Of a DNA stretch of 64,000 nt, positions 1 to 64,000 are shown one piece after another. The first letter of the stretch is position 1, and each line of letters begins with the position of its first letter. Under the pieces are notes generated by a model. That model saw nothing but the letters and a program-made list of their open reading frames with translations. It had not been told where the DNA came from and searched no databases. The stretch comes from Candidatus Berkelbacteria bacterium (GTDB taxonomy: Bacteria; Patescibacteriota; UBA1384; DTJR01): contig JAPLVK010000013.1 of the NCBI GenBank assembly GCA_026397175.1, positions 8,232 to 72,231 of the forward strand, written 5' to 3'. The translations under genes were made by a program, and so were the position numbers.

Positions 1-196
1 GAGTTTTATTGATTGATTTTGAATCAAAAATCAAATCCGATTCTTTCTCTAAAATAACTGCCGCACAAACCAAAGGACCGGCCAATGCGCCTCGGCCGGC
101 CTCATCAATTCCGCAAATATATTTAAACCCATTTTTTAAGAGCTCTCTTTCTCTATCCAGAGTGGGCACAGAGCTATCCCTTTTTTTCATCTAAAT

Positions 197-385
197 TTAT
201 GAAGGTCTGGTTGGCTCCGGTGGTACCGGTGGACTTCCAATGTCTGATGACTGCGAAGTACCCGAGCTATCATCAATCACGGCGCTATCAGCGTTATCTG
301 TGTTGCTGGATGATTTTCCAAATTGGCAGCCGCTAAATGCAAATAATACAGCGACGATACCTAGGGCAAACATTGTTTTCTTCAT
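197..385 (-). CDS. small secreted lipoprotein (signal peptide plus lipobox FSGC)
   Basis: N-terminus MKKTMFALGIVAVLFAFSGCQ is a typical lipoprotein signal; Ser/Pro-rich mature part. Confidence 0.45.
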   Translation of the reverse strand: MKKTMFALGIVAVLFAFSGCQFGKSSSNTDNADSAVIDDSSGTSQSSDIGSPPVPPEPTRPS

Positions 386-441
386 GAATTCCTCCTTTCA
401 TAATCATTTTAACATTTAACGAATTTTATTGCCAATTTAAA

Positions 442-771
442 TTAAGCAATTAGGTTTAAAATTAAGTAGATTACAAAAATTAAGTTTGAAATTAAAAAAA
501 CAGCAAATATGGTTCTTGAAGTTCTAGGGGTTGGTTGAAGATAAAAAAAGAAGGTTGATATTAAGTTGATTGCAACGAAAAGCGTTAATAAGTGGGGGGC
601 AAAAAATGAGAGAACTAATGCGATTAAGTATAAAAAGCCAAGAACTTTTTGCCAGAAAAAGAATCCCTCGCGTTTGAATAATTTTGTTTTGATTCTGCCT
701 ATAGCTAACAAGACCGCTCTGGCAAATGCCAAAACTCCGATTATGTTTATCGATAAAATTAAGATAATCAT
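442..771 (-). CDS. hypothetical small membrane protein (about 3 TM helices)
   Basis: ORF with hydrophobic helices; starts directly after the hairpin at 781-807; no clear SD. Confidence 0.3.
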   Translation of the reverse strand: MIILILSINIIGVLAFARAVLLAIGRIKTKLFKREGFFFWQKVLGFLYLIALVLSFFAPHLLTLFVAINLISTFFFYLQPTPRTSRTIFAVFLISNLIFVIYLILNLIA

Positions 772-780
772 TTTTGTCCA

Positions 781-807
781 AGAAAGGGCCGTTCAACGGC
801 CCTTTCT
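781..807. terminator. perfect 11-bp stem / 5-nt loop hairpin (agaaagggccg ttcaa cggccctttct) between two minus-strand ORFs; terminator or attenuator-like
   Basis: inverted repeat read directly from the sequence. Confidence 0.4.
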
Positions 808-817
808 TCATACAAAT

Positions 818-979
818 TTATTCTGCGGCTGGTTTTTCAGCTTCTTCGGGTTTTTTTTCTCCACCCTCTTCGCCCGTTTCTTCTTCGTCATCTGCTTCTG
901 CTGCTGGCGCTGGAGCCCCCCATGCTGGAGTTGCTTGTGTGCCTTCCTCTTTCTCTTCTGGTTTTGTTGTGTCGTCCAT
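818..979 (-). CDS. small acidic protein (53 aa, MDDTTKPEEKEEG...EEAEKPAAE), below the ORF-track cutoff
   Basis: manual translation; strong SD GGAGGAGG 7 nt upstream of the ATG at 979; followed by the hairpin at 781-807. Confidence 0.4.
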   Translation of the reverse strand: MDDTTKPEEKEEGTQATPAWGAPAPAAEADDEEETGEEGGEKKPEEAEKPAAE

Positions 980-1170
980 TTTATTCACCTCCTCCCAATT
1001 TTTTTCATTTACTTTTTACAAATTAATTATAACCGCAAATAAAAACAATAAACACCTCTTTGTCAAGACCGAAATAGCACAAGGTATTGATTATTTTGGC
1101 AAAAGAGGTATATTTCGAGCAAGATCATTTCGCACCCATTGACATTACAGGAAGAAAGAGAGGCGCAAAA

Positions 1171-1611
1171 ATGGCTAGCACAACTCGTGCGGAGGCGTAT
1201 TACCGCGAGCTTCTGGAGGGGAGGTATGCATACCCGGTTGATGGTTTGTTGGTGATGATTGAGGAGATCGAGGGTCGTGATGAAATCGACCCCAACACAC
1301 AGGGTCAAGCTATGTTGTCCGCATTACTCCAGAACTGGGCCTTTTCAGTAGCTCATTGTGCGTGCCATGATCTGTCTATGGATGGTGGTAAGCGGCTCCT
1401 GGCTGCTGCCATGAAGGTTCAGGGCTCCGGGACTCTTTCCCCACATATCCTTGACTGCGCGATAGTCGTACTTGGTCCGGATCTGCTTGAGGCCCTTTTT
1501 GAGGCCAGGCAATTTCCGGGCTGGATGCTGTCTCGCATCGATCTCGAGGGAATGCCGCCATATCTAATCACCACGGGTATGATTCCCGGCGATGACATGG
1601 TGGAGGGCTAA
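1171..1611 (+). CDS. hypothetical protein encoded in a GC-rich (~55%) island, probably horizontally acquired
   Basis: ORF MASTTRAEAYYRELLEG...; GC content contrasts sharply with the flanking DNA; followed by a GC-rich terminator. Confidence 0.55.
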   Translation: MASTTRAEAYYRELLEGRYAYPVDGLLVMIEEIEGRDEIDPNTQGQAMLSALLQNWAFSVAHCACHDLSMDGGKRLLAAAMKVQGSGTLSPHILDCAIVVLGPDLLEALFEARQFPGWMLSRIDLEGMPPYLITTGMIPGDDMVEG

Positions 1612-1630
1612 GGGTCCAAGATAGGGTTTC

Positions 1631-1670
1631 GGGGTGGTCTGACAATTGTCAGACCACCCCATTTGTTTTT
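1631..1670 (+). terminator. rho-independent terminator (ggggtggtctgac aatt gtcagaccacccc followed by atttgttttt)
   Basis: perfect 13-bp stem followed by a T-run. Confidence 0.7.
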
Positions 1671-2490
1671 AAAACAATTTTCCTTCCAGATGAGGTTCTT
1701 TTTTGTCGGACTCGAGCTTTGTTTCTAGATCTTTTTTGTCTATTTCTATTTTTTGCGATTGAAACCGATACTTGCAATAATCACAGTTCTCATTACGATC
1801 GGGGATCAAATCACTTTTTAGACATTTATGCGCTTCGATTAATTTTGGCTCAATCCATTTATCGTCTCCATTATAGGGAATCAGTTCAATATCAAACTCA
1901 AGTTTTGCATCAAAGGCCTTCCTATCTTTCAGAGCGTTGCAGTAAACAAAATATCCGGTTTTGGAGACATTAAAACCGTTTTGCCTAAACAACCATTGAT
2001 AAATTTCAAGCTGGCGTTTGTAGCTCGCCTTCCATTGATCTTCCATATCTATTTTGCCTTCCTTGCTGGTGGCCTTGTAATCAACCACAATGAATTCGTC
2101 TTTGTCGTTGATCCAGAGGTCGTCAATACCACCATAAAATTCTATATTGGTCGGCTTGTGCAAAAATTTAATACCCTTAAAAACCTCGCGCCATTCATTC
2201 AATTTTTCGTGGGTTACGGGTCGCGCGTTGACGGAATATTTAGCAAGTAGGGGATGGGTCTCGCCTTTGGCTCGATGGATATCAAACTCCTTTTTTAAAA
2301 GTGTGTCAACGGCAGAATTTAAGGTAAAAGATGGTGTCGGGGGCGGCGCGATTCCGAGCCGTTTATCTAAATAAAAGCATCTTGGGCATCTGACAAATAA
2401 TTCAAGTCCAGATCTGCTCATTCTGTATGGCTCTTTTGATTTTGGGTCAAAATTGTATTTTGCCGGCTTTGGCGGGTTATAATATCCCAT
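1669..2490 (-). CDS. PD-(D/E)xK nuclease, Cas4/RecB-like with Fe-S cysteines, standalone with no CRISPR locus
   Basis: N-terminal RCPRCFY; IDDL...VVDYK (D...D/ExK); QLEIY (QxxxY motif); C-terminal C-x(n)-CDYC cysteine cluster. Confidence 0.65.
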   Translation of the reverse strand: MGYYNPPKPAKYNFDPKSKEPYRMSRSGLELFVRCPRCFYLDKRLGIAPPPTPSFTLNSAVDTLLKKEFDIHRAKGETHPLLAKYSVNARPVTHEKLNEWREVFKGIKFLHKPTNIEFYGGIDDLWINDKDEFIVVDYKATSKEGKIDMEDQWKASYKRQLEIYQWLFRQNGFNVSKTGYFVYCNALKDRKAFDAKLEFDIELIPYNGDDKWIEPKLIEAHKCLKSDLIPDRNENCDYCKYRFQSQKIEIDKKDLETKLESDKKEPHLEGKLF

Positions 2491-2612
2491 TTTTTTTAAT
2501 AATTATTTGTTTCTACGATAATAGGTTATATCTTTTTTTTAGTTTGAGCAAATTCAAAAGAAAGATGTAAATATTGAATTTTTTTAAATTTTCGGTTAAT
2601 ATAAACCTGTTT

Positions 2613-2686
2613 TCCCGGGTCGTCTAGTGGCAGGACAGCTGGTTTTGGTCCAGCTAACCGGGGTTCGAATCCCTGCCCGGGAACCA
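2613..2686 (+). tRNA. tRNA-Gln (anticodon TTG), CCA encoded
   Basis: cloverleaf folded by hand: acceptor TCCCGGG/CCCGGGA, anticodon stem GCTGG/CCAGC, loop TTTTGGT, T-stem CGGGG/CCCTG with GTTCGAAT loop. Confidence 0.85.
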
Positions 2687-2807
2687 AACCATATGTATCC
2701 ACGAAGTGGATAGTTATGGTTTGGTGGAGAGAAGGGATTTGAAAGGCGCAGGCCCGACGGGGCCGAGCCGGGGTCGCGAAATCCGCCAGCAGGCGGATAT
2801 TTGTGAC

Positions 2808-2828
2808 CGAATCCCTGCCCGGGAACCA
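2808..2828 (+). repeat. 21-nt direct repeat of the tRNA-Gln 3' end (cgaatccctgcccgggaacca); att-like scar
   Basis: exact duplicate of 2666-2686, located 142 bp downstream. Confidence 0.6.
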
Positions 2829-2929
2829 TTCGACTCACCTCGTTCGCTCATGGTCTTTGACCGTTCAATGGATTCACAGTAAACCATGAAGCTAAAGGAT
2901 ATGTTTTTAAAAAATAGGATAATAAAAAT

Positions 2930-3370
2930 ATGCAAATATCAAGTCCGGCGTTTAAGGATGGGGAAGAACTCCCCGAGAAATATACTTGTCGCGGAGAAGG
3001 AATTAATCCGCCTCTTATTATCTCTGATGTTCCAAGTAACGCTGTCGAGCTAGTTTTAATTTTGGATGATCCGGATGCCCCTTCAGGCAATTTTAATCAT
3101 TGGGTTGTAATAAACATAGATCTCAAAGTTAACAATATCTTAGAAAACTCCTTGCCAAAAGGCGCAGTAGAAGGTTTAAACAGCGCATCAAAATCGGGAT
3201 ATGTCGCTCCTTGTCCGCCTTCCGGAATTCATCATTATTGCTTTTCTCTTTATGCGCTAGACAGCAAATTAAATCTTTCGTCTCCCGCAAATCGAGATAG
3301 TGTTCTAAAATCAATGGAGTCCCACATAATTTTACGAGCTAATTTAGTTGGGCTTTGTAAGGCCAAGTAA
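2930..3370 (+). CDS. YbhB/YbcL-family PEBP (Raf kinase inhibitor-like) protein
   Basis: DPDAPSG...HW and CPPSGIHHY signatures of the bacterial PEBP family. Confidence 0.8.
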   Translation: MQISSPAFKDGEELPEKYTCRGEGINPPLIISDVPSNAVELVLILDDPDAPSGNFNHWVVINIDLKVNNILENSLPKGAVEGLNSASKSGYVAPCPPSGIHHYCFSLYALDSKLNLSSPANRDSVLKSMESHIILRANLVGLCKAK

Positions 3371-3446
3371 CTTAAACTTGTGTGTTCGGATTGATTTATT
3401 CGGAATTTTATGTTAATTTTAACTATCAAATTATTTAAATTATAAA

Positions 3447-4508
3447 ATGCAAAGTCCACCTGTTGTCGCAATTATTGGACGGCCGAATGTCGGCAAATCA
3501 ACGCTGTTTAATCGTCTCGTCGGAAAACGAGAGGCGATTGTTGCCTATGAAGCAGGAACAACCAGAGATAGGGTTATGGCGGAAGTCGAGTGGAACAATA
3601 AAAAGTTTATTTTATTTGATACCGCCGGGCTAATTTTGGATTTTTTTGGGTTTGATGAGGCCGAAATAGAAAAGAAAGCTCAAGAAAAAATCAACGATGT
3701 ACTTTCCGATTCAGACATTATTCTTTTGGTTTTGGATCAGCAAAGCGGTGTAACGGCTGAAGATGAGGAAATTGCAAAAAAGATTCGAAAATTAAACAAA
3801 AGAGTAATCGTAGTTTTTAATAAATCCGATAGCTTGTCACACGAAGAAAGTTCATCTTTACAAAATACATTGGGATTTAAGGAATCAATGGCTGTTTCGG
3901 CGATTAGCGGGCGCAGAACCGGCCAGCTTCTGGATTATTTAACTAATGACTTTATTGAGCCAGAAAAACCATCGACAAAAAGTCCCAAAATATCAATAAT
4001 CGGAAGACCAAATGTCGGCAAGTCAACACTGTTTAATGTACTGGCGGGATCTGATGTTGCTATCGTTAGCGACACATCCGGAACCACACGAGATCTCGTT
4101 AAAGTTAAAACAGATATTTTAAAATCAAACGACGATGTGCCGATTGAATTAATAGACACGGCCGGATTTCGCAAAAGAGGCAAGATAAAACCCGGAATCG
4201 AAAAATTTTCTGTGATTAGATCTGTTGAAGCGATTTATAAATCAGATCTATCATTATTGGTTGTTGATGCAGCAGAAGGGTTTTCGAGGCCTGACGCGCA
4301 TTTGGCACAACTCGCACTGGACAAAAAAACAAAGATAATAATTGTTTTAAATAAAATTGATTTGTTAAAAAATCAAACAAAAGATGAGATTAAAAACCTG
4401 AATAAGTTTTATTTTTTGACTAAACTTACGATGGTTGCCGTATCTGCAAAAAACAAACTAAATATCGAGCTGTTAATTTCAGAAATTATACGAACCCTTA
4501 AAGATTAA
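3447..4508 (+). CDS. der: ribosome-biogenesis GTPase Der/EngA with two G domains and no C-terminal KH domain
   Basis: two GRPNVGKSTLFN P-loops, two DTAG motifs, NKxD; 353 aa ends right after GD2. Confidence 0.85.
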   Translation: MQSPPVVAIIGRPNVGKSTLFNRLVGKREAIVAYEAGTTRDRVMAEVEWNNKKFILFDTAGLILDFFGFDEAEIEKKAQEKINDVLSDSDIILLVLDQQSGVTAEDEEIAKKIRKLNKRVIVVFNKSDSLSHEESSSLQNTLGFKESMAVSAISGRRTGQLLDYLTNDFIEPEKPSTKSPKISIIGRPNVGKSTLFNVLAGSDVAIVSDTSGTTRDLVKVKTDILKSNDDVPIELIDTAGFRKRGKIKPGIEKFSVIRSVEAIYKSDLSLLVVDAAEGFSRPDAHLAQLALDKKTKIIIVLNKIDLLKNQTKDEIKNLNKFYFLTKLTMVAVSAKNKLNIELLISEIIRTLKD

Positions 4509-4510
4509 AT

Positions 4511-5128
4511 TTAATAATTTACTGCGGCGAAGGCCTTCATGGAATCAAGAGGCAAGAGGCGAACCCAAACGCGACTTACGAGATTATCAAGCGGGATCGG
4601 ACCTAATTCTCTCGAATCGCGAGAGTGATTGCGGTTATCGCCAAAAACATAATATTCCTTCTCGCCCAATGTGATTTTTTCCTGATTGCCTTGGGATAGC
4701 GCGGTTTGTTCGTCGGAATTTAAATATTTTTCCGTAAGTTCGTTTGAATTTACAAATATCGATCCGTCTTTAATTTCGATTGTATCTCCTGGGAGGCCAA
4801 TAATTCTCTTAATATAATTGACGCTCGTATTGTCCGGCGGATGAAAAATAACGATTTCTCCTCTTTCCGGAGTTCTAAACTTATAAGTTACTTTTTCGGT
4901 AATTAGATAATCGTTATTGTGAAAAGTCGGCTCCATGGATTGTCCTTCAACGATAAACGGCTGAATTATAAAGACCCTGATTATAAACGCTAAAATAACA
5001 ACGATGACGATGGTTTTTACAAAATCAAATAGAGCCAAAAAAAACGATCCGACAGCTGAAGCTTTGGGTGTTTTTTCTTCCGGTTCGTCTTCTTCAAAAT
5101 AATTTTGATCTTTTTGATCTTTGTCCAT
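4511..5128 (-). CDS. lepB: signal peptidase I
   Basis: N-terminal TM helix; GQSMEPTF (catalytic Ser box); GDNRNHSRDSR box E. Confidence 0.85.
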   Translation of the reverse strand: MDKDQKDQNYFEEDEPEEKTPKASAVGSFFLALFDFVKTIVIVVILAFIIRVFIIQPFIVEGQSMEPTFHNNDYLITEKVTYKFRTPERGEIVIFHPPDNTSVNYIKRIIGLPGDTIEIKDGSIFVNSNELTEKYLNSDEQTALSQGNQEKITLGEKEYYVFGDNRNHSRDSRELGPIPLDNLVSRVWVRLLPLDSMKAFAAVNY

Positions 5129-5189
5129 TGTTTTATTTTAGCAGATAGTTAAGAATAATGTAGTTTCGATCAACTTGTCACGGGCAAGC

Positions 5190-6017
5190 TTAAGATAACA
5201 ATCTTTTCTTCTTTGGTAAGAAATTGTCTTTTGATACTACAGATCGACCGAGGCGCCTTTCCAACTTCTTTCTTGCTCCACCGGCAATATCACCGCCGGC
5301 TTTGGCATCAGATTTTAATTTATTCAGACCTTTAGAGTTTTCATTGCGATGAATTTCTGAAGTGGAACGCTCGCCAAGCATTGTAAATATCAACTCAAAA
5401 TCATCCATGTGGTCGCGCAGATTTTCTCTTTTAATCCCTTTAATAAGTTTTTTGTACTGGCTTGGCGTAACGCCAAATGCGGCCTTCGAGATTTCGGCGG
5501 TAAGGATTGCATAATCTTTTTGTTGTTTTGCGCCGCGTTTATCCCATTCATCTGTTAATTCCTCGCGAATAACAATGCCACGCATTCGGTTTTCGATCCA
5601 ATCGTCAGGATAACCCTTGGCGCGATATAGCGCTCGTGTTCGCTTCATGCCAAGTTCAGGATCGTCAATTTCCTGAACTCGTTCATAACCAACTTTTGCC
5701 AACCAGCGTTTAAATGGCTCTGCCTTTGGCGAAGTAATTGATTGAATAATGCGAAAGAGTCCTTCGGTATTAGAACAAAGCATCTTTTGTTTGCCACCTT
5801 CCGTTGGTACTTCAAGGGTATGTACAATTCGTACCCACCCTTTAGTTAGTTCTACATCACGCTGTTTCATGCGTTGGATATACTGCTTTGGATCGCTTGA
5901 ATCAATAAGTGCCAGAACAACATCTTCTACCACAAACCACCACTCGTTTTTGTAGATTGCTCGCCGAATTTCTTTTTTCTGAAAAATTGCAATTTTGTTT
6001 ATAAATTTCTCTGTCAT
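5190..6017 (-). CDS. Bro-N domain protein (DinD / phage antirepressor-like)
   Basis: N-terminus IFQKKEIRRAIYKNEWWFVVEDVVLAL resembles Bro-N; basic C-terminal half; sits next to a tRNA. Confidence 0.6.
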   Translation of the reverse strand: MTEKFINKIAIFQKKEIRRAIYKNEWWFVVEDVVLALIDSSDPKQYIQRMKQRDVELTKGWVRIVHTLEVPTEGGKQKMLCSNTEGLFRIIQSITSPKAEPFKRWLAKVGYERVQEIDDPELGMKRTRALYRAKGYPDDWIENRMRGIVIREELTDEWDKRGAKQQKDYAILTAEISKAAFGVTPSQYKKLIKGIKRENLRDHMDDFELIFTMLGERSTSEIHRNENSKGLNKLKSDAKAGGDIAGGARKKLERRLGRSVVSKDNFLPKKKRLLS

Positions 6018-6120
6018 TTTAGCTCCCGGTATTTAAATTACTCAAAATCCACCGATACTTATTTTGACAATTTGATGATCTCAAATTAAAAAAAGAAATT
6101 CAAACTTGCATTTTCCTATC

Positions 6121-6195
6121 TGGTGGTCGCTACTGGATTTGAACCAGTGACATTACGGATGTGAACCGTACGCTCTACCGCTGAGCTAAGCGACC
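6121..6195 (-). tRNA. tRNA-Val (anticodon CAC), CCA encoded
   Basis: reverse complement GGTCGCTTAGCTCAGCGGTAGAGCG...TTCACAT loop...GGTTCAAATCC...AGCGACCACCA folds as a cloverleaf. Confidence 0.85.
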
Positions 6196-6242
6196 ATAGT
6201 GATTATATTTACACTTTATAATTATTACAGAACTTACGCAAT

Positions 6243-6422
6243 GTAGACCAGACCTTCTTGTTGATAACACACTTAAAGTATGGGCTACGAAGTCCCTGTA
6301 GTCCAAGCTTCAGCTTGTTGGATAGCACGATAAATCGTGGGTTACAGATTCTCTGTAGCTCAAGCTTCAGCATGTTTTCTCACACTAAAGCGTGGGCTAC
6401 GAAATCCGAAATCATGGGCTAC
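6243..6422. repeat. BIME/REP-like array, locus A: alternating 16-nt palindromic arms (gtagtccaagctttag / ctaaagtgtggactac variants) with short linkers
   Basis: arms and linkers read directly; same family as 12407-12555; both start with ccagacctt. Confidence 0.7.
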
Positions 6423-6724
6423 ATTTAACCATCGCATTGACAGCTTACGCTCATCTTGAAGGCGAGAACAAGAAAAATTCTAAATATCAGGATTTTGGAA
6501 CTTCAAACGAAGATAGCGCTGCAGAGTTTGAAGTGTTCGAGGAAAAGCAAGCCATAATGCGAGATATCACCAAGGACTTAAAAAAACTTAAAGCGGCTCT
6601 TTTGAGGATTAAAAATAAAACTTATGGAAAGTGCCTGAAGTGTAAAAGTACCATCGAGATTGGACGGCTGAAAGTTTATCCGGAGGCCTCATATTGCGCG
6701 ACACATGGTAAAGAAGAAAAGTAA
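6392..6724 (+). CDS. DksA/TraR-family C4 zinc-finger protein; the start is uncertain (ORF-track GTG start lies inside the repeat array; alternatives TTG at 6437 or ATG at 6557)
   Basis: C-terminus YGKCLKCKSTIEIGRLKVYPEASYCATH is a DksA/TraR C4 finger. Confidence 0.5.
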   Translation: MGYEIRNHGLHLTIALTAYAHLEGENKKNSKYQDFGTSNEDSAAEFEVFEEKQAIMRDITKDLKKLKAALLRIKNKTYGKCLKCKSTIEIGRLKVYPEASYCATHGKEEK

Positions 6725-7124
6725 ATTTTTCCTCTTAGTGGTTCTGTTTGTTTTGGTTGACCAAATATCGAAGTATTTTGTTATATCAAAATTTTTTTAT
6801 CTCTCTTCGATTAATGTAAATGCGTCGTTTAGTTTACCACTTAAAAATATCGCGATGATATACATATCAGTCGTGCTGTTGATATTTTTTGTTTTCGTTT
6901 ACGCCTTTTATATAAAGAGATATTTTAAGGCCGAGTTTGAAACTACAATGATTTTAAGCGGTGCTTTTAGCAATTTACTAGATCGTTTCGCGAGACACGG
7001 GGTTATTGATTTTATAAATTTAAAAATATGGCCGAGTTTTAATCTTGCGGATATTCTAATTACAACAGGATCGATCCTGCTTATTTATAAGATATTATTT
7101 GCGCTAAAACAAAAAGAAAATTAG
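6705..7124 (+). CDS. lspA: lipoprotein signal peptidase II
   Basis: 4 TM helices; LDRFARHGVIDFI and FNLADI conserved motifs. Confidence 0.8.
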   Translation: MVKKKSKFFLLVVLFVLVDQISKYFVISKFFYLSSINVNASFSLPLKNIAMIYISVVLLIFFVFVYAFYIKRYFKAEFETTMILSGAFSNLLDRFARHGVIDFINLKIWPSFNLADILITTGSILLIYKILFALKQKEN

Positions 7125-7468
7125 GCCCTTGCTTTCTCTACGACTTTTTTAAATTCCTCGGGGGAGTCCTGGGCTAGTTGAGACAATTCTTTTCTGTTAA
7201 TTTTAATTTTTTTGGCAGTCAATCCCTTGATAAATAAATTGTATTTAATCCCGTTTGCCATACAGGCCGCGTTGAGCCGAACAATCCAAAGAGATCTAAA
7301 AGCCCTTTTCTTTAACCGACGCGACTTATATCTGTTCGCATCCGCTTTTTGGACCGCTTGTTTGGCAACTCTAATAAGGTTCTTTCTTGTGTGGCGGTAA
7401 CCCTTTGTTTTGGCTAACACGGATTTATGTTTAGCCCGCGTAGTTGTGCCTCTTTTTACTCTTGGCAT
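7121..7468 (-). CDS. rplT: 50S ribosomal protein L20
   Basis: MPRVKRGTTTRAKHK... Confidence 0.95.
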   Translation of the reverse strand: MPRVKRGTTTRAKHKSVLAKTKGYRHTRKNLIRVAKQAVQKADANRYKSRRLKKRAFRSLWIVRLNAACMANGIKYNLFIKGLTAKKIKINRKELSQLAQDSPEEFKKVVEKARA

Positions 7469-7674
7469 TATTTTTTCCTATAAGGTGTTAGTTTTTTCAT
7501 CTTTTCCAGGTCGGATTTTTTTATTTCAACCAAAGAACCGGATCTTTCTATAGTTCTTTTTGATTTACGGTGTACCAAATGCTGGGCGGTAGTTTTTCTT
7601 CGCAATAGTTTACCGGTGACGGTGATTTTTACCAGTCGCTTGGAGGCGGTCTTTCTTGTTTTAAGTTTTGGCAT
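7468..7674 (-). CDS. rpmI: 50S ribosomal protein L35
   Basis: MPKLKTRKTASKR... Confidence 0.9.
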   Translation of the reverse strand: MPKLKTRKTASKRLVKITVTGKLLRRKTTAQHLVHRKSKRTIERSGSLVEIKKSDLEKMKKLTPYRKK

Positions 7675-8236
7675 TTGTTCCTTCTTTTTGTACTTCTTTT
7701 TCTTTTGATTTTATGAGAAGTGCGTTAAAGCGTGTTCCAAATCTCATGGGCGTTGATTCAAATGTTAATCCGAGAATGTTTTTAAATCTCTCAATTTGCC
7801 CTAGCGCACGGCTTGCGTAAATATTTTCCCTTCCTATCATTTTGACGGTGAGTTTGATCTTATAACCCTTTTCAATAAATTTTTTCGATTGCTCAATTTT
7901 TGTATTAAAGTCGTGCTCATCGGTCTTTAGACCAAGTCGAATTTCCTTAATTTCACCAGCTTTATTGGCATGGTTTTTCTGCATCTTTTTTTCAAGCTCG
8001 TATTTAAACTTGCCGAAATCCAGTAGCTTGCAGACCGGTGGACTTGCGTTTGGACCTATTTCGACAAGGTCATAATTCCTTTCTCTGGCCATACGCAAAG
8101 CCTCACTCGTTTGGATTTTCCCAACCGAATTTCCTTCTTCGTCTATAAGAAATACTTCTGGCCTGCGAATTCCTTCGTTAACTCGATATCTGATCTTATC
8201 AGAAGCTCGATTTGTGTAACTTATTTCTGCTCCCAA
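7661..8236 (-). CDS. infC: translation initiation factor IF-3 (non-ATG start; TTG at 8236)
   Basis: IRRPEVFLIDEEGNSVG...YDLVEI; conserved infC-rpmI-rplT order. Confidence 0.9.
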   Translation of the reverse strand: MGAEISYTNRASDKIRYRVNEGIRRPEVFLIDEEGNSVGKIQTSEALRMARERNYDLVEIGPNASPPVCKLLDFGKFKYELEKKMQKNHANKAGEIKEIRLGLKTDEHDFNTKIEQSKKFIEKGYKIKLTVKMIGRENIYASRALGQIERFKNILGLTFESTPMRFGTRFNALLIKSKEKEVQKEGTNAKT

Positions 8237-9027
8237 AAATTTTCTTTTTTTTCGACTTGTTCGGTTACCTTGGCTGATTCAGCTAAAACTTTATCACGTT
8301 TGCAAATAATATTCAAGGCACTAATTTTTCTATAAACATTTGCAGGTGTTTTCGAGACAACCTCATTACCTATTAATATAGGTAGGGGATTGTCCGATTT
8401 TATTTTTATGATTTTTCCTTTGAAGATGCTTCTGTCGGCAGAGGACTGTTCTTTGCCGGTTAACCAGTTAAAAGCCGATTTAAAAATTGACTTCTCTTGC
8501 AAGTATCTTTCCAGCAAAATGTATAAGTTGTTCGAAATCTCGAGTCGATCTATAATTGCTTCGGCTTTCCAGTGGTCAACTTCCAAAACAATTCTAGTTG
8601 GGTTGGGACATTCAATTCTGGCTGATGACAGAAAATAATGATTTGGTTCAACCAGACCAAGCGTAAATTTTTCAAGCTTTCTAAATTTTAATGTTTCACA
8701 GGCCTCTTCTGCCGATTTGAATCCCCATCTTTCATATAAAATTGAGTTAGGATCCGAGGATATGATTCCGAGTGCTACTGTGTATAGCGCTTTAGCATTT
8801 ATGATCGCGCTGACAATTTTATTAACATGACTATCGTCTCCAACGGCAACAATGGTCGTATAATTTTTTTCAATCGCAATTTGAACCAGTTCTTCGGGCG
8901 ACCTTGCTGGTGAGGCCTGGGCATTTTCACCTTGAATTGAAAACTCGCGAGCTATGTCCCGAATCTTTTCAAAATTTGCCCTTTCGTGAACAGAGTTGGG
9001 CTGCTCAAATATATAGTAGTACATCAA
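8221..9027 (-). CDS. DAGK_cat-fold lipid kinase-like protein with degenerate nucleotide motifs
   Basis: IFEQPNS...VAVGDDSHVN...ALGIISSDPNS match the YegS/DgkA layout, but GGDGT is replaced by GDDSH and GTGND by SDPNS. Confidence 0.5.
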   Translation of the reverse strand: MMYYYIFEQPNSVHERANFEKIRDIAREFSIQGENAQASPARSPEELVQIAIEKNYTTIVAVGDDSHVNKIVSAIINAKALYTVALGIISSDPNSILYERWGFKSAEEACETLKFRKLEKFTLGLVEPNHYFLSSARIECPNPTRIVLEVDHWKAEAIIDRLEISNNLYILLERYLQEKSIFKSAFNWLTGKEQSSADRSIFKGKIIKIKSDNPLPILIGNEVVSKTPANVYRKISALNIICKRDKVLAESAKVTEQVEKKENFWEQK

Positions 9028-9032
9028 AAACC

Positions 9033-9476
9033 CTATTCTTTTTCTTGATCTGCCTCATCCTCTGACTTTTCTTCACCCTGCTGCTTATCGTCATTTTCAC
9101 CATCGTTTTCTTTTTCTGGCAAAAACTCCTCGTTTTCACCCTGTCTATCCGGCATTTGGCATTTGCCAATGAATACCGATCCGGAATGGATTAGAAGATC
9201 CTTGGTCTCGACATTTCCCTTGATAGTTCCGCTTGAATTTAGCTCAATCTTTTCTCCGGCAGTGATTGTGCCGTTAACATAACCCGAAACAATAACTTCT
9301 TTGGCATGTATCGGCCCTTTGACGCGCGCCGACTCCTCAATAATTATTTTTTCATCAGATGATATTTCGCCATCAACACCGCCAAAAACAGTAATATCAC
9401 TGGTGTCTTTAATGGCTCCGGTGAGGTGAACGGATGACCCTACGATTGTGCCAACTTGCTGGCCTGGCTGTTTCAT
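9033..9476 (-). CDS. bactofilin-family cytoskeletal protein with an acidic tail
   Basis: beta-helical repeats (GTIKGNVE, GEKIELNSSG) and an acidic C-terminal tail. Confidence 0.65.
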   Translation of the reverse strand: MKQPGQQVGTIVGSSVHLTGAIKDTSDITVFGGVDGEISSDEKIIIEESARVKGPIHAKEVIVSGYVNGTITAGEKIELNSSGTIKGNVETKDLLIHSGSVFIGKCQMPDRQGENEEFLPEKENDGENDDKQQGEEKSEDEADQEKE

Positions 9477-9581
9477 ATTACTCCTTATTATTTTTATTAA
9501 TTTCTCTTTTGATTGAACTTTAGCACAATAAAAGCCAAAATCAAGAAACTTAACTCAAAAATGGCCGACCAAACAAAGCTA

Positions 9582-9610
9582 TTGATTTGTTATTCTTTTT
9601 GTATTATAAT
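9582..9610 (+). promoter_or_regulatory. sigma70-like promoter for uvrA (TTGATT, 17 nt spacer, TATAAT)
   Basis: -35 at 9582-9587, -10 at 9605-9610, 24 nt before the ATG. Confidence 0.5.
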
Positions 9611-9634
9611 GCCTGCAGCTAATCGAATAATTTT

Positions 9635-12406
9635 ATGAAAAATATAAAAATTACCGGTGCCAGAACACACAACCTTAAAAATATTTCTCTTGAAATTCCA
9701 AAAGAAAAAATTTCGGTCATAAGCGGAATTTCCGGCTCGGGAAAATCTTCTTTGGCGTTTGACACAATTTTTGCCGAAGGCCAAAGACGATATGTCGAAA
9801 ATTTATCTTCGTACGCAAAACAAATTATCGGCGTTATCGAAAAACCGGATGTGGATTCGATAGAAGGCATACCACCGGCTATTTCGATTGACCAAAAAAG
9901 TATTGCTCGCTCACCTCGCTCTACTGTCGGGACACTGACTGAAGGATATGATTATTTACGACTGATATATTCAAGGTTTGGGGAGGTTAGATGTCCATCT
10001 TGCCGAAAAGTAATTTCGGGCGGCTCAAGCAAAAAGGTAGTGGAGGACTCATTGGAATTTATTGAGTCCGTTGATTCAAAAGATAAAAATGTAAGAATTT
10101 TTGCTCCAATGATAAGTGGACTAAAAGGCCAGCATCAATTGGTTTTGGATAAACTCTCAAAGTCCAATTTTAAAGCAATTCGGATTGATTCAAACATTTA
10201 TAAACCATTTGAGATTAAGAACCTGAAACTAGAACAATCCGACCCCCACTCGATAGGGGTCTGGACTTTGGATAAGGACTTTACAAAGATGTCAGTGGAA
10301 AACATAAAGTTAATCGAAAAAGCGATCCTGTTAGCCCTTGATCTGTCTTCGGACACAGTGAAAATTTGTGTGAACAATGAAGAGAAGGCATTTTCTAGCC
10401 ACCCCGGTTGTTTAAAATGTCAAATCAGTTTTCCGCCAATTCAGCCAAGATTGTTTTCATTTAATAGTCCTTATGGCGCATGTACTAAATGCCAAGGGCT
10501 TGGAGTAATTAAAAAAGTCATTCCGAATCTTGTAATCCCAAATGCTCGGCTAACCTTATCCGAAGGAGCAATTAGGCCATGGGCTCGGCTGGCCGGACAA
10601 AACAGCTGGCTCACAAAAACCCTAAATTCATTAGCGCAAAGGAATAATTTTTCTCTAGACACGCCTGTTATGAATTTGGGTGAAAAGGCGTTAAGAGCGA
10701 TTTTGTATGGTGATGCTGAATTTGAAGGAGTGATTAAAAACTTAGAAAAAAAATACAAGGAAACGGACTCCGAATATCTAAGAGGCGAGATAGAGCAGTA
10801 CATGGTCGAGAAAATGTGCGAAAAATGCGAAGGAAAGCGCTTAAACGAATTTGCGCTTTCCGTAACATTTCTGAATAAAAAAATATATGAGCTTTCCGAT
10901 ATGGAAGCCCAAAAGTTAGTGGACTTTATTGAAAAAAATAAGGATAATCTTCCAAACGAATCAAATCAGGCCGTAAACGAGCTTTTAAAACGACTTAAGA
11001 ACTTAATCTCGGTAGGTTTAAGTTATCTTGCTCTGTCCAGAAGTAGCGAAACGCTCTCCGGCGGAGAAGCGCAAAGAATTCGCCTCGGTGTTCAGTTTGA
11101 CTCGTTTTTAAGTGGTGTTTTATATGTTTTGGATGAACCGACAATCGGTCTTCATAATCTTGATACCGAAAAAATGATACATGCCTTTAAAAAATTAAGA
11201 GATGAAGGAAACACGGTAATAATTGTCGAGCACGATAAAACTATCTTGGAATCAGCTGACTATATTTTTGATATGGGTCCGGGCGCTGGAAAAGATGGCG
11301 GTTATCTTATAGCCCAAGGATCACCCGAGGAAATAAAGAAAAATTCAAAATCGGTTACCGGCCCATATTTATCCGGCGAAAAAAATATTCCATACCCTAA
11401 AAAAAGAAGAAAAAAATCGGACTCATTTTTAAAAATAAGCGGCGCACGACATAATAATCTCAAAAATATTGATGTTGAAATTCCGCTTGGACAATTTGTC
11501 GCCGTTTCCGGTGTCTCGGGTTCTGGAAAATCATCTTTAATTTATGATGTACTGGCCAAGGCGCTAGCGCAAAAGTTAAATCGTTCGGAAGAGGAGCCGG
11601 GTGAATTTAAGGAAATTCTTGGGTTTGAAAATTTAAATAAAGTAATTAAAATTGATCAAACCCCGATCGGTAGAACTCCAAGAAGTAATTTGGCAACTTA
11701 TACAGGGATATTTACTCCGATCAGAGAACTTTTTGCCGCAACCAAAGAGGCAAAAAATCATGCTTTTAACGCCAGCCAGTTTAGCTTTAACCTAAAAGGT
11801 GGAAGATGCGAAACATGTCGTGGTGATGGAGTTATTAAAATCGAAATGTATTTTATGCCCGATGTTTATGTTCCTTGTGAGGAATGCAACGGAGAACGGT
11901 ATAATCGTGAAACATTGGATGTTAAGTTTCAAGGAAAGTCGGTTTCGCAGGTTTTAAAAATGAGCGTTGATGAGGCCTCGGATTTTTTTAATGACTTTCC
12001 TGATGTGATGGAGAAAATCACGGTTTTGCAAAAAGTCGGTCTTGGATATTTGCCGCTTGGCCAAAGCGCGACAACGCTGTCAGGTGGAGAAGCGCAAAGA
12101 ATAAAATTGGCCGCAGAGCTCTCGAGACCGTCAACCGGAAAAACCATATATATTTTAGATGAGCCGACAACGGGGTTACACTTTGAAGATATTGGGAAGC
12201 TTTTGGAAATTTTGCAAGAACTTGTCGAAAGGGGAAATACTGTTTTAATAATTGAACACAATACCGATGTTATTAAAAACGCCGATTGGGTTATAGATAT
12301 GGGACCGGAAGGCGGCGAAAAAGGCGGCGAAATTATTGCCGAAGGGACTCCCGAACAAATTGCCAAAAAACCCAAATCAACCATCGGAAAATTCTTAAAA
12401 TTTTAA
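9635..12406 (+). CDS. uvrA: excinuclease ABC subunit A
   Basis: two ABC modules ([28 protein letters not shown] twice) plus zinc-finger cysteines. Confidence 0.97.
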
Positions 12407-12555
12407 CCAGACCTTTTGTAGTCCACGATTGATCTCACTCTCTTCATGTAGCTCAAGCTTTAGCTTGTTTTTTCACACTAAAGTGTGGGCTACAAAATCC
12501 CTGTAGTCCAAGCTTTAGCTTGTTTTACTCACACTAAAGTGTGGACTACAATCCC
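12407..12555. repeat. BIME/REP-like array, locus B: two full units of arm L, 15-nt linker, arm R, 9-nt linker
   Basis: gtagctcaagctttag cttgttttttcaca ctaaagtgtgggctac aaaatccct gtagtccaagctttag cttgttttactcaca ctaaagtgtggactac. Confidence 0.75.
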
Positions 12556-12590
12556 TTGATTTAGAATAGGTTTTATGGTATAAATTAATC

Positions 12591-12951
12591 GCCTAACTAT
12601 TTGAAGTAGCCACCCCCAACGGGGAGGAAAGTCCGGGCGCCGCAGAGTAGAGTACCCATGATAAATGGGCTGCCGTGAGGCAAGGGAATAGTACAACAGA
12701 AAATATACCGCTTGAGCCCTTCGGGGCGAAATCCTGAACGCAGTCGAAGGATTGTTTTCAGGTCGAGCAAGGTTGAAATCGTGCGGTAAGAGCGCACGCT
12801 TTCGGCGGGAAACCGCCGTCTGTGAAAACCCTATTTGGCGCAAGTTGAGTGGACCAATATCATCAATAATGATTACTCGTCAGATGACCGCGGTCTCAAC
12901 GCATAGATAGATGGCTACATAAACAGAACCCGGCTTATCGGATAGTTAGGC
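12591..12951 (+). ncRNA. rnpB: RNase P RNA, bacterial type A
   Basis: GGAGGAAAGTCCGGGC (P4 5' strand), ACAGAAAATATACCGC, GTGCGGTAAGAGCGCAC, ACAGAACCCGGCTTATCGG (P4 3' strand); P1 pairing gcctaactat/atagttaggc. Confidence 0.85.
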
Positions 12952-12962
12952 AAAATTAGTTC

Positions 12963-13053
12963 GTAAAGTAAAAAGTATATAAAGTTCATAAAGTGTTATA
13001 AACGATAGCTACCGGACTTCTACTTTACAAACTTTCAACTTTATAAACTTTTA
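12963..13053. promoter_or_regulatory. about 90-bp imperfect palindrome of phased A-tract pentamers (4x AAAGT, centre, 4x ACTTT at 7-9 bp spacing)
   Basis: read directly; lies between rnpB and the downstream synthase gene. Confidence 0.5.
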
Positions 13054-13063
13054 GACACTTTTT

Positions 13064-13606
13064 ATGCGGATTAATAAGTATCTCGCAGCTTGTGGAATAG
13101 GAAGCCGAAGATCGGTAGAGGGATTAGTAAGATCCGGCAAAATTTTTGTGGACTCAAAAAAAATCACCGATTTATCTTTTCAGGTTGATCCCGAAAAAGA
13201 TCAAGTTGAGTATAAGGGCCAAAAACTTCATATCGAAAATAAGGTTTATTATTTGGTAAATAAACCAAAGGACTTCGTTTCAACCGTTAAGGATATTAAT
13301 GTGAGACATAAAGTTACTTCGCTTGTGCCGAAAGACCAAAGGGTTTTCCCTGTGGGACGGCTCGACAAGGACTCGAGCGGGCTGATAATTTTAACGAATG
13401 ATGGAGAGTTTGCCAAAAATTATTTTAGACCGAAATTTGAGATCGAAAAGGAATATATTGTCGAGGTTAAAAGGCCAACCGAAAATTTAACCGAAATGCT
13501 CGATCAAGCGGTGCGATTTTTTAGATGCGGAATTGTTTTAGATGGTACGAGAACCAAGCCGGCATTTATTAGGGTAATTTCGCAGGATTTAAAAAAGATC
13601 AGTTAG
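13064..13606 (+). CDS. RsuA/RluB-family pseudouridine synthase with S4 domain and catalytic GRLDKDSSG; apparently C-terminally truncated
   Basis: S4 motif, catalytic Asp motif; the ORF stops before the conserved EGRNRQIRRM region. Confidence 0.65.
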   Translation: MRINKYLAACGIGSRRSVEGLVRSGKIFVDSKKITDLSFQVDPEKDQVEYKGQKLHIENKVYYLVNKPKDFVSTVKDINVRHKVTSLVPKDQRVFPVGRLDKDSSGLIILTNDGEFAKNYFRPKFEIEKEYIVEVKRPTENLTEMLDQAVRFFRCGIVLDGTRTKPAFIRVISQDLKKIS

Positions 13607-13688
13607 GATCGGCTCTCTAAAACTCGGCAATATCAAAGAGGGTGAATTTAGAAAATTTGTCCCAGAAAATGCGGGAATGAAACCGTGA
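13593..13688 (+). pseudogene. out-of-frame C-terminal remnant of the pseudouridine synthase (KRSVRIGSLKLGNIKEGEFRKF...)
   Basis: +1-frame translation matches the conserved Rsu C-terminus; about 30 aa of the core are missing. Confidence 0.4.
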
Positions 13689-13799
13689 CAAAATGTCACG
13701 CTTTGAAAATGGTAGCGCCCGATGGCAAAATGCGTCTGACGAATGCCGCTGATACCGAAACAATGCTCCGGCTGGCAAGAAATAATATAAGAAACTAAA

Positions 13800-14870
13800 A
13801 TGACAAACAAATATGATGACATGTCCGAGGAAGAACTGATACAGAAACTCGATCGGGGCTTTATGGGACCAGAAGATTTAAAAGATATAGTTTCTGCCAT
13901 GGAAGCTAAGGGAATGAAAGGTGGATTAATTGGTATTGATGAGGATGATCCGATGTCGGAAAAAGTCGCGAAACAGTACATTGATTACCACAAAAATATA
14001 AGTACCAGCTCTCCGACATCAAGGATGGTCAAAAAGGCAATCAAACAATTATTAATTAAAAACATTACTGATAAGGAAATTAAAGAAATTATCCTCATTT
14101 TGGCTCACTCGGGTAATGTAAAAGCCCTTCGCGCCCTTGAGAAGTTCTCGAAAAAATCAGAGGGTGAATTAAGGCAATGGGCACAAATGGGAATCAGTGA
14201 ATGCAAGATGTTTTTAGAGTCGGAGCTGCTAGATAGGGCCAAAATAAAAGTTGAAGATCTTAGCAACACTAATCAAAGTACTAGCGTCGGAAAGAGCTCT
14301 GCCACCGGTAGATTATTTGAATATTTGTTTAGTAATCAAGAGGAAGTTGAAAAAGCAATCGAAGAATTTTTTGATAATTCATCTATCCCAAAAAACACAA
14401 TTCCTTTTGAAAACGAAGCAGAGGAAGACCTTTTTGCCGATTGGATAGTATTCGATTATCGCCTATCAAGTGGAAGCAAGCTAATCGAAAGTTTTATCAG
14501 GGAGTTTGGCGACGAATTGTCAGAGAAAGACAGAAATAGTTATGAAGAAATGCAATTTAATAAGTATGGCTTGTTTGAAGTTAAACGAATTATGCTTGAC
14601 GAGTGGATCGACCTTGAAAGTATATCTACCTCAAAAGTGTATAGAGTAAAAGAGAAAATGGGAACTTACGGAACTTCCGTTGGGCGTTTACTCATAGGGC
14701 GACTTGGCAAGCAGGACGGACAGTGGCGCATAATTGGCTCAAACCCAATCGAAGTACCTGTACACTTGAGCAAGGGTGCGAAGCAATGTTTTGCCAAAAT
14801 AAAAGATCTATCCCCAAAATTTTTTCGCGGATTCGCAAAGAAGATAAAATATCCCGACCAAAAGCAGTGA
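13800..14870 (+). CDS. hypothetical protein (356 aa)
   Basis: long ORF with no recognisable motif. Confidence 0.5.
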   Translation: MTNKYDDMSEEELIQKLDRGFMGPEDLKDIVSAMEAKGMKGGLIGIDEDDPMSEKVAKQYIDYHKNISTSSPTSRMVKKAIKQLLIKNITDKEIKEIILILAHSGNVKALRALEKFSKKSEGELRQWAQMGISECKMFLESELLDRAKIKVEDLSNTNQSTSVGKSSATGRLFEYLFSNQEEVEKAIEEFFDNSSIPKNTIPFENEAEEDLFADWIVFDYRLSSGSKLIESFIREFGDELSEKDRNSYEEMQFNKYGLFEVKRIMLDEWIDLESISTSKVYRVKEKMGTYGTSVGRLLIGRLGKQDGQWRIIGSNPIEVPVHLSKGAKQCFAKIKDLSPKFFRGFAKKIKYPDQKQ

Positions 14871-15010
14871 ATAACACCCACAAAACGCCCTCCATTCACT
14901 ACTTATTGACAAAAAGGCGTGAATAAAACGATTGTTGTGTCATTGCGAGCTTAGCGAAGCAATCTAATCCGTGCTCCGACACGAAAATCATTTGTCGGAG
15001 AATTGTAGCC

Positions 15011-15055
15011 ATAACCGTGAAAAATGTAATTAATTAAGCCTATTTTCACGGTTAT
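15011..15055. promoter_or_regulatory. perfect 13-bp inverted repeat (ataaccgtgaaaa, 19 nt spacer, ttttcacggttat) abutting the fic -35; operator-like
   Basis: read directly. Confidence 0.5.
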
Positions 15056-15056
15056 A

Positions 15057-15085
15057 TTGACAAAAGCGTTAAAAATGAATACAAT
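15057..15085 (+). promoter_or_regulatory. consensus sigma70 promoter (TTGACA, 17 nt spacer, TACAAT) for the fic-hsd operon
   Basis: -35 at 15057-15062, -10 at 15080-15085. Confidence 0.55.
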
Positions 15086-15128
15086 TAGAGCATAATAATG
15101 AATTTAAAATAATTTAAAAAGCGACATT

Positions 15129-16016
15129 ATGGCAAAAACACTTAATGTTTTCAACAAAATAAGCTCACTTCGCAAAAGATATTATAAAGCGTCCACCGGT
15201 AAAGACGCGCTGGTTAAGCTTATCACTGAAGCCGAAGTGGCCGAGCAGGTCTATAACTCAAATGCGATCGAAAATAGCACTCTAACACTTGAAGAAACCG
15301 AAAAAATACTTATGCAGATCGATCTGGATAGATTTATCAATGAACGAGAAATATTTGAAGCAAAAAATCTGGCGCGAGTCGTATCGTACATCGGCAATAA
15401 GGCCAAAGAGCAAGAACTCAATCTCCCAATGATTTTGCTGCTTCATGAAATGTTGATTTCCAACATTCGCGACGATGTTGCAGGAAGGTTCAGAAAAGAT
15501 AACGAATTTGTTCGCGTTGGCAGTCATATTGCTCCTAACCCAAAAGAGGTGGTGGATCGTCTGTCAAAAATGCTGGCCGAATATAATGCCGCAAGTAACG
15601 AGAATATCATCAAGCGGATTGCAAAATTGCATCTTACTTTTGAATATACACATCCATTTGTCGACGGTAATGGTCGCATTGGCCGCGTTATTAATAATTA
15701 TTTATTGATTCGAGAAGGGTATGTGCCGATAAATATTAAATTTATTGATCGGAAAATGTATTACGAAGCTTTCAGAGAATTTGATTCTAAAGGCGAGACA
15801 GCGGTGATGGAAGAAATTGTCGGTAAAGCTTTGACGAATAGTTATCATAAAAGATTAGCGTATTTGGAAAACAAAAAGATTATTTCTCTTGTCGACCATG
15901 CGAAAAATAACAAAATTTCTCATTCCAATTTGATAAATAAGGCCAACCGTCAGACCATTGAGGCCTTTCTGGAAAAGAATATTTGGAAAATTGGCGTTAA
16001 AAATGATAAAGAATGA
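15129..16016 (+). CDS. fic: Fic-family AMPylator, class II (N-terminal inhibitory motif SNAIEN)
   Basis: HPFVDGNGRIGR Fic motif; [ST]xxxE[GN] inhibitory motif near the N-terminus. Confidence 0.85.
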   Translation: MAKTLNVFNKISSLRKRYYKASTGKDALVKLITEAEVAEQVYNSNAIENSTLTLEETEKILMQIDLDRFINEREIFEAKNLARVVSYIGNKAKEQELNLPMILLLHEMLISNIRDDVAGRFRKDNEFVRVGSHIAPNPKEVVDRLSKMLAEYNAASNENIIKRIAKLHLTFEYTHPFVDGNGRIGRVINNYLLIREGYVPINIKFIDRKMYYEAFREFDSKGETAVMEEIVGKALTNSYHKRLAYLENKKIISLVDHAKNNKISHSNLINKANRQTIEAFLEKNIWKIGVKNDKE

Positions 16017-16178
16017 AAACTTATAAACGAATCAAAAATAAGAGTGAAATATATTGACCCAAACTTAAATAAAAACCCCTTGCCTCCGATATCGAATCCG
16101 CCATCACATTTCAGGAAAAATTCTTCAAGCATAAATTAGTTACAAGACAATGTATGAACAATATTTAAGAAAAAATCA

Positions 16179-17039
16179 TTGCAAAAAATAGGTAATATGA
16201 AAAAGAAAATAATTATCACTCAAGGTTTACAAATATATACATTTCAACAGAACAAAAATGATTATATTTCGTTGACTGATATGGCGAAGTATAAGGATGC
16301 AGAAAGAACTGATTATATTATCCAAAACTGGATGAGAACAATGGATACGATTGAGTTTTTGGGTATTTGGGAGCAGATCAATAATCCTAATTTTAAACCC
16401 ATCGAATTCGATGGGTTTAAAGAAAAAGCTGGTTCTAACAGTTTCTCTCTCACTCCAAAGAGGTGGATCGAAGCGGTAAACGCCATTGGTATGATAAATA
16501 AAGCTGGTCGCTATGGGGGCGGTACTTTCGCCCATAAGGACATTGCATTTGAGTTTGCCACTTGGCTTTCGCCCGAATTCAAACTCTATTTGATTAAGGA
16601 ATTTCAGCGCCTTAAAATCGAGGAGAATGAACGTCTGACTTTAGGTTGGGATGTTAAGCGACAGCTCACCAAAATCAATTACCGCATTCATACCGATGCC
16701 ATTCAAAAAAATCTGATACCAAAAGAAATTTCTAAGACACAAACAAAAATTATTTATGCCTCGGAAGCAGATGTTTTAAATATGGCGTTGTTTGGTTTAA
16801 CTGCCAAGGATTGGAAAGCGAGTAATAAGAGCAAAGCAGGCAATATGCGCGATTATGCGGATGTTTGCCAGCTCGTCGTCTTGGCGAATTTGGAAGGATT
16901 AAATGCTGAATTTATCAGACAGAAATTAACACAACCAGAACGACTCTTAAAATTAAATGAAATTGCTATAATCCAGATGAGTTCTTTGCTGGGCAGCCCA
17001 GGTCTTCAGAAATTAAAGGACAAGAATGCCAATATTTAA
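16179..17039 (+). CDS. KilA-N domain protein (phage-associated)
   Basis: ISLTDMAK...GGGTFAHKDIAFEFATWLSPEFKLY resembles KilA-N. Confidence 0.6.
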   Translation: MQKIGNMKKKIIITQGLQIYTFQQNKNDYISLTDMAKYKDAERTDYIIQNWMRTMDTIEFLGIWEQINNPNFKPIEFDGFKEKAGSNSFSLTPKRWIEAVNAIGMINKAGRYGGGTFAHKDIAFEFATWLSPEFKLYLIKEFQRLKIEENERLTLGWDVKRQLTKINYRIHTDAIQKNLIPKEISKTQTKIIYASEADVLNMALFGLTAKDWKASNKSKAGNMRDYADVCQLVVLANLEGLNAEFIRQKLTQPERLLKLNEIAIIQMSSLLGSPGLQKLKDKNANI

Positions 17040-17060
17040 AATAAACGATTCATACCAGAA

Positions 17061-17243
17061 ATGAAAATTAAAGACACACCAAAAATTAAGAAAGAAATTA
17101 CCCGTCAATGCGCTATCTGCGGGAAGAATATTTTAGTTAAGGTTTTTGTCAATGAAAAGTATATCGGTGGAAATTATTTTTGTGATATCCCAACAGTCGG
17201 AGAATATTGGGAATGTGATAAATGCTACAATAACTGGAAATAA
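17061..17243 (+). CDS. small Cys-rich (zinc-ribbon-like) protein, translationally coupled to hsdM
   Basis: CAIC...C...C..C pattern; stop 3 nt before the hsdM ATG. Confidence 0.4.
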
Positions 17244-17245
17244 TT

Positions 17246-18763
17246 ATGGCAAAAAATACATCAGCAAATATAGGGTTTGAGGAAAAGCTTTGGGCGGCGG
17301 CAGATAAGATGCGCGGCAATATGGATCCAGCCGAATACAAGCATATTGTTTTAGGTCTTATTTTTTTGAAGTATATTTCGGACTCATTTGAATTGCTTCA
17401 CTCCAAAATTGAGAAAGAAGATGGGAGCGATGAAGCCGAGGACAAGGATTATTATACCGCCGAAAATACTTTCTGGGTGCCAAAAAAATCACGCTGGAAC
17501 TATATTCGTGATAATGCTCGCAAATCTGAAATTGGAAAAATCATTGACGACGCCATGTACGCGATCGAAAAAGAAAATCCTGACCTAAAGGGTGTTTTGC
17601 GCAAAGATTTTGCTCGACCGGCTCTCGACAAACAGCGGCTTGCGGGAGTTATTGATGTTATAAGCCAAGTTGACATGCAGGAAAATCAATCTCGCGATAT
17701 CATCGGCCGCATTTACGAGTATTTTCTTGGCAGATTTGCTGGTAGCGAAGGTAAGGGCGGGGGTGAATTTTATACTCCGCAATGTATAGTTAAACTGCTG
17801 GTAAATATGATTGAGCCATACAGCGGCCGTGTTTATGATCCGTGCTGTGGTAGCGGCGGCATGTTTGTTCAGGCAGAAATTTTCAACCAAAACAGCGAAG
17901 GCAGGAATGACGATTTAATCGTACTTGGTGAAGAGTCAAACCATACCACTTGGCAACTGTGCAAAATGAATCTCGCACTACATCATGTTGACAGTTCTAA
18001 AATAAAGTATGGAAATAGTTTTCACAGCGATCAACATCCAGACCTAAAAGCTGATTTTGTTCTGGCTAATCCGCCCTTCAACGATTCTGATTGGGATGGC
18101 CAGCTTTTGCGAAATGATGTTCGCTGGAAATATGGTGTGCCGCCAACTAGCAATGCAAACTATGCTTGGATGCAACATTTCATCCACCATTTATCGCCAA
18201 CCGGAATAGCCGGTTTCGTTATGGCGAACGGTGCAATGGCGGCGAACCAGTCCGGTGAGGGCGAAATCAGAAAGAATTTAATCAAGGCCGGCCTAGTTGA
18301 TTGTATGATAGCAATGCCAGACAAGCTTTTTTATAATGTACAAATTCCTTGCTCATTGTGGTTTCTGTCGCGCGATCGGTACGATCACAAATTCCGTAAC
18401 CGTCATGATGAAATTCTCTTTATCGATGCGCGAAAAATCGGCAAAATGGTTGACCGTCGACATCGCGAACTATCGGAAGAAGATATTAAAAAAATATCGG
18501 ATACATATCACAACTGGCGAAGTACAAGCGGTAAATATGAAGATATCAAAGGATTCTGCAAAGCCGCGAAAATAGAAGAGGTGGAGAAAAATGGTTTTGT
18601 CTTAACCCCCGGTCGCTATGTCGGCACCGAGCTCGTCGAGGAAGACGACGAAGTTTTTGAGGAAAAAATGAAGCGATTAACCACCGAACTTAACCAGCAG
18701 TTTGAGCAATCAAAAAGAATGGAAGAAAAAATTAGTGATATTTGGAATAAAATTGAATATTAA
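17246..18763 (+). CDS. hsdM: Type I restriction-modification methyltransferase subunit
   Basis: HsdM N-terminal domain; [10 protein letters not shown] (motif I); LANPPFN (motif IV). Confidence 0.95.
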
Positions 18764-19484
18764 CCAAGCAGAATTAAAACTCCTTAAACTTTTAAAAGAC
18801 ATTAATCATTTCTATGTAGACAAATGTCTTGATTCTGTTGAAACTTGCAAATTGTCGTGTTTGCACGACAAGGTACTATTTGTTCTTTTTCTTAAAAGCT
18901 ATCAAACTTCCACGGCTATGTCACAAATCAGTGAGTATGATGAAGAATTATTAATGCTTGCAAGAACAATATTTGAAAATTATATTAATGCGAAATATAT
19001 ATTGAAAAACGACTCTGAAAAAATGGCTAAGTTGTTTTTAAACTTTGGTAAGATGTCTTCAATTAACTTATTAATTAAAATGAGTCCAGCCAGTAGCTCA
19101 AAGAAATTACTTTTACGATTAAAAATGTTACAGTCAGAGAGGGTGGCAGAAACAAAGAGTTTTGAAATAACAAGTCAATATAATTGGTCTTGCAAAACGC
19201 TGAAGTATATGGCTGAGTCTGTCGGATGCCTCGACGAATATGACATTACCTATAATTTATGTAGTATGTCAATCCACTCATGCTCTGTTAATCTTAAAAG
19301 GTATATTTTGCCCGAGGTTGAAAAGAATGATCAACTTAAAATACTTTCAAAATTAATTTCGATTAATAATAACTTAATGATGTTAGAGTTAGTATCTGAG
19401 CATTTTAATCTTGGGTTAGAAAACGATATTAAAGATTTTGCTAATGTCAAAAAAAGTATTGTTGATACATTAAGCTTTAAATAA
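18702..19484 (+). CDS. unknown protein embedded between hsdM and hsdS (the start may be the ATG at about 18918)
   Basis: ORF in a different frame overlapping the hsdM 3' end; no recognisable motif. Confidence 0.45.
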
Positions 19485-19539
19485 TAGCATTAATAATAAA
19501 AAAAATCCAAGATACCAAGCTGGGGCTAATTAGAGAGGA

Positions 19540-20178
19540 TTGGATAACAATAAAATGAAAACAGCCATGGATTATATAGTCAATCATAAAGAATATTTTG
19601 TGATTATTGCCCAGCTAGCAATAGCTCCATTGGTTATTGGTGTTATTTCCGGTTATGTGGCAAACGCGCTGTCAGCAAAAATTGATAAGAAGAAGTGGGA
19701 ACACGCAGAAAATTATTTTAATAAACAAGTCGAAATTCTATTAATGAAAACGCTACTATCTTTAAGAATTTATTCTGGGCTCAAGCTCGATAACGAATTT
19801 GCGGAAGGGAAGAAGGTTTTAGATTTTATAAAAATAAATCTCATCGATAATATTGAAAATTATAAAAAGACAATAATGTTTCCGACCGCAAAAGCTGGTC
19901 AGATGTTCGCTAGCAATCTAGCAGGTTTGAAGCAAGAGTCAGAGTCTTTGCATAGACAATTGCTTAGTTTTCAAATTCCAAATGCTAAACTCCTTAAAAT
20001 AATTGAGGATCTAATACAAGAGATCGATTTAATCCTAATCCCTTTTCAAGTGTTCCCAGAAATTATTGATCCTCAATATGCTAGTGATAAAAATCTAGAA
20101 TTAGATAGAAGTAGTCTATTTGTTAATTATAAAAACCTAGCAATTATTAGCTATAAGTTTATAAATGATATTACATAA
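19540..20178 (+). CDS. unknown membrane-anchored protein (one N-terminal TM helix) embedded between hsdM and hsdS
   Basis: hydrophobic segment IIAQLAIAPLVIGVISGYVANAL; overlaps the hsdS start by 14 nt. Confidence 0.5.
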   Translation: MDNNKMKTAMDYIVNHKEYFVIIAQLAIAPLVIGVISGYVANALSAKIDKKKWEHAENYFNKQVEILLMKTLLSLRIYSGLKLDNEFAEGKKVLDFIKINLIDNIENYKKTIMFPTAKAGQMFASNLAGLKQESESLHRQLLSFQIPNAKLLKIIEDLIQEIDLILIPFQVFPEIIDPQYASDKNLELDRSSLFVNYKNLAIISYKFINDIT

Positions 20179-21358
20179 CGACACAAAATTTAAAGAAACT
20201 GAGCTGGGACTAATTCCGGAGGATTGGGAAATTGATATGCTCGGAAACCGAGCCGATGTTATCATGGGCCAATCTCCTGAATCAAAATATTACAACAAAA
20301 ACCAAGAGGGCCTGTACTTTATGCAAGGGGTAAGAACCTTTGGCGAAAAATATCCGATCTTTGACACTTGGACGACAAGCGCAACTAAAACCGCACCAGC
20401 AGAATCAGTTCTTATGAGCGTCAGAGCTCCGGTTGGTGATCTAAACATTACTCCAGTAGAAATGTGTCTTGGCCGAGGCCTTGCTGCCATAAATGCTAAA
20501 AATGGCAATAACGAATACATCTATCAGCTATTAGAAGCATATCGAGATAAAGTCCTTGGGCAAGAGACGGGAACAGTCTATGGTTCTATTTCTAGAGATG
20601 ACATTTTTAACCTAGAACTACCTTTTGCCCCAAAAGATGAACAGCAAAAAATTGCGGAGGTTTTGGGGACGTTGGATGAGAAGATTGAATTGAATCACAA
20701 AATGAATAAAACTCTGGAATCCCTCGCCCAGGCGATATTTAAAAAATGGTTTATCGAGAATGCTGATCCGGACTGGGAAACTAAGAAACTTAAAGACATT
20801 TGTGAAATTAAAAATGGCTTTGCATTTAAAAGTGGAGATTATTCAAAAGAAGGCATTTTTCTATTACGCACAAGCAATTTTAACTCTGAAGGATACGCGG
20901 TTAAAAATGACCCCATATTTTTACCGAATAATTTCTATCAAACATTCTCAAATTACCGTCTCAAAAGATTTGATATATTGCTTGTAATGGTTGGAGCGAG
21001 TGTTGGTAAGCGATCATTTGTATTTTCAAATATATTGCCAGCACTTCAGAATCAGAATATGTGGAATTTCCGTGCGTATGACCAAAAGAATCAGTTCTTC
21101 CTAAAATTTATGATTGATCAAATTGTCGAATCGAATATTGGATCGGCTTCTGGCAGTGCTCGAGATTTTTTTCGTAAGGATTATTTCAGAGAAATCGAAT
21201 TCAACTTACCCAACCAGAATCTTCTTGATAAATTTTATGAAAGATTATTACCCCAGTTCGAAATGATTGATAAAAATATAAAAGAAATCGACACTTTATC
21301 GCAAATCCGCGATTCCCTTTTGCCAAGATTAATGAGTGGAAAACTGAGGGTAACTTAA
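20165..21358 (+). CDS. hsdS: Type I R-M specificity subunit with two target-recognition domains
   Basis: conserved central and C-terminal HsdS repeats (LPFAPKDEQQKIAEVLGTLDEKIELN; LPRLMSGKL). Confidence 0.9.
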   Translation: MILHNDTKFKETELGLIPEDWEIDMLGNRADVIMGQSPESKYYNKNQEGLYFMQGVRTFGEKYPIFDTWTTSATKTAPAESVLMSVRAPVGDLNITPVEMCLGRGLAAINAKNGNNEYIYQLLEAYRDKVLGQETGTVYGSISRDDIFNLELPFAPKDEQQKIAEVLGTLDEKIELNHKMNKTLESLAQAIFKKWFIENADPDWETKKLKDICEIKNGFAFKSGDYSKEGIFLLRTSNFNSEGYAVKNDPIFLPNNFYQTFSNYRLKRFDILLVMVGASVGKRSFVFSNILPALQNQNMWNFRAYDQKNQFFLKFMIDQIVESNIGSASGSARDFFRKDYFREIEFNLPNQNLLDKFYERLLPQFEMIDKNIKEIDTLSQIRDSLLPRLMSGKLRVT

Positions 21359-21373
21359 TTAATAAGGAGAAGT

Positions 21374-22096
21374 ATGAGCAAAAAGAATGACTCATTTATT
21401 TCTAGACAAATCATAGAAGTCCGTTTTAAAAACAAAGTATTCAATTTTATTGATATCAGGGGAGAGTTTGCTGATTATGTTGTTAATAAATTGAAGTACG
21501 AAGAAATTGCAATTGCTGGAAATAGGGTTGACTTTACAACACTTGATAGAACTAAAAAAAGCTTTTTCAGCTGGGAAAACTTCGGGATTCAGCTTGACGG
21601 AGAAGGTAATTTCGACAACTTCAATAAGAGTATTAGTGAAAATATTGTAATGCTCAAAAATTATAAAAAAATTTCTCTTCCAGAAATAATTAGGATCGGT
21701 ACGCGGATTACTGGGTTGTATCACTTCCCAAATAAGTCAGTCGCCCAAATCAAGAAATCATTCGATGATGTATTCTTCTCTCATCAGGCACTATTTGAGG
21801 AGAAATCTGGAATATCAATTAAGGATAATGGGCTTTTTGCAATGGATATAGAAAAAGAAGGATTAAAGGCTCATGTTAGCGTCGGGATAATGACTAAAGA
21901 TGAATCGATCGCAAAAGTTTTTTCGGATAAACTCTATGATGCTTACAATTACGAATCAGGAATTTTTCATGATATCGACTTATATGACGAGGCTCCAACA
22001 GTTAAAAACTTTGATGACCTTCAGTCGAGAGTATCATCTCAAATTGAAAAACTGAGACAGTTACAATTAGATATTGTAAAAAAACTGGAGCAATAA
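21374..22096 (+). CDS. unknown protein (240 aa) embedded between hsdS and hsdR
   Basis: strong SD AAGGAG; no recognisable motif. Confidence 0.55.
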   Translation: MSKKNDSFISRQIIEVRFKNKVFNFIDIRGEFADYVVNKLKYEEIAIAGNRVDFTTLDRTKKSFFSWENFGIQLDGEGNFDNFNKSISENIVMLKNYKKISLPEIIRIGTRITGLYHFPNKSVAQIKKSFDDVFFSHQALFEEKSGISIKDNGLFAMDIEKEGLKAHVSVGIMTKDESIAKVFSDKLYDAYNYESGIFHDIDLYDEAPTVKNFDDLQSRVSSQIEKLRQLQLDIVKKLEQ

Positions 22097-22097
22097 G

Positions 22098-22619
22098 ATG
22101 GACGAGAACCAGGCAGATCACACCCAAGGCTCTGCTATACAACCGGACTTTATTTCTGTTAAAAATTCCGGGGAAGAGACAAGCCCAGGAACTGAGAAAA
22201 ATATTGATAAAGTTATTGAGGACAAGGGTCCCGGGGGTTTTGTAATTGGCTTAGTTGATTCATTTGAGAAAAAATTTCCTACTGCCTTCTTTATTCTCGT
22301 GGTTGTAGGATATATTATTATCGAATCATTTGGTTCTCATAATATAAGAATTTACCAATACTCGGCAGTAATCTTGGTGAGCTTGATATTCTATTGTTTT
22401 TTAAAGTATTCGAGCGAAATTTTTGGTTGGTTTAGGCGGATTGGGTTAGAAGCAAAAAATAATCAAATAGCTACATATCTGGTCTCGTTTCTTGTTGTTG
22501 CGGTATTATGTATAGTATATTACTATTTCGGAACTCCGAAGTTATACTTTGAAAAGCGTCATAAGATTATCAATTCCGCTTGTGTGCAAACACAGCAATT
22601 TATTAAGGGGACTGAATGA
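22098..22619 (+). CDS. unknown small membrane protein (3-4 TM helices) embedded between hsdS and hsdR
   Basis: starts 2 nt after the previous stop; ATGA overlap with hsdR. Confidence 0.5.
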
Positions 22620-25600
22620 AATATACAGAATCAACATTAGAAGAAGCGACGAAGGAATGGTTTGAGGAATTGGGATACCAAACTATTTATGGGCCGGAGA
22701 TTGAGTCGGAAGCCGAAAAAGCCGAGCGGAAGGACTTTTCGCAAGTGGTTTTGGAAGGACGGCTAAAAAGTGCAATTGAAAAGCTAAATCCAAACATTCC
22801 AGCGGATGCAGTCGAAGAAGCATTTAAGAAAGTGGTTAATGTTACAAATGCTACTTCGCTTTTGATTTCGAACAATCAGCTTTTTCATAAATATTTGGTA
22901 AATGGAATTGATGTTGAGTATCGCCGAGACGATGGCACGATTGCTGGGGATAAAGTCTGGCTTATAGATAAAGAGAATATTGATAATAATGATTGGGTTT
23001 GGCTGGATCAGTTTACGGTAAAAGAGAACGAGATCCTGAAACAAGTTCAGGATGACACAAGGGTCAGGCGGCCGGATGTGGTGATATTTGTGAACGGTTT
23101 GCCACTCGCTGTTTTTGAACTCAAGAATTTGGCTGATGAAAATGTGGGGATCAAAGAAGCGTTCAATCAGTTTCAAACTTATAAAAACGATATTCCCTCG
23201 CTTTTTGCATATAGCGAACTTCTGGTAATTTCCGACGGGGCGGAAGCCAAAGTCGGCTCCATAACCTCGGATAATGATCGGTTTATGCGCTGGCGAAGTG
23301 TTGACGGCGCAGAATTAGCAAGCGATGCCGTGCCACAATTAGAAACTTTAATTAAAGGAGTGTTTGATAAAAAGCGCTTTCTGGACATTGTTTGTAATTT
23401 TATTGTTTTTAATACATTTAAAACCCCACTTCGCCAAGGTTACGCGGGGCAGGCATCCGGCGTAGAAAATATTGCCAAGATAGTACCGGCTTATCACCAG
23501 TATTTTGCAACAAACAAAGCCCTAGAAAGCACTATTCAGGCAACTGCAGATGATGGCGATCAGCGCGCCGGTGTGGTTTGGCACACACAGGGAAGCGGAA
23601 AGAGTTTAACTATGGCATTCTATGCCGGCAAGCTGATCCAAGCTTTGAAAAATCCGACGGTTGTTGTTTTGACTGATAGGAACGATTTGGACGATCAGCT
23701 TTTTGATACTTTTAGCAAGTGTTCCGACCTATTAAAACAAACACCTGTTCAAGCCAAGAACCGACGACACCTACGAGAGCTTCTGAAAGTAGCCAGTGGC
23801 GGGGTGGTATTTACTACCATTCAAAAGTTTTTGGACAAGGGTTTTCTGGAGAAAATGTTGTTAACTGATCGAAGAAATGCTGTAGTGATTGCCGATGAAG
23901 CCCACCGCAGCCAATATGATTTTATTGATGGCTATGCCAGAAGCATGAGAGAATCATTACCAAATGCTTCGTTTATTGGCTTTACGGGTACACCGATCGA
24001 GTTGTCCGACAAAAACACAAAGGCGGTTTTTGGCGGTTATGTCGATGTCTATGATATTTCCCAAGCTGTGGCCGATAAAGCAACCGTGCCGATATTTTAT
24101 GAAGCCAGATTGGCAAAAATTAATTTACTGGAAAGTGAAAAACCAAAAATTGATGCTGATTTCAATGATATTACTGAGGGCGAAGAAGTCGAAATGGTTG
24201 AGAAGCTCAAGAATAAATGGGCGCGACTTGAGGCGATGGTCGGTAGCGAAAAACGAATTAAACAAATTGCGCAGGATATTGTCGAACATTTCGAAAACCG
24301 GCTAGATGTGATGGATGGCAAGGGGATGATAGTTTCGATGAGTCGAAGAATTGCTGTTGAACTTTATGATGAAATTATTAAGCTTAGGCCGGATTGGCAT
24401 AACGATTCTGATAAAAAAGGTTTTATTAAAGTAATTATGACCGGTTCGGCCAGTGATCCATTGCCTTATCAAAAACATATTCGCAATAAAGAGTCTTTGC
24501 GCGAGATGGCAGATCGGATGAAAGATCCGAGCGATGAGTTGAAATTGGTAATTGTTCGGGACATGTGGCTGACAGGTTTTGATGTGCCAAGCATGCACAC
24601 AATGTACATAGATAAGCCGATGAAGGGTCATGGACTGATGCAGGCGATTGCTAGAGTTAATCGAGTTTATAAAGAGAAGCCGGGCGGTTTGGTTGTTGAC
24701 TATTTAGGCATTGCTCCGCAACTCAAGGAGGCCTTGGCTGAATATTCCGAAAACGATCAGGAAAACACGGCAATAGATCAGGAGAAAGCCGTTTCTGTCA
24801 TGCTTGAGAAATTCGAAGTTTTGCGAGGAATATTTCACGAGTTTGATTACGAGAGATATTTTAAGATGAAGCGATCTGACAAGACGAAATTTTTCGGTGA
24901 TGCTATGGATTTTGTTTTATCAATAGAGCCGGATAATGAAGAATCTAAAAAACGGTTTAATAAGGCAGTGGTTGAGCTATCAAAAGCCTTTGCTCTGGCA
25001 GTGCCGCACGAAAAAGCATTAAAGATTAAGGATCATGTCGGGTTTTTCCAGGCGTTAAAAGCATATGTTCGAAAAATTTCGCCTGTTTCCGGGCCGACTG
25101 AAGAAGATTATGATTTAGCCATCAAGCAAATTGTTTCAGATTCGATCGCATCCGGCGAAATAATCGATGTATTTAAGGCGGCTGGACTCGGTAAGCCAAA
25201 TGTTGAAATTCTCTCCGATGAATTTTTGGAGGAAGTGCGAGGGCTGGGCAGAAAAAATGTTGCTTTGGAAATATTAAAGAAGCTGCTGAATGATGAGATC
25301 AGATCGATTATGCGCAAGAATATGGTAAAAGGAAAATCATTTGCCGAGATGTTGGAAGCGACTCTGATTAAATATCAAAACCGAACAATAGAAGCGGCAC
25401 AGGTGATTGCCGATCTAATTGAACTGGCTAAAGAATTGAGAGGCGAAGTTAAGCGAGGAAAAGAGACGGGGCTGTCTGACGATGAAATTGCGTTTTACGA
25501 TGCTTTGGCCGAAAATGAGAGCGCAAAACTTGAGATTGGTGATGAAACGCTAAAAAAGATCGCCAAAGAGCTGGTTGTGATGATGCGAGAGAACGCGACG

Positions 25601-25759
25601 ATTGATTGGACATTGCGCGACGCAATTAAAGCAAGAATGAGAATCTATATTAAGAAATTGTTGAAAAAGTACGATTATCCGCCAGACAAACAGGAAGGCG
25701 CAACTCAGCTGGTTTTGTTGCAAGCCGAAACGATTGGAAAAGATTGGGGAGAAAAGTAA
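22616..25759 (+). CDS. hsdR: Type I restriction enzyme R subunit
   Basis: Walker A GSGKS; DEAH box [10 protein letters not shown]; overall HsdR architecture. Confidence 0.95.
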
Positions 25760-25870
25760 CGATTGCCGCGCAAATTGATAAAATTTTTATAGCTTATTCC
25801 AAAAAAGATTTTGAGTTGCCTGGCGAATTATTAGAAAACAAGATGAAAACGAAAAAATTTAGGGGGGATC

Positions 25871-26272
25871 ATGAACTATCAGAAATCATACACCAACTAC
25901 AAACGCCCGCCGCTTTCGCCGCCGCCATATTTGTTTGGAATTGTTTGGCCGATTCTGTATGTGCTGATTATCATTTCATACGGATTTGTTTTCTATCAGG
26001 CGATTAAGGGAAATATTTCAGGGTTGCTTACTATCCCATTCATCATTAATCTAATTGCCAACGGACTTTTTACTTATTTTCAATTTAAGCTCAAGAATAA
26101 TCTTCTGGCTGCAATTGATATTGTCATTGTTCTTGCCACAATAATCCTGACTATGATTTTGATCTGGCCGGATTATCATTGGGTTACATATCTACAAATT
26201 CCGTATTTGATCTGGGTAATATTTGCCACCTATCTGCAATTCGGAGTCACAATCTTAAATCGCGATAATTGA
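25871..26272 (+). CDS. TspO/MBR-like membrane protein, short form
   Basis: RPPLSPPPYLFGIVWPILY... matches the TspO layout; SD AGGGGGG. Confidence 0.5.
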   Translation: MNYQKSYTNYKRPPLSPPPYLFGIVWPILYVLIIISYGFVFYQAIKGNISGLLTIPFIINLIANGLFTYFQFKLKNNLLAAIDIVIVLATIILTMILIWPDYHWVTYLQIPYLIWVIFATYLQFGVTILNRDN

Positions 26273-26312
26273 TCCAAACGCAATTTTTTTGGAAATAAAA
26301 TAATGGAGGAAT

Positions 26313-26663
26313 ATGGGCGAAATAGAAGGATCGATTGGTGTTGCTCAATATAAAGATTTACTTGATATGATGCCCGCAGAAAAACTACCGGTCTCGAGAG
26401 ATGAGCTAAGGATACTACAGGGTTCAATGAAATATTGGTATCCCGACTTTTATAATATGCACAGTCCTTTGGTCAAAGAATACGGAGATGGAGTGGTCAG
26501 AGCGACAAGGTTGCACCATCTTCTATCCGGAAGCAGCTTACCAATTTCAGATTGGGAGAAATTCAAAAACGATACTCCGGGTGGCGAAATGGGTGATTTT
26601 ACAAGATCGGTTGTCGAGAAATATGGTCCAGAAGACAAGGGTGCCTTAGACAGGACCGCTTAA
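26313..26663 (+). CDS. hypothetical protein
   Basis: ORF with SD GGAGGAA. Confidence 0.4.
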   Translation: MGEIEGSIGVAQYKDLLDMMPAEKLPVSRDELRILQGSMKYWYPDFYNMHSPLVKEYGDGVVRATRLHHLLSGSSLPISDWEKFKNDTPGGEMGDFTRSVVEKYGPEDKGALDRTA

Positions 26664-26832
26664 AAAGTACCCTTGACCCTTGGAGAAGCTACACTTTTAC
26701 CTTGACGATTATTCTGCCCGTATTAGCTAAAGCACCTGCCCAAAGCTGCTGCAACGCTGCAGGCGGGTAAAGTATCAGAGCTTTTGCAGACGGGCGATAA
26801 AGATTAGTAATAACCGATACTCTCGTGTTGGG

Positions 26833-26861
26833 GTTGACAAGGCAGGGGAAAAAAGTTACAA
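26833..26861 (+). promoter_or_regulatory. consensus sigma70 promoter (TTGACA, 17 nt spacer, TACAAT) with a leader of about 135 nt for rpoB
   Basis: read directly. Confidence 0.55.
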
Positions 26862-26998
26862 TTAAGTAAATATTTAAGAATCATAGAGAAAACAGCTTGT
26901 GAAAAAACATTTCTGCTAGAAAAAGCAGGAGGGGTTTGCTTGCGTTGGGCAAGGTAATTTAAGTTTTGTAACAAATCAACTTAAGGGGAATCTTCAAC

Positions 26999-29900
26999 AT
27001 GAAGACAAAAATTAGTTCGCAAGGAATCGAAAAAAATAGAATTAGTTTTTCAAAGGACCATGTCAAAGTTGAGCTACCGAATTTAATAGAAATCCAAAAA
27101 TCGTCTTATAATTGGCTTTTCAAGGAAGGCCTTCGGGAACTTCTAAATGAGATTAGTCCGGTAGATGATTTTACGGGCGAGGCAATGCGGCTTGAATTTG
27201 GTGAATATGCGCTAAGCGAACCAAAAGTTGACGAACTGACCGCAAGAAATAGAAATTTAACTTTTAAAGCACCCTTGATGTGCGAAGTTCTTTTGACGAA
27301 CAAAATAACTTCAAAGAAAAAGGTCTCGAAGGTTTTTCTCGGCGACTTTCCCGTTATGACAGACAGAGGAACCTTTATTATTAATGGTATCGAGAGGGTT
27401 GTTGTTTCGCAAATTGTAAGAAGCTACGGTGTAATTTTTATTTCCGAGGACTTGGCCGGTAAGAAGTATTTTGGCGCAAAGTTAATTCCGAGCAGAGGTG
27501 CCTGGCTTGAATTTGAAACATCAAACAAAGGTGTTATTTCGGTTAAGGTTGACAGAAAAAGAAAAATTCCGGTTACAACTTTCCTAAAGGCCTTGGGAAT
27601 GGAGTCAGACGCTCAAATTTTAAAGACATTTTCGGATGTTGACGATAATGCCGATACAAAATATATAGAGCAAACACTTCAAAAGGACTTAGCCAAGGAT
27701 CGCGACAGCGCGTTAATCGAGGTCTACAAAAGAATAAGACCTGGCGATTTGGCAACGGCCGAGGCCGCGAAGGTATTTTTGGACGCATTGTTTTTTAACC
27801 CAAAAAGATACGATTTGGGGCGCGTTGGAAGATATAAAATCAATCGTCGCCTAGGTGTTAATATTAAGGAAAATTCCGAGGGAAGGGTTTTGAGAATAGA
27901 TGATATTATTGCGATTATCAAAGAAATTATTCGCTCAAATAATGATCCTATGGCTGAGCCGGATGATATTGACCATTTAAAAAACAGAAGGGTTCGCGCA
28001 GTTGGAGAGCTCGTGCAATCACGATTAAGGGTTGGATTTTTGAGAATGGAGAGAATTATCAAAGACAGGATGAGCGTTGTGGAGACCGAGAACGCCACTC
28101 CGGCCCAGCTCGTCAACTCAAGACCGATTGTCGCTGTTTTGCAAGAATTTTTTGCATCATCGCAAATGTCGCAGTTTATGAACCAAACAAATCCGCTTGC
28201 GGAGCTTGAACATAAAAGAACTTTGTCGGCAACCGGACCCGGTGGATTGTCTCGCGAAAGAGCGGGCTTTGAGGTTCGGGATGTTCACCAATCGCATTAT
28301 GGTAGAATTTGCCCGATCGAAACACCGGAAGGACCCAATATCGGGCTGGTTGGGTATTTGGCATCATTTGGAAAAGTTAACGAATATGGGTTTATCGAAA
28401 CGCCGTACCTTGAAGTCGAAAAAGTAAACGGGAAACCAAGAGTTACTAAAAAGATTGTTTATTTAGACGCATCAGACGAGGAAAAAACAACAATCGCGCC
28501 GGCCTCGACCAAAAAAGACGATAAAGGTTTTATTTTGGGAAATAGGATTCCGGTGAGAAAATTTGGTTCACCTTCGATCGAATCCGTTAGCACAATTGAA
28601 TATATGGATGTTTCGCCCAAACAAATTGCGTCAATTACGGCGGCACTGATTCCTTTTATTGAACACGATGATGCTGTTAGGGCAAATATGGGATCAAATA
28701 TGCAGAGGCAGGCAGTTCCTGTTATTTGTCCTGATTTTCCAACTGTCGGTACCGGTATGGAAGAAGACGCCGCAAAATCATCCGGGCATGTGGTTCAATC
28801 CCCTGTTGACGGGGAAGTAGTAGAGGCCTCGGCTGATAGAATCGTTGTTCAAGATAAGAAAAAACAAAGATCAAATATCCAATTAAGCAAATTTACTCGT
28901 TCAAATCAAGGGACATGTATCAACCAAAAAATATTGGCAAACCAAGGAGATCAAGTTAAGCCGGGTGATGTCCTTGCCGATGGGCCGGCCACCGCTCAAG
29001 GTGGCTTAGCTCTTGGAAAAAATATCCTCGTTGCTTTTATGAGCTATAGGGGTGGAAATTACGAAGACGCAATTATTATCTCGGAGCGACTCGTAAAAAA
29101 AGATGTATTATCTTCAATCCACATCGAAAAATATTCCATAGAAGTCAGAGATACAAAGCTTGGGCCGGAAACAATCACCAGAGATATTCCAAATGTAGGT
29201 GAAGAAGCCCTATCAAATCTGGATGGCGAAGGAATTATACGCATCGGAGCGGAAGTCGAAGCCGGAAACATTTTGGTAGGTAAAATTTCACCAAAAGGAG
29301 AAACCGAGCTTTCAGTCGAAGAAAAACTCCTTAGGGCAATTTTTGGAGAAAAAGCAAAAGATGTTAAGGATTCTTCTTTGCGGTTGCCGCATGGCGAAAA
29401 AGGCAAGGTAATTGAAGTAAAACTTTTCTCAAAAGACGCAAACGATGAACTCCCGGAAGGTGTCAGCCAAATGGTTGAGGTCTCTGTCGCACAACTTAGA
29501 AAAATTTCAGTTGGCGACAAACTAGCCGGAAGACATGGTAACAAAGGTGTTATTTCTATGATCTTGCCGCAAGAAGACATGCCCTATATGGAAGATGGAA
29601 CACCGGTTGATATAATTCTTAATCCGCTTGGCGTTGTGTCCAGAATGAACCTTGGTCAGATTCTTGAAACACACCTGGGACTCGCGGCGGCAAAACTCGG
29701 GTTTCAAGTTGCTACGCCGGTTTTTGACGGAGTTCCAATTTCAAAGATCAAGGAATTATTAAAAGAAGCAAATTACGACGAAGATGGAAAGATGGTTTTG
29801 TATGATGGAAAAACCGGAGAGCCGTTTGGTTCGAGAATCACTGTCGGCTACATGTATATATTAAAACTTGCTCACCTTGTTGACGATAAAATGCACGCCA

Positions 29901-30430
29901 GATCTGTCGGGCCGTATTCGATGGTTACACAGCAGCCACTTGGTGGAAAAGCGCAATTTGGGGGGCAGCGATTCGGAGAGATGGAGGTCTGGGCGCTCGA
30001 GGCATATGGTGCCGCTCACATCTTGCAAGAAATGCTAACGATTAAATCAGATGATGTATTGGGAAGATCCAAGGCCTATGAATCAATTATCCGTGGCGAA
30101 AAAATCGAAAGGCCATCAGTTCCGGCGTCGTTTAATGTACTGGTAAGAGAGCTACAGGGTCTTGGTTTGTCGCCTGAAATGATCGGGGTCGAAATACCCG
30201 TAGATAATTTCGACGAAGATAAACCGAGGGAATATATTAGACCAAATGTCGGGAACAATGCTAATAAAATTGAAGAAGTAAAAGAAGAAGTAAAAGAAGA
30301 AATTAAGGAAGAAATTAAGGAAGAAATAATCCCCGTGGAAGAAAAAGAAGATAGGGAACTAACCGAGATATTTGCCGGACAAGAAGAAAATCCACCAAAA
30401 GTAGAAATTACGGAGGAGGAAAATGCCTAA
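26999..30430 (+). CDS. rpoB: RNA polymerase beta subunit with an acidic tandem-repeat C-terminal tail
   Basis: conserved beta-subunit regions throughout. Confidence 0.98.
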
Positions 30431-33400
30431 TCAAACGACTTTAAAAGCCGCTAAGGAAATGTTTGTCAGGGACTTTGATAAAATCAAGTTGACCGTTGCC
30501 AGTCCCGAAGAAATTCTTGAATGGTCTTATGGGGAAATCACCAAACCAGAGACCATAAACTACAGAACTCAAAAACCGGAACGGGATGGGCTTTTTGACG
30601 AAAGGGTTTTTGGGCCCGTTAAGGATTGGGAGTGTTATTGCGGAAAATACAAAAAAATCAGATATAAAGGTGTGATTTGCGACCGTTGCGGAGTAGAAGT
30701 TACGAGAAGTTCAGTCAGACGAGAAAGAATGGGGCACATGCAACTCGTTGTTCCTGTTGTTCATGTTTGGTATATCCGTGGGGGGGGTGGCGTGATCGGA
30801 TCGGTTTTGGATATGACGGTTTCGGATATCGAGTCGGTTTCGTACTTTGCCGCTTATGTAATCCTAGAAGTAGACGAGCAGTTGAGAAATGAAGCACTCG
30901 AGCAATTAAGCAAAGAATATGAAGAAGCAAAAAAAAGCTCGGAATTTAAAAATAATCCGATTGCTCTTCAAAAACTTGAAGCGATCTATAAAAACTCAAA
31001 ACAAGAGTTAACTCAACTGGTATCAAAAAAAGTGCTTTCTGAATCCGAATTCACTTCAATCTCATTAAAATACGGACAAGTTGCAAGGGTCGGTATCGGA
31101 GCAGAAGCGATTTTAGAGCTTCTTAAAAATGTGGATCTTGATAAGCAAGTTGAGGACCTAACCCAAAAACTTGAAAATCAGGTTACCGCCAACAGGAAAA
31201 AGATTTTGCGATCCCTTAAATTATTTAAGGATATGAAACTGGCCGGTGTAAAACCGGAATGGTTGATATTGAGAAATCTACCTGTTATTCCACCGGATCT
31301 TCGACCGATGGTGCAGTTGGACGGCGGGAGATTTGCGGCATCTGACTTAAATGACCTTTACAGGAGAGTTCTTAATAGAAATAACCGCCTAAAGAAACTT
31401 TTGACAGCTGGAGCGCCGGAGGTAATTTGTAGAAATGAAAAAAGAATGCTTCAAGAAGCAGTTGACGCGCTTCTTGATAATAATGCCAGACGCGGTAAGG
31501 TTGCGGTCGCAGGAAATCAGAGAAAATTAAGGAGTTTATCTGATATTTTGCGAGGAAAGCAAGGAAGGTTTCGCCAAAACTTGCTTGGGAAAAGAGTTGA
31601 CTACTCTGGAAGATCAGTTATTGTTATCGGACCTGACCTAAAATTGAGCCAATGTGGAATTCCAAAAGTAATGGCGTTAGAGCTCTTCAAAACATTTGTT
31701 ATTGCCAAGCTTATTGCTGACGGTTATGTTTACAATGTTAAAAATGCCACAAAAATGATCGAGCAAAAAGACCCGATTGTTTGGGATATTCTGGAATTAG
31801 TTACCGCAAAACATCATGTCATGTTAAATAGAGCACCGACTCTTCACCGCCTTGGAATTCAAGCATTTGCTCCGGTGTTAATTGAAGGAAAGGCAATTCA
31901 GATTCATCCGTTGGTTTGTCAGGCTTTCAACGCCGACTTTGATGGAGACCAAATGGCAGTTCATGTTCCGCTTTCGGATAATGCCAGAAAAGAAGCCGAG
32001 GAGATTATGCTTTCGTCAAAAAATCTCTTAAAACCAGCGTCGGGTGAACCAATTTCTACCCCTCGATTTGACATGATTTTGGGCTGCTTTTATATCACTG
32101 ACATAAAGAGCGATGAGCAAAATCCGAGATCATTTTCCGGAAAAAACGAAGCTATTATGGCATGGCAAACCGGAAATATCGACTTGAGAACTAAAATAAG
32201 AATGAAGACAGAAGATAATATCTCCGAGTCCGACTCTGAAGTTTTAGACAAAGGCGAATACCAGATGGTTGAAACATGCGTCGGAAGAATTATCTTTAAC
32301 AATATTCTTCCCGAAGAGATAAGATTTATTAACAAAACAATCGATGGTAAAGCCATGAAAGCCATCATTGCAAAGGTCTTCAAGGATTATGGTTCAAAAG
32401 AAACCGCAGAATTACTTGATAGAGTAAAGTCCCTAGGATTTGAGCATGCTACATTGTCGGGCTTATCAATTGGGATGGATGACATTGTCATACCTGACGA
32501 AAAGGTTGAAATTGTTGCAAAAACAAATGCAAAAAACGAAGAAATTGAGACGCTGCTTAAAAGAGGTCTTATAACACCCGAGGAAAAACGGCTTAAGATT
32601 ATCGATTTCTGGAATGATGCACGATCACAAATCGAAAAAAACATGCTCAAATGTTACAGCAAAGACAATCCGGTAAATGTTTATGTTACATCCGGAACAA
32701 GGGGATCTGTGGCACAGTTGACTCAAATGGCGGGCATGAAGGGTCTTGTTGTGAACCCGGCGGGTGAAATTATCGAAATTCCGATAGTTTCAAATTACAA
32801 AGAAGGTCTTACGGTTTTCGAGTATTTTATTTCATCTCACGGTTCCAGAAAAGGAAGATCGGATACTTCACTTCGAACATCAGATGCAGGATATTTAACC
32901 AGAAGGTTAGTAGATGTTGCTCAAGAAGTTATCGCGAGAGAGACCGACTGTAAGACAAAAGAAGGGCTTGAGGTTATAAGAGGTGAGTCGGAATCGTTTG
33001 GGGAATCGTTCTCCGAAAGAATTAACGGCAGAGTTGCTCTTAATGATATTAAGATCAAAAACAAAGTTATTGTGAAAGAAAACGAAGAAATTACTAAGGA
33101 AATTGCCGAAGAAATAGAAAAAAGTGATCTCCCTTGCGTTTTCGTCAGATCCGTCACATATTGCCAAACAAAACACGGTGTTTGCCAAAGGTGTTACGGA
33201 CGAGATCTCGGAACCGGTAAACTAGTCGAATTAGGTGTGGCGGTTGGTGTTATTGCCGCTCAAGCTATTGGTGAGCCGGGAACGCAGCTAACAATGAAAA
33301 CATTCCATCTTGGAGGTGTCACAGGGGAAGACATTACATCGGGTCTACCTCGAGTTGAGGAATTGTTCGAAGCCAGACGACCTAAATTTGAAGCACCAAT

Positions 33401-34217
33401 TTCTGAAATTGACGGTCTTGTACATGTCAGTAAAGGTAGAGAGGGAAATATTGTCAATATTACTTCGGATGAAGAAATGTCTGAAAAGTTTGAGGTTCCC
33501 GCTGGCTATGAGGTTGTTGTCAAAGACGGCGATGAGATAAAGGCGAAAAAAGCCGTTGCGGTTTCAAAAGATAAAAAAGCAATCAGATCTTCAATTGCCG
33601 GTTTGGTTTCGATAACTAAAAGCGAAATAGCAATAAGGTCGAAAGACAAGCTGTCTGTTGAGTATATTGTTAACCCCGGATTATCACTTTCGGTCAAGAG
33701 CGGAGACAAAGTAACTCGCGGGCAAATTTTGGCTGAAGGCCATTTGAATTTATCATCTATTTTGCAACTTAAGGGTAAGCAGGAAGTTGTGAAGTACATA
33801 ATCAGAGAGACCAAAGCGATCTATTCATCTCAAGGGCAGTCCATTAACGATAAACACCTTGAGGTCATCATCCGACAAACGCTATCGAAGTTTAGAGTTG
33901 TGGATGAAGGTGGAAGCGAGCTTGTTCCGGGCCAGATTATCGATCAAATTGAGCTTGAAAGAGAAAACAAAAAACTTTCCAGTTCCAAGAAAACATTGGT
34001 TACAACCGAACCGATAATTATGGGTGTAACGAGGGTTGCTCTAAAAACAGAAAGCTTCTTGTCGGCTGCGTCTTTTCAGGAAACAACAGGGGTCTTAATT
34101 AACGCTGCGATTAGAGGAGCCGAAGACAACCTAAGGGGATTGAAAGAAAATGTAATTATTGGTAAACTAATTCCCGCAGGAACCGGTATGAACTTCAAGA
34201 AAGAAAAATCTAAATAA
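30423..34217 (+). CDS. rpoC: RNA polymerase beta' subunit
   Basis: NADFDGD catalytic motif and zinc-binding cysteines. Confidence 0.98.
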
Positions 34218-34222
34218 AAACA

Positions 34223-34642
34223 ATGCCGACAGTTAATCAATTAATAAAAAAAGCAAGACGGAAGGTCGTCTCAAAAAGCAAAAGCCCCGCTTTGGCTAAG
34301 AATTTTAATTTTCTGAAGAACAAACCGACAACAGTTCAAAAGTCGAATCCATTCAAAAGGGGCGTTTGTACCAAAGTTACGACAATGACACCCAAAAAAC
34401 CAAACTCGGCCTTAAGAAAAATTGCAAAAGTCCGGCTTACGAATGGCCAAGAAGTTACCGCATATATTCCGGGAATCGGCCATAATCTTCAAGAGCACTC
34501 GGTGGTTTTGTTAAGAGGCGGAAGAGTAAAGGACTTGCCGGGTGTCAGATATCATGTCGTTCGAGGCAAACTTGATACTCTGGGTGTTGATAAAAGGAAA
34601 AGATCACGAAGTAAATACGGCGTAAAAAAAGGAAAAAGTTGA
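34223..34642 (+). CDS. rpsL: 30S ribosomal protein S12
   Basis: [10 protein letters not shown]... Confidence 0.95.
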
Positions 34643-34643
34643 T

Positions 34644-35120
34644 ATGAGAGGCAAAGCAAAATTCAAAAAGAAAGTAATTGAACCTGATAATCGGTTCAAA
34701 TCGGTATCAGTCAGTAAGTTTATTAACTGTATAATGCAAAGAGGTAAGAAGGATGTCGCAAGGACTATCGTTTACGACTCTTTGGATTTGGCTTCGAAGA
34801 CCGTCAAAAAAGAACCGTTGGATATATTCAATTTGGTAGTTCAAACCGTTGCGCCGTCTGTCGAGGTAAGATCAAAAAGAATTGGTGGGGCAAATTATCA
34901 AATTCCCACCGAAGTGAAAGAACCTCGAAGAACGGCCCTAGCGATGAGATGGATCATAGAGGCGGCTAAGACAAGACACGGACAGCCGATGTATAAGCGA
35001 TTGGCGCAAGAATATCAAGATATAATTGCAGGGACAGGTTCGGCGCTTAAAAAACGCTCCGATGTCCACAAAATGGCAGAAGCAAACCGTGCTTTTGCTC
35101 ACTTTGCCAAAATGCGATAA
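34644..35120 (+). CDS. rpsG: 30S ribosomal protein S7
   Basis: conserved S7 sequence. Confidence 0.95.
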
Positions 35121-35176
35121 TTGGTGCGCAAGATCGTCGGGGTGGTAATTTTGAAGTTGAAGATAATTTAACAAAT

Positions 35177-37276
35177 ATGCCAAGAGAATATACGCTCGAA
35201 AAAACTAGAAATATTGGAATAATCGCTCATATCGATGCCGGAAAAACCACGGTAACGGAGCGAGTGCTTTTCTATACCGGTAAAAAGCACAAAATTGGAG
35301 AAGTTCACGAAGGTCAAGCCGAAATGGACTGGATGGAACAAGAAAAAGAACGAGGAATTACCATCACTTCTGCGGCCACAACTTGTTTTTGGACCCCAAG
35401 AGGGGACGAGGCAAACAAAACGAGAATTAATATTATTGACACCCCCGGACATGTTGATTTCACAGTTGAAGTGGAAAGATCATTGAGGGTCTTGGATGGA
35501 GGAGTTGTTGTTTTTGATGGCGTCGCAGGTGTCGAGCCACAATCGGAAACAGTTTGGCGACAAGCGGAAAAATACAGAGTGCCCAGGATTTGTTTTATTA
35601 ATAAACTTGACAGGACAGGTGCCGATTTTTATCGTTCATATGACTCGATTTTAGAAAAACTTGGAGCAAATGCAGTACCTGTTCAAATCCCAATGGGGCA
35701 TGAAGAAAAATTAAAAGGTCTAATTGATTTAATTGATCAGAGAGCTTTCTTTTACGAAGATGACCTGGGTCAAGATGTAAAAGAATCGGATATTCCGGAT
35801 GAATATAAGGATGATGCATCAAAATGGAGAAATAAACTTGAAGAAAAAGTTGCAGAGACAGATGAGGATTTACTAAATAATTATTTAGAAAAAGGCACTT
35901 TATCAGCTTTGGAAATTAGACAGGGATTAAGGCAAGCAACTATAAAAAATGAGATAGTGCCCGTGTTGTGCGGTTCTGCCTTAAAAAACAAAGGTGTTCA
36001 ACTTCTGCTTGATGCTATTGTTGATTATCTGCCAAATCCGCTTGATGTTGAGCCGATGAAGGGGAAGTTAGTTGATAACGATGAAGAAATTGTTATTGAA
36101 ACCTCGGACGAGCAACCATTTTGCGCACTTGCTTTCAAAATAGCGACAGACCCGTTTGTCGGACGATTAAGTTATATTCGGGTTTATGCGGGCATATTAA
36201 AATCAGGGAGCTACATTATCAATACTACAACAGGAGAGAAAGAAAGGGTTGGCCGAATTTTAAGGATGCACGCTAATCATCGCGAAGAAGTTGAAAGTGT
36301 TTATTCCGGTGAAATTGCTGCAATAGTTGGACTTAAAAACACCACAACCGGAAATTCACTTTGCGACCAAGCGCGACTAGTCAAGCTTGAGTCAATAGTA
36401 TTTCCCGATCCTGTCATTGAAATTGCGATTGAACCTAAAACCAAAGCCGATCAGGCCAAAATGGGAATTGCACTGCAAAAACTGGTCGAGGAAGATCCAA
36501 CTCTTAGAGTCAGGACTAATCAGGAGTCAAATCAGACATTAATAGCCGGAATGGGCGAATTACATCTTGAAATTATTGTTGATCGGATGAAAAGAGAATT
36601 TAATGTCGAAGCCAATGTTGGAGACCCTCAAGTCGCATATAGAGAAACGGTTCTCGAAGGGTCAAAAGCAGAGGGTAAATTTATCAGGCAAACCGGTGGG
36701 CGCGGACAGTACGGCCATGTTTTCTTGGAAATCGCTCCACGCGAGCAAGGACAAGGTAATGAGTTCATAAACAAAATCTTCGGTGGATCAATCCCAAGAG
36801 AATTTATACCTGCTTGTGAGGACGGGGTTAATCAGGCGCTAAACAGAGGTGTGATCGCCGGTTATCCACTCGTTGATATTTCTGTAACTTTATACGACGG
36901 ATCATATCATGATGTTGATTCTTCGGAGTTGGCATTTCAAATCGCTTCATCAATGGCCCTACAAGAGGCCGTTAAAAGAGCCAAGCCCGTGATTTTGGAG
37001 CCGATAATGAAGGTAGAGGCGGTAACACCCGAAGAATTTATGGGTGATGTTTTGGGTGATTTAAACTCAAAAAGAGGACAAATCGGAGTAGTTGAGGATA
37101 GGGGAAATGCCAAGGTTATTCCGGCGGAAGTTCCACTTTCCCAAATGTTTGGCTACGCTACTTCTTTGAGGTCAATTACCCAAGGACGAGCAAGTTACAC
37201 AATGGAGTTTTTGAAATATCAAATCGTTCCAACCAATATTGCTAATGTAATCATAGAGGGAAAAAAGACAAATTAA
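35177..37276 (+). CDS. fusA: elongation factor G
   Basis: [18 protein letters not shown] motifs. Confidence 0.97.
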
Positions 37277-37347
37277 GTTGACGATTTTGTTGACTTCTGG
37301 TAACATAGTTAGAAGATAAAAAGAAAATAAAGAAAGAGGAGATAAAA

Positions 37348-38532
37348 ATGGCAGAAAAATACGAGAGAACAAAACCGCATGTCAATGTAGGTACAATCGG
37401 TCATGTTGATCATGGCAAGACCACTTTGACTGCTGCAATTACACAGGTTTTATCCAAAAAAGGAATGGCCGAAGCCAAAAAGTTTGAAGATATTGATAAT
37501 GCTCCGGAAGAAAAAGAAAGAGGCATTACAATTGCAACTTCTCACCAGGAATATGAGTCGGAAAAAAGACACTATGCTCATGTTGATTGCCCTGGCCACG
37601 CCGACTATGTTAAAAACATGATCACCGGTGCTGCTCAAATGGACGCAGCAATTTTGGTTGTCTCGGCTGCCGATGGCCCAATGCCTCAAACCAGAGAGCA
37701 TATCTTGCTTGCAAACCAAGTGGGGGTTCCGACAATTATTGTGTTCTTAAACAAAGTAGATCAGGTCTCGGATAAAGAACTGCTTGATTTAGTCGAAATG
37801 GAAATCAGAGATCTTTTGACTAAATATAATTACAAGGGTGACGAAGTTCCGAACATCAAGGGATCAGCTTTGAAAGCACTAGAGGGAGATCCTGAAGCTG
37901 AAAAAGCGATTTGGGAGCTAATCAAGGCAATGGACGATTATATTCCCGAACCAAAAAGAGATATTGACAAGCCATTTCTTATGCCAGTTGAAGATGTATT
38001 CTCGATCAAAGGACGAGGGACAGTTGCAACCGGTAGAATTGAAAGAGGAATTGTCAAAGTTAACGATGAAGTTGAAATTGTCGGAATAAAACCAACAAAG
38101 AAAGTTGTTGTTACCGGTGTAGAAATGTTTAGAAAGCAACTCGATGAAGGCCAGGCCGGCGATAATGTTGGTGTATTAATTAGAGGAATCGAGAGAGAAG
38201 ATATCGAGAGAGGCCAGGTTTTATCGAAACCCGGTTCGGTAACTCCCCATACGGAATTTGAAGCAGAGGCCTATATCTTGAGCAAAGATGAAGGTGGCCG
38301 ACATTCGCCATTTACTAAGGGTTATAAACCACAGTTTTACATCAGAACCACGGATGTAACCGGAGAAATTACAGAACTGACCGGTGGCGCTGAAATGGTA
38401 ATGCCTGGCGACACCGTCCAGGTAAAAGTCAAATTGATCGTTCCGGTTGCGATGGAAGAGCAGATGAAGTTTGCAATCAGAGAAGGTGGAAAAACCGTTG
38501 GAGCTGGTGTGGTTACGAAAATCATCAAGTAA
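37348..38532 (+). CDS. tuf: elongation factor Tu
   Basis: [18 protein letters not shown] motifs. Confidence 0.97.
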
Positions 38533-38542
38533 GCCCTATCTT

Positions 38543-38860
38543 ATGGCTAATCAAGCAAAACAGAGAATTAGAATAAAAATCAGGGGCTACGACTACAGAA
38601 TCCTTGATAAATCAGTCAAACATATCATTGACACCGTCGAAAGATCCGGTGCAAAGGTTATAGGCCCGATTCCTCTTCCGACTGAAATAAAGAAGATGAC
38701 GGTGCTTAAGTCAACCTTTGTGCATAAGGATGCGCGAGATCAGTTTGAGGTAAGGGTTCACAAAAGGGTGCTAGATGTGGTTGAGCTTACGAACAGAACA
38801 ATTGACCAATTGATGAATATAGAATTACCGGCTGGAGTTGACATAGAAATTAAGACATAA
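38543..38860 (+). CDS. rpsJ: 30S ribosomal protein S10 (start trimmed to MANQAKQRIRIK)
   Basis: conserved S10 sequence. Confidence 0.9.
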   Translation: MANQAKQRIRIKIRGYDYRILDKSVKHIIDTVERSGAKVIGPIPLPTEIKKMTVLKSTFVHKDARDQFEVRVHKRVLDVVELTNRTIDQLMNIELPAGVDIEIKT

Positions 38861-38965
38861 GGTATCTGAACAACCTTCAATCAAAAATTGATTGAAGGCG
38901 TGTAGATAACTTAATTAAATTTATCTCGAATAATTTCTCTAAAGTAGAGGGATTTCGAGGGTTAG

Positions 38966-39577
38966 TTGAATATGAAGGTTTTTGCAAATAAGATTGGGAC
39001 AACGCATATATACGACGAAAAAAACAATCATAAAATCGTTACGGTTTTACAGTTAAGAAAAACAACCGTTGAAAAATTGAAAACAAATGATTCGGACGGC
39101 TACTGTGCTTTGGTCTTCGTCGAATCGGATCCGAAAATAAAATCAAAAAAACCGGTCCAGGGACAGTTTAAAAATGTTGTTAACCCAAGATACATAACCG
39201 AAGAAAGAGTTAGTGAGGAAAAAATACAGGAAGCAAAAATTTCAGATGAGTTAAGAGTGGATGGTTTTAATATTGGAGACAAGATTACTGTTGTTAGTAA
39301 AACAAAAGGCAAGGGATTTCAAGGCACTATAAAACGACACAGTTTTAACACCGGTCCCAAAACACACGGATCACACAATTACAGACAACCGGGGTCAATT
39401 GGTGCGACATATCCCGAAAGAACACTAAAGGGCAAAAAAATGGCGGGACACATGGGAAATGTGGTACATACACAAAAGAATAAGATGGTCGTGAGAGTAG
39501 AGCAAGAATTGAATAGAATTTGGATTAATGGGCATATTTCGGGTGCCAATAAATCAAGATTGTTAATTACAAAATGA
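38966..39577 (+). CDS. rplC: 50S ribosomal protein L3
   Basis: KGKGFQGTIKRH... Confidence 0.93.
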   Translation: MNMKVFANKIGTTHIYDEKNNHKIVTVLQLRKTTVEKLKTNDSDGYCALVFVESDPKIKSKKPVQGQFKNVVNPRYITEERVSEEKIQEAKISDELRVDGFNIGDKITVVSKTKGKGFQGTIKRHSFNTGPKTHGSHNYRQPGSIGATYPERTLKGKKMAGHMGNVVHTQKNKMVVRVEQELNRIWINGHISGANKSRLLITK

Positions 39578-40200
39578 AATTAAAAATTCCCACATATAAA
39601 TTTTCAGGCGAAAGCGTCGAAGACACCGTCATCGAGATAGATGATCGCTTTTCGAAAATTAATAATTTATTGTTAGCACAGGTTTGCCGTGTTGAAGACA
39701 ACAGGAATTTTCCAAAACCAGGGGCCACAAAAACCAAGGGGCTAATTTCCGGTGGCGGCAGAAAGCCGTTTAAACAAAAAGGGACGGGACGGGCAAGAGC
39801 TGGTTCGAATAGATCACCGTTATGGCGAGGCGGTGGAATAACTTTTGGTCCAACCTTCCAAAACCGACGACTTGATATTCCTGCTAAAATGAGGAAAATT
39901 GCTTTCCTGCAGGTGTTTGTCAACAAAGCCATATCAAAAGATCTGGCCATTATAGAGACGATCGAATCACAAACCAACAAAACAAAGGATACTGCAATCT
40001 TGCTAACAAAGATTTCGCCAGATAATAAAACAATTACCGTTGCCTTAGAAAAAGAAAATTTTAAACATTTTAGAAATATTGTTTTAAACGATTGTAAAAT
40101 TTTAGATCAACTTTTAATTTCCGATTTGATGAAAGACAGTAAAATCATATTTTCAAAAGATGCCTTTTTGAATCTTAGCGAAAGGTTTAAACAAAAATGA
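39574..40200 (+). CDS. rplD: 50S ribosomal protein L4
   Basis: KGTGRARAGS. Confidence 0.93.
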   Translation: MKLKIPTYKFSGESVEDTVIEIDDRFSKINNLLLAQVCRVEDNRNFPKPGATKTKGLISGGGRKPFKQKGTGRARAGSNRSPLWRGGGITFGPTFQNRRLDIPAKMRKIAFLQVFVNKAISKDLAIIETIESQTNKTKDTAILLTKISPDNKTITVALEKENFKHFRNIVLNDCKILDQLLISDLMKDSKIIFSKDAFLNLSERFKQK

Positions 40201-40571
40201 TTAATATCAGACCTTATATTACAGAAAAATCCGTAAAAATGGCTCAAAGCGAGCAGTTTACCTTGATAGTGCCACAAGACGCGACAAAAATGCAAATCAA
40301 GGAAGCGGTAATGTGTTTCTTTAAAATTAAACCTGTTAGAGTACTGACTATTAAAAAGACCCAGTTGAACAGAATAAAACTAAGAAGGAAGTCATTGGAT
40401 AGAGGGTTTAAAAAAGCAATAATTGTATTGAAAAAAGGTGAAAAAATTCCCGGGTTTGAAATTGTGTCAAACGAAAATGCAGATAAAAAGAAAGAATTAA
40501 AAAATACTAACAAGATTGTTAAAACCACTTCGAAAGACAAAAATAAAATAGAAAATGTTAAAAACAGTTAA
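40197..40571 (+). CDS. rplW: 50S ribosomal protein L23 with a Lys-rich C-terminal extension
   Basis: conserved L23 sequence. Confidence 0.9.
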   Translation: MINIRPYITEKSVKMAQSEQFTLIVPQDATKMQIKEAVMCFFKIKPVRVLTIKKTQLNRIKLRRKSLDRGFKKAIIVLKKGEKIPGFEIVSNENADKKKELKNTNKIVKTTSKDKNKIENVKNS

Positions 40572-41385
40572 GAAACTTACTTCAGGAAAAATTTACGAGA
40601 CATTCGAGGATAGGCGCGGTCTTAAAAAAAAGGCCCCGATTAAATCATTGTCTAAAATTTTAAAAAACCATGCCGGACGCGATGATTTAGGGCATGTTAG
40701 CACAAGACATCAAGGTGGCAGATCCAAAAGAAAATTCCGTCAAATTTCAACATTGGATGAGTTTTTTCCAACAGATGCCGAGGTAATGTCAATCGAATAT
40801 GATCCGAATAGATCAGCGAATATTGCATTGGTAAAGTTGAAAAATGGAAAAAAAAGGTATATAATTGCCCCCGACAAGCTAAGGACTTCAGATGTAGTAA
40901 AATCAACTGATTCCTCGATGTTGAAAAATGGAGATAGGGCAAGGTTAAGGAATATTCCCACCGGATCATCTGTTCATAATATTCAAATGTATCCGGAGTC
41001 AAAGTCATCTTTTGCAAAAGCGGCGGGAACATATGCAACCCTGATGGCGATTGAAAATAAGTATGCGCTTTTAAAATTGCCGTCAGGTGAGTTAAGAAGG
41101 GTTAACGAAGAATGTTTCGCCAGTTGCGGGCAGGTTTCAAATATCGAACATGGCAATATAAGAATCGGAAAAGCAGGAAGATCAAGAAGAATGGGAATAA
41201 GACCATCGGTTAGAGGAAAAGCGATGTATCCCGAAGCCCATCCGCATGGTGGTGGAGAAGGTGTTAATCCGATCGGGCTAAAATATCCGAAGACACCATG
41301 GGGTAAAAACGCAATGGGTAAGAAAACCAGAAGAAATCGCCTAACCGGTAAGTTTATTATTAAAAAAGGCACAAAAAAGAGGTAA
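40555..41385 (+). CDS. rplB: 50S ribosomal protein L2
   Basis: conserved L2 sequence. Confidence 0.95.
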
Positions 41386-41387
41386 AA

Positions 41388-41738
41388 ATGTCAAGATCGC
41401 TAAAAAAAGAACCATTTGTTGACGCAAAGTTACTCGAAAAAATTAAAAAAATCGGGAAAAATTCCCCAATTAAAACCTGGGCAAGAGCGTCTATGATTAC
41501 ACCGGAAATGGTTGGTATTACATTTTTAGTTCATAACGGTAAAGAACATTTACAGGTTAAAGTAGTCGAGGAAATGGTGGGGCATCGTTTAGGAGAGTTT
41601 TCCCCGACCAGAAAATTCAAGAGGCATGGTGGAAGAATGGCCAAAGAGCAAGAGCAGGAACAATCATCAAAGACATCAAGTTCAGCACCTAGTGTCTCTG
41701 GAAATAATGGGGACAAAGATAAAAAGGAAAGTAAATGA
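41388..41738 (+). CDS. rpsS: 30S ribosomal protein S19 with a C-terminal extension
   Basis: conserved S19 sequence. Confidence 0.93.
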
Positions 41739-42148
41739 AGATAGTTACAGTTTCGCTTAGAGAACAATCAATAAGCCCCAAAAAAGCTCGTCTTGTAATG
41801 AATTATATTAAGAATACACCAGCAGAAAAGGGCTTAGTCATGTTGAAAAATTTAAACAAAAAAACCGCAAAGTTAGCTTATAATCTTTTAAAAAGTGGTG
41901 TTGATGCTGCGCAAAAAAAGGACTTTCAGCTTAATGATCTGGTTATAACCGAGTCGATTGCACAGGATGGAAGAAGGATGAAAAGATTTTACATAAGAGC
42001 GCGTGGCCGATCAGCTGTATTTCACAAAAGAACCGTTCACTTAAAAATATCCTTATCAAACAAAGCTGCACCCAAAATAGAAGAAAAAGCAAAAAAAGAT
42101 AATAGAAAAACGGATAAAATGAAAGAAAAAGGAATCACCAATGGGTAA
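41735..42148 (+). CDS. rplV: 50S ribosomal protein L22
   Basis: conserved L22 sequence. Confidence 0.9.
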
Positions 42149-42773
42149 AAAAATTAATCCAATCGTTTTTCGACTGGGGCTTTATAACAACTGGAAAAGC
42201 AGATGGTTTGCCAAGGGAAGTGATTTTGCTAGATTTTTGCTTGAGGATTATAATATCCGCGAGGCAATTAAATCGAAGATGGGGCCACAAGCCGCAATCT
42301 CTGAAATAATAATAGAAAGAGGAATCGGCCGACTGGATATTACTATTTTTACCGCCAGACCAGGTGTCTTAATCGGAAGGGGTGGAAAACAGCTCGAGAC
42401 ATTACGGGAGGAATTGGTTAAAATGATTGGGAAAAAGTTTAAACTTGAAATTGTAGAAGTTAAAAAGGCCGACTTAAACGCGTCTGTTGTTGCACAAACC
42501 ATCGGAATGCAAATATCAAAAAGAATGCCGTTTAGAAGGGCAGTAAAACAGGCATTGCAAAGATCGGTTGATGCGGGAGCAAAAGGAGTGATGATCAGAG
42601 TGGCCGGACGCCTTGATGGAGCAGAAATCTCGAGATCAGAGTCATACAAAAATGGTTCCATACCACTTTCAACTTTAAGGGCAGATATTGATTTCGCTGC
42701 ATATGGAGCAAAAACAACTTTCGGAATCATTGGAATAAAGGTCTGGATTAATCTTGGAGAAAAGGCGAAATAA
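42141..42773 (+). CDS. rpsC: 30S ribosomal protein S3
   Basis: conserved S3 sequence. Confidence 0.95.
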
Positions 42774-43180
42774 TGCTGATCCCAAGAAAACTCAAACACA
42801 GAAAACACTTTAGAGGTAAAATGCCCGGCGTTGATGTAAAAGGCAGCAATATTAATTTTGGAAGATTTGCCCTGAAAAGTTTAGAGAGAAATTGGCTCAC
42901 TTCAAGACAGATAGAGGCCGCAAGACGCGCAATGACGAGATATTGCAAGCGAGGGGGGAAAATCTGGGTTAGGGTTTTTCCGGACAGAGTCGTTACGCAA
43001 ACAGCAAATGAAGTCGGAATGGGTGGAGGCAAGGGTGCACCCGATCATTTCGTTGCGGTGGTTCGACCCGGCAGAATAATTTTTGAAATGGACGGGGTAA
43101 CCAGAGAAGTCGCTGACGAGGCAATGAAATTAGGTGCAAGCAAGCTTCCGGTTAAAACAATATTTTTAGAAAAGAATTAA
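42773..43180 (+). CDS. rplP: 50S ribosomal protein L16
   Basis: conserved L16 sequence. Confidence 0.95.
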
Positions 43181-43181
43181 A

Positions 43182-43415
43182 ATGAAAAAAACCGAATTGG
43201 AAACAATCAGGAAAATGAACATACCCGATATATCTTTAGATAGATCAAGGTTGTTTAATGATCTTATAAACGAAAAAGCAAAAATCGCGCAAAGCGGTCA
43301 AAAAAATTCAAAAACAATTCGCGATTTAAAAAAGAAAATTGCATGGGAAGAAACAGTAATGTTCGAGAAAGTTACGGAAGAATCGTTAAAACAAGAGGTA
43401 AAACATGTCAAGTAA
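43182..43415 (+). CDS. rpmC: 50S ribosomal protein L29
   Basis: conserved L29 sequence. Confidence 0.85.
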   Translation: MKKTELETIRKMNIPDISLDRSRLFNDLINEKAKIAQSGQKNSKTIRDLKKKIAWEETVMFEKVTEESLKQEVKHVK

Positions 43416-43644
43416 AAAAATTATTGGAAGTGTTGTTTCAAAGTTCGATAAAACAATTGTGATTTTAAATCAATTTACTTCGAAGCATCCGAAATATCAA
43501 AAAATAGTTAAAATTAACAAGAAGTTTATGGCTCACAATGAAAATTTTGAGATCAATATTGGAGATAGTGTCGAAATTACCGAGACAAGTCCAATTTCAA
43601 AAAGAAAAACATGGAAAGTCAGTAAAATAATTCCTCAAAAATGA
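43405..43644 (+). CDS. rpsQ: 30S ribosomal protein S17
   Basis: conserved S17 sequence. Confidence 0.9.
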
Positions 43645-44009
43645 TACAACAAATAACAAGATTAAAAGTTGCTGACAATACCGGTGCCAAAGAAGTTGGG
43701 TGCATCCGGGTTATTGGAAGATCCAAAAAAACAACTGCAGGAGTTGGAGATATCGTTGTTGTGTCTGTTAAAACAGCTACTCCGAGAGGAATTGTTAAAA
43801 AGAAGGAAGTGCATAGAGCGGTTGTAGTAAGGCAAAAAAAGAATCTTAGGAGAAAAGATGGATCAACCGTGAGGTTTGACGAAAATGCGGTTGTTTTGAT
43901 AAACACCGATAAAACACCCAAAGGAACAAGAATTTTCGGGCCTATTGCCAGAGAATTACGGGATTTGGGTTATATGAAAATAATTTCGATGGCTCAAGAG
44001 GTATTATAA
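43641..44009 (+). CDS. rplN: 50S ribosomal protein L14
   Basis: conserved L14 sequence. Confidence 0.95.
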
Positions 44010-44010
44010 A

Positions 44011-44337
44011 ATGAAAAAATTTAAAATCAAAAAGGGAGACACTGTATTGGTGGGGACCGGTAAAGAACGAGGAAAAACCGGTAAGGTTGTTACGATTTTA
44101 ACAAAATCCGATCGCGCGATCGTGGAGGGTTTAAATATTTATAAGAAACACGCAAAACCATCCAAGAAATATCCACAAGGTGGAATTATGGATGTTAATT
44201 CCCCCATAAAAATCGATAACTTGACTGTTATTTGCCCGGGTTGCAAAAAAGCATCAAGAATAAAGATGAAAAACACCGGTCGTGAAAAAAGAAGAGTTTG
44301 CGTAAAATGCGGAGAGGTATCAGATGCGACTTTGTGA
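44011..44337 (+). CDS. rplX: 50S ribosomal protein L24 with a C-terminal CxxC...CxxC zinc-ribbon
   Basis: KOW motif KKGDTVLVGTGKERGKTGKV; C-terminus ICPGC...VCVKCGE. Confidence 0.9.
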   Translation: MKKFKIKKGDTVLVGTGKERGKTGKVVTILTKSDRAIVEGLNIYKKHAKPSKKYPQGGIMDVNSPIKIDNLTVICPGCKKASRIKMKNTGREKRRVCVKCGEVSDATL

Positions 44338-44857
44338 AAAAATACAAAAAAATATTTTACCGGCCCTTGGAAAAGATAAGGGAACTTCGATAATGGCTTT
44401 GCCCCATTTGGACAAGATAATTGTTACTGTTGGCATCGGACCATATAGAGAGCAAAAAGATGTTATCGAAATAATCAAAAAAGAATTATCTGCTGTGACC
44501 GGACAAATTCCAAAATTTTCATGTGCCAAAAAATCGATTTCAGGGTTTAAACTTAGGGAGGGTCAAACAGTGGGTTTTGTCGTCACCTTAAGGGGACAGA
44601 AAATGTGGGATTTTGTCGAAAAAATTATTATGGTTGTTCTGCCCAGAATGCGTGACTTTGATGGAATCAAAATAACAAGTTTTGACAAAAATAATAATTT
44701 GACATTTTCCATCAGAGAGCAGTTAATGTTTCCTGAAATCAAGGCCGATGATGTCAAAAATATTTGGGGAATGGGTATTACACTTTCGATCAAGAACGCC
44801 AGCGATAAGGACTTGACGATTGAATACCTTAAACAAATCGGATTTATTTTTAAATAG
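44324..44857 (+). CDS. rplE: 50S ribosomal protein L5
   Basis: conserved L5 sequence. Confidence 0.93.
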
Positions 44858-44864
44858 GAGATTT

Positions 44865-45050
44865 ATGGCGAGAAAAGCATTAATAGAAAAAGCAAAAAGG
44901 AAACCCAAATTTTCTTCAAGAAAAATAAGAAGATGTGGAAAATGCGGTCGTCCAAGAGGGTTTATCCGAGAATTTGGGATTTGCAGGATTTGTTTTAGGG
45001 AGTTAGCCAATAAAGGTGAGATTCCAGGTGTAATAAAATCTTCATGGTGA
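44865..45050 (+). CDS. rpsZ: 30S ribosomal protein S14, type Z (zinc-binding, 61 aa)
   Basis: [20 protein letters not shown]...CGKCGRPRG...CRIC; SD AGGAG. Confidence 0.9.
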
Positions 45051-45054
45051 TATT

Positions 45055-45432
45055 ATGACAGATACAATTTCGGATTTAATAATTAGGGTCTCAAATGCTA
45101 GGATGGCAGGCCTAAAGTCAGTTTATATTCCTTATTCAACGGCAAAAGAGGCCTTGCTTAAGGTTTTGAAATCGGAAGGATATGTTGGGAATATCGTTTG
45201 CGACAAAGAAAAAAGATCAATTATTGTCGATTTATCGGAGACCCCCAAAATATTCGAGAAGATAAAGAGAGTTAGCAAGCCCGGGAAAAGAGTTTATGTC
45301 AAAAACCGAAATATTCCAAGGCCCAAGGGTGGTTTTGGCATAGTTATTCTTTCAACGCCATTGGGCATTTTAAGCGGTAACAAAGCAAGACGGATCGGTG
45401 TTGGTGGAGAAATAATTTGCGAGGTATTTTAA
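45055..45432 (+). CDS. rpsH: 30S ribosomal protein S8
   Basis: conserved S8 sequence. Confidence 0.93.
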   Translation: MTDTISDLIIRVSNARMAGLKSVYIPYSTAKEALLKVLKSEGYVGNIVCDKEKRSIIVDLSETPKIFEKIKRVSKPGKRVYVKNRNIPRPKGGFGIVILSTPLGILSGNKARRIGVGGEIICEVF

Positions 45433-45983
45433 TGAGCAGAATAGGAAGCAAAATAATTGTGATTCCGGAAGATGTTAAGGTCTCGCAAAACGAGCACTCT
45501 GTTTGCGTGGAACATAATTCAAACAAGATGGTTGTTGAAATTCATCCTTTCGTTGAGGTTAAAATTGATGGTAGCACAGTCAGTGTTACAAGAAAAAACG
45601 ACAGTCCACTAGCTAGGTCTCTACATGGTTTAACCAGAACCCTAATAAATAATGCGATTGTTGGCCTAAAGGATGGATTTGAAAAAAAACTGGAAATTAT
45701 TGGAGTTGGCTATCGCGCAAATGTCGAGGGAGATGTTTTAAATTTAAAAGTGGGATTTTCACACGAGATAAAGATATCAGCCCCCCAAGGAATTGTATTT
45801 GAAGTTAAGAAAAACACAATTATTATAAAGGGATACGACAAACAACTCGTTGGTCAAATGGCAGCTCAAATACGCGATGAAAAAAAACCTGAACCGTATA
45901 AAGGAAAGGGTATAAAATACGAAGGGGAGAAGATAATTAGAAAAATTGGAAAAGCCGTTAAAGGATCAACCACAGGAGCTTAA
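45417..45983 (+). CDS. rplF: 50S ribosomal protein L6
   Basis: conserved L6 sequence. Confidence 0.93.
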   Translation: MRGILMSRIGSKIIVIPEDVKVSQNEHSVCVEHNSNKMVVEIHPFVEVKIDGSTVSVTRKNDSPLARSLHGLTRTLINNAIVGLKDGFEKKLEIIGVGYRANVEGDVLNLKVGFSHEIKISAPQGIVFEVKKNTIIIKGYDKQLVGQMAAQIRDEKKPEPYKGKGIKYEGEKIIRKIGKAVKGSTTGA

Positions 45984-46259
45984 ATGAAAGATGAAAGAGC
46001 AAAACTAAAAGTTATGAGATCATTAAATGGGATTAACGCCCAGCTGATTTATGATAGCAAAACAGTTGTTGGGCGATATTTTAAGAATAAAAAAGGTGAA
46101 AAGCCGTCCGATCAATCGTTTAAATTTGGCGAAACATTTGGTGAGTTGATTCAAAAAAATGATTTTAATAAAATTTCCTTTGATCGCGGAAAATCACATT
46201 ACCATGGTCGGGTAAAAATGTTTGCAGAAGGATTAAGAAAATCCGGAATTCAATTTTGA
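45984..46259 (+). CDS. rplR: 50S ribosomal protein L18 (short)
   Basis: conserved L18 sequence. Confidence 0.85.
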   Translation: MKDERAKLKVMRSLNGINAQLIYDSKTVVGRYFKNKKGEKPSDQSFKFGETFGELIQKNDFNKISFDRGKSHYHGRVKMFAEGLRKSGIQF

Positions 46260-46266
46260 GGTAAAA

Positions 46267-46719
46267 ATGAAAGAAATAAGAGACAAAACATACGAAGAAA
46301 AAGTTGTTGAGATAAAGAGAGTTAGCCGTACCGTAAAGGGCGGTAAAAGAATTAGTTTCAGGGCTTTGGTTATTGTTGGTGACAAAAACGGAAAAGTTGG
46401 GCTTGGTACGGGAAAAGCGGCAGAGGTCTCGGTTGCTATAAAAAAAGCGAACAATCAAGCCAGAAAAAAACTTCATCTGATAAGAATTAACGAGAAAGGC
46501 ACAATTCTTAAAGAGGTTTTGTATAGATATGGTTCGACCAAAATTATTTTAAGGCCGGCACCCGAAGGCACTTCAATTATTGCTGGCGGAGTAATCAGGA
46601 CTGTAGCCGAACTAGCGGGTGTAAAAAATCTTGTTACAAAATCAATCGGTTCAAACAATAAACTAAATATGGCAAAAGCGGCTATATTCGGACTCTTAAA
46701 GGCAGGCGAAAATGTCTAA
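46267..46719 (+). CDS. rpsE: 30S ribosomal protein S5
   Basis: conserved S5 sequence. Confidence 0.95.
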
Positions 46720-47122
46720 AATAATTTTGACAAAAATCATTACAAGTAAAAAAAGGGTCGGTAGGGGACCCGGGTCGGGAAAAGGGAAAACTTCAGGCCG
46801 AGGAATGAATGGTCAAAAATGCAGAACCGGGGCGTCAACATTGTTTAAAGAAGGCGGCCAAACAAGTTTTATTATGCGATTACCCAAGGCCCGGGGCTTT
46901 AAGCCATCACATAACGATCGATTAGTTGTAAGCGAAAACCAACTTAAGAAATTATTTAAAAGTGGAGAAACGGTAAGCAAGGGAGATGTTCTCGAGAGAA
47001 TGAAATTAACTGAAAAATTTAAAGAAATTAAAATTATCTCATCCGGTAATGAGCAGATTGATTTTAAATTTTCTGATGATATTATTTTGAGCAAAGGTGT
47101 TTTGGAAAAAATTAAAAAATAA
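46712..47122 (+). CDS. rplO: 50S ribosomal protein L15; no rpmD (L30) between S5 and L15
   Basis: [15 protein letters not shown]. Confidence 0.93.
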
Positions 47123-48402
47123 TGACATCTCAAGCGAATATCTTAAAAAGGATATTTACCCTAAAAGATCTACGAGATAAGCTAATCTTTACTGCTATTA
47201 TTATTTTAATTTACCGTCTGTTGGCCCATATCCCTTTGCCCGGTGTAGATACAACCGGACTTAGCAACTTTTTCCAGAGCAATCAGGTCTTGGGAATGCT
47301 GGACATGTTTTCGGGTGGTTCTATCTCGAGATTTTCCCTTGTAATGCTTGGGGTCGGTCCATATATAACGGCCTCTATCGTAATTCAACTTTTAACGGTT
47401 GCCGTTCCGGCACTTGAAGAACTTCAGAAAGAAGGGGAATACGGAAAACAAAAAATCAATCAATACACACGGTATTTGTCAGTTCCACTAGCCATCATTG
47501 AGTCATTTGGGCTAATTCGTGTTTTGCAAAGTCAAAATGTAATCGGGCAATTAGATCCTTTAAATATGGCCTTGATTATTTTTACGGCAACAGCTGGCAC
47601 GGTTCTGGCAATGTGGCTTGGGGAGCTTTTATCCGAAAGAGGAATTGGTAACGGATTGTCACTTATAATTGCGGTGGGTATTATATCCGGTCTTCCCTCG
47701 CAAATTGCAGCAACAGCGCAAGTCGTTCAAAGCAGGGTCTTTGTTGGACTGGAGATGGCCGTTGCGTTTACTTTGATGATTGCATTTATTGTATTTGTAA
47801 ATGAGGGAGAAAGACGACTTCCGGTGAGTTATGCAAGAAGAATCAGGGCCGGAAGGTCACTTGGAACAATCGATTCATTTCTACCTATCAAGGCAAATGC
47901 GGCCGGCGTTATTCCAATCATATTTGCAACAAGTATTTTAGTCGTGCCGGGCGTGATTGCTCAATTTTTACAATCATCCGGCTCCGAGAAAATCAAGGCG
48001 TTTGCGACCTCTATGTCTCAATTTTTATCAAACGAAATCATCTACGGAGTAATTTTCTTTTTACTGGTTTTTTTCTTTACCTTTTTTTATACATCGATAA
48101 TTTTTCAACCAAAACAAATTGCCGAAAATTTACAAAAACAAGGTGGATTTATCCCCGGGATAAGGCCAGGCACCCAGACATCCGATCACTTGAGAAGTGT
48201 CATTTACAAAATTACATTTGCGGGTGCTTTCTTTCTTGCGGTCATCGCATTGTTCCCGTTTGTTTTGCAAAATGCAACCGGGATTAGGACACTCGCTATC
48301 GGAGGAACTGGAATTTTGATTATTGTTTCCGTAACTTTGGAATTTGTCAGACAAGTGAAAGCACAATTGGCAATGCGATCTTACGACGATATCATTAAAT
48401 AA
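47122..48402 (+). CDS. secY: preprotein translocase subunit SecY
   Basis: 10 TM helices with conserved SecY sequence. Confidence 0.97.
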   Translation: MTSQANILKRIFTLKDLRDKLIFTAIIILIYRLLAHIPLPGVDTTGLSNFFQSNQVLGMLDMFSGGSISRFSLVMLGVGPYITASIVIQLLTVAVPALEELQKEGEYGKQKINQYTRYLSVPLAIIESFGLIRVLQSQNVIGQLDPLNMALIIFTATAGTVLAMWLGELLSERGIGNGLSLIIAVGIISGLPSQIAATAQVVQSRVFVGLEMAVAFTLMIAFIVFVNEGERRLPVSYARRIRAGRSLGTIDSFLPIKANAAGVIPIIFATSILVVPGVIAQFLQSSGSEKIKAFATSMSQFLSNEIIYGVIFFLLVFFFTFFYTSIIFQPKQIAENLQKQGGFIPGIRPGTQTSDHLRSVIYKITFAGAFFLAVIALFPFVLQNATGIRTLAIGGTGILIIVSVTLEFVRQVKAQLAMRSYDDIIK

Positions 48403-48404
48403 AA

Positions 48405-49154
48405 ATGATTACGATAAAGGATAAAAACGCAATAAGAGCAATGATTAAAGGCGGATCTATCGCAGCGTTTGTTTTGAGTCAAATTGAAAAGCAAGCCAAA
48501 CCTTCAGTTAAAACCATCGAACTCGACCAAATTGCGAGAAGGATTATCGCGGCCAGAGGCGCCGAACCTGCATTTTTAAACTACAATGGATTTCCGGGGG
48601 CAACTTGCATTTCAATTAATGACGAGGTAGTTCACGGAATTCCCGGACAACGCAAGCTGAAGAAAGGGGACTTGGTAAAAATTGACCTTGGCGTAAAGTT
48701 TGATGGATATAATACCGATACTGCAAAGTCATTTGTTGTGGGTAAACCAAACAATGACCAGCAAAACATCATAAGTGGGGTCTTGGAGGCATTGAATAAA
48801 ACCATACAGATCGCCAAGGATGGAGTTTATGTCGGTGATCTTGAAAATATGACAGGGACTGTTTTAAAATCATACAATCTTTCGCCGGTTATGCAATTGT
48901 CGGGGCATGGAATTGGAGAAAAACTCCATGAAGACCCGTCAATTAAAAGTGATGGCATTACGGGGAAAGGATCAATTTTAAAAGAAGGCATGGCCTTAGC
49001 GATTGAACCGATGGCGACATCCGGTATGCGAAAGGTTTATACCGCCAAGGATGGCTGGACAATCTTAAGCCAAGACGGATCGCTGGCCGCTCATTTCGAG
49101 CATACGATTTTAATTACGAAAGGACGCGCCAAAATATTGACACAATTAAGATAA
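48405..49154 (+). CDS. map: methionine aminopeptidase type I; follows secY directly with no adk
   Basis: metal-binding D/H/E residues in the conserved context. Confidence 0.93.
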   Translation: MITIKDKNAIRAMIKGGSIAAFVLSQIEKQAKPSVKTIELDQIARRIIAARGAEPAFLNYNGFPGATCISINDEVVHGIPGQRKLKKGDLVKIDLGVKFDGYNTDTAKSFVVGKPNNDQQNIISGVLEALNKTIQIAKDGVYVGDLENMTGTVLKSYNLSPVMQLSGHGIGEKLHEDPSIKSDGITGKGSILKEGMALAIEPMATSGMRKVYTAKDGWTILSQDGSLAAHFEHTILITKGRAKILTQLR

Positions 49155-49201
49155 AATGGTAATATATTTTTGTATCAATGTTATGATTGTGTAAGGGAAG
49201 A

Positions 49202-49450
49202 ATGCCGGACAAAGAAGTTATCGAAGTTGAAGGGGAAGTTAATGAGGCATTACCCAATGCTCTTTTTAAAATTTCGCTCGACTCCGGACAAGAAATATTG
49301 GGCCACTTAAGTGGAAAAATGAGAATTCACTACATTCGTCTTGTACCGGGGGATAGAGTGATTGTTGAATTTACCCCCTACGATTTAACAAAAGGAAGAA
49401 TAATTAAACGATTAGATCGAAATAGAAATGAAAGTAAGACCGTCAGTTAA
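49202..49450 (+). CDS. infA: translation initiation factor IF-1
   Basis: VIEVEGEV...; start chosen at MPDKEV. Confidence 0.85.
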
Positions 49451-49556
49451 AAAAATTTGTAATAAATGCAAGATCGTAAGACGTCGAGGGAAAAAATCGC
49501 CGACAAAAATTTATGTTGTTTGCGAGAACCCTAGACACAAACAAAGGCAAGGTTAA
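49428..49556 (+). CDS. rpmJ: 50S ribosomal protein L36 (42 aa, below the ORF-track cutoff)
   Basis: manual translation [42 protein letters not shown]. Confidence 0.9.
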
Positions 49557-49557
49557 A

Positions 49558-49944
49558 ATGATAAGAATCGCCGGAGTTATGCTCCCAGAAAATAAACATT
49601 CCGTTATTGCTCTAACCTATATCGAGGGGATCGGGCTTTCGACTGCCAAAAAGATTTTAAAAACGGTTGGTGTTAGAGAGGATCAACGATTAAATAAAGT
49701 TGATCAGTTAAAAATTGAGCAAATAAGACAGATAGTTGAAAAACAGAATGTTGTTGAGGGCGATTTAAGGGTAGAGATTTCAAATAATATAAAACGACTA
49801 AAACTGATCAATGCATACAGGGGCTTGAGACACACCAAGAATTTACCGGTTAGAGGGCAGCGTACCAAAACAAATGCTCGTACAAAAAGAGGCAAAAAAA
49901 TTACAGTTGGATCTGGAAGAAAGAAAGCGGCAGAGAAAACATAA
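49558..49944 (+). CDS. rpsM: 30S ribosomal protein S13 (start trimmed to MIRIAGV)
   Basis: conserved S13 sequence. Confidence 0.9.
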   Translation: MIRIAGVMLPENKHSVIALTYIEGIGLSTAKKILKTVGVREDQRLNKVDQLKIEQIRQIVEKQNVVEGDLRVEISNNIKRLKLINAYRGLRHTKNLPVRGQRTKTNARTKRGKKITVGSGRKKAAEKT

Positions 49945-49957
49945 TCTTTGAATAACC

Positions 49958-50350
49958 ATGGTCAAAAAAAGTGTAAAATCAACAAAAAAGAAACAAATAA
50001 AGATTGTACCAAAAGCAGTTGTACATATCAATTCATCTTTTAATAATACCCTTATTTGCGCTGCGGACGAAAATGGAAATGTCTTTGCATGGTCTTCAAC
50101 CGGAAGGGCCGGGTTTAAGGGTACAAAAAAGTCAACACCTTTTGCTTCAACCCAAGCCGCAAAATTAATTATTGAAAAAATGCAGGAATCCCAGGTAGCA
50201 GAAATTCAGCTTTTTGTTGCGGGAGTCAGCTCCGGACGCGATGCGGCAATCCGTGCCTTTGGCCAAGCTGGATTTAGGGTAAGTAAAATAAAAGATATTA
50301 CACCACTACCGCACAACGGATGCAGACCAAAAAAACCGAGGAGGGTCTAA
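49958..50350 (+). CDS. rpsK: 30S ribosomal protein S11
   Basis: conserved S11 sequence. Confidence 0.95.
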   Translation: MVKKSVKSTKKKQIKIVPKAVVHINSSFNNTLICAADENGNVFAWSSTGRAGFKGTKKSTPFASTQAAKLIIEKMQESQVAEIQLFVAGVSSGRDAAIRAFGQAGFRVSKIKDITPLPHNGCRPKKPRRV

Positions 50351-50947
50351 ATGAAAAAACATTCAAATTGCAGAATATGTCGACGAGTAGGAGAAAAATT
50401 ATTTTTAAAAGGCGAAAAATGTAATTTGCCAAATTGTCCTGTTGCCAAGAGAAGCTATGCGCCAGGACAAACTGGGGCAAAACGAAATACAAGACGAGGA
50501 TCAGATTATTCCGTTCAACTTTTAGAGAAACAAAAGGCAAGAGCAATCTACGGCGTTTCGGAAAAACAAATGGCCAATTATTTTCACGAGGCAAGAAAAA
50601 CCAAAAGTGCAACCGGGGAAACATTAATGAAAATGCTTGAATCACGACTTGATAATGTTGTTTATCGATTAGGTTGGGCCGAATCAAGAGATCAGGCCAG
50701 ACAATTGGTTTCCCATGGAAAAATTTTACTAAACGATAAAAAAGTTAAAATTGCTTCCTTGCAAGTTAAAATTTCAGATAAAATTAGGACTTTAGCAAGG
50801 GACTATAATGAGAATAAACAAGAAATACCAAACTGGCTCAAAAAAGAAAAAAATAGTAGCGAGGGCGAGGTTATCGGGGAAGCAAAACTTGACGACACGG
50901 GTTACGCTATTAACGAGCAACTAATAATTGAATATTATTCAAGATAA
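50351..50947 (+). CDS. rpsD: 30S ribosomal protein S4 (zinc-finger form)
   Basis: conserved S4 sequence with a CRICRR...C...C cluster. Confidence 0.95.
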   Translation: MKKHSNCRICRRVGEKLFLKGEKCNLPNCPVAKRSYAPGQTGAKRNTRRGSDYSVQLLEKQKARAIYGVSEKQMANYFHEARKTKSATGETLMKMLESRLDNVVYRLGWAESRDQARQLVSHGKILLNDKKVKIASLQVKISDKIRTLARDYNENKQEIPNWLKKEKNSSEGEVIGEAKLDDTGYAINEQLIIEYYSR

Positions 50948-50960
50948 AATAGGAGACAAA

Positions 50961-51779
50961 ATGGATTATATTTTGCCGGATTTGAATCTTCTCGAAATAA
51001 AAACAGCGACATCGGATGAGGAAAAAACGGGTATATTTACGATCGAACCATTATCACCCGGCTATGGAGTTACAATCGGCAATACTTTGAGAAGGATATT
51101 ATTGGCTTCACTTGAGGGTTATGCTATCAAGAAAGTCAAAATCGAAGGAGTTGATCACGAATATTCCACCATTAAAGGTATGAAAGAAGATGTTGTTGAT
51201 TTGATTTTAAACTTAAAGACAGCGAGATTTAAGTTAAATTCTGATGAAGCCGCAACATTGGAGCTTTCTGCAAAAGGTCCGAAAGTAGTTACAACTTCCG
51301 ACCTCAAACCAACATCGGAAGTAGATGTTGTCTCCGAGGACCAATATCTTTGCACGCTGGAAAAAGGTGCGAAATTAAATCTTGAAATTGAAGTTGACAA
51401 AGGCAGGGGATATGTTCCAGTCGAACGAAGAACAGACGAAAAAATGCCTATTGGAACAATTTTGGTTGACAGTATATACACCCCTGTTAAAAAAGTAAAA
51501 TATGATGTTGAGAATGCTCGTGTTGGTGGAATGACCAACTACAACCGTCTTGTGTTAGAAATAACGACAGATGGATCAGTTACTCCCGCCAAGGCCTTAT
51601 CAACAGCTGCCAAGATTATGGGTGAGCACTTGCAGATTATTGTTGAAGCAACGGATAATCAGAAAATAAAGGTTGAAAAAGCTCCGAGAAAAAAGAAGTC
51701 CCTAACTGTTCCGGAAAAGACAAGCAAGAAGCAAGCACAGAAAGTCGTTAAGGAGAAAACAAAAAAGAATGCTAAATAA
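50961..51779 (+). CDS. rpoA: RNA polymerase alpha subunit, N-terminal domain only (no alpha-CTD)
   Basis: alpha-NTD conserved; ends in a Lys-rich tail of about 35 aa; SD AGGAG before the ATG at 50961. Confidence 0.9.
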   Translation: MDYILPDLNLLEIKTATSDEEKTGIFTIEPLSPGYGVTIGNTLRRILLASLEGYAIKKVKIEGVDHEYSTIKGMKEDVVDLILNLKTARFKLNSDEAATLELSAKGPKVVTTSDLKPTSEVDVVSEDQYLCTLEKGAKLNLEIEVDKGRGYVPVERRTDEKMPIGTILVDSIYTPVKKVKYDVENARVGGMTNYNRLVLEITTDGSVTPAKALSTAAKIMGEHLQIIVEATDNQKIKVEKAPRKKKSLTVPEKTSKKQAQKVVKEKTKKNAK

Positions 51780-52137
51780 ATTATCAAGAAAATCCCAGGT
51801 AAGAAGTAGGTTATTGATGAATCTGCTAACCTCCCTTGTTTTGTATGAACAAATATCGACGACCGAAGCAAAGGCAAAGGAATTAAAGAGAGTTGCGCAA
51901 AAATTCATTCATGATATTTCTTCGGACGACAATAACTTTAACATCGTAAGATTAATAAATAAAAATGTATATGGCGGAGCAAGGAAAAAGGCTTTTGATA
52001 TGAGAAAAGTCCTTGGCTCGGTCAAAATGTATAAAACAACCGAAAGAGTCGGCGACGGTTGTTTACAAGTTATCGTAAAATTAGAAACCAAAAAAGAAAA
52101 GAAAAATGAAGACAAATCCACAAAAACAACCAAATAA
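51769..52137 (+). CDS. rplQ: 50S ribosomal protein L17
   Basis: conserved L17 sequence. Confidence 0.9.
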   Translation: MLNKLSRKSQVRSRLLMNLLTSLVLYEQISTTEAKAKELKRVAQKFIHDISSDDNNFNIVRLINKNVYGGARKKAFDMRKVLGSVKMYKTTERVGDGCLQVIVKLETKKEKKNEDKSTKTTK

Positions 52138-52501
52138 AATTACTTACGACGCACAAGGGAAACCGTTAGGCAGAGCTGCTTCGGATGTGGCAAAAATTTT
52201 GATTGGAAAAGACAATGTGAACTATTCACCAAACAAAATTGAAAAATCAATGGTTGAAGTCAAAAATATTGAAGGGCTAATATTTACCGGAAAAAAGTTA
52301 ACCCAAAAAAAATATTACACCCACAGCGGTTATTTGGGAAATCTAAAGGAATTTACTTTAGAGGAAAAATTATCAAAAGGCCCAGAAAAGCTATTTGTTA
52401 AGACGGTCTCCGGAATGCTTGCGAAGAATCGTTTGCAAAAATTACAGATTAAAAGAATTAAATTTCTGAAAGAGACAAAGGTACCATATGAAGGAATATA
52501 A
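52106..52501 (+). CDS. rplM: 50S ribosomal protein L13
   Basis: conserved L13 sequence. Confidence 0.88.
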   Translation: MKTNPQKQPNKITYDAQGKPLGRAASDVAKILIGKDNVNYSPNKIEKSMVEVKNIEGLIFTGKKLTQKKYYTHSGYLGNLKEFTLEEKLSKGPEKLFVKTVSGMLAKNRLQKLQIKRIKFLKETKVPYEGI

Positions 52502-52868
52502 TTTTGCGACTGGGAGAAGAAAAACGGCGATTGCTCAAGTTAGATTAAAAAAAGGCACAGGGAAGGTTTTGGATTTAAAAGGCAACGAAATAACTGACAG
52601 TGCGCAAGTATTTCAGGCGAATCTGCCATTAAAATTAATTTCAAAGGAAAACGACTTTGACATTACAGTCAGGGTTAACGGCGGCGGGAGAATTTCGCAG
52701 GCAGAAGCAATCCGCCTTGGTGTTGCAAGGGCTATAGCAAAAATAGATCCGGACTACGAAAAAATGATGAAAAAGGAAAATTTTCTATCAAGAGATCCGC
52801 GAGAGAAGGAAAGAAAGAAACCCGGTCTTAGACGAGCTAGGCGCGCTCCGCAGTGGGCAAAACGATAA
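52488..52868 (+). CDS. rpsI: 30S ribosomal protein S9
   Basis: C-terminus RRAPQWAKR. Confidence 0.93.
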   Translation: MKEYNFATGRRKTAIAQVRLKKGTGKVLDLKGNEITDSAQVFQANLPLKLISKENDFDITVRVNGGGRISQAEAIRLGVARAIAKIDPDYEKMMKKENFLSRDPREKERKKPGLRRARRAPQWAKR

Positions 52869-52878
52869 TACATAGAAG

Positions 52879-53181
52879 ATGAAGGAGAATATTAAGCATA
52901 ATCGAATGGCACAATATTTACGCCATTGTATTGATTTGTATTTAAGTGAAAATTCAGAATTCGTAGGATTTTCATATGTATTAACTATCGATCTTTCAGA
53001 GGATCAGAAAAATGCAAATGTCTTTATTGCATTGGACGAAAAGCAAAATATAGCAATTGTTCAAAAAAAGATTTTATCAGACAAAAAAAGAATTGTTGAA
53101 ATTTCAGATAAATATTTTAGCTCGAGAAACTTTCCAAAAATTAACTATAAATTTTTAAAAAACGATGAGTTTGATTTTTAG
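52879..53181 (+). CDS. RbfA-like (ribosome-binding factor A) KH-fold protein (tentative)
   Basis: pattern RMAQYLRHCIDLYL...VLTIDLSEDQKNANVFIAL...RNFPKINYKF resembles RbfA. Confidence 0.4.
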   Translation: MKENIKHNRMAQYLRHCIDLYLSENSEFVGFSYVLTIDLSEDQKNANVFIALDEKQNIAIVQKKILSDKKRIVEISDKYFSSRNFPKINYKFLKNDEFDF

Positions 53182-53536
53182 TTTATTTTCAATTTTATTG
53201 GTCTCTGCCGGAACATCTTTCGTTATTTTTTTTAATAGCGACCCCTATAAATCACAATTTATAACCTATGCAATATTCTATATATCAAGCTTATTGGCAA
53301 TCTTTTCGTTTATCGTTCTTTTAATTATCCTTTACAAGAAGTTTGTAAAAAAATCTGATTTTTTCAAAATTAAGAAGACCATAAGACGAGTTTTTCTTTT
53401 AACATTCTTCCTAATAACAATCGCATTCTTTTCATCTATACATGTTTTAAGCTTTGTTAGTGCGTTTTCATTTTTGTTGGCAATATTCTTGCTTGAACTT
53501 TTTTTCGTGAGCAAGGATAGAGAAGAAAAAAAATGA
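53165..53536 (+). CDS. hypothetical membrane protein (4 TM helices)
   Basis: hydrophobic ORF. Confidence 0.4.
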   Translation: MSLIFSLFSILLVSAGTSFVIFFNSDPYKSQFITYAIFYISSLLAIFSFIVLLIILYKKFVKKSDFFKIKKTIRRVFLLTFFLITIAFFSSIHVLSFVSAFSFLLAIFLLELFFVSKDREEKK

Positions 53537-54462
53537 AAAAAATATTTTTCATTATCGCTTTAACTCTAATTTGCATTTCAATAACCTACTATTTATTTAA
53601 TCATTCAAAAAAACCGGGAAGTATTTTGGGAACCTCCATCAACAATTTCTATCAGGGAAAAGAGATTAAAATTTCCCAGATACCACAAAAAAAGAACCTG
53701 ACCAAAGATCCTACTATAAACGCAGAATCGACAGTTCTGATTAATGAGCCAGATAAGTATGTGTTGTTTGGAAAAAACGAGGACAATCCAGTTGCTATTG
53801 CAAGTGTTACGAAAATCATGACAGCTACGATAGCACTTGAAATTTACAAACCGACAGATATTGTCGAGATAAAAAAAGAAAATACTGAAATTAATGGATC
53901 TAAGGTTTTCCTAAAAGAAGGTGAAAAGTTAACGGTTGAAGATTTGATGTATTGCCTGCTTTTAAATTCGGGGAATGATGCCGCTAAAACACTCGGAAAT
54001 ACGAAGATCACAGAAAAGGAATTTGTGGGTTTGATGAACAAAAAAGCGACCGAATTAGGCCTGACAAATACACATTTTATGGACACAGCCGGCCTGGATG
54101 ACACAGGCCACTCATCGGCAAGGGATATAGCAATTTTATTTTCTTATGCTCTTAAGAATCCGGAATTTAAAAAAATCGTTTCCACTGCAGAAAAACAAGT
54201 AATATCCCAGGATAAGTCCCAAACACACGATTTAAAAAATTCAAATCGTCTTACTACAGGCGAAATACCGCTCGATGGAGTAATCGGTGGAAAAACCGGT
54301 TTTACACCTGACGCCGGGCACACTCTCGTAACGGCTGCTTCAAAAGATGGTCACACTATCATAGGTGTAGTTTTAAAAACGGACTCAGACACCGCTCCGG
54401 CAAGCGCGATTGAAATGCAAAAACTTCTCGAGTGGGGATTTAATTCATACGATTTTAAATAA
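53533..54462 (+). CDS. dacA: D-alanyl-D-alanine carboxypeptidase (S11 / PBP5 family)
   Basis: SVTK (SxxK), SGN and KTGFT motifs. Confidence 0.8.
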   Translation: MKKIFFIIALTLICISITYYLFNHSKKPGSILGTSINNFYQGKEIKISQIPQKKNLTKDPTINAESTVLINEPDKYVLFGKNEDNPVAIASVTKIMTATIALEIYKPTDIVEIKKENTEINGSKVFLKEGEKLTVEDLMYCLLLNSGNDAAKTLGNTKITEKEFVGLMNKKATELGLTNTHFMDTAGLDDTGHSSARDIAILFSYALKNPEFKKIVSTAEKQVISQDKSQTHDLKNSNRLTTGEIPLDGVIGGKTGFTPDAGHTLVTAASKDGHTIIGVVLKTDSDTAPASAIEMQKLLEWGFNSYDFK

Positions 54463-54520
54463 CTTGACGATCGTACATCTTCTTGTTAGAGTACTAAGGA
54501 CAAAATAGGGTTCAAAAACT

Positions 54521-55228
54521 ATGAATATTTCTCCTCTGTATGAATTATTGATTTTCATCGAAGATCGCGGTTCGGTCTCAATTTCAGATATCCAAAAATG
54601 GGGCAAGGAGCTATCCAGGGGGATATTGGGTAAAATGGAAGCCATGAAATTAATCGATAAAAAAGAGACACCGGAAAAACAATACTCCCTTTCGGACTCT
54701 GGGCATAAGTTTCTAAATTCGGTCTTGGATACAATTCACAGGCCTGTGTTACACTGGGACTCAAAGTGGAGATTCGTTTGGTTTTCGATTCCGGAAAAGA
54801 CAAGATCAAAAAGAGACAAATTCAGGAGGTTTTTAGAGGGAATCGGTATGAAGCCAATCCTTAATAGTTTGTGGGTTGGAGCGATTGATCAAAAACAAAT
54901 AATTTTAAATGAAATTTCCAGATTGAATATCCAAGACAGAATATTATTTGTTGAAACGGAAAATCCGTCAGGGATATCCAAGAAAGATATATTAAATGGC
55001 TGGGATTTTGAAACTTCAAGATCGCATTACGAAGAATTTATCGTGAAATGTAATGAATATTTCCCGGATAGTTATAAAGATAGTTATAAAACCAAAAAAC
55101 TCATTTTCGAGTATGCTTTAATTTTAAACACAGAGCCAAATTTACCAATCGAACTCTTGCCTGATAACTGGCCGAAATTTAGAGCCCAACTTCAGTATAA
55201 AAAAATTAAAAGATTATTGGTTAAATAA
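54521..55228 (+). CDS. PaaX-family transcriptional regulator
   Basis: HWDSKWRFVWFSIPEKTRSKRDKFRR...LWVG signature. Confidence 0.55.
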   Translation: MNISPLYELLIFIEDRGSVSISDIQKWGKELSRGILGKMEAMKLIDKKETPEKQYSLSDSGHKFLNSVLDTIHRPVLHWDSKWRFVWFSIPEKTRSKRDKFRRFLEGIGMKPILNSLWVGAIDQKQIILNEISRLNIQDRILFVETENPSGISKKDILNGWDFETSRSHYEEFIVKCNEYFPDSYKDSYKTKKLIFEYALILNTEPNLPIELLPDNWPKFRAQLQYKKIKRLLVK

Positions 55229-55921
55229 TTTTTTTAAGGCCTCTTTTGCAGCTTCTTGTTCAGCGATATTTTTTGAGCTTCCACTCCCTTTTGCTATCTC
55301 ATCGTTATCTACAATCACAGTGCTCGTGAACTCTTTGTCGTGGTCCGGCCCCAATTCACTAATAACTTTATAATGGGGCGTTACCTTAAATTTTTCTTGA
55401 ACTTTTTCCTGAAAATTGCTTTTAGCGTCAACATAAAGTTTCTCGTCGATCACTTTTTCTATATCAATCGCAATATTTTTTATAATAAAATTTCTGGTAG
55501 CTTCAATGCCCTGATCTAGGTATATAGCCCCTATAATTGCTTCAAGAGCATTGGCCAAAATTAGTCCTTTAGCTTTTTCGGATGAATTTCTTTCGCCTCT
55601 GCTTAAATACAAACAGTCGTAAACCCCCAATCCTTCTGAAGTTAGTGCTAGATTTCTGCCTCTAACCAAAGCACTCCGAAGTGCGGTAAGCTCTCCTTCC
55701 GGTTTTTCAAACCTGTTATACAGATATTCTGTAATGATTAGCTCTAGTACGGCATCGCCTAAAAACTCTAACCGTTCATTGTTTTTTAGATTCATTCTAG
55801 AGTTTTCATTTAAATATGATCTATGCACAAAAGCATTAACCAATATGTCAAAATTATTAAATTTTAGCTCATTGGCTTTTGCGAATTTTTCAATTTTTGT
55901 TTTATTTTTGTCTTCGTTCAT
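55214..55921 (-). CDS. rnc: ribonuclease III
   Basis: [13 protein letters not shown] signature plus a C-terminal dsRBD. Confidence 0.92.
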
Positions 55922-56358
55922 TTGTTTTCAGTTAATTTGTCATCTTCTTCTTTGAATTTATCGCTTTTTCTATAAACCGTTCCCAGTACTCCGTTAATAA
56001 ATTTTGATGATGTGTCGGAGCCAAATGTCTTTGCCAGCTCAATCGCTTCATTAATTACAACCTTTGGCGGAGTATCAAAATGTTTTAACTCACATATAGA
56101 TAATCTTAGTATGTTTCTATCTATCATTGCCACTTGATCAATTGGCCAGTCGGGCGCTATCTCCTCGATTGTTTTGTCTATATCAATTTCACCGCTTAAA
56201 ACCTTCTCCAGAAGCTCTTTGGCAAAGTCGGTATTTTCTTCCGACTCATCAATGTTTTCCAGATGTCTTTTAAAAATCTCAAGAACATTATCAGAGCCCC
56301 TGAAATCAGCTTCATAAAGTGACTGGAGAGCGATAACGCGTGCGTAATGCCTATTCAT
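55918..56358 (-). CDS. nusB: transcription antitermination factor NusB
   Basis: conserved NusB sequence. Confidence 0.85.
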
Positions 56359-56575
56359 CTTTAGTTTGTTCTTGGATTTTTTTCTCTTTGATTTTCTCGT
56401 CTTTTAATTTAACAATCTTGACGCCCTTAAAATACCCGCAGTTTTGGCAAATTCGGTGAGGAACAACTGATTGCTTACAATTCGAACAAACACTATATGA
56501 TTTCTTCTGCAAAGCATCGTGACTTTGCCTGTTACCGCTTCTTGTGCTAGTGAGCCGTTTCTTTGGTTCTGCCAT
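56351..56575 (-). CDS. rpmF: 50S ribosomal protein L32 (zinc-ribbon form)
   Basis: RRSHDAL plus CxxC...CxxC. Confidence 0.8.
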
Positions 56576-56598
56576 TATATCTTCCTTTTAATATTTTT

Positions 56599-59457
56599 TT
56601 AAACTACAAAATTAATTAGTTTTTTTTCAACAAAAATTATCTTCTTTATTTTATCTCTTTTTACCTCAAATGCAATTTTTTTCTGACCTAGCACTAAATT
56701 CTCAATCTCTTTTCGGTCTAAATTTTTGTTTATTTCCAACACCGCTTTTCTTTTACCGTTTATCTGGACAACAAGGTTGTAATTTTGTTGTTCGATATTT
56801 TGCGCCTCTGGCCACAAGCTTGAAAAAATCGAGTTTGAATTTGAGTTTTCTAGCCATAATTTTTCCGATAGATGCGGCGCAAAAGGGGATAGTAGTTTAA
56901 GAAAAACATCCCACTGCTCTTTATTCATTTTGGTTAACTCAACGGTTTTAGCAAACTTCATAAAATCCGAGACCGCGGTGTTGAATAGTGACTTTTCAAT
57001 TTTTTGAGTAATTAAATTAATTAATTGAGAAAGATTCGTACCTATTGTTTCGTCTTTTTTGTTATTTTTTTCAAAGCTCAAACAAACATTCTCCAAAAAT
57101 CTAGAAACACCCGTTATTCCGTTTTTTGCCCAGACGGCCGGTTGATCAAAAGGGCCAATGAACATTTCGTACATCCTTAAAGAGTCAGCACCAAATTGTC
57201 CAATTATTTCTTCCGGACTTATTACATTTCCTCTGGACTTTGACATCTTCTGGCGATCTGGCGCCAATATCAGGCCAACATTTTTTAGCTTTTTAAATGG
57301 CTCTTTAAAATTTACAACTTTTAAATCAAATAAAAATTTATGCCAAAATCTTGCGTAAAGTAGATGTAACACTGCGTGTTCCGCTCCACCAATATACAAA
57401 TCAATCGGAGAAAAGTACTTATCCGCTTCATTTGAGATTAATTTATTGTCGTTCTTGGGATCTGTGAAACGAAGGTAATACCAGCACGAGCCGGCCCATT
57501 GCGGCATTGTATCGGTTTCTCTTTTGGCTTCGCTCCCACATTTGGGGCACTTTGTATTTACCCAACTTTCAACTCTACTTAACGGGGAGGTTCCATCGCC
57601 CGAGGGCTCATAATTTTCAATTTCCGGTAACTTAACTGGCAACTGGTCTTCCGGAACCGCAACGACGCCCTGCCCCGAGGGGTCTCGAAGGGCACATTTT
57701 TTGCAGTGAACAATTGGGATTGGTTCGCCCCAATAGCGTTGTCTGGAAAATACCCAGTCGCGAAGTTTGTAATTGATCGCAAAATCTCCGTGGCCTGATT
57801 TTCTTAGTTTTTCGGTTATTTTTCTTTTGGCAGTTTCGGAATCTGATCCATTAAAACTGTTTGAGTTGATTAGAATTCCGTGATCTTCAAAAGCATTTTC
57901 CGGATTACTAAATCGATCAAGCCAAATATTAAATTCGGAGCATTTAAGATTTCCGTCATTTTTTATTTCCTCCCAGGTTTTCCAAACGAGCTGATGAATT
58001 GCCGATTCCTTATCGCTTATCTGATCCTTTTCTTCATCAAGTAATTCAAATACCAATGCTTGGAAGTGGGCTTTGCGATTTTCCTTTTTGTGATTAGCAT
58101 AAAAATTTGAATCAACCAGCCCACCAAGTTTCCGAATAAATTTAAGATTTTTATAGCCTGTTTCCTCGTAGATTTCTCTTTTTGCTGCTTCAGTTGCGTC
58201 TTCGCCATCATCGATTCCGCCGGTGATAAAAGTGGTCCAAGGCTGTTTCTGCCAACATAATGTCAGAATTTTATTATTATTTGGATTGATTACAATTGCC
58301 TGAATTGCATTTCTAAAAACCACCGGCTCGTCGGGCTTTGGCGGATCTATCGGATCGGTTACAGTCGGAATAACTACTTCTTTGATCAGTAAATTATATT
58401 TCTTGGCAAATTCAAAATCGCGCTGGTCATGTGCGGGGACGGCCATTACGGCACCAGTACCATAATGAGCTAGCACATAATCGGCAATCCAAACTGGCAC
58501 CTCTTTTCCATTAATTGGATTGACTGCCCTTAAACCCCTTAACTCGACACCGGTTTTTTCTTTCGCCAGTTCTGTCCGTTCCAAATCAGATTTATTTTTT
58601 GATTTTTCAATATATTCCTTGACTTCATTCAGATTTTCGATTTTGGATTCCAATTGCTTTACTAAATCATTTTCCGGCGCCAGCACAACCCAAGTGCAAC
58701 CAAAAAGAGTGTCGGCCCGAGTTGTATAAACCTTGATTTGTAATTTGGAATTAGAAATTTGAAATTTGATTTCACTACCCTCTGACCGGCCGATCCAATT
58801 TTTTTGCATCTCCTTTATGGGTTCGGGCCAATCAAGATCTTCCAAATCATTTAATAGTCGATCCGCATAATCGGTTATTTTTAAAATCCATTGTTTCAAA
58901 TTCTTGCGTTCAACTTTGGTATGACATCGTTCGCATTCTCCGGACTGGACTTCTTCGTTTGCCAAACCGGTTTTGCATGACGGGCAAAAATTAATTGGAA
59001 TTTCATCTTGGTAGGCGAGACCTTTTTCAAAAAGTTTTATAAAAATCCACTGCGTCCATTTGTAATATTCCGGATCGGTTGTGTTGATTTCCCTAGACCA
59101 ATCATAGGAAAATCCCAAGGACTGCAATTGACCTTTAAACTTTGCAATATTTTGGGCGACAACTTCTTTGGGATTCTTCTTGATTTTTATGGCATAATTT
59201 TCGGCCGGAAGACCAAACGCATCCCAACCCATGGGATGTAAAACATTAAAACCCTTCATCCGCATATAGTTTGCGACGATGTCTGTCGCGGTATAACCCT
59301 TGATGTGGCCAACATGTAAACCATCGCCGGAAGGATAGGGGAACATATCAAGTACATAAAATTTCTTACGGCTTGAGTCATTTTTTGTCTCAAAGACCTT
59401 GCTTTTTGCCCAAAAATCTTGGGAGTTCTTTTCTATTTTTTTAAAATCATATTTCAT
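56599..59457 (-). CDS. leuS: leucyl-tRNA synthetase with a NUDIX-hydrolase domain inserted after the CP1 editing-domain core
   Basis: HVGH (HIGH) motif, TRADT, HDQRD, KMSKS; perfect Nudix box GGIDDGEDATEAAKREIYEETGY at residues 413-435. Confidence 0.95.
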   Translation of the reverse strand: MKYDFKKIEKNSQDFWAKSKVFETKNDSSRKKFYVLDMFPYPSGDGLHVGHIKGYTATDIVANYMRMKGFNVLHPMGWDAFGLPAENYAIKIKKNPKEVVAQNIAKFKGQLQSLGFSYDWSREINTTDPEYYKWTQWIFIKLFEKGLAYQDEIPINFCPSCKTGLANEEVQSGECERCHTKVERKNLKQWILKITDYADRLLNDLEDLDWPEPIKEMQKNWIGRSEGSEIKFQISNSKLQIKVYTTRADTLFGCTWVVLAPENDLVKQLESKIENLNEVKEYIEKSKNKSDLERTELAKEKTGVELRGLRAVNPINGKEVPVWIADYVLAHYGTGAVMAVPAHDQRDFEFAKKYNLLIKEVVIPTVTDPIDPPKPDEPVVFRNAIQAIVINPNNNKILTLCWQKQPWTTFITGGIDDGEDATEAAKREIYEETGYKNLKFIRKLGGLVDSNFYANHKKENRKAHFQALVFELLDEEKDQISDKESAIHQLVWKTWEEIKNDGNLKCSEFNIWLDRFSNPENAFEDHGILINSNSFNGSDSETAKRKITEKLRKSGHGDFAINYKLRDWVFSRQRYWGEPIPIVHCKKCALRDPSGQGVVAVPEDQLPVKLPEIENYEPSGDGTSPLSRVESWVNTKCPKCGSEAKRETDTMPQWAGSCWYYLRFTDPKNDNKLISNEADKYFSPIDLYIGGAEHAVLHLLYARFWHKFLFDLKVVNFKEPFKKLKNVGLILAPDRQKMSKSRGNVISPEEIIGQFGADSLRMYEMFIGPFDQPAVWAKNGITGVSRFLENVCLSFEKNNKKDETIGTNLSQLINLITQKIEKSLFNTAVSDFMKFAKTVELTKMNKEQWDVFLKLLSPFAPHLSEKLWLENSNSNSIFSSLWPEAQNIEQQNYNLVVQINGKRKAVLEINKNLDRKEIENLVLGQKKIAFEVKRDKIKKIIFVEKKLINFVV

Positions 59458-59549
59458 ATTTCAATACCTACTCTTTAATGTGAAATTTTTAATTTGCAAA
59501 TGGCCTGCCATGAGCGATCCGTCCCGCTTTAGCGGGACAGGAAGCCGAA

Positions 59550-59625
59550 TGGTGGACCCGACAAGATTCGAACTTGCGACCTCTTCCATGCCATGGAAGC
59601 GCTCTACCAGCTAAGCTACGGGCCC
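59550..59625 (-). tRNA. tRNA-Ala (anticodon GGC), with G3:U70 and CCA encoded
   Basis: reverse complement GGGCCCGTAGCTTAGCTGGTAGAGCG CTTCC ATGGCAT GGAAG ...GGTCGCAAGTTCGAATCTTGTCGGGTCCACCA. Confidence 0.8.
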
Positions 59626-59652
59626 GCTCGTCCCCCAACGCTAAGAATCTTA

Positions 59653-61209
59653 TCAGTTAATGGGCGAATTATCAATGTTTTGATCGGCTAAAATTATGCT
59701 TTTGGCAAAATATTCTGGAATGTCAAAGCCACCCAGTTCGAGACAGGTTGAGGCAATGTTCTCAAGACGACCGGTAATATCTAATTGAATTTTTGTATTT
59801 TCAGAAACCAGAATAATTGGGACAGGATTTTTGGTATGTTCCGTGTCGGGCTGACCAGTTAATGGGTCAACCATTTGCTCTATATTTCCATGGTCTGCTG
59901 TGATAATCAATGGTATATTTTCGTCAATACATACCTTTGATATCTCTTTCACCATGTTATCTAGTGTTCCAACTGCCTCTAGCGCCGCCTTGAAATCGCC
60001 GGTATGCCCAACCATGTCTGCGTTTGCCAGATTACAAAGATATAATGAATAATCTTCTTTTTTAATCCTTTGAACAAGCTCGTCCTTTACTTCGTTTGCC
60101 GACATTTCCGGCTTTAAAGCGTACGATCGTACATCGGGAGAGGGGATCAAGATTCTATCTTCGCCCCGATATGGTTCGTTTCTATTACCATTAATAAAAA
60201 AAGTTACATGAGCGTATTTTTCTGTTTCAGCAATATGAAATTGTTTTAAATTTAAAAGTGAGAAATATTCGCCGATTGTATTAGCAATAGAAATTGTTTT
60301 AAACGCCGCTTTCGCCTCAATTCCCAGCTCGCGCTCTATTCCATACGGGATAAAAGTTATAAAGTCCAAGTTCTCAAGTTGCCTCCTTTTAAACTTGTCG
60401 AATTTTGGATCAAGAAATGCCTGCATTAACTGTCTGGTTCTGTCCGACCTAAAGTTAAAAAAGATTATGGTGTCGTTGTTTTTTATTCTGCTTGTGTTTT
60501 TAATGATAATAGGGGATATAAACTCATCTGATTCACCATTTTTATATGCTTTGGAGATAGACGACAGCGCATTTTCCTCAATCAAACCCTTTCCATCAAC
60601 AAGCGCTTCGTAGGCCTTTTGTGTTTTTTGCCAATTTCCTTTGCGATCCAATAGGTCTCGCCCTATAATAGTTGCTATTTGCCCACAACCAAGCGCTTTT
60701 GTTGCTTGCGTTACCTGACTTAAATATTCAATTCCTTGATATGGCGGAGTGTCGCGACCATCTGTAAATGCATGGATATTGACATCTTTATGCCCAAGAT
60801 TTGAGCACATTTTAATTAGGGCCAAAAGATGGACGATGTGTGAATGAACTCCACCATCAGACACGATTCCCATCAAATGCACAGATGAATTTTGTTCTTT
60901 TGATCTTTTGATCGAATCAACCAATGTCTTATTCTCATAAAAACTGCCATCGGATATTGATTGATTTATATGTGAGATATCCTGTTCGACAATATTGCCG
61001 GCGCCAATGTTCATATGGCCCACTTCGGAGTTTCCAACCTCATGACCAGGAAGGCCAACATCGCGCCCAGAGGCCTTTAAGATTGTATTGGGATACTCTC
61101 TTAGGATTTTGTTATAATTTGGCGTTTCGGCGACCGTGATCGCATTTCCACCCCAACTTTTGCCGACACCCCAACCATCGAGAATTAGTAAAACAACGGA
61201 ATTTTTCAT
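59653..61209 (-). CDS. gpmI: 2,3-bisphosphoglycerate-independent phosphoglycerate mutase, copy 1
   Basis: ILDGWG, GNSEVGH (catalytic Ser), ADHGN motifs. Confidence 0.9.
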   Translation of the reverse strand: MKNSVVLLILDGWGVGKSWGGNAITVAETPNYNKILREYPNTILKASGRDVGLPGHEVGNSEVGHMNIGAGNIVEQDISHINQSISDGSFYENKTLVDSIKRSKEQNSSVHLMGIVSDGGVHSHIVHLLALIKMCSNLGHKDVNIHAFTDGRDTPPYQGIEYLSQVTQATKALGCGQIATIIGRDLLDRKGNWQKTQKAYEALVDGKGLIEENALSSISKAYKNGESDEFISPIIIKNTSRIKNNDTIIFFNFRSDRTRQLMQAFLDPKFDKFKRRQLENLDFITFIPYGIERELGIEAKAAFKTISIANTIGEYFSLLNLKQFHIAETEKYAHVTFFINGNRNEPYRGEDRILIPSPDVRSYALKPEMSANEVKDELVQRIKKEDYSLYLCNLANADMVGHTGDFKAALEAVGTLDNMVKEISKVCIDENIPLIITADHGNIEQMVDPLTGQPDTEHTKNPVPIILVSENTKIQLDITGRLENIASTCLELGGFDIPEYFAKSIILADQNIDNSPIN

Positions 61210-61210
61210 A

Positions 61211-62782
61211 TTAGCTTAAGGACTCTTTTAAATTTACTCCGGTCATCTCCGGAGCCGTTTGAACTCCCAGTGAATCGCAAATTGTTGGGGCAACATCGGC
61301 AAGCAATCCAACCGGTTCCATATTGGCTGTTTCGACTTTAGATTTAAATTTCCCTTTTGTTTGCTCCGAAATACACATAAATGGAACGGGATTCAATGAA
61401 TGTTCCTTACTCGGCTTTCCGCTTTTTAGATCTATCATCTCATCACAGTTGCCGTGATCGGCGACTATAAATATTTCGTATTCACTTTCCAAAAGCACAG
61501 GGACTATTTGTGATAATGATTGATCAATGATTTCAACCGTTTTAATCGTTGCATCAAGATTTCCCGAATGACCGACCATATCACCGTTGGCGTAGTTTGC
61601 AACAATAAAATCATAATTTTCTTTTACCGCCTCGATGATTGCGTCAGAAATTTCTTTCGCCCGCATTTGCGGGAATAGATCGTACGATTTCACTTTTTCG
61701 GAATTAATTAATTTATTTACTTGTCCATCAAGCTCACCTTTCACCCCACCTGCAAAAAAATATGTAACATGAGCAAACTTTTCGGTTTCAGCAACATGAA
61801 ATTGTTTCTTTCCTTGTTTCGAAATAATTTGAGACAAGGAGTTTAACAGGGGATTGATTTCAGGATCATTTAAATCGATATTGCTGAATAAAACCTTAAC
61901 GCCCAAATTATCATCATAGGTTGTCATTGTCAGAAAATTTGATGCGATTTTATCCCTTTTTACATCTTTTAGTCCTTGATCAACAAACGCTCTGGTAAGT
62001 TGAATCGCTCGATCGGATCGGTAATTAAGGAATAAAAACACATCGTTTTCTAAACTTATATTCAGATCACCATTTAATGATACCGGCTCTATAAATTCAT
62101 CTGTTTTATTGTCAGTGTACGATCGTGCAACAATATCCTTTGGCGATCCTTCTGTCGGTTTCTTTCCCAATATTGCGTCATAGGCAGACGATATTCTATC
62201 CCAGTTTTTATCTCTATCCATGGCAAAATATCTTCCCATAATCGAACCGATGACCGCGATATTTTTCAACTCTTTTTCAATCTGACCCAAATACCTTTCG
62301 ATTGATTTTTCCTGAACATCTCTTCCATCTGCAATTAAGTGCAAAATTATCTTATTTGATGGGCAGAGTTGATTAAATATTTTTGCCATTTGGATCATAT
62401 GGTTAATATGTCCATGGACCCCACCGTCTGACGCAATGCCGATCAAATTAATGTTTGATTTTTTGTCATTTAATATTTTGACTGCGTCAAGAACAGCTTG
62501 TTTCTGAGGAATTGTGCTATCGGCAATTGCTTTATCAATTTGTGGGAGATCTTGTAGGACTACGCGGCCCAATCCAAGAGAGGAATGACCGACTTCCGAA
62601 TTACCAAATTCTCCCCACGGCAAACCAACTTCTTCGGCCGATGCCTTTAGGAGTGTCTTGGGATATGTCTCAAACAGCTCATCAATATAAGGTGTTTTTG
62701 CAAGAAATACCGCGTTTCCTTTTTTTTCTTTTGCTATACCAAAACCATCCAATATGATTAGCGCAACTTTCTCGCTAGCCAT
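61211..62782 (-). CDS. iPGM paralog, copy 2 (tandem, diverged, motifs intact)
   Basis: ILDGFG, GNSEVGH, ADHGN motifs. Confidence 0.88.
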   Translation of the reverse strand: MASEKVALIILDGFGIAKEKKGNAVFLAKTPYIDELFETYPKTLLKASAEEVGLPWGEFGNSEVGHSSLGLGRVVLQDLPQIDKAIADSTIPQKQAVLDAVKILNDKKSNINLIGIASDGGVHGHINHMIQMAKIFNQLCPSNKIILHLIADGRDVQEKSIERYLGQIEKELKNIAVIGSIMGRYFAMDRDKNWDRISSAYDAILGKKPTEGSPKDIVARSYTDNKTDEFIEPVSLNGDLNISLENDVFLFLNYRSDRAIQLTRAFVDQGLKDVKRDKIASNFLTMTTYDDNLGVKVLFSNIDLNDPEINPLLNSLSQIISKQGKKQFHVAETEKFAHVTYFFAGGVKGELDGQVNKLINSEKVKSYDLFPQMRAKEISDAIIEAVKENYDFIVANYANGDMVGHSGNLDATIKTVEIIDQSLSQIVPVLLESEYEIFIVADHGNCDEMIDLKSGKPSKEHSLNPVPFMCISEQTKGKFKSKVETANMEPVGLLADVAPTICDSLGVQTAPEMTGVNLKESLS

Positions 62783-63941
62783 TTTTTATCTCCTCTTCGA
62801 TGCGAAGTAAACGGTTATATTTAGCAACCCTTTCTCCTCTTGATGGTGCTCCAAATTTACAAAATTCCGCTTGCACTCCAACGGCAAAATCGGCGATAAA
62901 TGTATCTTCGGTTTCTCCGGATCTATGGGAAACGACGAGTTTTAGTCCACTCTGCTTCGCAAGATTTGAAAAGGCGATTGAGTCGGAAATTGTCCCGATT
63001 TGATTCGGTTTAACGATAACCGCATTGACTGCTTTCTTCTCTACCGCTTCTTTCAAAAGCTCCATATTGGTTGCCAGAAGATCGTCTCCGACAATCATTA
63101 TTTTTGATCCAATCTTCTGCATCATCTGCACCCAGCCATCCCAATTATCTTCTTCAACAGGATCTTCCATGCTAATAACAGGATATTTCGAGACAATCTC
63201 CTCCAGATTCATATTATTTGGAACAACACCCGCAAGATCTAGTCCCATGTTAATTTTTTCAGCTTCCTGAATTAAACGGATAGCATCCTCATCGGATGGT
63301 AATTGTGGAGCAAAACCGCCCTCGTGCCCGACGGCAATGTTTAAATTTCTGTCCTTCAAGATCTTTCTTAGCTTATGGAACACTTCGGACGCCTTGCGAT
63401 AATTTTCTTTAAAACTTTCTTGTTCCGGAATAACCAAAAACTCTTGAATTACTAGGTTATTATCGGCGTGTTTTGCCCCTTCGATAAAGTTAAACATCGC
63501 TCTTGGCATAGCGACAATTTGCGATTGCGCCATCTCGGCAATATATTTATAGAGGGGCATTTTTTTTGAATCAGCCGCCGCTTTAGCGCAAGCGAGCGAA
63601 ACCGCCAGAATCGCGTTAGCGCCAAGCTTGCTTTTGTGCGGAGTTCCATCGAGTTGACTCATTGTGTCGTCAATTGCTTTTTGTTGAGTTACATCTTGAC
63701 CGGAAAGCGCGCTTGCGATTGTGCTATTCACATTTTCGACTGCTTTTAGTACACCCATTCCGCCAAAGCGCGCCTCGTCGCCATCGCGCAGCTCTATCAC
63801 TTCATGAGCCCCAACCGAAGCGCCGCTTGGAACGGATGCGATTGTTTTGATATGATTTTGCGTTTCGACTTCAACTTCGACTGTCGGATCACCGCGAGAA
63901 TCCAAAATTTCTCGGGCTTTAATTGAAACAATGTTTTCCAC
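62775..63941 (-). CDS. eno: enolase
   Basis: N-terminus IKAREILDSRGDPTVEV; conserved catalytic residues; SD AAGGAGG. Confidence 0.96.
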   Translation of the reverse strand: MENIVSIKAREILDSRGDPTVEVEVETQNHIKTIASVPSGASVGAHEVIELRDGDEARFGGMGVLKAVENVNSTIASALSGQDVTQQKAIDDTMSQLDGTPHKSKLGANAILAVSLACAKAAADSKKMPLYKYIAEMAQSQIVAMPRAMFNFIEGAKHADNNLVIQEFLVIPEQESFKENYRKASEVFHKLRKILKDRNLNIAVGHEGGFAPQLPSDEDAIRLIQEAEKINMGLDLAGVVPNNMNLEEIVSKYPVISMEDPVEEDNWDGWVQMMQKIGSKIMIVGDDLLATNMELLKEAVEKKAVNAVIVKPNQIGTISDSIAFSNLAKQSGLKLVVSHRSGETEDTFIADFAVGVQAEFCKFGAPSRGERVAKYNRLLRIEEEIKNG

Positions 63942-64000
63942 AATTCCTCCTTTATCAATTCATTTATTTTAAATTTTTTATAATATCTAAAGTTATGTTT

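Follow-up and report, generated by a model that had tools for sequence, protein, structure and literature searches.

A GC-rich, probably horizontally acquired single-gene cassette in a variable slot 3' of a Cas4-like nuclease gene in Candidatus Berkelbacteria

The segment at approximately 1097-1670 of the window (the whole stretch of 64,000 nucleotides that was analysed) is probably, at a rough probability of 0.7, a horizontally acquired single-gene cassette, which lies in a hypervariable slot 3' of a Cas4-like nuclease gene in Candidatus Berkelbacteria. Its gene, ORF146 (1171-1611, plus strand; product MASTTRAEAYYRELLEG...), is assigned by its reading frame, its composition, database searches and a structural model to a 146-aa acidic (pI 4.4) orphan protein. 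In Oliveira et al. (2017; PMC5635113), horizontal gene transfer (HGT) in bacterial chromosomes is described as concentrated in hotspots with rapid gene turnover, and both HGT and genomic islands are reported to be frequent in Patescibacteria (PMC12455944).

The composition of the segment sets it apart from the rest of the window. ORF146 has a GC content of 54.4% and the stretch 1160-1670 one of 53.8%, against 38.9% for the 64 kb as a whole. When the 64 kb are scanned in 441-nt windows (mean GC 38.9%, sd 3.9%), the highest value, 54.9%, is found over ORF146 at 1186-1626, and the runner-up reaches 49.7%. The deviation is also evident by codon position, with GC1, GC2 and GC3 of 0.63, 0.42 and 0.58 for ORF146 versus means of 0.45, 0.34 and 0.36 among the 67 long ORFs of the window; GC3 has an sd of 0.05 in this set, and ORF146 ranks first. 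The GC-rich gene island that the first-pass annotation had proposed in a low-GC genome is therefore borne out both by the GC profile, which deviates clearly, and by the codon-position values. The cassette is compositionally foreign, and the GC3 of its gene (0.58 vs. 0.36 in the host) indicates that it has not equilibrated to the mutational bias of the host. The remaining GC peaks of the window are ordinary and correspond to the RNase P RNA, a tRNA region and enolase.

The boundaries of the cassette come from a comparison with the locus L106, whose nuclease is 82% identical to that of the window over 200 aa and is its closest relative among the matches listed. Positions 1-606 of L106 align to 2273-1668 of the window, ending at the nuclease stop codon, and positions 604-1288 align to 1096-397. 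Both flanks are thus colinear, and the gap that L106 shows in a global alignment sits exactly at the stop codon, covering the GC-rich cassette of 574 bp (1097-1670), with an uncertainty of about 3 nt in its limits since an A-run is present at both junctions. Past the nuclease, L106 continues with a gene for an acidic protein, the hairpin of this gene and a membrane-protein gene, whose counterparts in the window are located at 988-818, 806-781 and 771-442, respectively. The first of these, encoding a 56-aa acidic protein (818-988, minus strand), stands directly after the nuclease gene in L106 and looks GC-rich only through its amino-acid content; its GC3 of 0.29 marks it as a native gene of the host flank and limits the island to about 1097-1670. 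On these two grounds, the GC3 value and the presence in L106, its membership of the island was rejected.

Relative to this empty site, the segment at about 1097-1670 appears to be a true insertion, in a comparison that is limited by the shortness of L106 (1,288 bp) and by its fair divergence from the window (78% and 69% DNA identity in the two flanks). These same limits lend some room to a precise loss of the cassette in L106 instead of a gain, which is formally possible; a gain in the lineage of the window is more parsimonious than an ancestral presence followed by at least five precise losses. Of the earlier proposal of a recent acquisition from a high-GC donor, the foreign composition and the insertion relative to L106 stand. 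The word "recent" does not, given that the flanks of the empty site have already diverged to the identities just mentioned, and neither does the donor, for the only homologues found come from other CPR-like contigs, where they occupy this very slot. The first-pass annotation had also raised the possibility of an assembly chimera, and the source of the sequence is indeed a metagenome-assembled genome (MAG). A chimera would need two breakpoints, each returning precisely to syntenic host sequence, and independent JGI assemblies also place homologous GC-rich genes right beside the same low-GC nuclease gene; for both reasons it is very unlikely.

Judged by the substitution pattern of its relatives, ORF146 is a real protein-coding gene in a selectively constrained family. 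The homologues found in two loci of a sister clade (L081 and L082, described below) differ from each other at 21, 19 and 55 first, second and third codon positions, and a bias of this kind toward the third position is a signature of purifying selection on the protein. The stretch 1160-1670 does fold with a z of -4.0, as a structured RNA would. This signal comes from the terminator alone, as ORF146 by itself gives a z of -0.95, and a search of the ORF146 region in Rfam returned no match. Together with the third-position bias of the substitutions, these results led to the rejection of a structured non-coding RNA as the content of the segment. An artefact of either type, that is, a chimeric or contaminated assembly or an RNA taken for a gene, is then barely credible.

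The signals around ORF146 suggest that the cassette would be expressed as an autonomous unit. A consensus scan located a putative sigma-70-type promoter (1087-1114, plus strand) made of a -35 box TTGATT (1087-1092), a 16-nt spacer and a -10 box TATATT (1109-1114). The -35 box belongs to the flank shared with L106, in which GGTATTGATTAT is kept, and the -10 box lies within the insert. Boxes of the ATTGATT type are also present 5' of the native genes der and uvrA, which argues for a promoter of host type rather than an attachment site; for the same reason, ATTGATT being what native promoters of this genome ordinarily have as their -35, ATAATCAATAC was rejected as an attachment core. A Shine-Dalgarno sequence, GAGAGG (1158-1163, plus strand), can be read 7 nt before the ATG at 1171. 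On the 3' side, a perfect GC-rich palindrome of 15 bp (1631-1660) and the T-run ATTTGTTTTT behind it form a predicted intrinsic terminator (1631-1670, plus strand), which agrees with the GC-rich terminator hairpin noticed earlier and reaches up to the stop codon of the nuclease gene, convergent with ORF146. Its stem motif, GGTCTG...CAGACC, is unique to this terminator within the window, and related stems are found 3' of the ORF146 homologues of L081 and L082. Transcription would thus be driven by the host-type promoter and end at the hairpin 1631-1660, with translation starting at 1171 behind GAGAGG. The NCBI annotation of this Candidatus Berkelbacteria MAG has instead a hypothetical protein of 171 aa that starts at a TTG at 1096. 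This codon lies on the insertion boundary and precedes the predicted -10 box, so that the 171-aa model probably has 25 residues too many at its N-terminus, with the true start at the ATG at 1171.

Relatives of the ORF146 product are few. In a word-indexed search of 5.8 billion proteins it matched only itself, and an exhaustive HMMER scan of 1.84 billion representative proteins gave one credible relative, P0003 (143 aa; E 1.7e-4), which is 33% identical to it over nearly the full length in a pairwise comparison (E 2e-14). A second relative, P0004, was found by searching with P0003, to which it is 72% identical. The genes of P0003 (in L081) and P0004 (in L082) are both GC-rich, and both occupy the same slot beside the same nuclease in the sister clade. 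The exhaustive search also returned P0002, a repeat protein of 3,234 aa with an E of 6.8e-10 over eight stretches, which was rejected as a compositional or repeat artefact. A 376-aa orphan encoded in L083 matched ORF146 by BLASTP, through its N-terminal part, with an E of 9e-5 over 43 residues; a domain shared by the two is taken as unproven, with an hhalign probability of 8.6% and an E of 1.3 in a profile search. ORF146 had no matches in Pfam or PADLOC, its best E was 0.31 in PHROGs and 0.035, far below the cutoff, in NCBIfam, and against PDB sequences it was 0.14 with the single sequence and 0.87 with a three-sequence profile. No relatives were detected in GTDB genomes, JGI contigs or IMG/VR, or by tblastn against phage and plasmid records, and IMG/VR held no relatives of P0003, of the 376-aa orphan or of a 294-aa orphan from the same slot. 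Over the 1.84 billion representatives, GTDB, JGI, IMG/VR and the phage and plasmid records, no donor lineage or vehicle for ORF146 was found outside the slot. ORF146, P0003 and P0004 are therefore so far a three-member orphan family from one genomic slot.

In an AlphaFold model built from the three sequences (pLDDT 74, pTM 0.72), the protein consists of five helices with a beta-hairpin at the C-terminus. Foldseek searches with this model gave best E values of 0.4 in the PDB and 0.26 in BFVD. The homology searches that had been suggested for the 146-aa protein, of the BLAST and HHpred type, have thus been run and yield no described family or PDB match; the earlier statement that its function is unknown stands in the light of Pfam, NCBIfam, PHROGs, PADLOC, PDB and BFVD, in which it has no family, sequence or fold match. 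With a pI of 4.4, a GRAVY of 0.10 and no signal peptide or membrane segment obvious by eye, the product is probably soluble as well as small, acidic and helical. No catalytic signature was seen among the residues that all three members share, which include W56, D67, R75, K82, D95 and G117-W118, and an enzymatic role is unlikely. Some small acidic proteins of phages and other mobile genetic elements act by binding, for example the DNA-mimic anti-restriction proteins. ORF146 resembles these in being small, acidic, fast-evolving and orphan and in its location in a variable region, and differs from them in lacking sequence or fold similarity to any of them and any link to phages. A best guess, and the weakest step of this analysis, is that the protein might bind another macromolecule and so assist in genetic conflict or in interaction with a host, as an accessory factor of, for example, an immunity-like or anti-defence-like kind; this guess draws on nothing more than size, charge, orphan status and location.

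The gene that borders the slot (1669-2490, minus strand; 40% GC) belongs to the host flank and encodes a PD-(D/E)XK nuclease that resembles Cas4. It matches PF12705 with an E of 2e-14 and the Cas4 models of PADLOC with 4e-10, and Cys motifs (CPRC...CDYC) are visible at the N- and C-terminus of the protein. In its PD-(D/E)XK_1 domain, its Cas4 profile matches and these motifs, it is like the Cas4/RecB-like nucleases. On the other hand, its score against the NCBIfam Cas4 model TIGR00372 is 34.3 bits, below the cutoff of 65, a tandem-repeat scan found no CRISPR array in the 64-kb window and no cas genes were seen in the annotated 13 kb. GTDB species genomes across Patescibacteria contain at least 580 relatives of the nuclease, which is widely conserved there as a solo gene and for this reason is not cargo of a mobile element. 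Thus, the Cas4-like neighbour to which the first-pass annotation had drawn attention is a nuclease weakly matching Cas4 models.

The slot 3' of this conserved gene is hypervariable among the relatives compared. In the clade of the window, it holds the ORF146 cassette, convergent with the nuclease gene, in the window itself; it is empty in L106 and in L090, the latter continuing with DinB; in L089 it contains a low-GC PaaX-like gene (34% GC), also followed by DinB; and in L095 it contains a DJ-1/PfpI gene with a GC3 of 0.41, in a locus that is otherwise fully syntenic (tRNA-Gln, nuclease, acidic protein, membrane protein, lipoprotein and RNase HII). In the sister clade, whose nucleases are 64-67% identical to that of the window and 76-89% identical to each other among the pairs compared, the ancestral order is PEBP, nuclease and DinB. 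Here the slot of L084 is geneless, with about 190 nt of GC-rich non-coding DNA only; L001 and L086 carry a GC-rich orphan of 292-294 aa and L083 the 376-aa GC-rich orphan mentioned above; L082 has a GC-rich dienelactone hydrolase gene in addition to P0004; and L081 has P0003 together with a GC-rich ORF of 95 aa. Every GC-rich cargo gene points toward the nuclease gene, convergently, and GC3 ranges from 0.57 to 0.78 in this cargo versus 0.38 to 0.43 in host genes. Among the nuclease loci listed that have sequence on the side in question, the downstream segment exceeds the nuclease gene by at least 0.10 in GC in seven of 145, five of them from the sister clade, and the upstream segment does so in one of 133. 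The origin of one cargo gene can be traced further: the L082 hydrolase has thousands of relatives, the best of them 50-55% identical, and its named best matches include Planctomycetota, Gemmatimonadota, Armatimonadota and Cyanobacteria, which points to a non-CPR ancestry of at least this gene.

The distribution of the ORF146 family in the slot has also to be weighed against an old, vertical origin, that is, a lineage-specific gene ancestral to both clades that was lost repeatedly and has stayed GC-rich through selection or through GC-biased gene conversion in a recombination hotspot. The foreign origin of ORF146 itself rests on its composition and on the pattern of presence and absence, the donor not having been found. 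The sole homologues sit in the same slot of a clade with a 66%-identical nuclease, as would fit vertical inheritance with repeated loss, and the 33% identity of ORF146 to P0003 is comparable to that of the flanking PEBP gene (36%); moreover, the promoter is of host type, and a native-looking promoter is unexpected in a fresh import. Against such an origin, the gene is absent from all four of the other relatives in the clade of the window (L106, L095, L089 and L090) and from four of the six loci of the sister clade, and the gap in L106 falls exactly at the stop codon. Synonymous sites in an old gene should have equilibrated, yet GC3 is 0.58-0.78 versus 0.36-0.43 in the host, and other cargo of the slot, the L082 hydrolase, is demonstrably of non-CPR ancestry. 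An old vertical gene is thus unlikely, and horizontal acquisition of the cassette is preferred.

How the cassette would have been acquired can be outlined from the locus. It may have recombined into the A/T-rich sequence that directly follows the nuclease stop codon, either after DNA uptake or by illegitimate or microhomology-mediated joining; the insertion would have been passive, into a short insertion-tolerant interval bounded by the stop codon and the next promoter, and would have been followed by retention. The genes between 1 and 13 kb are housekeeping genes, except for one Bro-N/Ant-like gene, and no integrase, transposase or phage module was found in these 13 kb. At the ends of the ORF146 cassette, a search by eye for terminal inverted repeats gave only an imperfect match of 8 of 10 positions, and the junctions offer only an ambiguous AAA as a target-site duplication; the hydrolase cassette of L082 has neither terminal repeats nor a target-site duplication, and comparison of the loci revealed no core sequence common to the cassette ends.

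A more specialised process has been considered as well, namely a dedicated, integrase-free capture tied to the nuclease gene, in which new cassettes would enter at its stop codon and push the older ones outward. Two independent insertions, the ORF146 cassette and the hydrolase cassette of L082, lie 0-3 nt from the nuclease stop codon, and the older cassette of L082, that of P0004, has been moved farther out together with its hairpin. A similar promoter module is common to four unrelated cargo genes of the slot, and GC-rich cargo is enriched downstream and not upstream of the nuclease gene. In its fullest form, this proposal has a recombinase-free site stacking promoter-ORF-terminator cassettes from foreign high-GC DNA, possibly DNA of hosts taken up by competence, with the newest nearest the nuclease and the ORF146 family as one circulating cassette. 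However, the hairpin beside the nuclease is nearly the same in L081 and L086 and the cargo distal to it differs, which indicates that the point of exchange is not unique. In addition, the ATTGATT -35 is of the promoter type ordinary in this genome, terminal repeats and target duplications are lacking apart from the ambiguous AAA, and the room for a tolerated insertion, from the stop codon to the next promoter, amounts to only about 25 nt, so a coincidence of the two insertion points is plausible; the sample is also tiny. A dedicated capture by the nuclease locus is accordingly quite improbable, and doubtful too is the stacking site in its fullest form.

The stacked units invite a comparison with integron cassettes. 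In L081 and L082, units made of a single ORF and a hairpin are lined up beside a fixed point, with the apparently newer one proximal, as in integrons. Unlike integron cassettes, the units of the slot each have a promoter of their own (the cargo genes of L081, L082 and L086 each carry a promoter-like module, and the ORF146 cassette has its own -10 box), their hairpins are perfect terminator-like palindromes with T-runs and not attC sites, and no IntI is encoded in the 13 kb examined. The chromosomal HGT hotspots, as characterised in Oliveira et al. (2017; PMC5635113), are a closer parallel, sharing with the slot a position between conserved genes, presence and absence of differing cargo, atypical composition and a lack of mobile-element genes. 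The slot departs from that description in that its islet is one gene of 574 bp, that the cargo of the sister clade is GC-rich wherever a gene occupies the slot and that two of its insertions are placed directly at the stop codon. As a horizontally acquired segment, the ORF146 cassette is a hotspot islet of a fairly ordinary kind, with an orphan as its gene. It provides an example, with a cleanly mapped empty site, of an ultra-small CPR genome gaining, and presumably expressing, a foreign gene without visible mobile-element machinery. The bias of the sister clade toward GC-rich cargo and the stop-adjacent position beside a solo Cas4-like nuclease are mildly interesting. If this bias and this position hold in more genomes, the slot could reveal sources of CPR genes, such as high-GC hosts, and the pattern of the slot, if it holds likewise, could show whether the Cas4-like nuclease plays a part.

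A last feature of the region is the tRNA-Gln(UUG) gene (2613-2686, plus strand), which is divergent from the nuclease gene and has the same arrangement in L095. The first-pass annotation had taken an att-like duplication of this tRNA, among other features, as a sign of recent acquisition. An exact repeat does exist: the last 21 nt of the tRNA (2666-2686) recur at 2808-2828. Partial tRNA repeats are a property of tycheposons. Given the duplication in the window, ORF146 might be what is left of an integrative island that targeted the tRNA and had the repeat as its boundary; the second copy of the 3' end is separated from tRNA-Gln by 121 nt, and the filler between the two copies is also GC-rich (57%). 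Such islands include small elements of streamlined genomes, tycheposons among them (bioRxiv 10.1101/2020.12.28.424599). The resemblance consists in a tRNA with an exact 3'-end duplication about 1 kb from ORF146. It does not extend to the content, since the repeats enclose these 121 nt of non-coding DNA and leave ORF146 outside, on the 5' side of the tRNA and past a nuclease gene that is syntenic with tRNA-Gln in L095. Furthermore, both junctions of the L106 empty site are located between the nuclease gene and the acidic-protein gene, and the 13 kb examined contain no integrase. A tRNA-bounded island is therefore highly improbable, and tRNA-Gln is not a boundary of the cassette. The duplication, together with its filler (2687-2807), is instead a second and independent small insertion (2687-2828, plus strand), which is absent downstream of tRNA-Gln in L095, where the pair of tRNA-Gln and nuclease genes is syntenic; the filler is strongly structured, with a fold z of -6.45.

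The annotated start of ORF146, the GC-rich orphan gene in the interval (slot) directly 3' of the Cas4-like nuclease gene, is probably 25 codons too early in its NCBI entry (P0001, 171 aa), since it is a TTG at window position 1096 that falls on the insertion junction and upstream of the predicted -10 box, and the ATG at 1171 has a Shine-Dalgarno sequence and gives a length in agreement with that of homologues (143 aa). In a sister-clade locus, L084, the position of the cargo gene is occupied by about 190 nt of non-coding sequence (867-1060), an element that is GC-rich and highly palindromic. It may belong among the REP- or MITE-like repeats, because 40 nt of it turn up again, with about 90% identity, in unrelated CPR loci, once in L019 and twice in L025. 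Downstream of the slot, the promoter of every DinB (Y-family polymerase) gene is overlapped by a GTTC-N7-GTTC direct repeat (TTGACATGTTCGGTTTTTGTTCG...), found at L084 1060-1090, L086 5525-5555, L083 1970-2000, and L090 ~8520-8550. This repeat corresponds to the LexA box of the alpha-proteobacterial type, a match that would point to regulation of dinB by the SOS response in the CPR bacteria concerned.

On the opposite side of the PEBP-nuclease block from the slot there is a second large gene that is GC-rich and apparently foreign, coding for an FGAM synthase (PurL-type) of 1,323 aa (L001 1286-5257; also L086 1-~3000). This gene has 58% GC and a GC3 of 0.74, and adjoins a PEBP-nuclease pair that is itself low in GC. 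In L081 (1080-1200), also of the sister clade, the nuclease reading frame ends prematurely (...KKAIKKY*) and the conserved C-terminus (...KYVPTQLL) resumes in a different frame; the break reflects either a frameshift in this contig or an error in its sequencing.

Directly after tRNA-Gln, the stretch at window 2687-2828 resembles a scar left behind by an integrative element, or else a very small mobile unit. It consists of a 121-nt GC-rich filler (57% GC) with strong predicted folding (fold z = -6.45), which starts with a 20-nt inverted repeat overlapping the CCA end of the tRNA and is closed by a 21-nt exact duplicate of the tRNA 3' end. In L095, from the window clade, the tRNA-Gln/nuclease pair is present and the filler is absent. 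Another tRNA gene, tRNA-Val (6121-6195), is adjoined by a Bro-N/anti-repressor-like gene (window 5190-6017, minus strand; phrog_15286, E 1.6e-81), which stands alone among housekeeping genes and may be a phage-derived remnant. Finally, a tandem repeat with a 57-nt unit (6257-6407; 2.7 copies, 70% matches) lies between tRNA-Val and an ORF for a DksA/TraR-type zinc-finger protein, the start of which it overlaps.

What the first reader, a model, noticed from the sequence alone, without database searches (positions are those of the whole stretch)
6243..6422. BIME/REP-like palindromic repeat array next to tRNA-Val (locus A)
There are two 16-nt arms that are imperfect reverse complements (gtagtccaagctttag and ctaaagtgtggactac; each contains a tight palindrome, caagct..agcttg or cacact..agtgtg). 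They alternate in orientation, separated by 9- and 14/15-nt linkers. This is the architecture of enterobacterial BIMEs, not of CRISPR. The same family recurs at 12407-12555 and both copies begin with ccagacctt. The array overlaps the annotated start of the DksA/TraR-like gene.
Basis: seen in the sequence. Interest (0 to 1): 0.55.

Follow-up and report, generated by a model that had tools for sequence, protein, structure and literature searches.

The report
REP/BIME palindrome clusters in Berkelbacteria
The two repeat arrays are clusters of small GTAG-tagged hairpin repeats (REPs) of the kind that a domesticated tyrosine transposase (RAYT) spreads; this is a known type of element, found here in a tiny-genome candidate-phyla-radiation (CPR) bacterium, and the same repeat recurs in many uncultivated phyla.

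Summary
Window 6243-6422 and 12407-12555 are arrays of a 20-nt unit, GTAG + 2 nt + 5-bp stem (CAxyC/Gy'x'TG) + TTYA loop. The units alternate in orientation, with gaps of 6-8 nt (hairpins facing) and 9 nt (tags facing).

- **Copies in the window.** A covariance model built only from other genomes finds 9 clear copies and 3 remnants, all in these two loci.
- **Not a segmental duplication.** Only the arrays are similar between the two loci; the flanks are not.
- **Wide distribution.** The exact 20-mer occurs in at least 118 stretches of genomes from many lineages, including Berkelbacteria, Saccharibacteria, KSB1, Lentisphaerae and Phycisphaerae. It is absent from 2.9 million viral contigs.
- **Hairpin under selection.** The two middle stem positions covary: 114 of 144 are complementary, against 31 expected.
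- **Cognate enzyme.** All 11 distinct Y1-transposase loci examined, three of them in Berkelbacteria, are flanked by these repeats. The four proteins scanned pass NCBI's RAYT model. For the one searched against PDB sequences, the only match is E. coli TnpA-REP.

Two details fail. There is no enrichment near tRNA genes. The overlap with the DksA/TraR start comes from a 76-nt deletion in this assembly.

No RAYT lies in the window, and the rest of the source genome could not be read. Verdict: a new member of a known kind, of moderate interest.

The parts
6243..6262 (+). Decayed REP (GTAG-AC-CAGAC-CTTC...), containing the shared CCAGACCTT
   Evidence: R1 match 6241-6262, 11.4 bits, E 0.53. An intact CAGAC-type REP is seen in L021.
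6268..6288 (-). Z-type REP with a 1-nt insertion (GTAGCCCATACTTTAAGTGTG)
   Evidence: R1 match 21.6 bits, E 7e-4; sequence read.
6298..6317 (+). Y-type REP GTAGTCCAAGCTTCAGCTTG
   Evidence: 35.3 bits. Logan contig L120 begins exactly here.
6326..6345 (-). Z-variant REP GTAACCCACGATTTATCGTG (tag GTAA; stem CACGA/TCGTG, compensated on both sides)
   Evidence: 23.9 bits. The same subtype flanks RAYT genes in L125 and L129.
6355..6374 (+). Y-type REP with one stem mismatch (GTAGCTCAAGCTTCAGCATG)
   Evidence: 27.4 bits.
6381..6400 (-). Z-type REP GTAGCCCACGCTTTAGTGTG (one G-T pair)
   Evidence: 27.7 bits.
6410..6422 (-). Half REP remnant (GTAGCCCATGATT)
   Evidence: family D3; 10 bits, E 1.3.
12407..12437 (+). 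CCAGACCTTTT followed by a decayed REP, GTAGTCCACGATTGATCTCA, starting 12 nt after the uvrA stop
   Evidence: 12416-12433, 9.4 bits, E 1.9.
12448..12467 (+). Y-type REP GTAGCTCAAGCTTTAGCTTG, followed by TTTTTT
   Evidence: 36.4 bits; terminator-like hit.
12474..12493 (-). Z-type REP GTAGCCCACACTTTAGTGTG
   Evidence: 32.2 bits.
12503..12522 (+). Y-type REP GTAGTCCAAGCTTTAGCTTG
   Evidence: 36.2 bits.
12530..12549 (-). Z-type REP GTAGTCCACACTTTAGTGTG
   Evidence: 30.6 bits. The Y+Z doublet 12503-12549 folds as ssDNA at -10.5 kcal/mol, z -4.1.
6121..6195 (-). Flank of locus A: tRNA-Val(CAC)
   Evidence: ARAGORN; Rfam tRNA 71 bits.
6448..6724 (+). Flank of locus A: DksA/TraR-type zinc-finger gene, 5'-truncated in this window by a 76-nt deletion at 6447/6448
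9635..12406 (+). Flank of locus B: uvrA
   Evidence: UvrA_DNA-bind and UvrA_inter Pfam hits.
12593..12953 (+). Flank of locus B: RNase P RNA, bacterial class A
   Evidence: Rfam RF00010, 180.4 bits.

Best explanation
Both loci are BIME-like clusters of a GTAG-tagged REP family, sitting in intergenic DNA of a Candidatus Berkelbacteria (CPR/Patescibacteria) genome.

**Anatomy (shown).** Each REP is a 20-nt module: an unpaired GTAG tag, two pyrimidines, and a 5-bp hairpin. The hairpin's outer pairs (C-G, A-T), its loop-closing C-G pair and its TTYA loop are conserved. Its middle two pairs vary freely as long as they stay complementary. Two subtypes, Y and Z, sit in inverted pairs. Either pairing can fold back as one longer imperfect hairpin, which is the REPIN-like doublet form.

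**Mechanism (inferred from the E. coli TnpA-REP/RAYT paradigm, not tested here).** A single-copy HUH/Y1 enzyme (RAYT) recognises the hairpin and the tag on single-stranded DNA. It cuts and rejoins next to them, which seeds copies in other intergenic sites. Local tandem duplication of the ~55-nt Y-spacer-Z-linker block then builds the arrays. The linkers are conserved within this genome (RAARTCCCT) but not between genomes, which fits local duplication.

**Status of these two arrays.** The window holds only the non-autonomous partner. Any cognate RAYT would lie elsewhere in the genome, or may have been lost. Effects on the host, such as 3'-end hairpins after uvrA or weak termination, are possible but unproven.
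For: - **Anatomy and statistics in the window:**
- **GTAG anchor is specific:** 287 hairpin hits follow GTAG, against 5-14 for six control tetramers.
- **Hairpin under selection:** in an anchored test that does not require pairing, 114 of 144 middle dinucleotides are complementary against 30.9 expected. There are nine complementary types.
- **Family is dispersed:** at least 118 stretches in the genome collection, with roughly 9 expected by chance from my own estimate, and 0 in viral contigs.
- **Extragenic:** only 12%, 3% and 3% of REPs lie inside ORFs of at least 150 aa, although such ORFs cover 73-82% of the bases.
- **Spacing matches CPR relatives:** the window's gaps (hairpin-facing 6-8 nt, tag-facing 9 nt) match the CPR pattern (5-7 and 8-11 nt).
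- **RAYT link:** Y1_Tnp ORFs were found next to the repeats. NCBIfam NF047646, 'REP-associated tyrosine transposase', scores 86-100 bits against a cutoff of 80, while the IS200 model scores 21-26 against 55. For the one protein searched against PDB sequences (P0070), the only match is 4ER8, E. coli TnpA-REP, at E 1.8e-9. The HUH histidines and the catalytic tyrosine are invariant.
- **All RAYT loci are REP-flanked:** all 11 distinct RAYT loci read carry this hairpin family on their flanks and none inside the gene. These include Berkelbacteria L122, L125 and L137.
- **Subtype match:** L129 carries the window's three REP subtypes around its RAYT.
- **Source organism:** the window's IF-3 is 100% identical to an NCBI protein of a Candidatus Berkelbacteria MAG.
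Against: - No RAYT gene lies in the 64-kb window; phmmer over all window ORFs of at least 90 aa found none.
- The rest of the source genome could not be read, so copy number and RAYT presence in this organism are unknown.
- Only two clusters occur in 64 kb.
- Transposition or cleavage activity is inferred from E. coli work, not shown for this lineage.
- The stems are only 5 bp, at the short end of described REPs.
- Hairpin covariation would fit an RNA-level function as well as an ssDNA one.
Confidence: 0.85

Rival explanations
1. The arrays are host regulatory hairpins, unrelated to any transposase. They would act as intrinsic terminators or 3'-end stabilisers after uvrA, or as insulators between the divergent tRNA-Val and dksA-like genes, and would have been amplified only by local tandem duplication.
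For: Two terminator-like hits fall on the + strand, where the Y hairpin is followed by a T-run, at 12454-12467 and 12509-12522. Locus B starts right after the uvrA stop. In L099 a single REP sits 7 nt after the uvrA stop of another Berkelbacteria MAG. The RNA fold of 12400-12560 has z -6.
Against: The same 20-mer is dispersed in many unrelated genomic contexts and phyla. It lies on both strands relative to neighbouring genes. In Lentisphaerae and KSB1 it is not followed by T-runs. Locus A lies between divergent genes, where no terminator is needed. The repeats bracket RAYT genes in 11 of 11 loci. The two readings can coexist: known REPs are co-opted in this way.
Confidence: 0.08
2. The arrays encode a structured small RNA, or are binding sites for an RNA-binding protein that recognises the UUYA loop (or URAA on the other strand).
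For: Compensatory stem changes and a strictly conserved loop. Occasional G-T pairs, for example at 6381-6400.
Against: No Rfam family matches, even at E up to 10. Units occur in both orientations within one array, so no single strand is favoured. No promoter or terminator frames a discrete RNA. The tight link to an ssDNA-processing HUH enzyme explains the same conservation.
Confidence: 0.05
3. A degenerate or miniature CRISPR array, or a simple segmental duplication between the two loci.
For: Regular spacing of about 55 nt. The two loci share 78-91% identity over 52-112 nt.
Against: Units are inverted, not direct. The gaps are 6-9 nt and are themselves repeated. Nothing cas-like came up in the gene annotations seen near either locus. 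The similarity stops at the array borders. The family is present in at least 118 other stretches.
Confidence: 0.01

Closest known systems
GTAG-tagged REPs (Di Nocera et al. 2013, PMC3733652), especially families GTAG-1/-2, which carry an unpaired dinucleotide between tag and stem
   Same: An unpaired 5' GTAG tag, then a dinucleotide, then a short stem-loop. Sub-families differ by complementary stem changes. Units form head-head and tail-tail dimers, preferentially heterodimers, and clusters. They are extragenic and flank RAYT genes (for the paper; here).
   Different: The stem is only 5 bp; most described stems are 6-9 bp, with 5 bp noted only in Thauera. The loop is a strictly conserved 4-nt TTYA, whereas many described loops fit the 2-3 nt consensus TY or CMA. 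The hosts are CPR, KSB1, Lentisphaerae and other uncultivated lineages, which were not examined in that survey. Some sister lineages replace GTAG with GGAG or AGAG.
Enterobacterial BIMEs (clusters of Y and Z REPs in alternating orientation)
   Same: Two REP subtypes alternate in orientation, with two alternating classes of linker. They are intergenic and tandemly reiterated.
   Different: The REPs are about 20 nt rather than about 35 nt. From my own recollection, E. coli BIME-1 carries an IHF site in its long linker; the 6-9 nt linkers here are too short for that. There is no sequence similarity to E. coli REPs.
REPIN-RAYT systems (Bertels & Rainey 2011, PMC3116915; E. coli TnpA-REP structure 4ER8, PMC3479197)
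   Same: Inverted REP doublets can fold into one long hairpin. The associated protein passes the RAYT equivalog model. For the one protein searched, the only solved relative is TnpA-REP. The HUH motif and catalytic tyrosine are conserved.
   Different: The motif signature is NHYH / WW or WH / YIH[HQ]NP. This does not match exactly any subclass signature tabulated by Quentin et al. 2018 (PMC6006769); the nearest are 2.6 and 2.8. The same REP sequence is shared by RAYTs only 37% identical, from different phyla, whereas REPIN populations are usually described as lineage-specific.
IS200/IS605 transposon ends and their miniature derivatives (PATEs)
   Same: Small sub-terminal hairpins recognised by a Y1 HUH enzyme on ssDNA.
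   Different: The associated proteins fall far below the IS200 model cutoff (21-26 against 55 bits). The repeats are not paired as left and right ends around cargo; they are reiterated in arrays.

Membership tests
GTAG-tagged REP | Short (about 20-40 nt) palindromic unit able to form a stem-loop | tested here: met
   A 5-bp stem with a 4-nt loop in every unit. The anchored covariation test gives 114 of 144 complementary against 30.9 expected.
GTAG-tagged REP | Unpaired GTAG (GTRG) tag at one end | tested here: met
   8 of the 9 clear window copies carry GTAG and one carries GTAA. The GTAG anchor gives 287 hits against 5-14 for control tetramers.
GTAG-tagged REP | Many dispersed copies within one genome | tested here: inconclusive
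   Two clusters (9 copies plus 3 remnants) lie in the 64-kb window, and the rest of the source genome is not available. Relatives hold many: Berkelbacteria Bin_65_7 has at least 8 separate contigs with exact hits, and Lentisphaerae and KSB1 MAGs have dozens.
GTAG-tagged REP | Extragenic location | tested here: met
   Both window arrays are intergenic once the 76-nt deletion is accounted for. Family-wide, 3-12% of REPs lie inside long ORFs, which cover 73-82% of the bases.
REP-RAYT system | A RAYT (Y1 HUH) gene flanked by the same REPs | tested here: met
   Met in relatives: 11 of 11 distinct RAYT loci, including three Berkelbacteria MAGs. NF047646 scores above its cutoff for the four proteins scanned.
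REP-RAYT system | A RAYT present in the same genome as these arrays | not testable with these tools
   None in the window. Four look-ups of candidate RAYTs landed in other samples.
REP-RAYT system | The RAYT cleaves or binds the REP as ssDNA | not testable with these tools
   A biochemical property. Only the catalytic residues were checked; they are invariant.
BIME | REPs of two types in regularly alternating orientation, separated by linker motifs | tested here: met
   The order is Y, Z, Y, Z on alternating strands, with gaps of 6-8 nt and 9 nt. The 9-nt linkers follow a consensus of roughly RAARTCCCT.
BIME | Host-factor sites in the linkers (IHF, gyrase), as in E. coli | not tested
   The linkers are only 6-9 nt. 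No binding data exist and no motif scan was done.
CRISPR array | Direct repeats separated by unique spacers of similar length; cas genes nearby | tested here: not met
   The units are inverted, the gaps are 6-9 nt and repeated, and nothing cas-like came up in the gene annotations seen near either locus.
IS200/IS605 ends or PATE | Associated transposase belongs to the IS200 TnpA family | tested here: not met
   NF033573 scores 21-26 bits against a cutoff of 55. No IS608 or ISDra2 TnpA structure matched at E up to 0.01.

The most novel reading that the evidence does not exclude
One RAYT-REP lineage, defined by the hairpin CAxyC-TTYA-Gy'x'TG, is shared almost unchanged across several phyla. It occurs in CPR (Berkelbacteria, Saccharibacteria), KSB1, Lentisphaerae, Phycisphaerae, Verrucomicrobiota and Hydrogenedentota. 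The enzymes, by contrast, have diverged to 37% identity, and the tag switches between lineages (GTAG, GGAG, AGAG). That would make it either an exceptionally ancient, vertically kept DNA-protein recognition pair, or a REP system that moves between phyla, possibly between CPR epibionts and their hosts. Either case runs against the usual picture of lineage-specific, vertically inherited REPINs.
Probability: 0.2. Interest if true: 0.6.

Novelty: new member of a known kind. Interest (0 to 1): 0.35.

Why it matters
REP/RAYT systems have been studied almost entirely in Proteobacteria, with some work in Cyanobacteria and Bacteroidetes. No paper in the searched library mentions RAYTs or REPINs together with CPR/Patescibacteria.

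Finding them in a Berkelbacteria genome shows that highly reduced, gene-dense genomes still carry this kind of selfish or domesticated repeat system.

There is also a practical consequence. These arrays appear to break short-read assemblies: one contig starts at the first base of a REP, and most RAYT contigs are only 1-3 kb. They also mislead gene callers, as with the false DksA start here.

The near-identical hairpin across distant phyla, together with lineage-specific tag switches, gives a compact natural data set. It could show which REP features a RAYT reads: the loop, the closing pairs and the tag, but not the stem interior.

Tried and rejected
- **Rfam.** The gathering search over the whole window and E up to 10 on both arrays found no family beyond tRNA and RNase P RNA.
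- **Literature by sequence.** Full-text search for the repeat sequence returned only chance primer matches.
- **Recurrent neighbour gene.** All-vs-all clustering of 2,062 ORFs from the repeat-bearing loci gave only a four-member cluster, which turned out to be the RAYT.
- **Stable-RNA enrichment.** Rejected: 0 of 134 clusters lie within 150 nt of a tRNA, and about 0.8% of bases lie that close. The two window cases are best read as coincidence, or as longer and more tolerant intergenic regions.
- **The source genome's own RAYT.**
  - The listing of cluster members gives no Logan run accessions.
  - Look-ups of P0046, P0071, P0047 and P0051 fell in unrelated runs.
  - P0074 belongs to another Berkelbacteria MAG, GCA_026397135.1.
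  - The NCBI contig of the window is not in the look-up index.
- **Viral contigs.** No hits, so there is no sign of a phage vector.
- **A caveat.** Alignment A2 was selected for perfect stems, so its '100% paired' figure is circular. The fair test is the anchored one.
- **A recalled seed.** The E. coli RayT sequence used as a seed was recalled from memory. Its hits were verified independently with Pfam, NCBIfam and PDB.

Full report
**1. What is in the sequence**

Locus A (6243-6422) lies between tRNA-Val(CAC) (6121-6195, minus strand) and a DksA/TraR-type gene. Locus B (12407-12555) lies between the uvrA stop codon (12404-12406) and the RNase P RNA gene (12593-12953).

Both loci are built from one 20-nt module: GTAG, two pyrimidines, a 5-bp stem, a 4-nt loop TT(T/C)A, and the complementary stem. 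Two subtypes alternate on opposite strands:
- Y has the stem CAAGC/GCTTG.
- Z has the stem CACAC/GTGTG.
- One Z copy (6326-6345) has the stem CACGA/TCGTG, changed on both sides so that pairing is kept.

The gaps are 6-8 nt where the hairpins face each other and 9 nt where the tags face each other. This gives a 55-57 nt period.

The two 20-mers each match three times with up to 3 mismatches, against 0.00 expected.

Covariance model R1 was built from 50 REPs of other CPR genomes, none taken from the window. Run with filters off, it recovers nine copies at E from 4.5e-8 to 7e-4 and three remnants. All lie in these two loci, with nothing convincing elsewhere in the 64 kb.

**2. Not a local duplication, not CRISPR**

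Similarity between the two loci is confined to the arrays (6268-6407 versus 12447-12554). The flanks are unrelated.

The units are inverted, and the gaps are short and themselves repeated. Nothing cas-like came up in the gene annotations seen near either locus.

**3. The family elsewhere**

By my own estimate, about 9 would be expected by chance.

Many hits fall in the same genome. Hosts include Berkelbacteria, Saccharibacteria, other Patescibacteria, KSB1 (some labelled 'Deferribacteres'), Lentisphaerae, Phycisphaerae, Verrucomicrobiota and Hydrogenedentota, among others. A few single hits (Polaromonas, Acidobacteriota, Gemmataceae) may be chance.

The same scan of 2.9 million viral contigs found nothing.

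In these loci the partner arm has a different stem but the same frame, for example CAGCC-TGAA-GGCTG in KSB1 and CACGC-TAAA-GCGTG in Saccharibacteria. A Phycisphaerae locus (L109) carries the window's Y+Z doublet at 92% identity over 51 nt.

Three tests characterise the family:
- **The tag is specific.** Across all loci, GTAG followed at the right distance by a perfect 5-bp hairpin occurs 287 times, against 5-14 for six control tetramers. 279 of the 287 loops are TTTA or TTCA.
- **The stem covaries.** An anchored test fixes only the conserved positions. Excluding the subtype used for the scan, 114 of 144 middle dinucleotides are perfectly complementary, against 30.9 expected. Nine complementary types occur. 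So the hairpin itself is under selection, while its interior sequence is free.
- **The repeats are extragenic.** Only 12% (CPR), 3% (KSB1) and 3% (Lentisphaerae) lie inside ORFs of at least 150 aa, which cover 73-82% of the bases.

Cluster architecture differs by lineage:

| Lineage | Arrangement | Gaps |
|---|---|---|
| CPR genomes and the window | Inverted pairs | Hairpins facing 5-8 nt; tags facing 8-11 nt |
| KSB1 | Mostly isolated inverted pairs | Hairpins facing 5-7 nt |
| Lentisphaerae | Head-to-tail tandems | 6 nt |

**4. The associated enzyme**

All-vs-all clustering of ORFs from the repeat-bearing loci gave one small cross-phylum cluster. A phmmer search seeded with the E. coli RayT sequence hit that same cluster. 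The seed was recalled from memory, so the hits were verified independently:
- Pfam finds Y1_Tnp.
- NCBIfam NF047646, 'REP-associated tyrosine transposase', scores 86-100 bits against a cutoff of 80. The IS200 model scores only 21-26 against 55.
- For the one protein searched against PDB sequences (P0070), the only match is 4ER8, E. coli TnpA-REP, at E 1.8e-9.
- The two HUH histidines and the tyrosine aligned with E. coli Y115 are invariant.

A homologue search gave 92 relatives, several named by NCBI as Berkelbacteria or Patescibacteria proteins. Most sit on contigs of only 1-3 kb.

Every one of the 11 distinct RAYT loci I read is flanked by arrays of this hairpin family, right up to the gene ends, with none inside the gene:
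- L010, L032, L069 and L112 came from the repeat scan.
- L122, L125, L127, L128, L129, L130 and L137 came from protein look-ups.

Three of these loci are Berkelbacteria MAGs. L125 has 11 REPs upstream and 4 downstream. L129 carries exactly the window's three subtypes (CAAGC, CACAC, CACGA).

In L128 and L137 the tag is GGAG, and in L130 it is mostly AGAG, with the hairpin unchanged. The CPR and KSB1 enzymes are only 37% identical.

**5. The source organism**

The window's IF-3 is 100% identical to an NCBI protein of a 'Candidatus Berkelbacteria bacterium' MAG, on a 75,179-nt contig. The same organism is present in six ERR153021xx-ERR153022xx runs.

I could not reach the rest of that genome, so its REP census and its RAYT remain untested. 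No Y1 transposase is encoded in the window.

**6. How it most likely works**

*Shown.* The anatomy, the covariation, the dispersal, the extragenic bias and the tight physical link to RAYT genes in relatives.

*Inferred from published work on E. coli TnpA-REP and on REPINs (PMC3479197, PMC8266576, PMC3116915).* The RAYT recognises the hairpin plus tag on single-stranded DNA and cuts and rejoins there, which disseminates the repeats. Arrays then grow by local duplication. The within-genome conservation of the 9-nt linker (GAAGTCCCT, AGATTCTCT, AAAATCCCT) fits this, because the linkers differ in other genomes.

Either kind of doublet can fold into a longer imperfect hairpin, at -10.5 and -10.2 kcal/mol as ssDNA.

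A secondary host role is possible for locus B, as a transcript 3' hairpin or weak terminator. There the Y hairpin is followed by a T-run. This is not a family-wide feature.

**7.

*Stable-RNA association.* It does not generalise: 0 of 134 clusters lie within 150 nt of a tRNA.

*Overlap with the DksA/TraR start.* The window lacks 76 nt after 6447 that otherwise identical contigs contain. Those 76 nt carry the true ATG and the codons for MIDAKFIAKQKKLIEEKI. The gene is called intact at 109 aa in five sequencing runs. The ORF starting at 6392 is a chance read-through into the array.

**8. Comparison with what is known**

The element fits the GTAG-REP super-family of Di Nocera et al. (PMC3733652). 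It has the unpaired tag, a dinucleotide before the stem as in their GTAG-1/-2 families, sub-families that differ by complementary changes, heterodimers and clusters. It has the BIME architecture.

It differs in five ways:
- a very short 5-bp stem;
- a fixed TTYA loop;
- hosts in uncultivated phyla, including CPR;
- a RAYT motif signature (NHYH / WW or WH / YIH[HQ]NP) that does not match exactly any subclass tabulated by Quentin et al.;
- near-identity of the REP across phyla.

No paper in the searched library mentions RAYT or REPIN together with CPR taxa.

**9. Verdict**

This is a new member of a known kind. Interest is moderate to low for the window itself. The cross-phylum conservation and the tag switching are the parts worth a specialist's attention.

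Noticed in passing
window 6447/6448: The window lacks 76 nt that are present in otherwise 100%-identical Logan contigs. The missing piece holds the real ATG and first 17 codons of the DksA/TraR-type gene, which is called intact at 109 aa in five sequencing runs. It is either an assembly error or a disrupting strain variant.
   Followed up: yes
window 13601 (ORF 13064-13606): A second deletion, of 88 nt relative to contig L121, lies inside the S4/pseudouridine-synthase gene and truncates it. That makes two gene-breaking deletions within about 11 kb of compared sequence, which suggests this assembly may hold more.
   Followed up: partly
L128 1297-2292; L137 9875-10670; L130 11-910: The RAYT genes in these loci are flanked by the same CAxyC-TTYA hairpins, but the tag is GGAG (L128, L137) or mostly AGAG (L130) instead of GTAG. 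The tag appears to switch with RAYT lineage while the hairpin stays fixed.
   Followed up: partly
L036, L085, L102, L045, L094 (Lentisphaerae MAGs): Here the same REP forms long head-to-tail tandem arrays with a 26-nt period. They are interleaved with a second repeated motif, GTACCTCGCTTGCAGGAGCAT. This architecture is quite unlike the inverted pairs of CPR and KSB1.
   Followed up: no
L099 3060-3079 (Berkelbacteria Bin_65_7): A single REP sits 7 nt after the uvrA stop, with RNase P RNA about 1 kb downstream. This is the same position as locus B in a genome only 67-72% identical at the DNA level. It is either an old insertion that has been retained or a recurrent target.
   Followed up: partly
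window 202-210(-), 6248-6256(+), 12407-12415(+), 42738-42746(-): CCAGACCTT occurs four times, against 0.18 expected. Two copies open the REP arrays and look like the left half of a decayed CAGAC-type REP. The other two lie in or next to coding sequence and are unexplained.
   Followed up: partly
L120 position 1 = window 6298; RAYT contigs: A short-read contig begins exactly at the first base of a REP, and most RAYT-bearing contigs are only 1-3 kb. These arrays seem to break metagenome assemblies, so RAYTs may be under-represented in CPR MAGs.
   Followed up: no
window 5190-6017 (-): The gene next to tRNA-Val encodes a Bro-N domain protein, a domain often carried by phages. Homologues in L017 and L022 also have a REP close by.
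   Followed up: no
L137 about 9940-10000: The Berkelbacteria LacPavin RAYT gene (P0074, 'partial') is interrupted by a run of N, a scaffold gap, right at its 5' end next to the REP array.
   Followed up: no

Follow-up and report, generated by a model that had tools for sequence, protein, structure and literature searches.

A putative mobile fic cassette with a three-site promoter operator ahead of type I restriction-modification genes in a Berkelbacteria genome

In the stretch of Candidatus Berkelbacteria DNA analyzed here (64,000 nucleotides of contig JAPLVK010000013.1; "the window"), positions 15000 to 16065 are best explained as a self-contained, horizontally spread fic cassette that comprises a three-site operator, a promoter, and the gene for a class II Fic protein (Table 1). 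A preliminary description had placed this promoter, together with an adjoining inverted repeat, at the head of a single regulated restriction-modification (R-M) island of about 10.7 kb. Comparison of related loci indicates that the inverted repeat and the promoter form the 5' part of the ∼1.07-kb fic cassette (about 15000 to 16065) and not an R-M operon control region. Fic most probably represses its own gene through a conserved C-terminal helix-rich segment, and this best model is given a probability of roughly two in three. If Fic binds its own three-site operator, the cassette, with thousands of near-identical copies in candidate-phyla bacteria and other phyla, would be a very widespread and compact example of a toxin that is its own repressor.

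Table 1. Coordinates of the fic cassette, its flanking elements, and the downstream genes in the window
Feature	Position	Strand	Sequence, domains, or remarks
Decayed second operator/promoter module, L068-type Fic subfamily	14864-14924	+	Spacings of 23/6/7 nt, as in L068-type modules
Inverted repeat, 8 bp	14974-14981 and 14993-15000	+	CTCCGACA and TGTCGGAG; 11-nt loop
Operator half-site A	15011-15023	+	ATAACCGTGAAAA; core GTGAA at 15017-15021; same in all fic loci compared, in differing contexts
Operator half-site B	15043-15055	-	TTTTCACGGTTAT; core TTCAC at 15045-15049; 7 nt upstream of -35
Promoter, sigma-70 type	15057-15085	+	TTGACA at 15057-15062, 17-nt spacer, TACAAT at 15080-15085
Half-site C	15064-15076	+	AAGCGTTAAAAAT; within promoter spacer; core GTTAA at 15068-15072
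Fic, class II, 295 aa	15129-16016	+	Pfam Fic (PF02661), 79.2 bits (cut-off 24)
3' tail of cassette	16017-16065	+	TTATAAACGAATC...AATATATTGACC; approximate right edge of the fic cassette
KilA-N domain protein, 280 aa	16197-17039	+	Pfam PF04383, 72 bits; PADLOC candidate family PDC-S22
Perfect 30-bp palindrome	16392-16421	+	TTTAAACCCATCGAATTCGATGGGTTTAAA; inside the KilA-N gene, encodes FKPIEFDGFK
Zinc-ribbon protein, 60 aa, four-cysteine	17061-17243	+	MKIKDTPK...CxxC...GGNYF...EYWECDKCY
hsdM	17246-18763	+	N6_Mtase, HsdM_N
DUF5677 ORF	18702-19484	+	Embedded accessory ORF
ORF, 212 aa	19540-20178	+	Embedded accessory ORF
hsdS	20165-21358	+	Methylase_S, two target-recognition stretches
ORF, 240 aa	21374-22096	+	Embedded accessory ORF
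ORF, 173 aa	22098-22619	+	Embedded accessory ORF
hsdR	22616-25759	+	HSDR_N, SWI2_SNF2, T1RH-like_C

The operator and its linkage to fic

Direct reading of the sequence finds the 13-bp inverted repeat and the promoter as previously described: arms A and B are complementary at all 13 positions, with a 19-nt spacer and a centre-to-centre distance of 32 bp, and the promoter is the top promoter-like site (11/12 match) between 13.5 and 26.5 kb. The GTGAA half-sites are oriented forward (A), reverse (B), and forward (C), the last being degenerate in the window (GTTAA versus GTGAA). Half-site C lies within the promoter spacer, so the -35 element is enclosed between B and C, which form a second inverted repeat around it. 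Elsewhere in the window, the half-site 13-mer has just two matches, each with 2 mismatches, which is the chance level.

Short inverted repeats are numerous in AT-rich genomes, and the promoter-like sites of the 13.5- to 26.5-kb region are in total no commoner than in shuffles (43 observed versus 39.1 expected), so a functionless chance feature had to be considered. However, the window contains four distinct perfect inverted repeats with arms of at least 13 bp and spacers of at most 40 nt, against a mean of 0.18 per window in 100 first-order Markov shuffles, 14 of which had at least one such repeat; a palindrome that abuts the best promoter is therefore not a matter of chance. More than 40 genomes also share the element base for base, and ∼70 more loci have a variant form of it; this conservation effectively refutes the chance explanation. 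The earlier suspicion of an operator-like palindrome is thus borne out by its conservation across fic loci, and its behavior supports a genuine operator beside a genuine promoter.

The cassette is found again in metagenome-assembled genomes from many phyla, where its gene neighborhoods are unrelated and the Fic proteins are 75 to 95% identical. In the upstream regions of 84 to 93% identical Fic orthologs from three unrelated contexts, half-sites A and B, the -35 and -10 elements, and site C are invariant, whereas the A-B spacer (18 to 19 nt) varies in sequence; the gap between the A and B cores is 22 to 23 nt in essentially every locus. A scan for the exact operator pattern retrieved 44 genomes of many phyla, 35 of which carry a fic ortholog 30 to 100 nt downstream; in none of these 35 are the KilA-N gene, the zinc-ribbon gene, or hsdM found downstream of the operator and fic. 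Three of the 44 have the operator before other toxin-type genes (a winged-HTH Fic, a RhuM-Doc fusion, and a DUF6922/AbiEii pair), five further genomes carry it as solo or scar copies, and one has it before a RhuM-like fragment. At the other end of the cassette, a similar 3' tail is seen in loci L001, L007, L030, and L014, and elsewhere divergence starts directly after the fic stop codon. The ATATTGACC sequence in this tail was rejected as a second promoter because no -10 element follows it.

Two further elements lie upstream of the cassette. The 8-bp inverted-repeat hairpin at 14974-15000, also noted previously and found as described, comes after a REP-like GTCATTGCGAGC...GCAATC motif, has no T-run on its 3' side, and was dropped as a part of the operator: it is not conserved in the alignment of fic upstream regions and falls outside the conserved cassette. 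The decayed second module retains A' GTGAA (14867-14871, overlapping the stop codon of the ORF at 13800-14870), B' TTCAC (14895-14899), a -35' TTGACA (14906-14911), and C' GTGAA (14919-14923) but has lost the -10 element; it shares ATTCACTACTTATTGACA with locus L068.

Because it precedes other genes or stands alone in some genomes, the operator can exist without a window-type Fic in cis. Such copies would suit a trans-acting regulator other than Fic, namely a host factor, the KilA-N protein (a member of a DNA-binding domain family), or the zinc-ribbon protein, and a DNA-binding fold was not demonstrable for the Fic C-terminus. This alternative is nevertheless improbable: the KilA-N and zinc-ribbon proteins are missing from all 35 other loci with the operator and fic, a shared host regulator is unlikely because the hosts span many phyla, and the half-site sequence differs between Fic subfamilies and follows residue 276 of the protein (see below). 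The PaaX-like or zinc-ribbon regulators proposed earlier are likewise missing from nearly all operator loci, in which fic is the sole constant gene.

The inverted repeats could also be nucleic-acid structures (alternative A-B or B-C hairpins), recombination sites, or the end of the moved cassette. The three sites are complementary to one another and, in any given locus, usually match; conservation stops directly after the -35 element (L043 and L052) or directly after site C (the scars L021, L038, and L044, with one common junction), which suggests recurrent recombination at the element; and a 13-nt direct repeat, GCGTTAAAAATGA, flanks fic (15066-15078 and 15994-16006). On the other hand, the GTGAA core is invariant as a sequence, more than pairing alone requires, and the flanks of A and B are unequal in some loci (in L068, for example, one flank has C and the other A). 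Being upstream of the transcription start, the element is absent from the fic mRNA; its constant distance to the -35 and -10 elements indicates promoter control, and no recombinase is consistently close by. We regard a structural or recombinational role as unlikely and prefer that of an operator bound by Fic itself.

The Fic protein as a candidate repressor

The assignment of this Fic to class II is supported by its motifs. The active-site motif HxFx(D/E)GNGRxxR is represented by HPFVDGNGRIGR (residues 175 to 186; 15651-15686), and the inhibitory motif (S/T)xxxE(G/N) by SNAIEN (S44-N-A-I-E48-N49; 15258-15275), which is invariant in 93 relatives and is located N-terminally to the Fic core, the layout of class II and the one claimed in the preliminary description. 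The best relatives in the PDB are FICD/HYPE, also of class II, and the PDB matches are confined to residues 8 to 237. Beyond the core, approximately residues 250 to 290 (15876-15998) make up a helix-rich segment with the motif N-x-A-x-R-Q-T and three short predicted helices. The C-terminal 45 residues are among the best-conserved parts of the protein, and profile searches of Pfam and the PDB gave no credible match to this segment. The AlphaFold model of full-length Fic (pLDDT of 45, from an alignment of 41 sequences that were 82 to 93% identical) was unusable, and that of the C-terminal 61 residues alone (single sequence; two long helices, pTM of 0.31) was uninformative.

A link between operator sequence and protein subfamily comes from a related Fic subfamily (∼50% identical), 80 loci of which were identified through the protein, independently of any DNA pattern. 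The operator layout is kept in these loci, with gaps of 22 to 23 nt between A and B, 6 nt from B to the -35 element, and 7 nt from the -35 element to C, and the half-site is changed to nnGTGAAT. The 2 to 3 bases flanking GTGAA usually agree among sites A, B, and C of one locus. Among 81 distinct proteins, all 33 with Thr at residue 276 have C as the base 5' of GTGAA in site A, and all 29 with Asn have A; Ser goes with C in 10 cases and A in 3, and Lys with G, T, or A. Site B gives a similar table, and at both sites residue 276 ranks first among the alignment columns in mutual information with this base. Within the second (∼50% identical) subfamily, C is likewise present at site A in three separate Arg-Gln-Thr lineages. 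The association is confounded by shared ancestry, and the mutual information of several other columns is similar to that of residue 276. The system offers a readable candidate recognition rule that relates residue 276 to the base 5' of GTGAA.

In the model that we favor, a Fic dimer would bind through the C-terminal segment (approximately residues 250 to 290, motif N-x-A-x-R-Q-x) and contact the GTGAA half-sites A and B, as well as site C in the promoter spacer. Because B and C bracket the -35 element, such binding would shut out RNA polymerase and hold a potentially toxic AMP-transferase at a low, self-limited level.

Defence-type modules downstream of the cassette

The KilA-N gene, the 60-aa CxxC...C..C ORF, and hsdM follow fic in the order reported earlier, with two bases between the stop codon of the zinc-ribbon gene and the ATG of hsdM (17246). 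Pfam and PADLOC matches define the genes from 17246 to 25759, in which HsdM, HsdS, and HsdR are encoded together on one strand, as in a type I R-M system; from hsdM to hsdR, which ends at 25759, every gene is on the + strand and either overlaps the next one or is separated from it by no more than 55 nt. The view of Fic and KilA-N as defence-type genes agrees with their matches to PADLOC candidate families, PDC-S04 (1e-33) and SoFic (1e-26) for Fic and PDC-S22 for KilA-N (5e-130, 430.6 bits, model positions 1 to 277 of 281, i.e., full length). One study found no defence activity for PDC-S04 (bioRxiv 10.1101/2024.12.20.629700).

The idea of one regulated 10.7-kb island holds only in part: the operator and promoter travel with fic and not with the R-M genes (35 of the 44 genomes), and a mosaic of modules that are mobile independently of one another, and may be co-transcribed, describes the region better. 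The KilA-N and zinc-ribbon proteins belong to modules separate from the fic cassette. KilA-N homologs stand alone in varied housekeeping or prophage contexts; no shared KilA-N promoter or operator was found, since the upstream regions are not conserved in comparison with three other contexts, and where small ORFs lie 3' of KilA-N genes in other loci, they show no relation to the zinc-ribbon protein. The latter has no match in Pfam, NCBIfam, or PADLOC and is rare (10 protein clusters found), its clusters adjoining KilA-N, RhuM, or Fic genes within R-M neighborhoods. In a second Berkelbacteria genome, the R-M system is a different one but is likewise preceded by Fic, KilA-N, and the zinc-ribbon protein. 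A Fic of the window family directly precedes a DNA methyltransferase gene in 12 of 62 distinct related loci (about one-fifth), and HsdM-type methyltransferases in related loci start no more than 6 nt after Fic.

Nothing resembling a terminator lies between fic and the genes that follow it; the fic/KilA-N gap (16010-16200) contains no terminator-like site and no stable fold (z = +2.1). Downstream of fic, only weak promoter-like matches are seen, such as the one at 16926-16953 (10/12). Given the lack of a terminator after fic and the tight packing of the genes, we infer that the fic promoter may also feed transcripts of the KilA-N, zinc-ribbon, and type I R-M genes, and read-through into the R-M genes is plausible. 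In loci where it directly precedes hsdM, a self-repressing Fic may control the type I R-M operon. The finding bears on how "operons" in defence islands are to be read: in the window, a mobile promoter-toxin cassette has come to lie in front of further modules of defence type, to which its own feedback control may extend.

The KilA-N ORF (16179-17039; likely start, the ATG at 16197) contains a perfect palindrome, which is a conserved stem kept via compensatory substitutions that alter the encoded amino acids. Across 96 loci with 37 distinct variants, 94.4% of cells are paired, 7 of the 13 pairs have changes on both sides, and covariation is 0.473 versus 0.146 in shuffles (0 of 500 as high); as an RNA hairpin, the stem has a folding energy of -18.1 kcal/mol (z = -5.0). 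Codon pairs in the stem change together, for example from Pro/Gly to His/Val, Leu/Gln, Gly/Ser, or Arg/Ala, and selection on the stem may be so strong that it dictates four to six amino acids of KilA-N. It is possible, if somewhat doubtful, that this PDC-S22 gene carries a functional nucleic-acid element within its coding sequence, consisting of a 13- to 15-bp stem with a conserved TCGAATTCGA core. In a candidate defence or prophage gene, such a stem could serve as a hairpin that regulates or that senses a trigger, at the level of the mRNA or, as a cruciform in the DNA, through recognition by the KilA-N protein or a neighboring recombinase. An attP or other integrase site is unlikely, as the gene is intact in prophage and nonprophage contexts and the variable middle of the stem requires pairing and not sequence. 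Rfam had no match to the stem, and a literature search found no KilA-N hairpin and no validated PDC-S22. The hairpin would show clearly how, in a candidate defence gene, the structure of the nucleic acid can take precedence over the sequence of the protein, and it offers a concrete handle on PDC-S22.

Comparison with known systems

In type II R-M systems, controller (C) proteins bind C-boxes; no C-proteins are known from type I systems. The arrangement in the window resembles the C-protein/C-box pairs in that a palindromic operator overlaps the promoter heading an R-M cluster, so feedback on the R-M genes is possible. It differs from them in that no small HTH C-protein (an HTH_3-type ORF) is encoded between 15000 and 25759 and the operator belongs to a toxin gene mostly found without R-M genes.

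R-M operons with embedded toxin genes of the Fic/Doc and RhuM-like kinds have been described as "multi-level defence" (Anantharaman et al. 2013, PMC3710099). The window matches that work and the PADLOC descriptions in having Fic, KilA-N/RhuM-type, and small accessory genes beside or within a type I R-M operon. Those descriptions concern gene neighborhoods only, whereas the operator, the proposed autoregulation, and the intragenic hairpin are not described there.

The closest parallel is the Yersinia pseudotuberculosis protein CccR (PDB 7XUX), a class II Fic protein that ends in an HTH domain and has been shown experimentally to repress its own promoter via 10-bp inverted repeats 26 bp apart (PMC9755527). 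The FIC cores of the two proteins are detectably homologous (7xux, E = 3e-5 with a single sequence and 1e-11 with a profile), and both have an N-terminal (S/T)xxxE(G/N) motif and an extra C-terminal segment after the core. As in CccR, two inverted repeats with an unusually long spacer are found in the gene's own promoter (10 bp + N26 in CccR versus 13 bp + N19 here), in this case abutting the -35 element and recurring in more than 100 loci of two subfamilies. In contrast, the HTH of CccR (residues 276 to 380) spans ∼105 aa, whereas the C-terminal segment of the window Fic is only ∼45 aa and has no detectable similarity to it; the window operator includes one more half-site, located in the promoter spacer; and CccR is a T6SS-secreted effector, whereas the window fic is a mobile chromosomal gene of CPR bacteria located beside R-M genes.

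The proposed negative feedback on a toxic gene via promoter inverted repeats would also resemble autoregulated type II and IV toxin-antitoxin promoters, such as that of AbiEi, which binds two inverted repeats (as cited in PMC9755527). Unlike toxin-antitoxin systems, however, the cassette has a single gene, in which an inhibitory helix within the same molecule would take the part of the "antitoxin" and the toxin itself carries the putative DNA-binding segment.

The operator and promoter of the fic gene

Judged from sequence comparisons and by analogy with a characterized Fic repressor, the palindrome upstream of fic is a real operator that belongs to fic rather than to the R-M genes, and through it a mobile class II Fic cassette most likely represses itself. 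Re-reading of the sequence recovered in place all the features listed in the preliminary description, so that the observation itself is confirmed, while its interpretation is partly supported. The operator arms are perfectly complementary and separated by a 19-nt spacer, and the promoter (17-nt spacer) begins one base past the second arm; its promoter-like score of 11/12 was the best in a scan of 13 kb. The window holds four perfect inverted repeats with arms of 13 bp or more and spacers of up to 40 nt, versus 0.18 expected. The arms contain the GTGAA half-sites A (forward) and B (reverse). A third, forward half-site (site C) lies within the promoter spacer (AAGCGTTAAAAAT in the window, AAnCGTGAAAA in most relatives), so that B and C form a second inverted repeat centered on the −35 element.

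Features of the window
Feature	Position	Strand	Remark
Inverted repeats	780-808, 1631-1660		Perfect, at least 13 bp; probably terminators
tRNA genes	2613-2683, 6124-6195, 59553-59625		
RNase P RNA	12593-12953	+	Bacterial class A, 180 bits
ORF	13800-14870		Stop codon overlapped by decayed module
Decayed operator/promoter module	14864-14924		Second-subfamily type
REP-like motif	14938-14970		GTCATTGCGAGC...GCAATC
fic cassette	~15000-16065		
Operator arms	15011-15023, 15043-15055		ATAACCGTGAAAA, TTTTCACGGTTAT
−35 element	15057-15062		TTGACA
−10 element	15080-15085		TACAAT
Direct repeat, 13 nt	15066-15078, 15994-16006		GCGTTAAAAATGA; promoter spacer (site C) and fic 3′ end
Palindrome in KilA-N gene	16392-16421		Perfect, 30 bp
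Accessory ORFs among hsdM/hsdS/hsdR	18702-19484, 19540-20178, 21374-22096, 22098-22619		One is DUF5677

The Fic protein (Pfam, 79 bits) carries the motif HPFVDGNGRIGR with SNAIEN N-terminal to it, which is the class II arrangement and upholds the earlier motif-based assignment. Its relatives number in the thousands, and the best 120 are 82 to 95% identical and come from many candidate phyla and non-CPR lineages. Three such relatives, with 93%, 89%, and 84% identity, each occupy a gene neighborhood unrelated to the other two, and KilA-N, the zinc-ribbon protein, and hsdM are absent from all three. Their upstream DNA nonetheless aligns with the window: the half-sites, −35, −10, and promoter-spacer sequence are invariant or nearly so, whereas the 18 to 19 nt between the operator arms vary freely. 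In a scan of one genome per species, the exact operator pattern was found in 44 MAGs, including Patescibacteria, Nitrospirae, Planctomycetales, Bdellovibrionales, Gammaproteobacteria, and others, and in 35 of these a fic ortholog (75 to 87% identical) begins 30 to 100 nt past the operator. Conservation starts ~12 nt upstream of site A and in some loci stops ~45 nt past the fic stop codon, which delimits the cassette. The 13-nt direct repeat that brackets the coding region was not found in other loci and may be due to chance. A REP-like motif upstream of the cassette likewise precedes the fic cassette of an unrelated genome (locus L003, about 4800-4850) and may represent a dispersed repeat of CPR genomes.

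A mosaic of modules around the R-M genes

The window derives from the chromosome of a Candidatus Berkelbacteria MAG and carries uvrA, rpoB/rpoC, and ribosomal protein genes; its ORF-poor stretch is explained by the RNase P RNA. HsdM, HsdS, and HsdR were confirmed by Pfam. Pfam, NCBIfam, and PADLOC searches drew a blank for three of the four accessory ORFs embedded among them, and a 173-aa product resembles a membrane protein; these ORFs may be further R-M-linked defense candidates. The occurrence of Fic/Doc and RhuM genes within R-M operons has been described before (PMC3710099). The first gene downstream of Fic encodes a DNA methyltransferase in 12 of 62 distinct cases (9 of the 12 with the HsdM N-terminal domain, several beginning 6 nt past the fic stop), making Fic at the head of an R-M cluster a recurrent arrangement, yet one context among many.

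KilA-N (Pfam, 72 bits; full-length match to the PADLOC candidate PDC-S22, 5e-130) has relatives 70 to 82% identical that occur singly amid housekeeping genes and whose upstream DNA is unrelated; those in viral contigs adjoin integrases and CI-like repressors. The zinc-ribbon protein is rare (10 clusters found), and its relatives adjoin the same kinds of genes: in another Berkelbacteria genome a type II-like R-M system is preceded by Fic, KilA-N, and the zinc-ribbon protein, a second context has the order uvrA, zinc-ribbon protein, KilA-N, and in a third the zinc-ribbon gene overlaps a RhuM gene upstream of hsdR. In L068, a locus with the second Fic subfamily, a remnant of the zinc-ribbon C terminus (..WECGKCYKGWEK*) lies at 2940-2990 between the fic stop and KilA-N, which suggests insertion of a fic cassette into an older zinc-ribbon/KilA-N pair.

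The single-promoter layout had been taken to suggest one regulated island. Instead, the region is a mosaic whose modules are separately mobile, and the operator goes with fic, also in R-M-free contexts, and is not dedicated to control of the R-M operon. Read-through from the fic promoter into downstream genes is plausible, if unproven: the 180-nt gap past fic contains no terminator-like site or stable fold, and the genes beyond it are tightly spaced.

Nine of the 44 pattern matches lack a fic ortholog. The operator is followed by a different Fic with a winged HTH in L043, a RhuM-Doc fusion in L052, a DUF6922/AbiEii pair in L041, and a RhuM-like fragment in L027. In the first three, the A-B operator and −35 are identical ahead of these other toxin-type genes, and in L043 and L052 conservation stops directly past −35, giving the impression of a promoter exchange at that point. 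L021, L038, and L044 are scars in which site C is joined to the last ~12 fic codons; their common junction points to a recurrent or inherited fic deletion. L012 and L018 carry solo operator-promoter copies with unrelated sequence past site C. The decayed module in the window retains the exact 23/6/7-nt spacing, has lost its −10, and suggests that a fic cassette once occupied this place. The element can thus persist or recombine without fic, which leaves room for its being a recombination or structural site; its presence in solo, scar, and other-gene loci likewise leaves room for regulation in trans.

A palindrome within the KilA-N coding sequence

The KilA-N palindrome is kept in 96 homologous loci (including L056-L072 and L151-L230) as 37 sequence variants, with compensatory changes that alter amino acids: TTTAAACACATCGAATTCGATGTGTTTAAA encodes FKHIEFDVFK, TTTAAACTGGTCGAATTCGACCAGTTTAAA FKLVEFDQFK, and TTTAATTGCCTCGAATTCGAGGCAATTAAA FNCLEFEAIK. 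Standard pairing occupies 94.4% of cells (76.7% in shuffles), both sides change in 7 of 13 pairs, and covariation is 0.473 versus 0.146 in shuffles (0 of 500 reach 0.473), falling to 0.18 or less when partners are slid by 1 to 3 columns. Peptide pairs in 120 protein relatives obey reverse-complement codon rules (Pro-Gly, His-Val, Ala-Gly, Gly-Ala, Ser-Ala). Because the center and ends are conserved and the middle covaries freely, a hairpin or cruciform is more likely than a simple binding site on duplex DNA. Sense-strand folding is mildly favored by the excess of G:T (27) over A:C (12) mismatches; as RNA, the window stem has −18.1 kcal/mol (z = −5). It matched no Rfam family, and no description was found in a literature search.

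Proposed self-repression by Fic

Self-repression by Fic is proposed because fic is the sole gene constant across the cassette, because the last 45 residues of its product are highly conserved and predicted to be helical, and because CccR of Yersinia pseudotuberculosis provides a precedent. The window-type Fic would repress its own promoter by occupying sites A, B, and C around −35. A Fic 50% identical to it, from another Berkelbacteria genome, has the same operator layout with the half-site CGTGAAT. For this second subfamily, 80 loci were retrieved by protein similarity and hence without bias toward a DNA pattern; nearly all have nnGTGAAT, 22 to 23 nt, ATTCACnn, 6 nt, TTGAC, 7 nt, nnGTnAAT, and then −10. 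Within one locus, the bases flanking GTGAA in A, B, and C are usually identical. Among 81 distinct proteins, residue 276 (window Fic numbering; x in the invariant C-terminal N-x-A-x-R-Q-x) has the highest mutual information of all alignment columns with the base 5′ of GTGAA in sites A and B, although other columns score similarly and the statistic is inflated by shared ancestry. At site A, the base is C in all 33 cases with Thr276 and A in all 29 with Asn; with Ser it is C (10) or A (3), and with Lys it is G, T, or A. At this site, C also occurs in three separate Arg-Gln-Thr lineages within the second subfamily. This link is supportive of, not conclusive for, direct operator recognition by Fic. 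No DNA-binding fold was recovered: the C-terminal segment had no match at all in Pfam or PDB, and both structure predictions were poor.

CccR, a class II Fic that ends in a C-terminal HTH, forms a back-to-back dimer and represses its own promoter via 10-bp inverted repeats separated by 26 bp (PMC9755527). The HTH domain of CccR is twice the length of the C-terminal segment of the window Fic and has no detectable relation to it. The cassette would be a variant of the CccR principle of a self-repressing Fic.

Follow-up and report, generated by a model that had tools for sequence, protein, structure and literature searches.

A restriction-modification (R-M) operon in a Candidatus Berkelbacteria MAG (CPR) carries, between hsdS and hsdR, a conserved and mobile two-gene module that we propose as a candidate phage-defense or restriction-accessory module. 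Its genes, unk3 and unk4, encode a soluble protein and a small membrane protein, and the module sits within or next to an R-M system in 11 of the 16 loci with enough flanking sequence. Judged from its sequence, the operon itself looks like a working type I R-M system into which genes have been inserted at two points. Our tentative preferred reading, to which we give slightly less than an even chance, is that such an operon has two cargo slots and co-expresses unk3-unk4 with the restriction subunit as an auxiliary anti-phage/anti-plasmid module.

Operon organization

The seven genes lie on the + strand of the window, the 64,000-nt stretch of DNA that we analyzed, in the order hsdM, unk1, unk2, hsdS, unk3, unk4, hsdR. 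All seven ORFs were confirmed with the order, strand, and coordinates assigned to them in a preliminary description of this DNA:

hsdM, 17246..18763, + strand, type I methyltransferase subunit, 505 aa, intact
unk1, 18702..19484, + strand, DUF5677-family protein, cargo slot 1
unk2, 19540..20178, + strand, membrane-anchored protein, cargo slot 1
hsdS, 20165..21358, + strand, specificity subunit, 397 aa, two target-recognition domains
unk3, 21374..22096, + strand, soluble alpha/beta protein, 240 aa, cargo slot 2, module gene 1
unk4, 22098..22619, + strand, membrane protein, 173 aa, cargo slot 2, module gene 2
hsdR, 22616..25759, + strand, restriction/translocase subunit, 1047 aa, intact

Gaps were short, or genes overlapped, along the entire seven-gene run. 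hsdM and unk1 overlap by 62 nt if unk1 starts at TTG 18702, a start codon that is uncertain (TTG 18852 and 18861 are the alternatives). The gap between unk1 and unk2 is 55 nt when counted to TTG 19540; the unk2 start is more likely ATG 19555 or 19567, the latter backed by a homologue and by the public gene call. The end of unk2 overlaps the start of hsdS by 14 nt, unk3 follows hsdS after 15 nt with an AGGAG Shine-Dalgarno as its own ribosome-binding site, unk4 begins at a spacing of +1 nt from unk3, and the unk4 stop and hsdR start share an ATGA overlap. No strong internal promoter or terminator matches were found in the operon, the promoter scan itself being at chance level. Together with the spacing, this fits one transcript for all seven genes, and goes no further than that because of the chance-level scan. 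Of the coupling and co-transcription originally claimed, the overlaps, including the ATGA, stand as described, and co-transcription is compatible with the data.

All four unknowns are real genes. This follows for unk1 from a DUF5677 match at 68 bits (cut-off 27), for unk2 from a syntenic homologue with 52% identity, and for unk3 and unk4 from many homologues. Profile searches placed none of the four in a housekeeping family, and none matched a PADLOC model (PADLOC-DB 2.0.0, zero families at E<=0.1).

The type I scaffold

HsdM matched Pfam N6_Mtase (1.8e-106) and HsdM_N (1.9e-29) as well as PADLOC MTase_I (5e-204), and its translation carries the DPCCGSGG and NPPF catalytic motifs. HsdS matched Pfam Methylase_S in two stretches, giving two target-recognition domains, and PADLOC Specificity_I (2.4e-70) with matches to both halves. 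HsdR is full length: a PD-(D/E)xK nuclease at its N-terminus is joined to an SF2 motor and, at the C-terminus, to an assembly domain (Pfam HSDR_N, SWI2_SNF2, ResIII, T1R_D3-like, and T1RH-like_C); PADLOC REase_I covered residues 2-1042 at 1077 bits, and the PD...ELK, GSGKS, and DEAH motifs are present. We found no inactivating lesions in hsdM, hsdS, or hsdR, a possibility that had been raised against the operon: all three are full length and the catalytic motifs are in place.

Two related type I operons (loci L007 and L012) kept this scaffold while the cargo of both slots turned over. HsdM of the window shared 76% identity with that of L007, and HsdR shared 82% with L007 and 68% with L012. HsdS identity to the same two operons was only 31-33%, and this low value is consistent with a different specificity in the window. 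Slot 2 of L007 was filled by an unrelated 244-aa protein.

The unk3 and unk4 proteins

The unk3 family consists of proteins of about 240 aa forming 86 representative clusters among 1.84 billion representatives, and it has no Pfam model. The AF2 model of unk3 reached pLDDT 96, and PDB fold matches included no close solved structure. By this model, unk3 is predicted to be a cytoplasmic alpha/beta protein. E15 and R107 are invariant and D151 and D202 near-invariant, and the model's secondary structure places all four in or next to beta strands. unk3 itself had no match to NCBIfam TIGR04255 at E<=0.1; 3 of 49 unk3 relatives weakly touched this uncharacterized family (best E 0.0011). unk4 has a hydrophilic, conserved N-terminal tail of ~55 aa followed by three predicted TM helices (about residues 60-78, 91-109, and 124-142), and G11, G71, Y72, and Y88 were invariant in a 13-sequence alignment. 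It had no significant family match in Pfam, PADLOC, NCBIfam, or PHROGs. For the pair, PADLOC-DB 2.0 (including its PDC models), NCBIfam, and Pfam gave no match, and PHROGs gave a single weak one that was not significant (E 0.0014).

A recurring two-gene module

We defined the module as an unk3-family gene and, at a spacing of -14 to +6 nt behind it, the gene for a small membrane protein whose first TM bears a GY..(F)G motif, and found this arrangement in the window (+1 nt) and in the other loci with measured junctions. A small membrane protein lay directly 3' of the unk3 homologue wherever the DNA continued, and 16 of these proteins were unk4 homologues. unk4 homologues followed unk3 homologues in L010, L012, L014-L018, L019, L022-L025, L027-L029, L033, and L035; in L038 the unk3 homologue preceded an unmatched two-TM protein. 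The two genes overlap in most loci (-1 to -14 nt). Module GC was 3-8 points below that of the flanks, and the module was spread sporadically over several phyla, including CPR bacteria and Proteobacteria. Searches of 72,556 plasmids, of 50,697 phage records, and of IMG/VR gave no match to it. Paired identities (HsdR 68% vs unk3 39%; Res 74% vs unk3 43%) indicate that the module diverges faster than the R-M scaffold.

The R-M-linked loci covered three R-M types. Two were type I, with the module between hsdS and hsdR (the window and L012). Seven were type III, with the module directly after mod (L014, L015, L016, L021, L022, L026/L027, and L033) and res downstream in all except L022, a short contig. 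The remaining two were type II: L023, with an MTase and an MvaI/BcnI REase, has the module downstream of the endonuclease, and L025 has an MTase. If 5% of random genes were so placed, the binomial tail for at least 11 of 16 would be about 2e-11, a rough figure given that the loci are partly interdependent. The 16-locus sample is small and biased to pattern-scan and look-up returns, and some loci share ancestry.

An R or Res gene lay directly downstream of the module in the 8 type I/III loci where the gene was visible, and the unk4/R gene junction was an ATGA overlap in 5 of 7 measured (the window, L012, L015, L027, and L033). The type III Res proteins form two groups only about 24% identical, and loci of different R-M types intermingle in a rough NJ tree of unk3; on these grounds the module probably became embedded next to R-M more than once.

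In five loci (L010, L017/L029, L018, L028, and L035) the nearest 6 kb or so contained no R-M gene, so the module is able to stand alone. Two of these had defense-like neighbors, namely a PIN protein resembling PDC-S34 and a DUF559 protein in L010, and an SNase+LTD candidate and a large serine recombinase in L029. L028 and L035 had plain housekeeping surroundings.

Cargo of the hsdM-hsdS slot

The preliminary description had held that no unknown matched a family, which is wrong for unk1: Pfam PF18928 (DUF5677) matched aa 56-204 at 1.4e-18 and 68 bits (cut-off 27.1), with profile positions 1-161 of 166 covered. unk1 had no match in PADLOC, NCBIfam, PHROGs, or PDB sequences, and its single-sequence AF2 model was unusable (pLDDT 38). 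Its GC content was 29.7% vs 42% in hsdM and hsdR. DUF5677, an uncharacterized family, is enriched in serine-recombinase-associated defense contigs (adjusted P 2e-92); in E. faecalis, 5 of 9 candidates showed activity in tests with six phages, and the DUF5677 gene was not among the active ones.

unk2 is predicted to be anchored by a single TM near its N-terminus (about aa 20-44), with ~165 aa forming a soluble domain, so that, with the three helices of unk4, both proteins described as membrane proteins retained that prediction. It matched no family in Pfam, PADLOC, NCBIfam, or PHROGs, and a word-index search of 5.8e9 proteins returned one homologue only (P0003, 52% identical). The unk2 homologue in L007 occupies the same operon position with the same 14-nt hsdS overlap. 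The two genes of cassette 1 do not recur together: unk2 alone is seen again, once, with different partners. The synteny check suggested in the preliminary description was strongly positive for cassette 2 and failed for cassette 1, apart from unk2 in L007. The two cassettes are unrelated, and the common soluble plus small-membrane architecture once ascribed to them is a loose similarity of layout. Slot 1, with its DUF5677 protein and membrane-anchored unk2, is most likely further variable defense-island cargo.

Comparison with known embedded systems

That type I operons are normally contiguous, as the preliminary description assumed, is an outdated view. Type I R-M, BREX, DISARM, and Hma systems frequently contain embedded genes, over half of which are functionally uncharacterized, and several of those tested were anti-phage (Payne, Hughes, Fineran and Jackson 2024, 'guilt-by-embedding', bioRxiv 10.1101/2024.01.29.577857). 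Genes nested in R-M systems often turn out to be defense systems, with this survey, TgvAB, and PrrC as precedents. That survey covered these four systems in RefSeq and not type III or type II R-M. The window resembles its HEC/PDC candidates in having same-strand uncharacterized genes nested in a type I operon, but differs in that unk1-unk4 match no PADLOC-DB 2.0 model, PDC included.

A tested two-gene case is TgvAB, a GmrSD-like type IV restriction system inside the type I R-M operon of Vibrio cholerae VPI-2, which works alone and complements the R-M system (PMC11411939). Both are two-gene cassettes that break a type I operon, but the TgvAB proteins are DUF262/DUF1524-type nucleases, whereas no nuclease or NTPase domain turned up in unk3 or unk4, and unk4 is a membrane protein. 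PrrC/EcoprrI (and RloC) is likewise embedded: this anticodon nuclease lies within a type IC hsd locus, responds to inhibition of restriction (PMC12707154), and provides the abortive-infection model for a restriction 'guardian'. Unlike unk1-unk4, PrrC is a single ABC-ATPase and anticodon-nuclease protein, and we rejected a PrrC/RloC-type nuclease since scans of unk1-unk4 against Pfam, NCBIfam, and PADLOC at E<=0.1 brought up neither an ATPase nor a nuclease family. In the type I hsd loci of Campylobacter jejuni, the rlo genes (Miller et al. 2005, as cited in PMC11411939) are likewise variable, uncharacterized ORFs that occupy fixed hsd-intergenic positions and vary from strain to strain. As described there, their protein families differ from those here.

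Lambda RexA/RexB pairs a soluble protein of ~250-280 aa with a small multi-TM protein, the soluble sensor being thought to activate the membrane channel and abort infection. The likeness to unk3-unk4 is one of architecture only. We rejected homology, as no RexA or RexB appeared in Pfam, PADLOC, or PHROGs scans or among PDB fold matches.

Possible functions of the module

In our preferred reading, unk3-unk4 would be an autonomous unit produced together with the restriction subunit. unk3 would serve as a cytoplasmic sensor or enzyme and unk4, by analogy, as a membrane effector causing abortive infection through membrane permeabilization or blocking DNA entry, and the module would back up restriction once a phage escapes or inhibits it. 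We infer this defense role by guilt by association; homology to a proven defense protein was not found, as PADLOC-DB 2.0, NCBIfam, and Pfam gave no match and PHROGs a single weak one. The earlier proposal of R-M-embedded immunity modules is supported in part, for the intact operon and its four real, non-housekeeping embedded genes, with immunity argued from that association. We regard as distinctly unlikely that unk3-unk4 is a portable 'restriction guardian' sited just upstream of the restriction-subunit gene in type I, type III, and some type II systems, which would sense failed or inhibited restriction, or DNA damage made by restriction, and then trigger the membrane effector.

The position of the module directly before R/Res, the ATGA overlaps with the R start, and the retention of the module at that site across scaffolds only about 24% identical would also suit an accessory or regulatory part of R-M rather than independent defense, which would either control how the restriction subunit is translated or how active it is (delaying establishment or alleviating restriction) or tether restriction complexes to the membrane where DNA enters. 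We consider this unlikely, though deserving of some weight: five loci carry the module and lack an R-M gene over about 6 kb, the type II endonuclease of L023 lies upstream and is mechanistically unrelated to type I/III motors, it is difficult to imagine one pair engaging three different classes of enzyme in direct physical contact, and related type I operons such as L007 do without the module. Co-mobility in small, island-poor CPR genomes could instead have brought non-defense cargo, for example with an envelope or small-molecule role, next to R-M. The housekeeping settings of L028 and L035, the many CPR hosts with compact genomes, and the missing defense-family homology agree with such hitch-hiking. 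It nevertheless seems quite improbable, as adjacency to R-M also occurs in Gammaproteobacteria-labeled MAGs (L014), and three R-M types with tight coupling to the R gene are hard to credit to chance. Very unlikely, in our estimate, is a selfish toxin-antitoxin-like addiction module in which a membrane toxin and a soluble antidote stabilize themselves and a mobile R-M island. The overlapping, translationally coupled genes, sporadic distribution, lower GC, and mobile contexts such as the serine-recombinase island of L029 would be expected of one, but antitoxins are not typically like unk3, a highly conserved 240-aa protein with charged, invariant residues in an enzyme-like set, and the plasmid and viral collections, the usual homes of addiction modules, yielded no matches.

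Significance

Gene embedding in R-M operons is a recognized path to new immune systems, and the window as such is therefore unsurprising. The gain is a specific, testable candidate, a rare two-gene family without a Pfam or PADLOC model, whose linkage in CPR bacteria and Proteobacteria extends to three mechanistic classes of restriction enzyme. CPR MAGs are thinly represented in RefSeq, and CPR bacteria mostly lack CRISPR. Embedding in type III and type II systems also falls outside the published embedding survey (Payne 2024). If unk3-unk4 acts in defense or as a guardian, it would be a new membrane-acting system and give insight into layered CPR defense, the guardian case implying a generic second line built from a previously undescribed protein fold and a membrane protein. 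Should its role instead be to regulate the restriction subunit, unk3-unk4 would represent a new sort of R-M control element.

Type I R-M operon

Seven consecutive ORFs occupy 17246-25759 on the plus strand of the window, exactly as the preliminary description had them, in the order hsdM, unk1, unk2, hsdS, unk3, unk4, hsdR. The source genome is a Candidatus Berkelbacteria MAG, in which unk3 is NTZ65_01470 and unk4 is NTZ65_01475. We refer to the hsdM-hsdS gap, with unk1 and unk2, as slot 1, and to the hsdS-hsdR gap, with unk3 and unk4, as slot 2.

Features of the operon in the window
17246-18763, +, hsdM: N6_Mtase (1.8e-106), HsdM_N, PADLOC MTase_I (5e-204)
18764-20178, +, slot 1: unk1 and unk2
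20165-21358, +, hsdS: two Methylase_S stretches
21374-22619, +, slot 2: unk3 and unk4
22616-25759, +, hsdR: HSDR_N, SWI2_SNF2, T1R_D3-like, T1RH-like_C; PADLOC REase_I (1077 bits, full length)

With catalytic motifs visible in the translations of both HsdM (DPCCGSGG, NPPF) and HsdR (PD..ELK, GSGKS, DEAH), the R-M system looks intact at the sequence level. Decay of the hsd genes was ruled out by their full length and intact motifs, and spurious ORFs were ruled out by conservation. The tight or overlapping junctions reported earlier were borne out by measurement: unk2 overlaps hsdS by 14 nt, unk3 follows hsdS after 15 nt that include an AGGAG ribosome-binding site, and 1 nt separates unk3 from unk4. 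An ATGA overlap at the unk4/hsdR junction couples the restriction-subunit gene translationally to the unk3-unk4 pair. Co-transcription of all seven genes is plausible; a promoter and terminator scan of the operon gave no useful signal, its counts being close to those expected from shuffled sequence.

No convincing repeats, direct or inverted, were detected at the flanks of either cassette. An 18-nt imperfect inverted repeat (18849-18866 / 22584-22601, 16/18 matching) brackets the variable unk1-unk4 segment and is probably not meaningful, being at chance level (an estimated ~1 such pair expected in 9 kb).

Cargo turnover in related type I operons

The related operon L007 shares its scaffold with the window (HsdM 76% and HsdR 82% identical). 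Its slot 1 (8670-10606) holds three genes, encoding proteins of 192 aa and 205 aa and an unk2 homologue with the same 14-nt overlap onto hsdS, and its slot 2 (11698-12432) encodes an unrelated 244-aa protein with two TM helices. The 192-, 205-, and 244-aa proteins had no detectable relation to unk1 or unk3. In a second related operon, L012, HsdR is 68% identical to that of the window. Slot 1 (218-1531) there encodes two unrelated proteins, of 256 aa and 160 aa, upstream of hsdS, with no significant BLAST match to unk1 or unk2. Slot 2 (2678-3908) contains a homologue each of unk3 (39%) and unk4 (34%), and its junction with hsdR is likewise an ATGA overlap. Since the scaffold was kept and the cargo differed in both operons, the two positions behave as cargo slots with turnover. 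Cargo usually diverged faster than scaffold (HsdR 68% vs unk3 39%; Res 74% vs unk3 43%). Each slot of all three related operons encodes at least one predicted membrane protein, most of these being mutually unrelated.

Genomic contexts of the unk3-unk4 pair

An unk4-family gene followed every unk3 homologue examined except the most distant case (L038), where an unrelated two-TM protein follows instead. The measured unk3-unk4 junctions spanned -14 to +6 nt across loci. Among the 16 loci with enough flanking sequence, the pair was inside or beside an R-M system at 11; the other five were non-R-M loci.

Contexts of the pair by locus
Type I (window, L012): pair between hsdS and hsdR
Type III (L014, L015, L016, L021, L022, L026/L027, L033): pair directly after mod (N6_N4_Mtase, 570-660 aa)
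Type II (L023): pair directly after a type II MTase and MvaI/BcnI endonuclease
Type II/Eco57I-like MTase (L025): pair after the MTase
Non-R-M (L010): RadC, pair, PIN protein resembling PADLOC PDC-S34 (a candidate-defense model), then DUF559
Non-R-M (L017/L029): large serine recombinase and an SNase+LTD defense candidate
Non-R-M (L018): neighbors without annotation
Non-R-M (L028, L035): housekeeping neighborhoods

A res gene (ResIII and RE_endonuc, ~900 aa) came after the pair in all type III loci but the short contig L022. Two of the loci, the type III L014 and the stand-alone L018, come from MAGs with a Gammaproteobacteria label. If ~5% of random genes have R-M neighbors, the binomial tail for at least 11/16 is ~2e-11, a rough figure, since the sampling was not random and independence among the loci is incomplete. 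Res proteins of the type III loci fell into two groups only ~24% identical, and loci of every context (type I, type II, type III, non-R-M) were interleaved in a rough NJ tree of unk3; together these sequence comparisons partly support independent embedding events. GC content of the pair was 3-8 points under that of its flanks. We conclude that unk3-unk4 is a conserved mobile pair with linkage to three classes of R-M system. The second cassette of the preliminary description recurs with R-M genes (11/16 loci), and from the first only unk2 recurs, once.

In the metagenome contig L033 (7250-9227), the type III res downstream of the pair is annotated as two separate ORFs, of 273 and 378+ aa, which an assembly error, a frameshift, or a phase-variable tract may explain. 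A RhuM-family gene lies upstream of the pair-carrying type III operon in L016.

The unk3 and unk4 families

A word-index homology search with unk3 found only itself. A full HMMER search across 1.84 billion representatives gave 86 clusters at E<=1e-3, 45 of them reaching E<=1e-10, with nearly all members full-length (235-255 aa). The family has no Pfam model. NCBIfam TIGR04255 weakly matched only 3/49 members, and literature searches on TIGR04255 found nothing useful. Tblastn of unk3 against plasmids and phages and a scan of IMG/VR with the unk3 alignment found no members.

Residues E15, R107, and G109 are invariant and G30, G71, D151, G171, and D202 nearly so. The AF2 model of unk3, built from a 63-sequence alignment, was very confident (pLDDT 95.8, pTM 0.90), and its secondary structure puts the conserved residues in beta strands with flanking helices, or immediately beside such strands. 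Foldseek returned weak TBP-like or platform-like matches, with TM at most 0.36 against PDB and 0.52 against BFVD, and therefore the fold is without a close relative among solved structures and gives no clue to function. A profile search of PDB sequences gave nothing significant, and hhalign of the two halves detected no sequence-level repeat.

For unk4, hydropathy gave three TM helices after a ~55-aa hydrophilic tail, in agreement with its earlier description as a membrane protein. A homologue, P0005, is 46% identical. Across the family the N-terminal tail (window 22098-22260) carries a conserved T-x-G motif with G11 invariant, a hydrophobic position ~8 residues past it, and a low-complexity acidic/Ser/Thr linker between the motif and the first TM helix. 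We speculate that T-x-G might be a docking peptide for unk3.

Slot 1 cargo

The preliminary description placed none of the four proteins in a recognized family. This failed for unk1, a Pfam DUF5677 member (68 bits vs a cut-off of 27.1), and stood for unk2, unk3, and unk4, which had no significant match in Pfam, NCBIfam, PHROGs, or PADLOC-DB 2.0. The unk1 start is uncertain, at TTG 18702 (a 62-nt hsdM overlap) or at TTG 18852 or 18861; the DUF5677 match begins at aa 56. A hairpin at 18852-18871 (8-bp stem, then a T-rich stretch), ~90 nt past the hsdM stop, lies inside the unk1 5' extension at the start of the DUF5677 match; an alternative TTG falls at the same place. The hairpin may serve for attenuation or weak termination downstream of hsdM, or it may have arisen by chance. 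For unk2, a start at ATG 19555 or 19567 is more likely than at TTG 19540, and hydropathy confirmed the predicted membrane association with one N-terminal TM helix. Its only homologue was P0003 (52% identity).

Tblastn of unk1 against plasmids and phages gave no matches, PDB sequence searches with unk1 and unk2 gave nothing significant, and a single-sequence AF2 model of unk1 reached a pLDDT of only 38. Literature searches on PF18928 (DUF5677) found nothing useful. DUF5677 is enriched in serine-recombinase-associated defense contigs of Bacillota (adjusted P 2e-92), and an assayed E. faecalis member was outside the 5/9 candidates showing activity. Evidence for a defense role is thinner for slot 1 than for slot 2.

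Operon surroundings

Directly downstream of the operon come a TspO-like gene and the core gene rpoB, then a long ORF, probably rpoC (25871-34217). The L007 operon is flanked by UvrA/acetyltransferase genes on one side and acetyltransferase/HD_4 genes on the other; these flanks differ from the TspO-like/rpoB flank, so the whole operon has moved between genomic contexts. Directly upstream, on the same strand, are Fic/DOC-family (15129-16016, +) and KilA-N-domain (16179-17039, +) genes. A 60-aa ORF with two zinc-ribbon-like CxxC pairs (17061-17243, +) stops 2 nt short of the hsdM start codon, is also a called gene on the public contig L001, and may encode a small protein that regulates the hsd operon. 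Elsewhere in the window, GC falls to 29.7% at 53-54 kb, and the GC skew changes sign at ~53000-55500, where gene orientation turns from + to -.

Function and significance

The soluble, conserved unk3, with its enzyme- or sensor-like invariant residues, paired with a small multi-TM protein, suggests a sensor-effector arrangement as in RexAB. The fixed position and ATGA coupling would fit a regulator of R-M or a membrane tether for it, a reading that the type II loci and the stand-alone ones make doubtful. Because the pair also stands alone and adjoins mechanistically unrelated restriction enzymes, an autonomous auxiliary defense module is the most economical reading, and we favor it tentatively. 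Unrelated hitch-hiking cargo seems unlikely, and an addiction module more unlikely still. An auxiliary defense module would benefit from co-expression with restriction, and unk3 might then be a cytoplasmic sensor controlling unk4 as membrane effector, although we rate this specific mechanism lower than the module itself.

PrrC-like cassettes were rejected, as no ATPase or nuclease domain was present. PrrC in EcoprrI is a precedent for an R-M-embedded gene (PMC12707154), and the rlo genes in C. jejuni and TgvAB in V. cholerae are precedents for interrupted R-M loci (PMC11411939). A "guilt-by-embedding" survey reported thousands of embedded genes across type I R-M, BREX, DISARM, and Hma, over half of them lacking an assigned function, and contributed 145 PDC models to PADLOC (bioRxiv 10.1101/2024.01.29.577857); its scope did not extend to R-M of type III or type II. 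Its PDC models in PADLOC-DB 2.0 did not match unk1-unk4, and a phrase search of the literature for genes between hsd or mod/res genes gave only noise. Embedding being known, the window is a fresh instance of a known phenomenon, and specialists would expect the interruption pattern itself. The original proposal of R-M-embedded immunity modules survives in part: the intact operon and the R-M-linked pair (11/16) favor it. Its statements that unk1 matches no family and that type I operons are normally contiguous need correction.

As far as Pfam, NCBIfam, PHROGs, PADLOC-DB 2.0, and the literature searched show, unk3-unk4 is an undescribed family. Found with three R-M classes, prevalent in CPR bacteria, and with a confident fold that lacks a close relative, the pair is a concrete experimental target.
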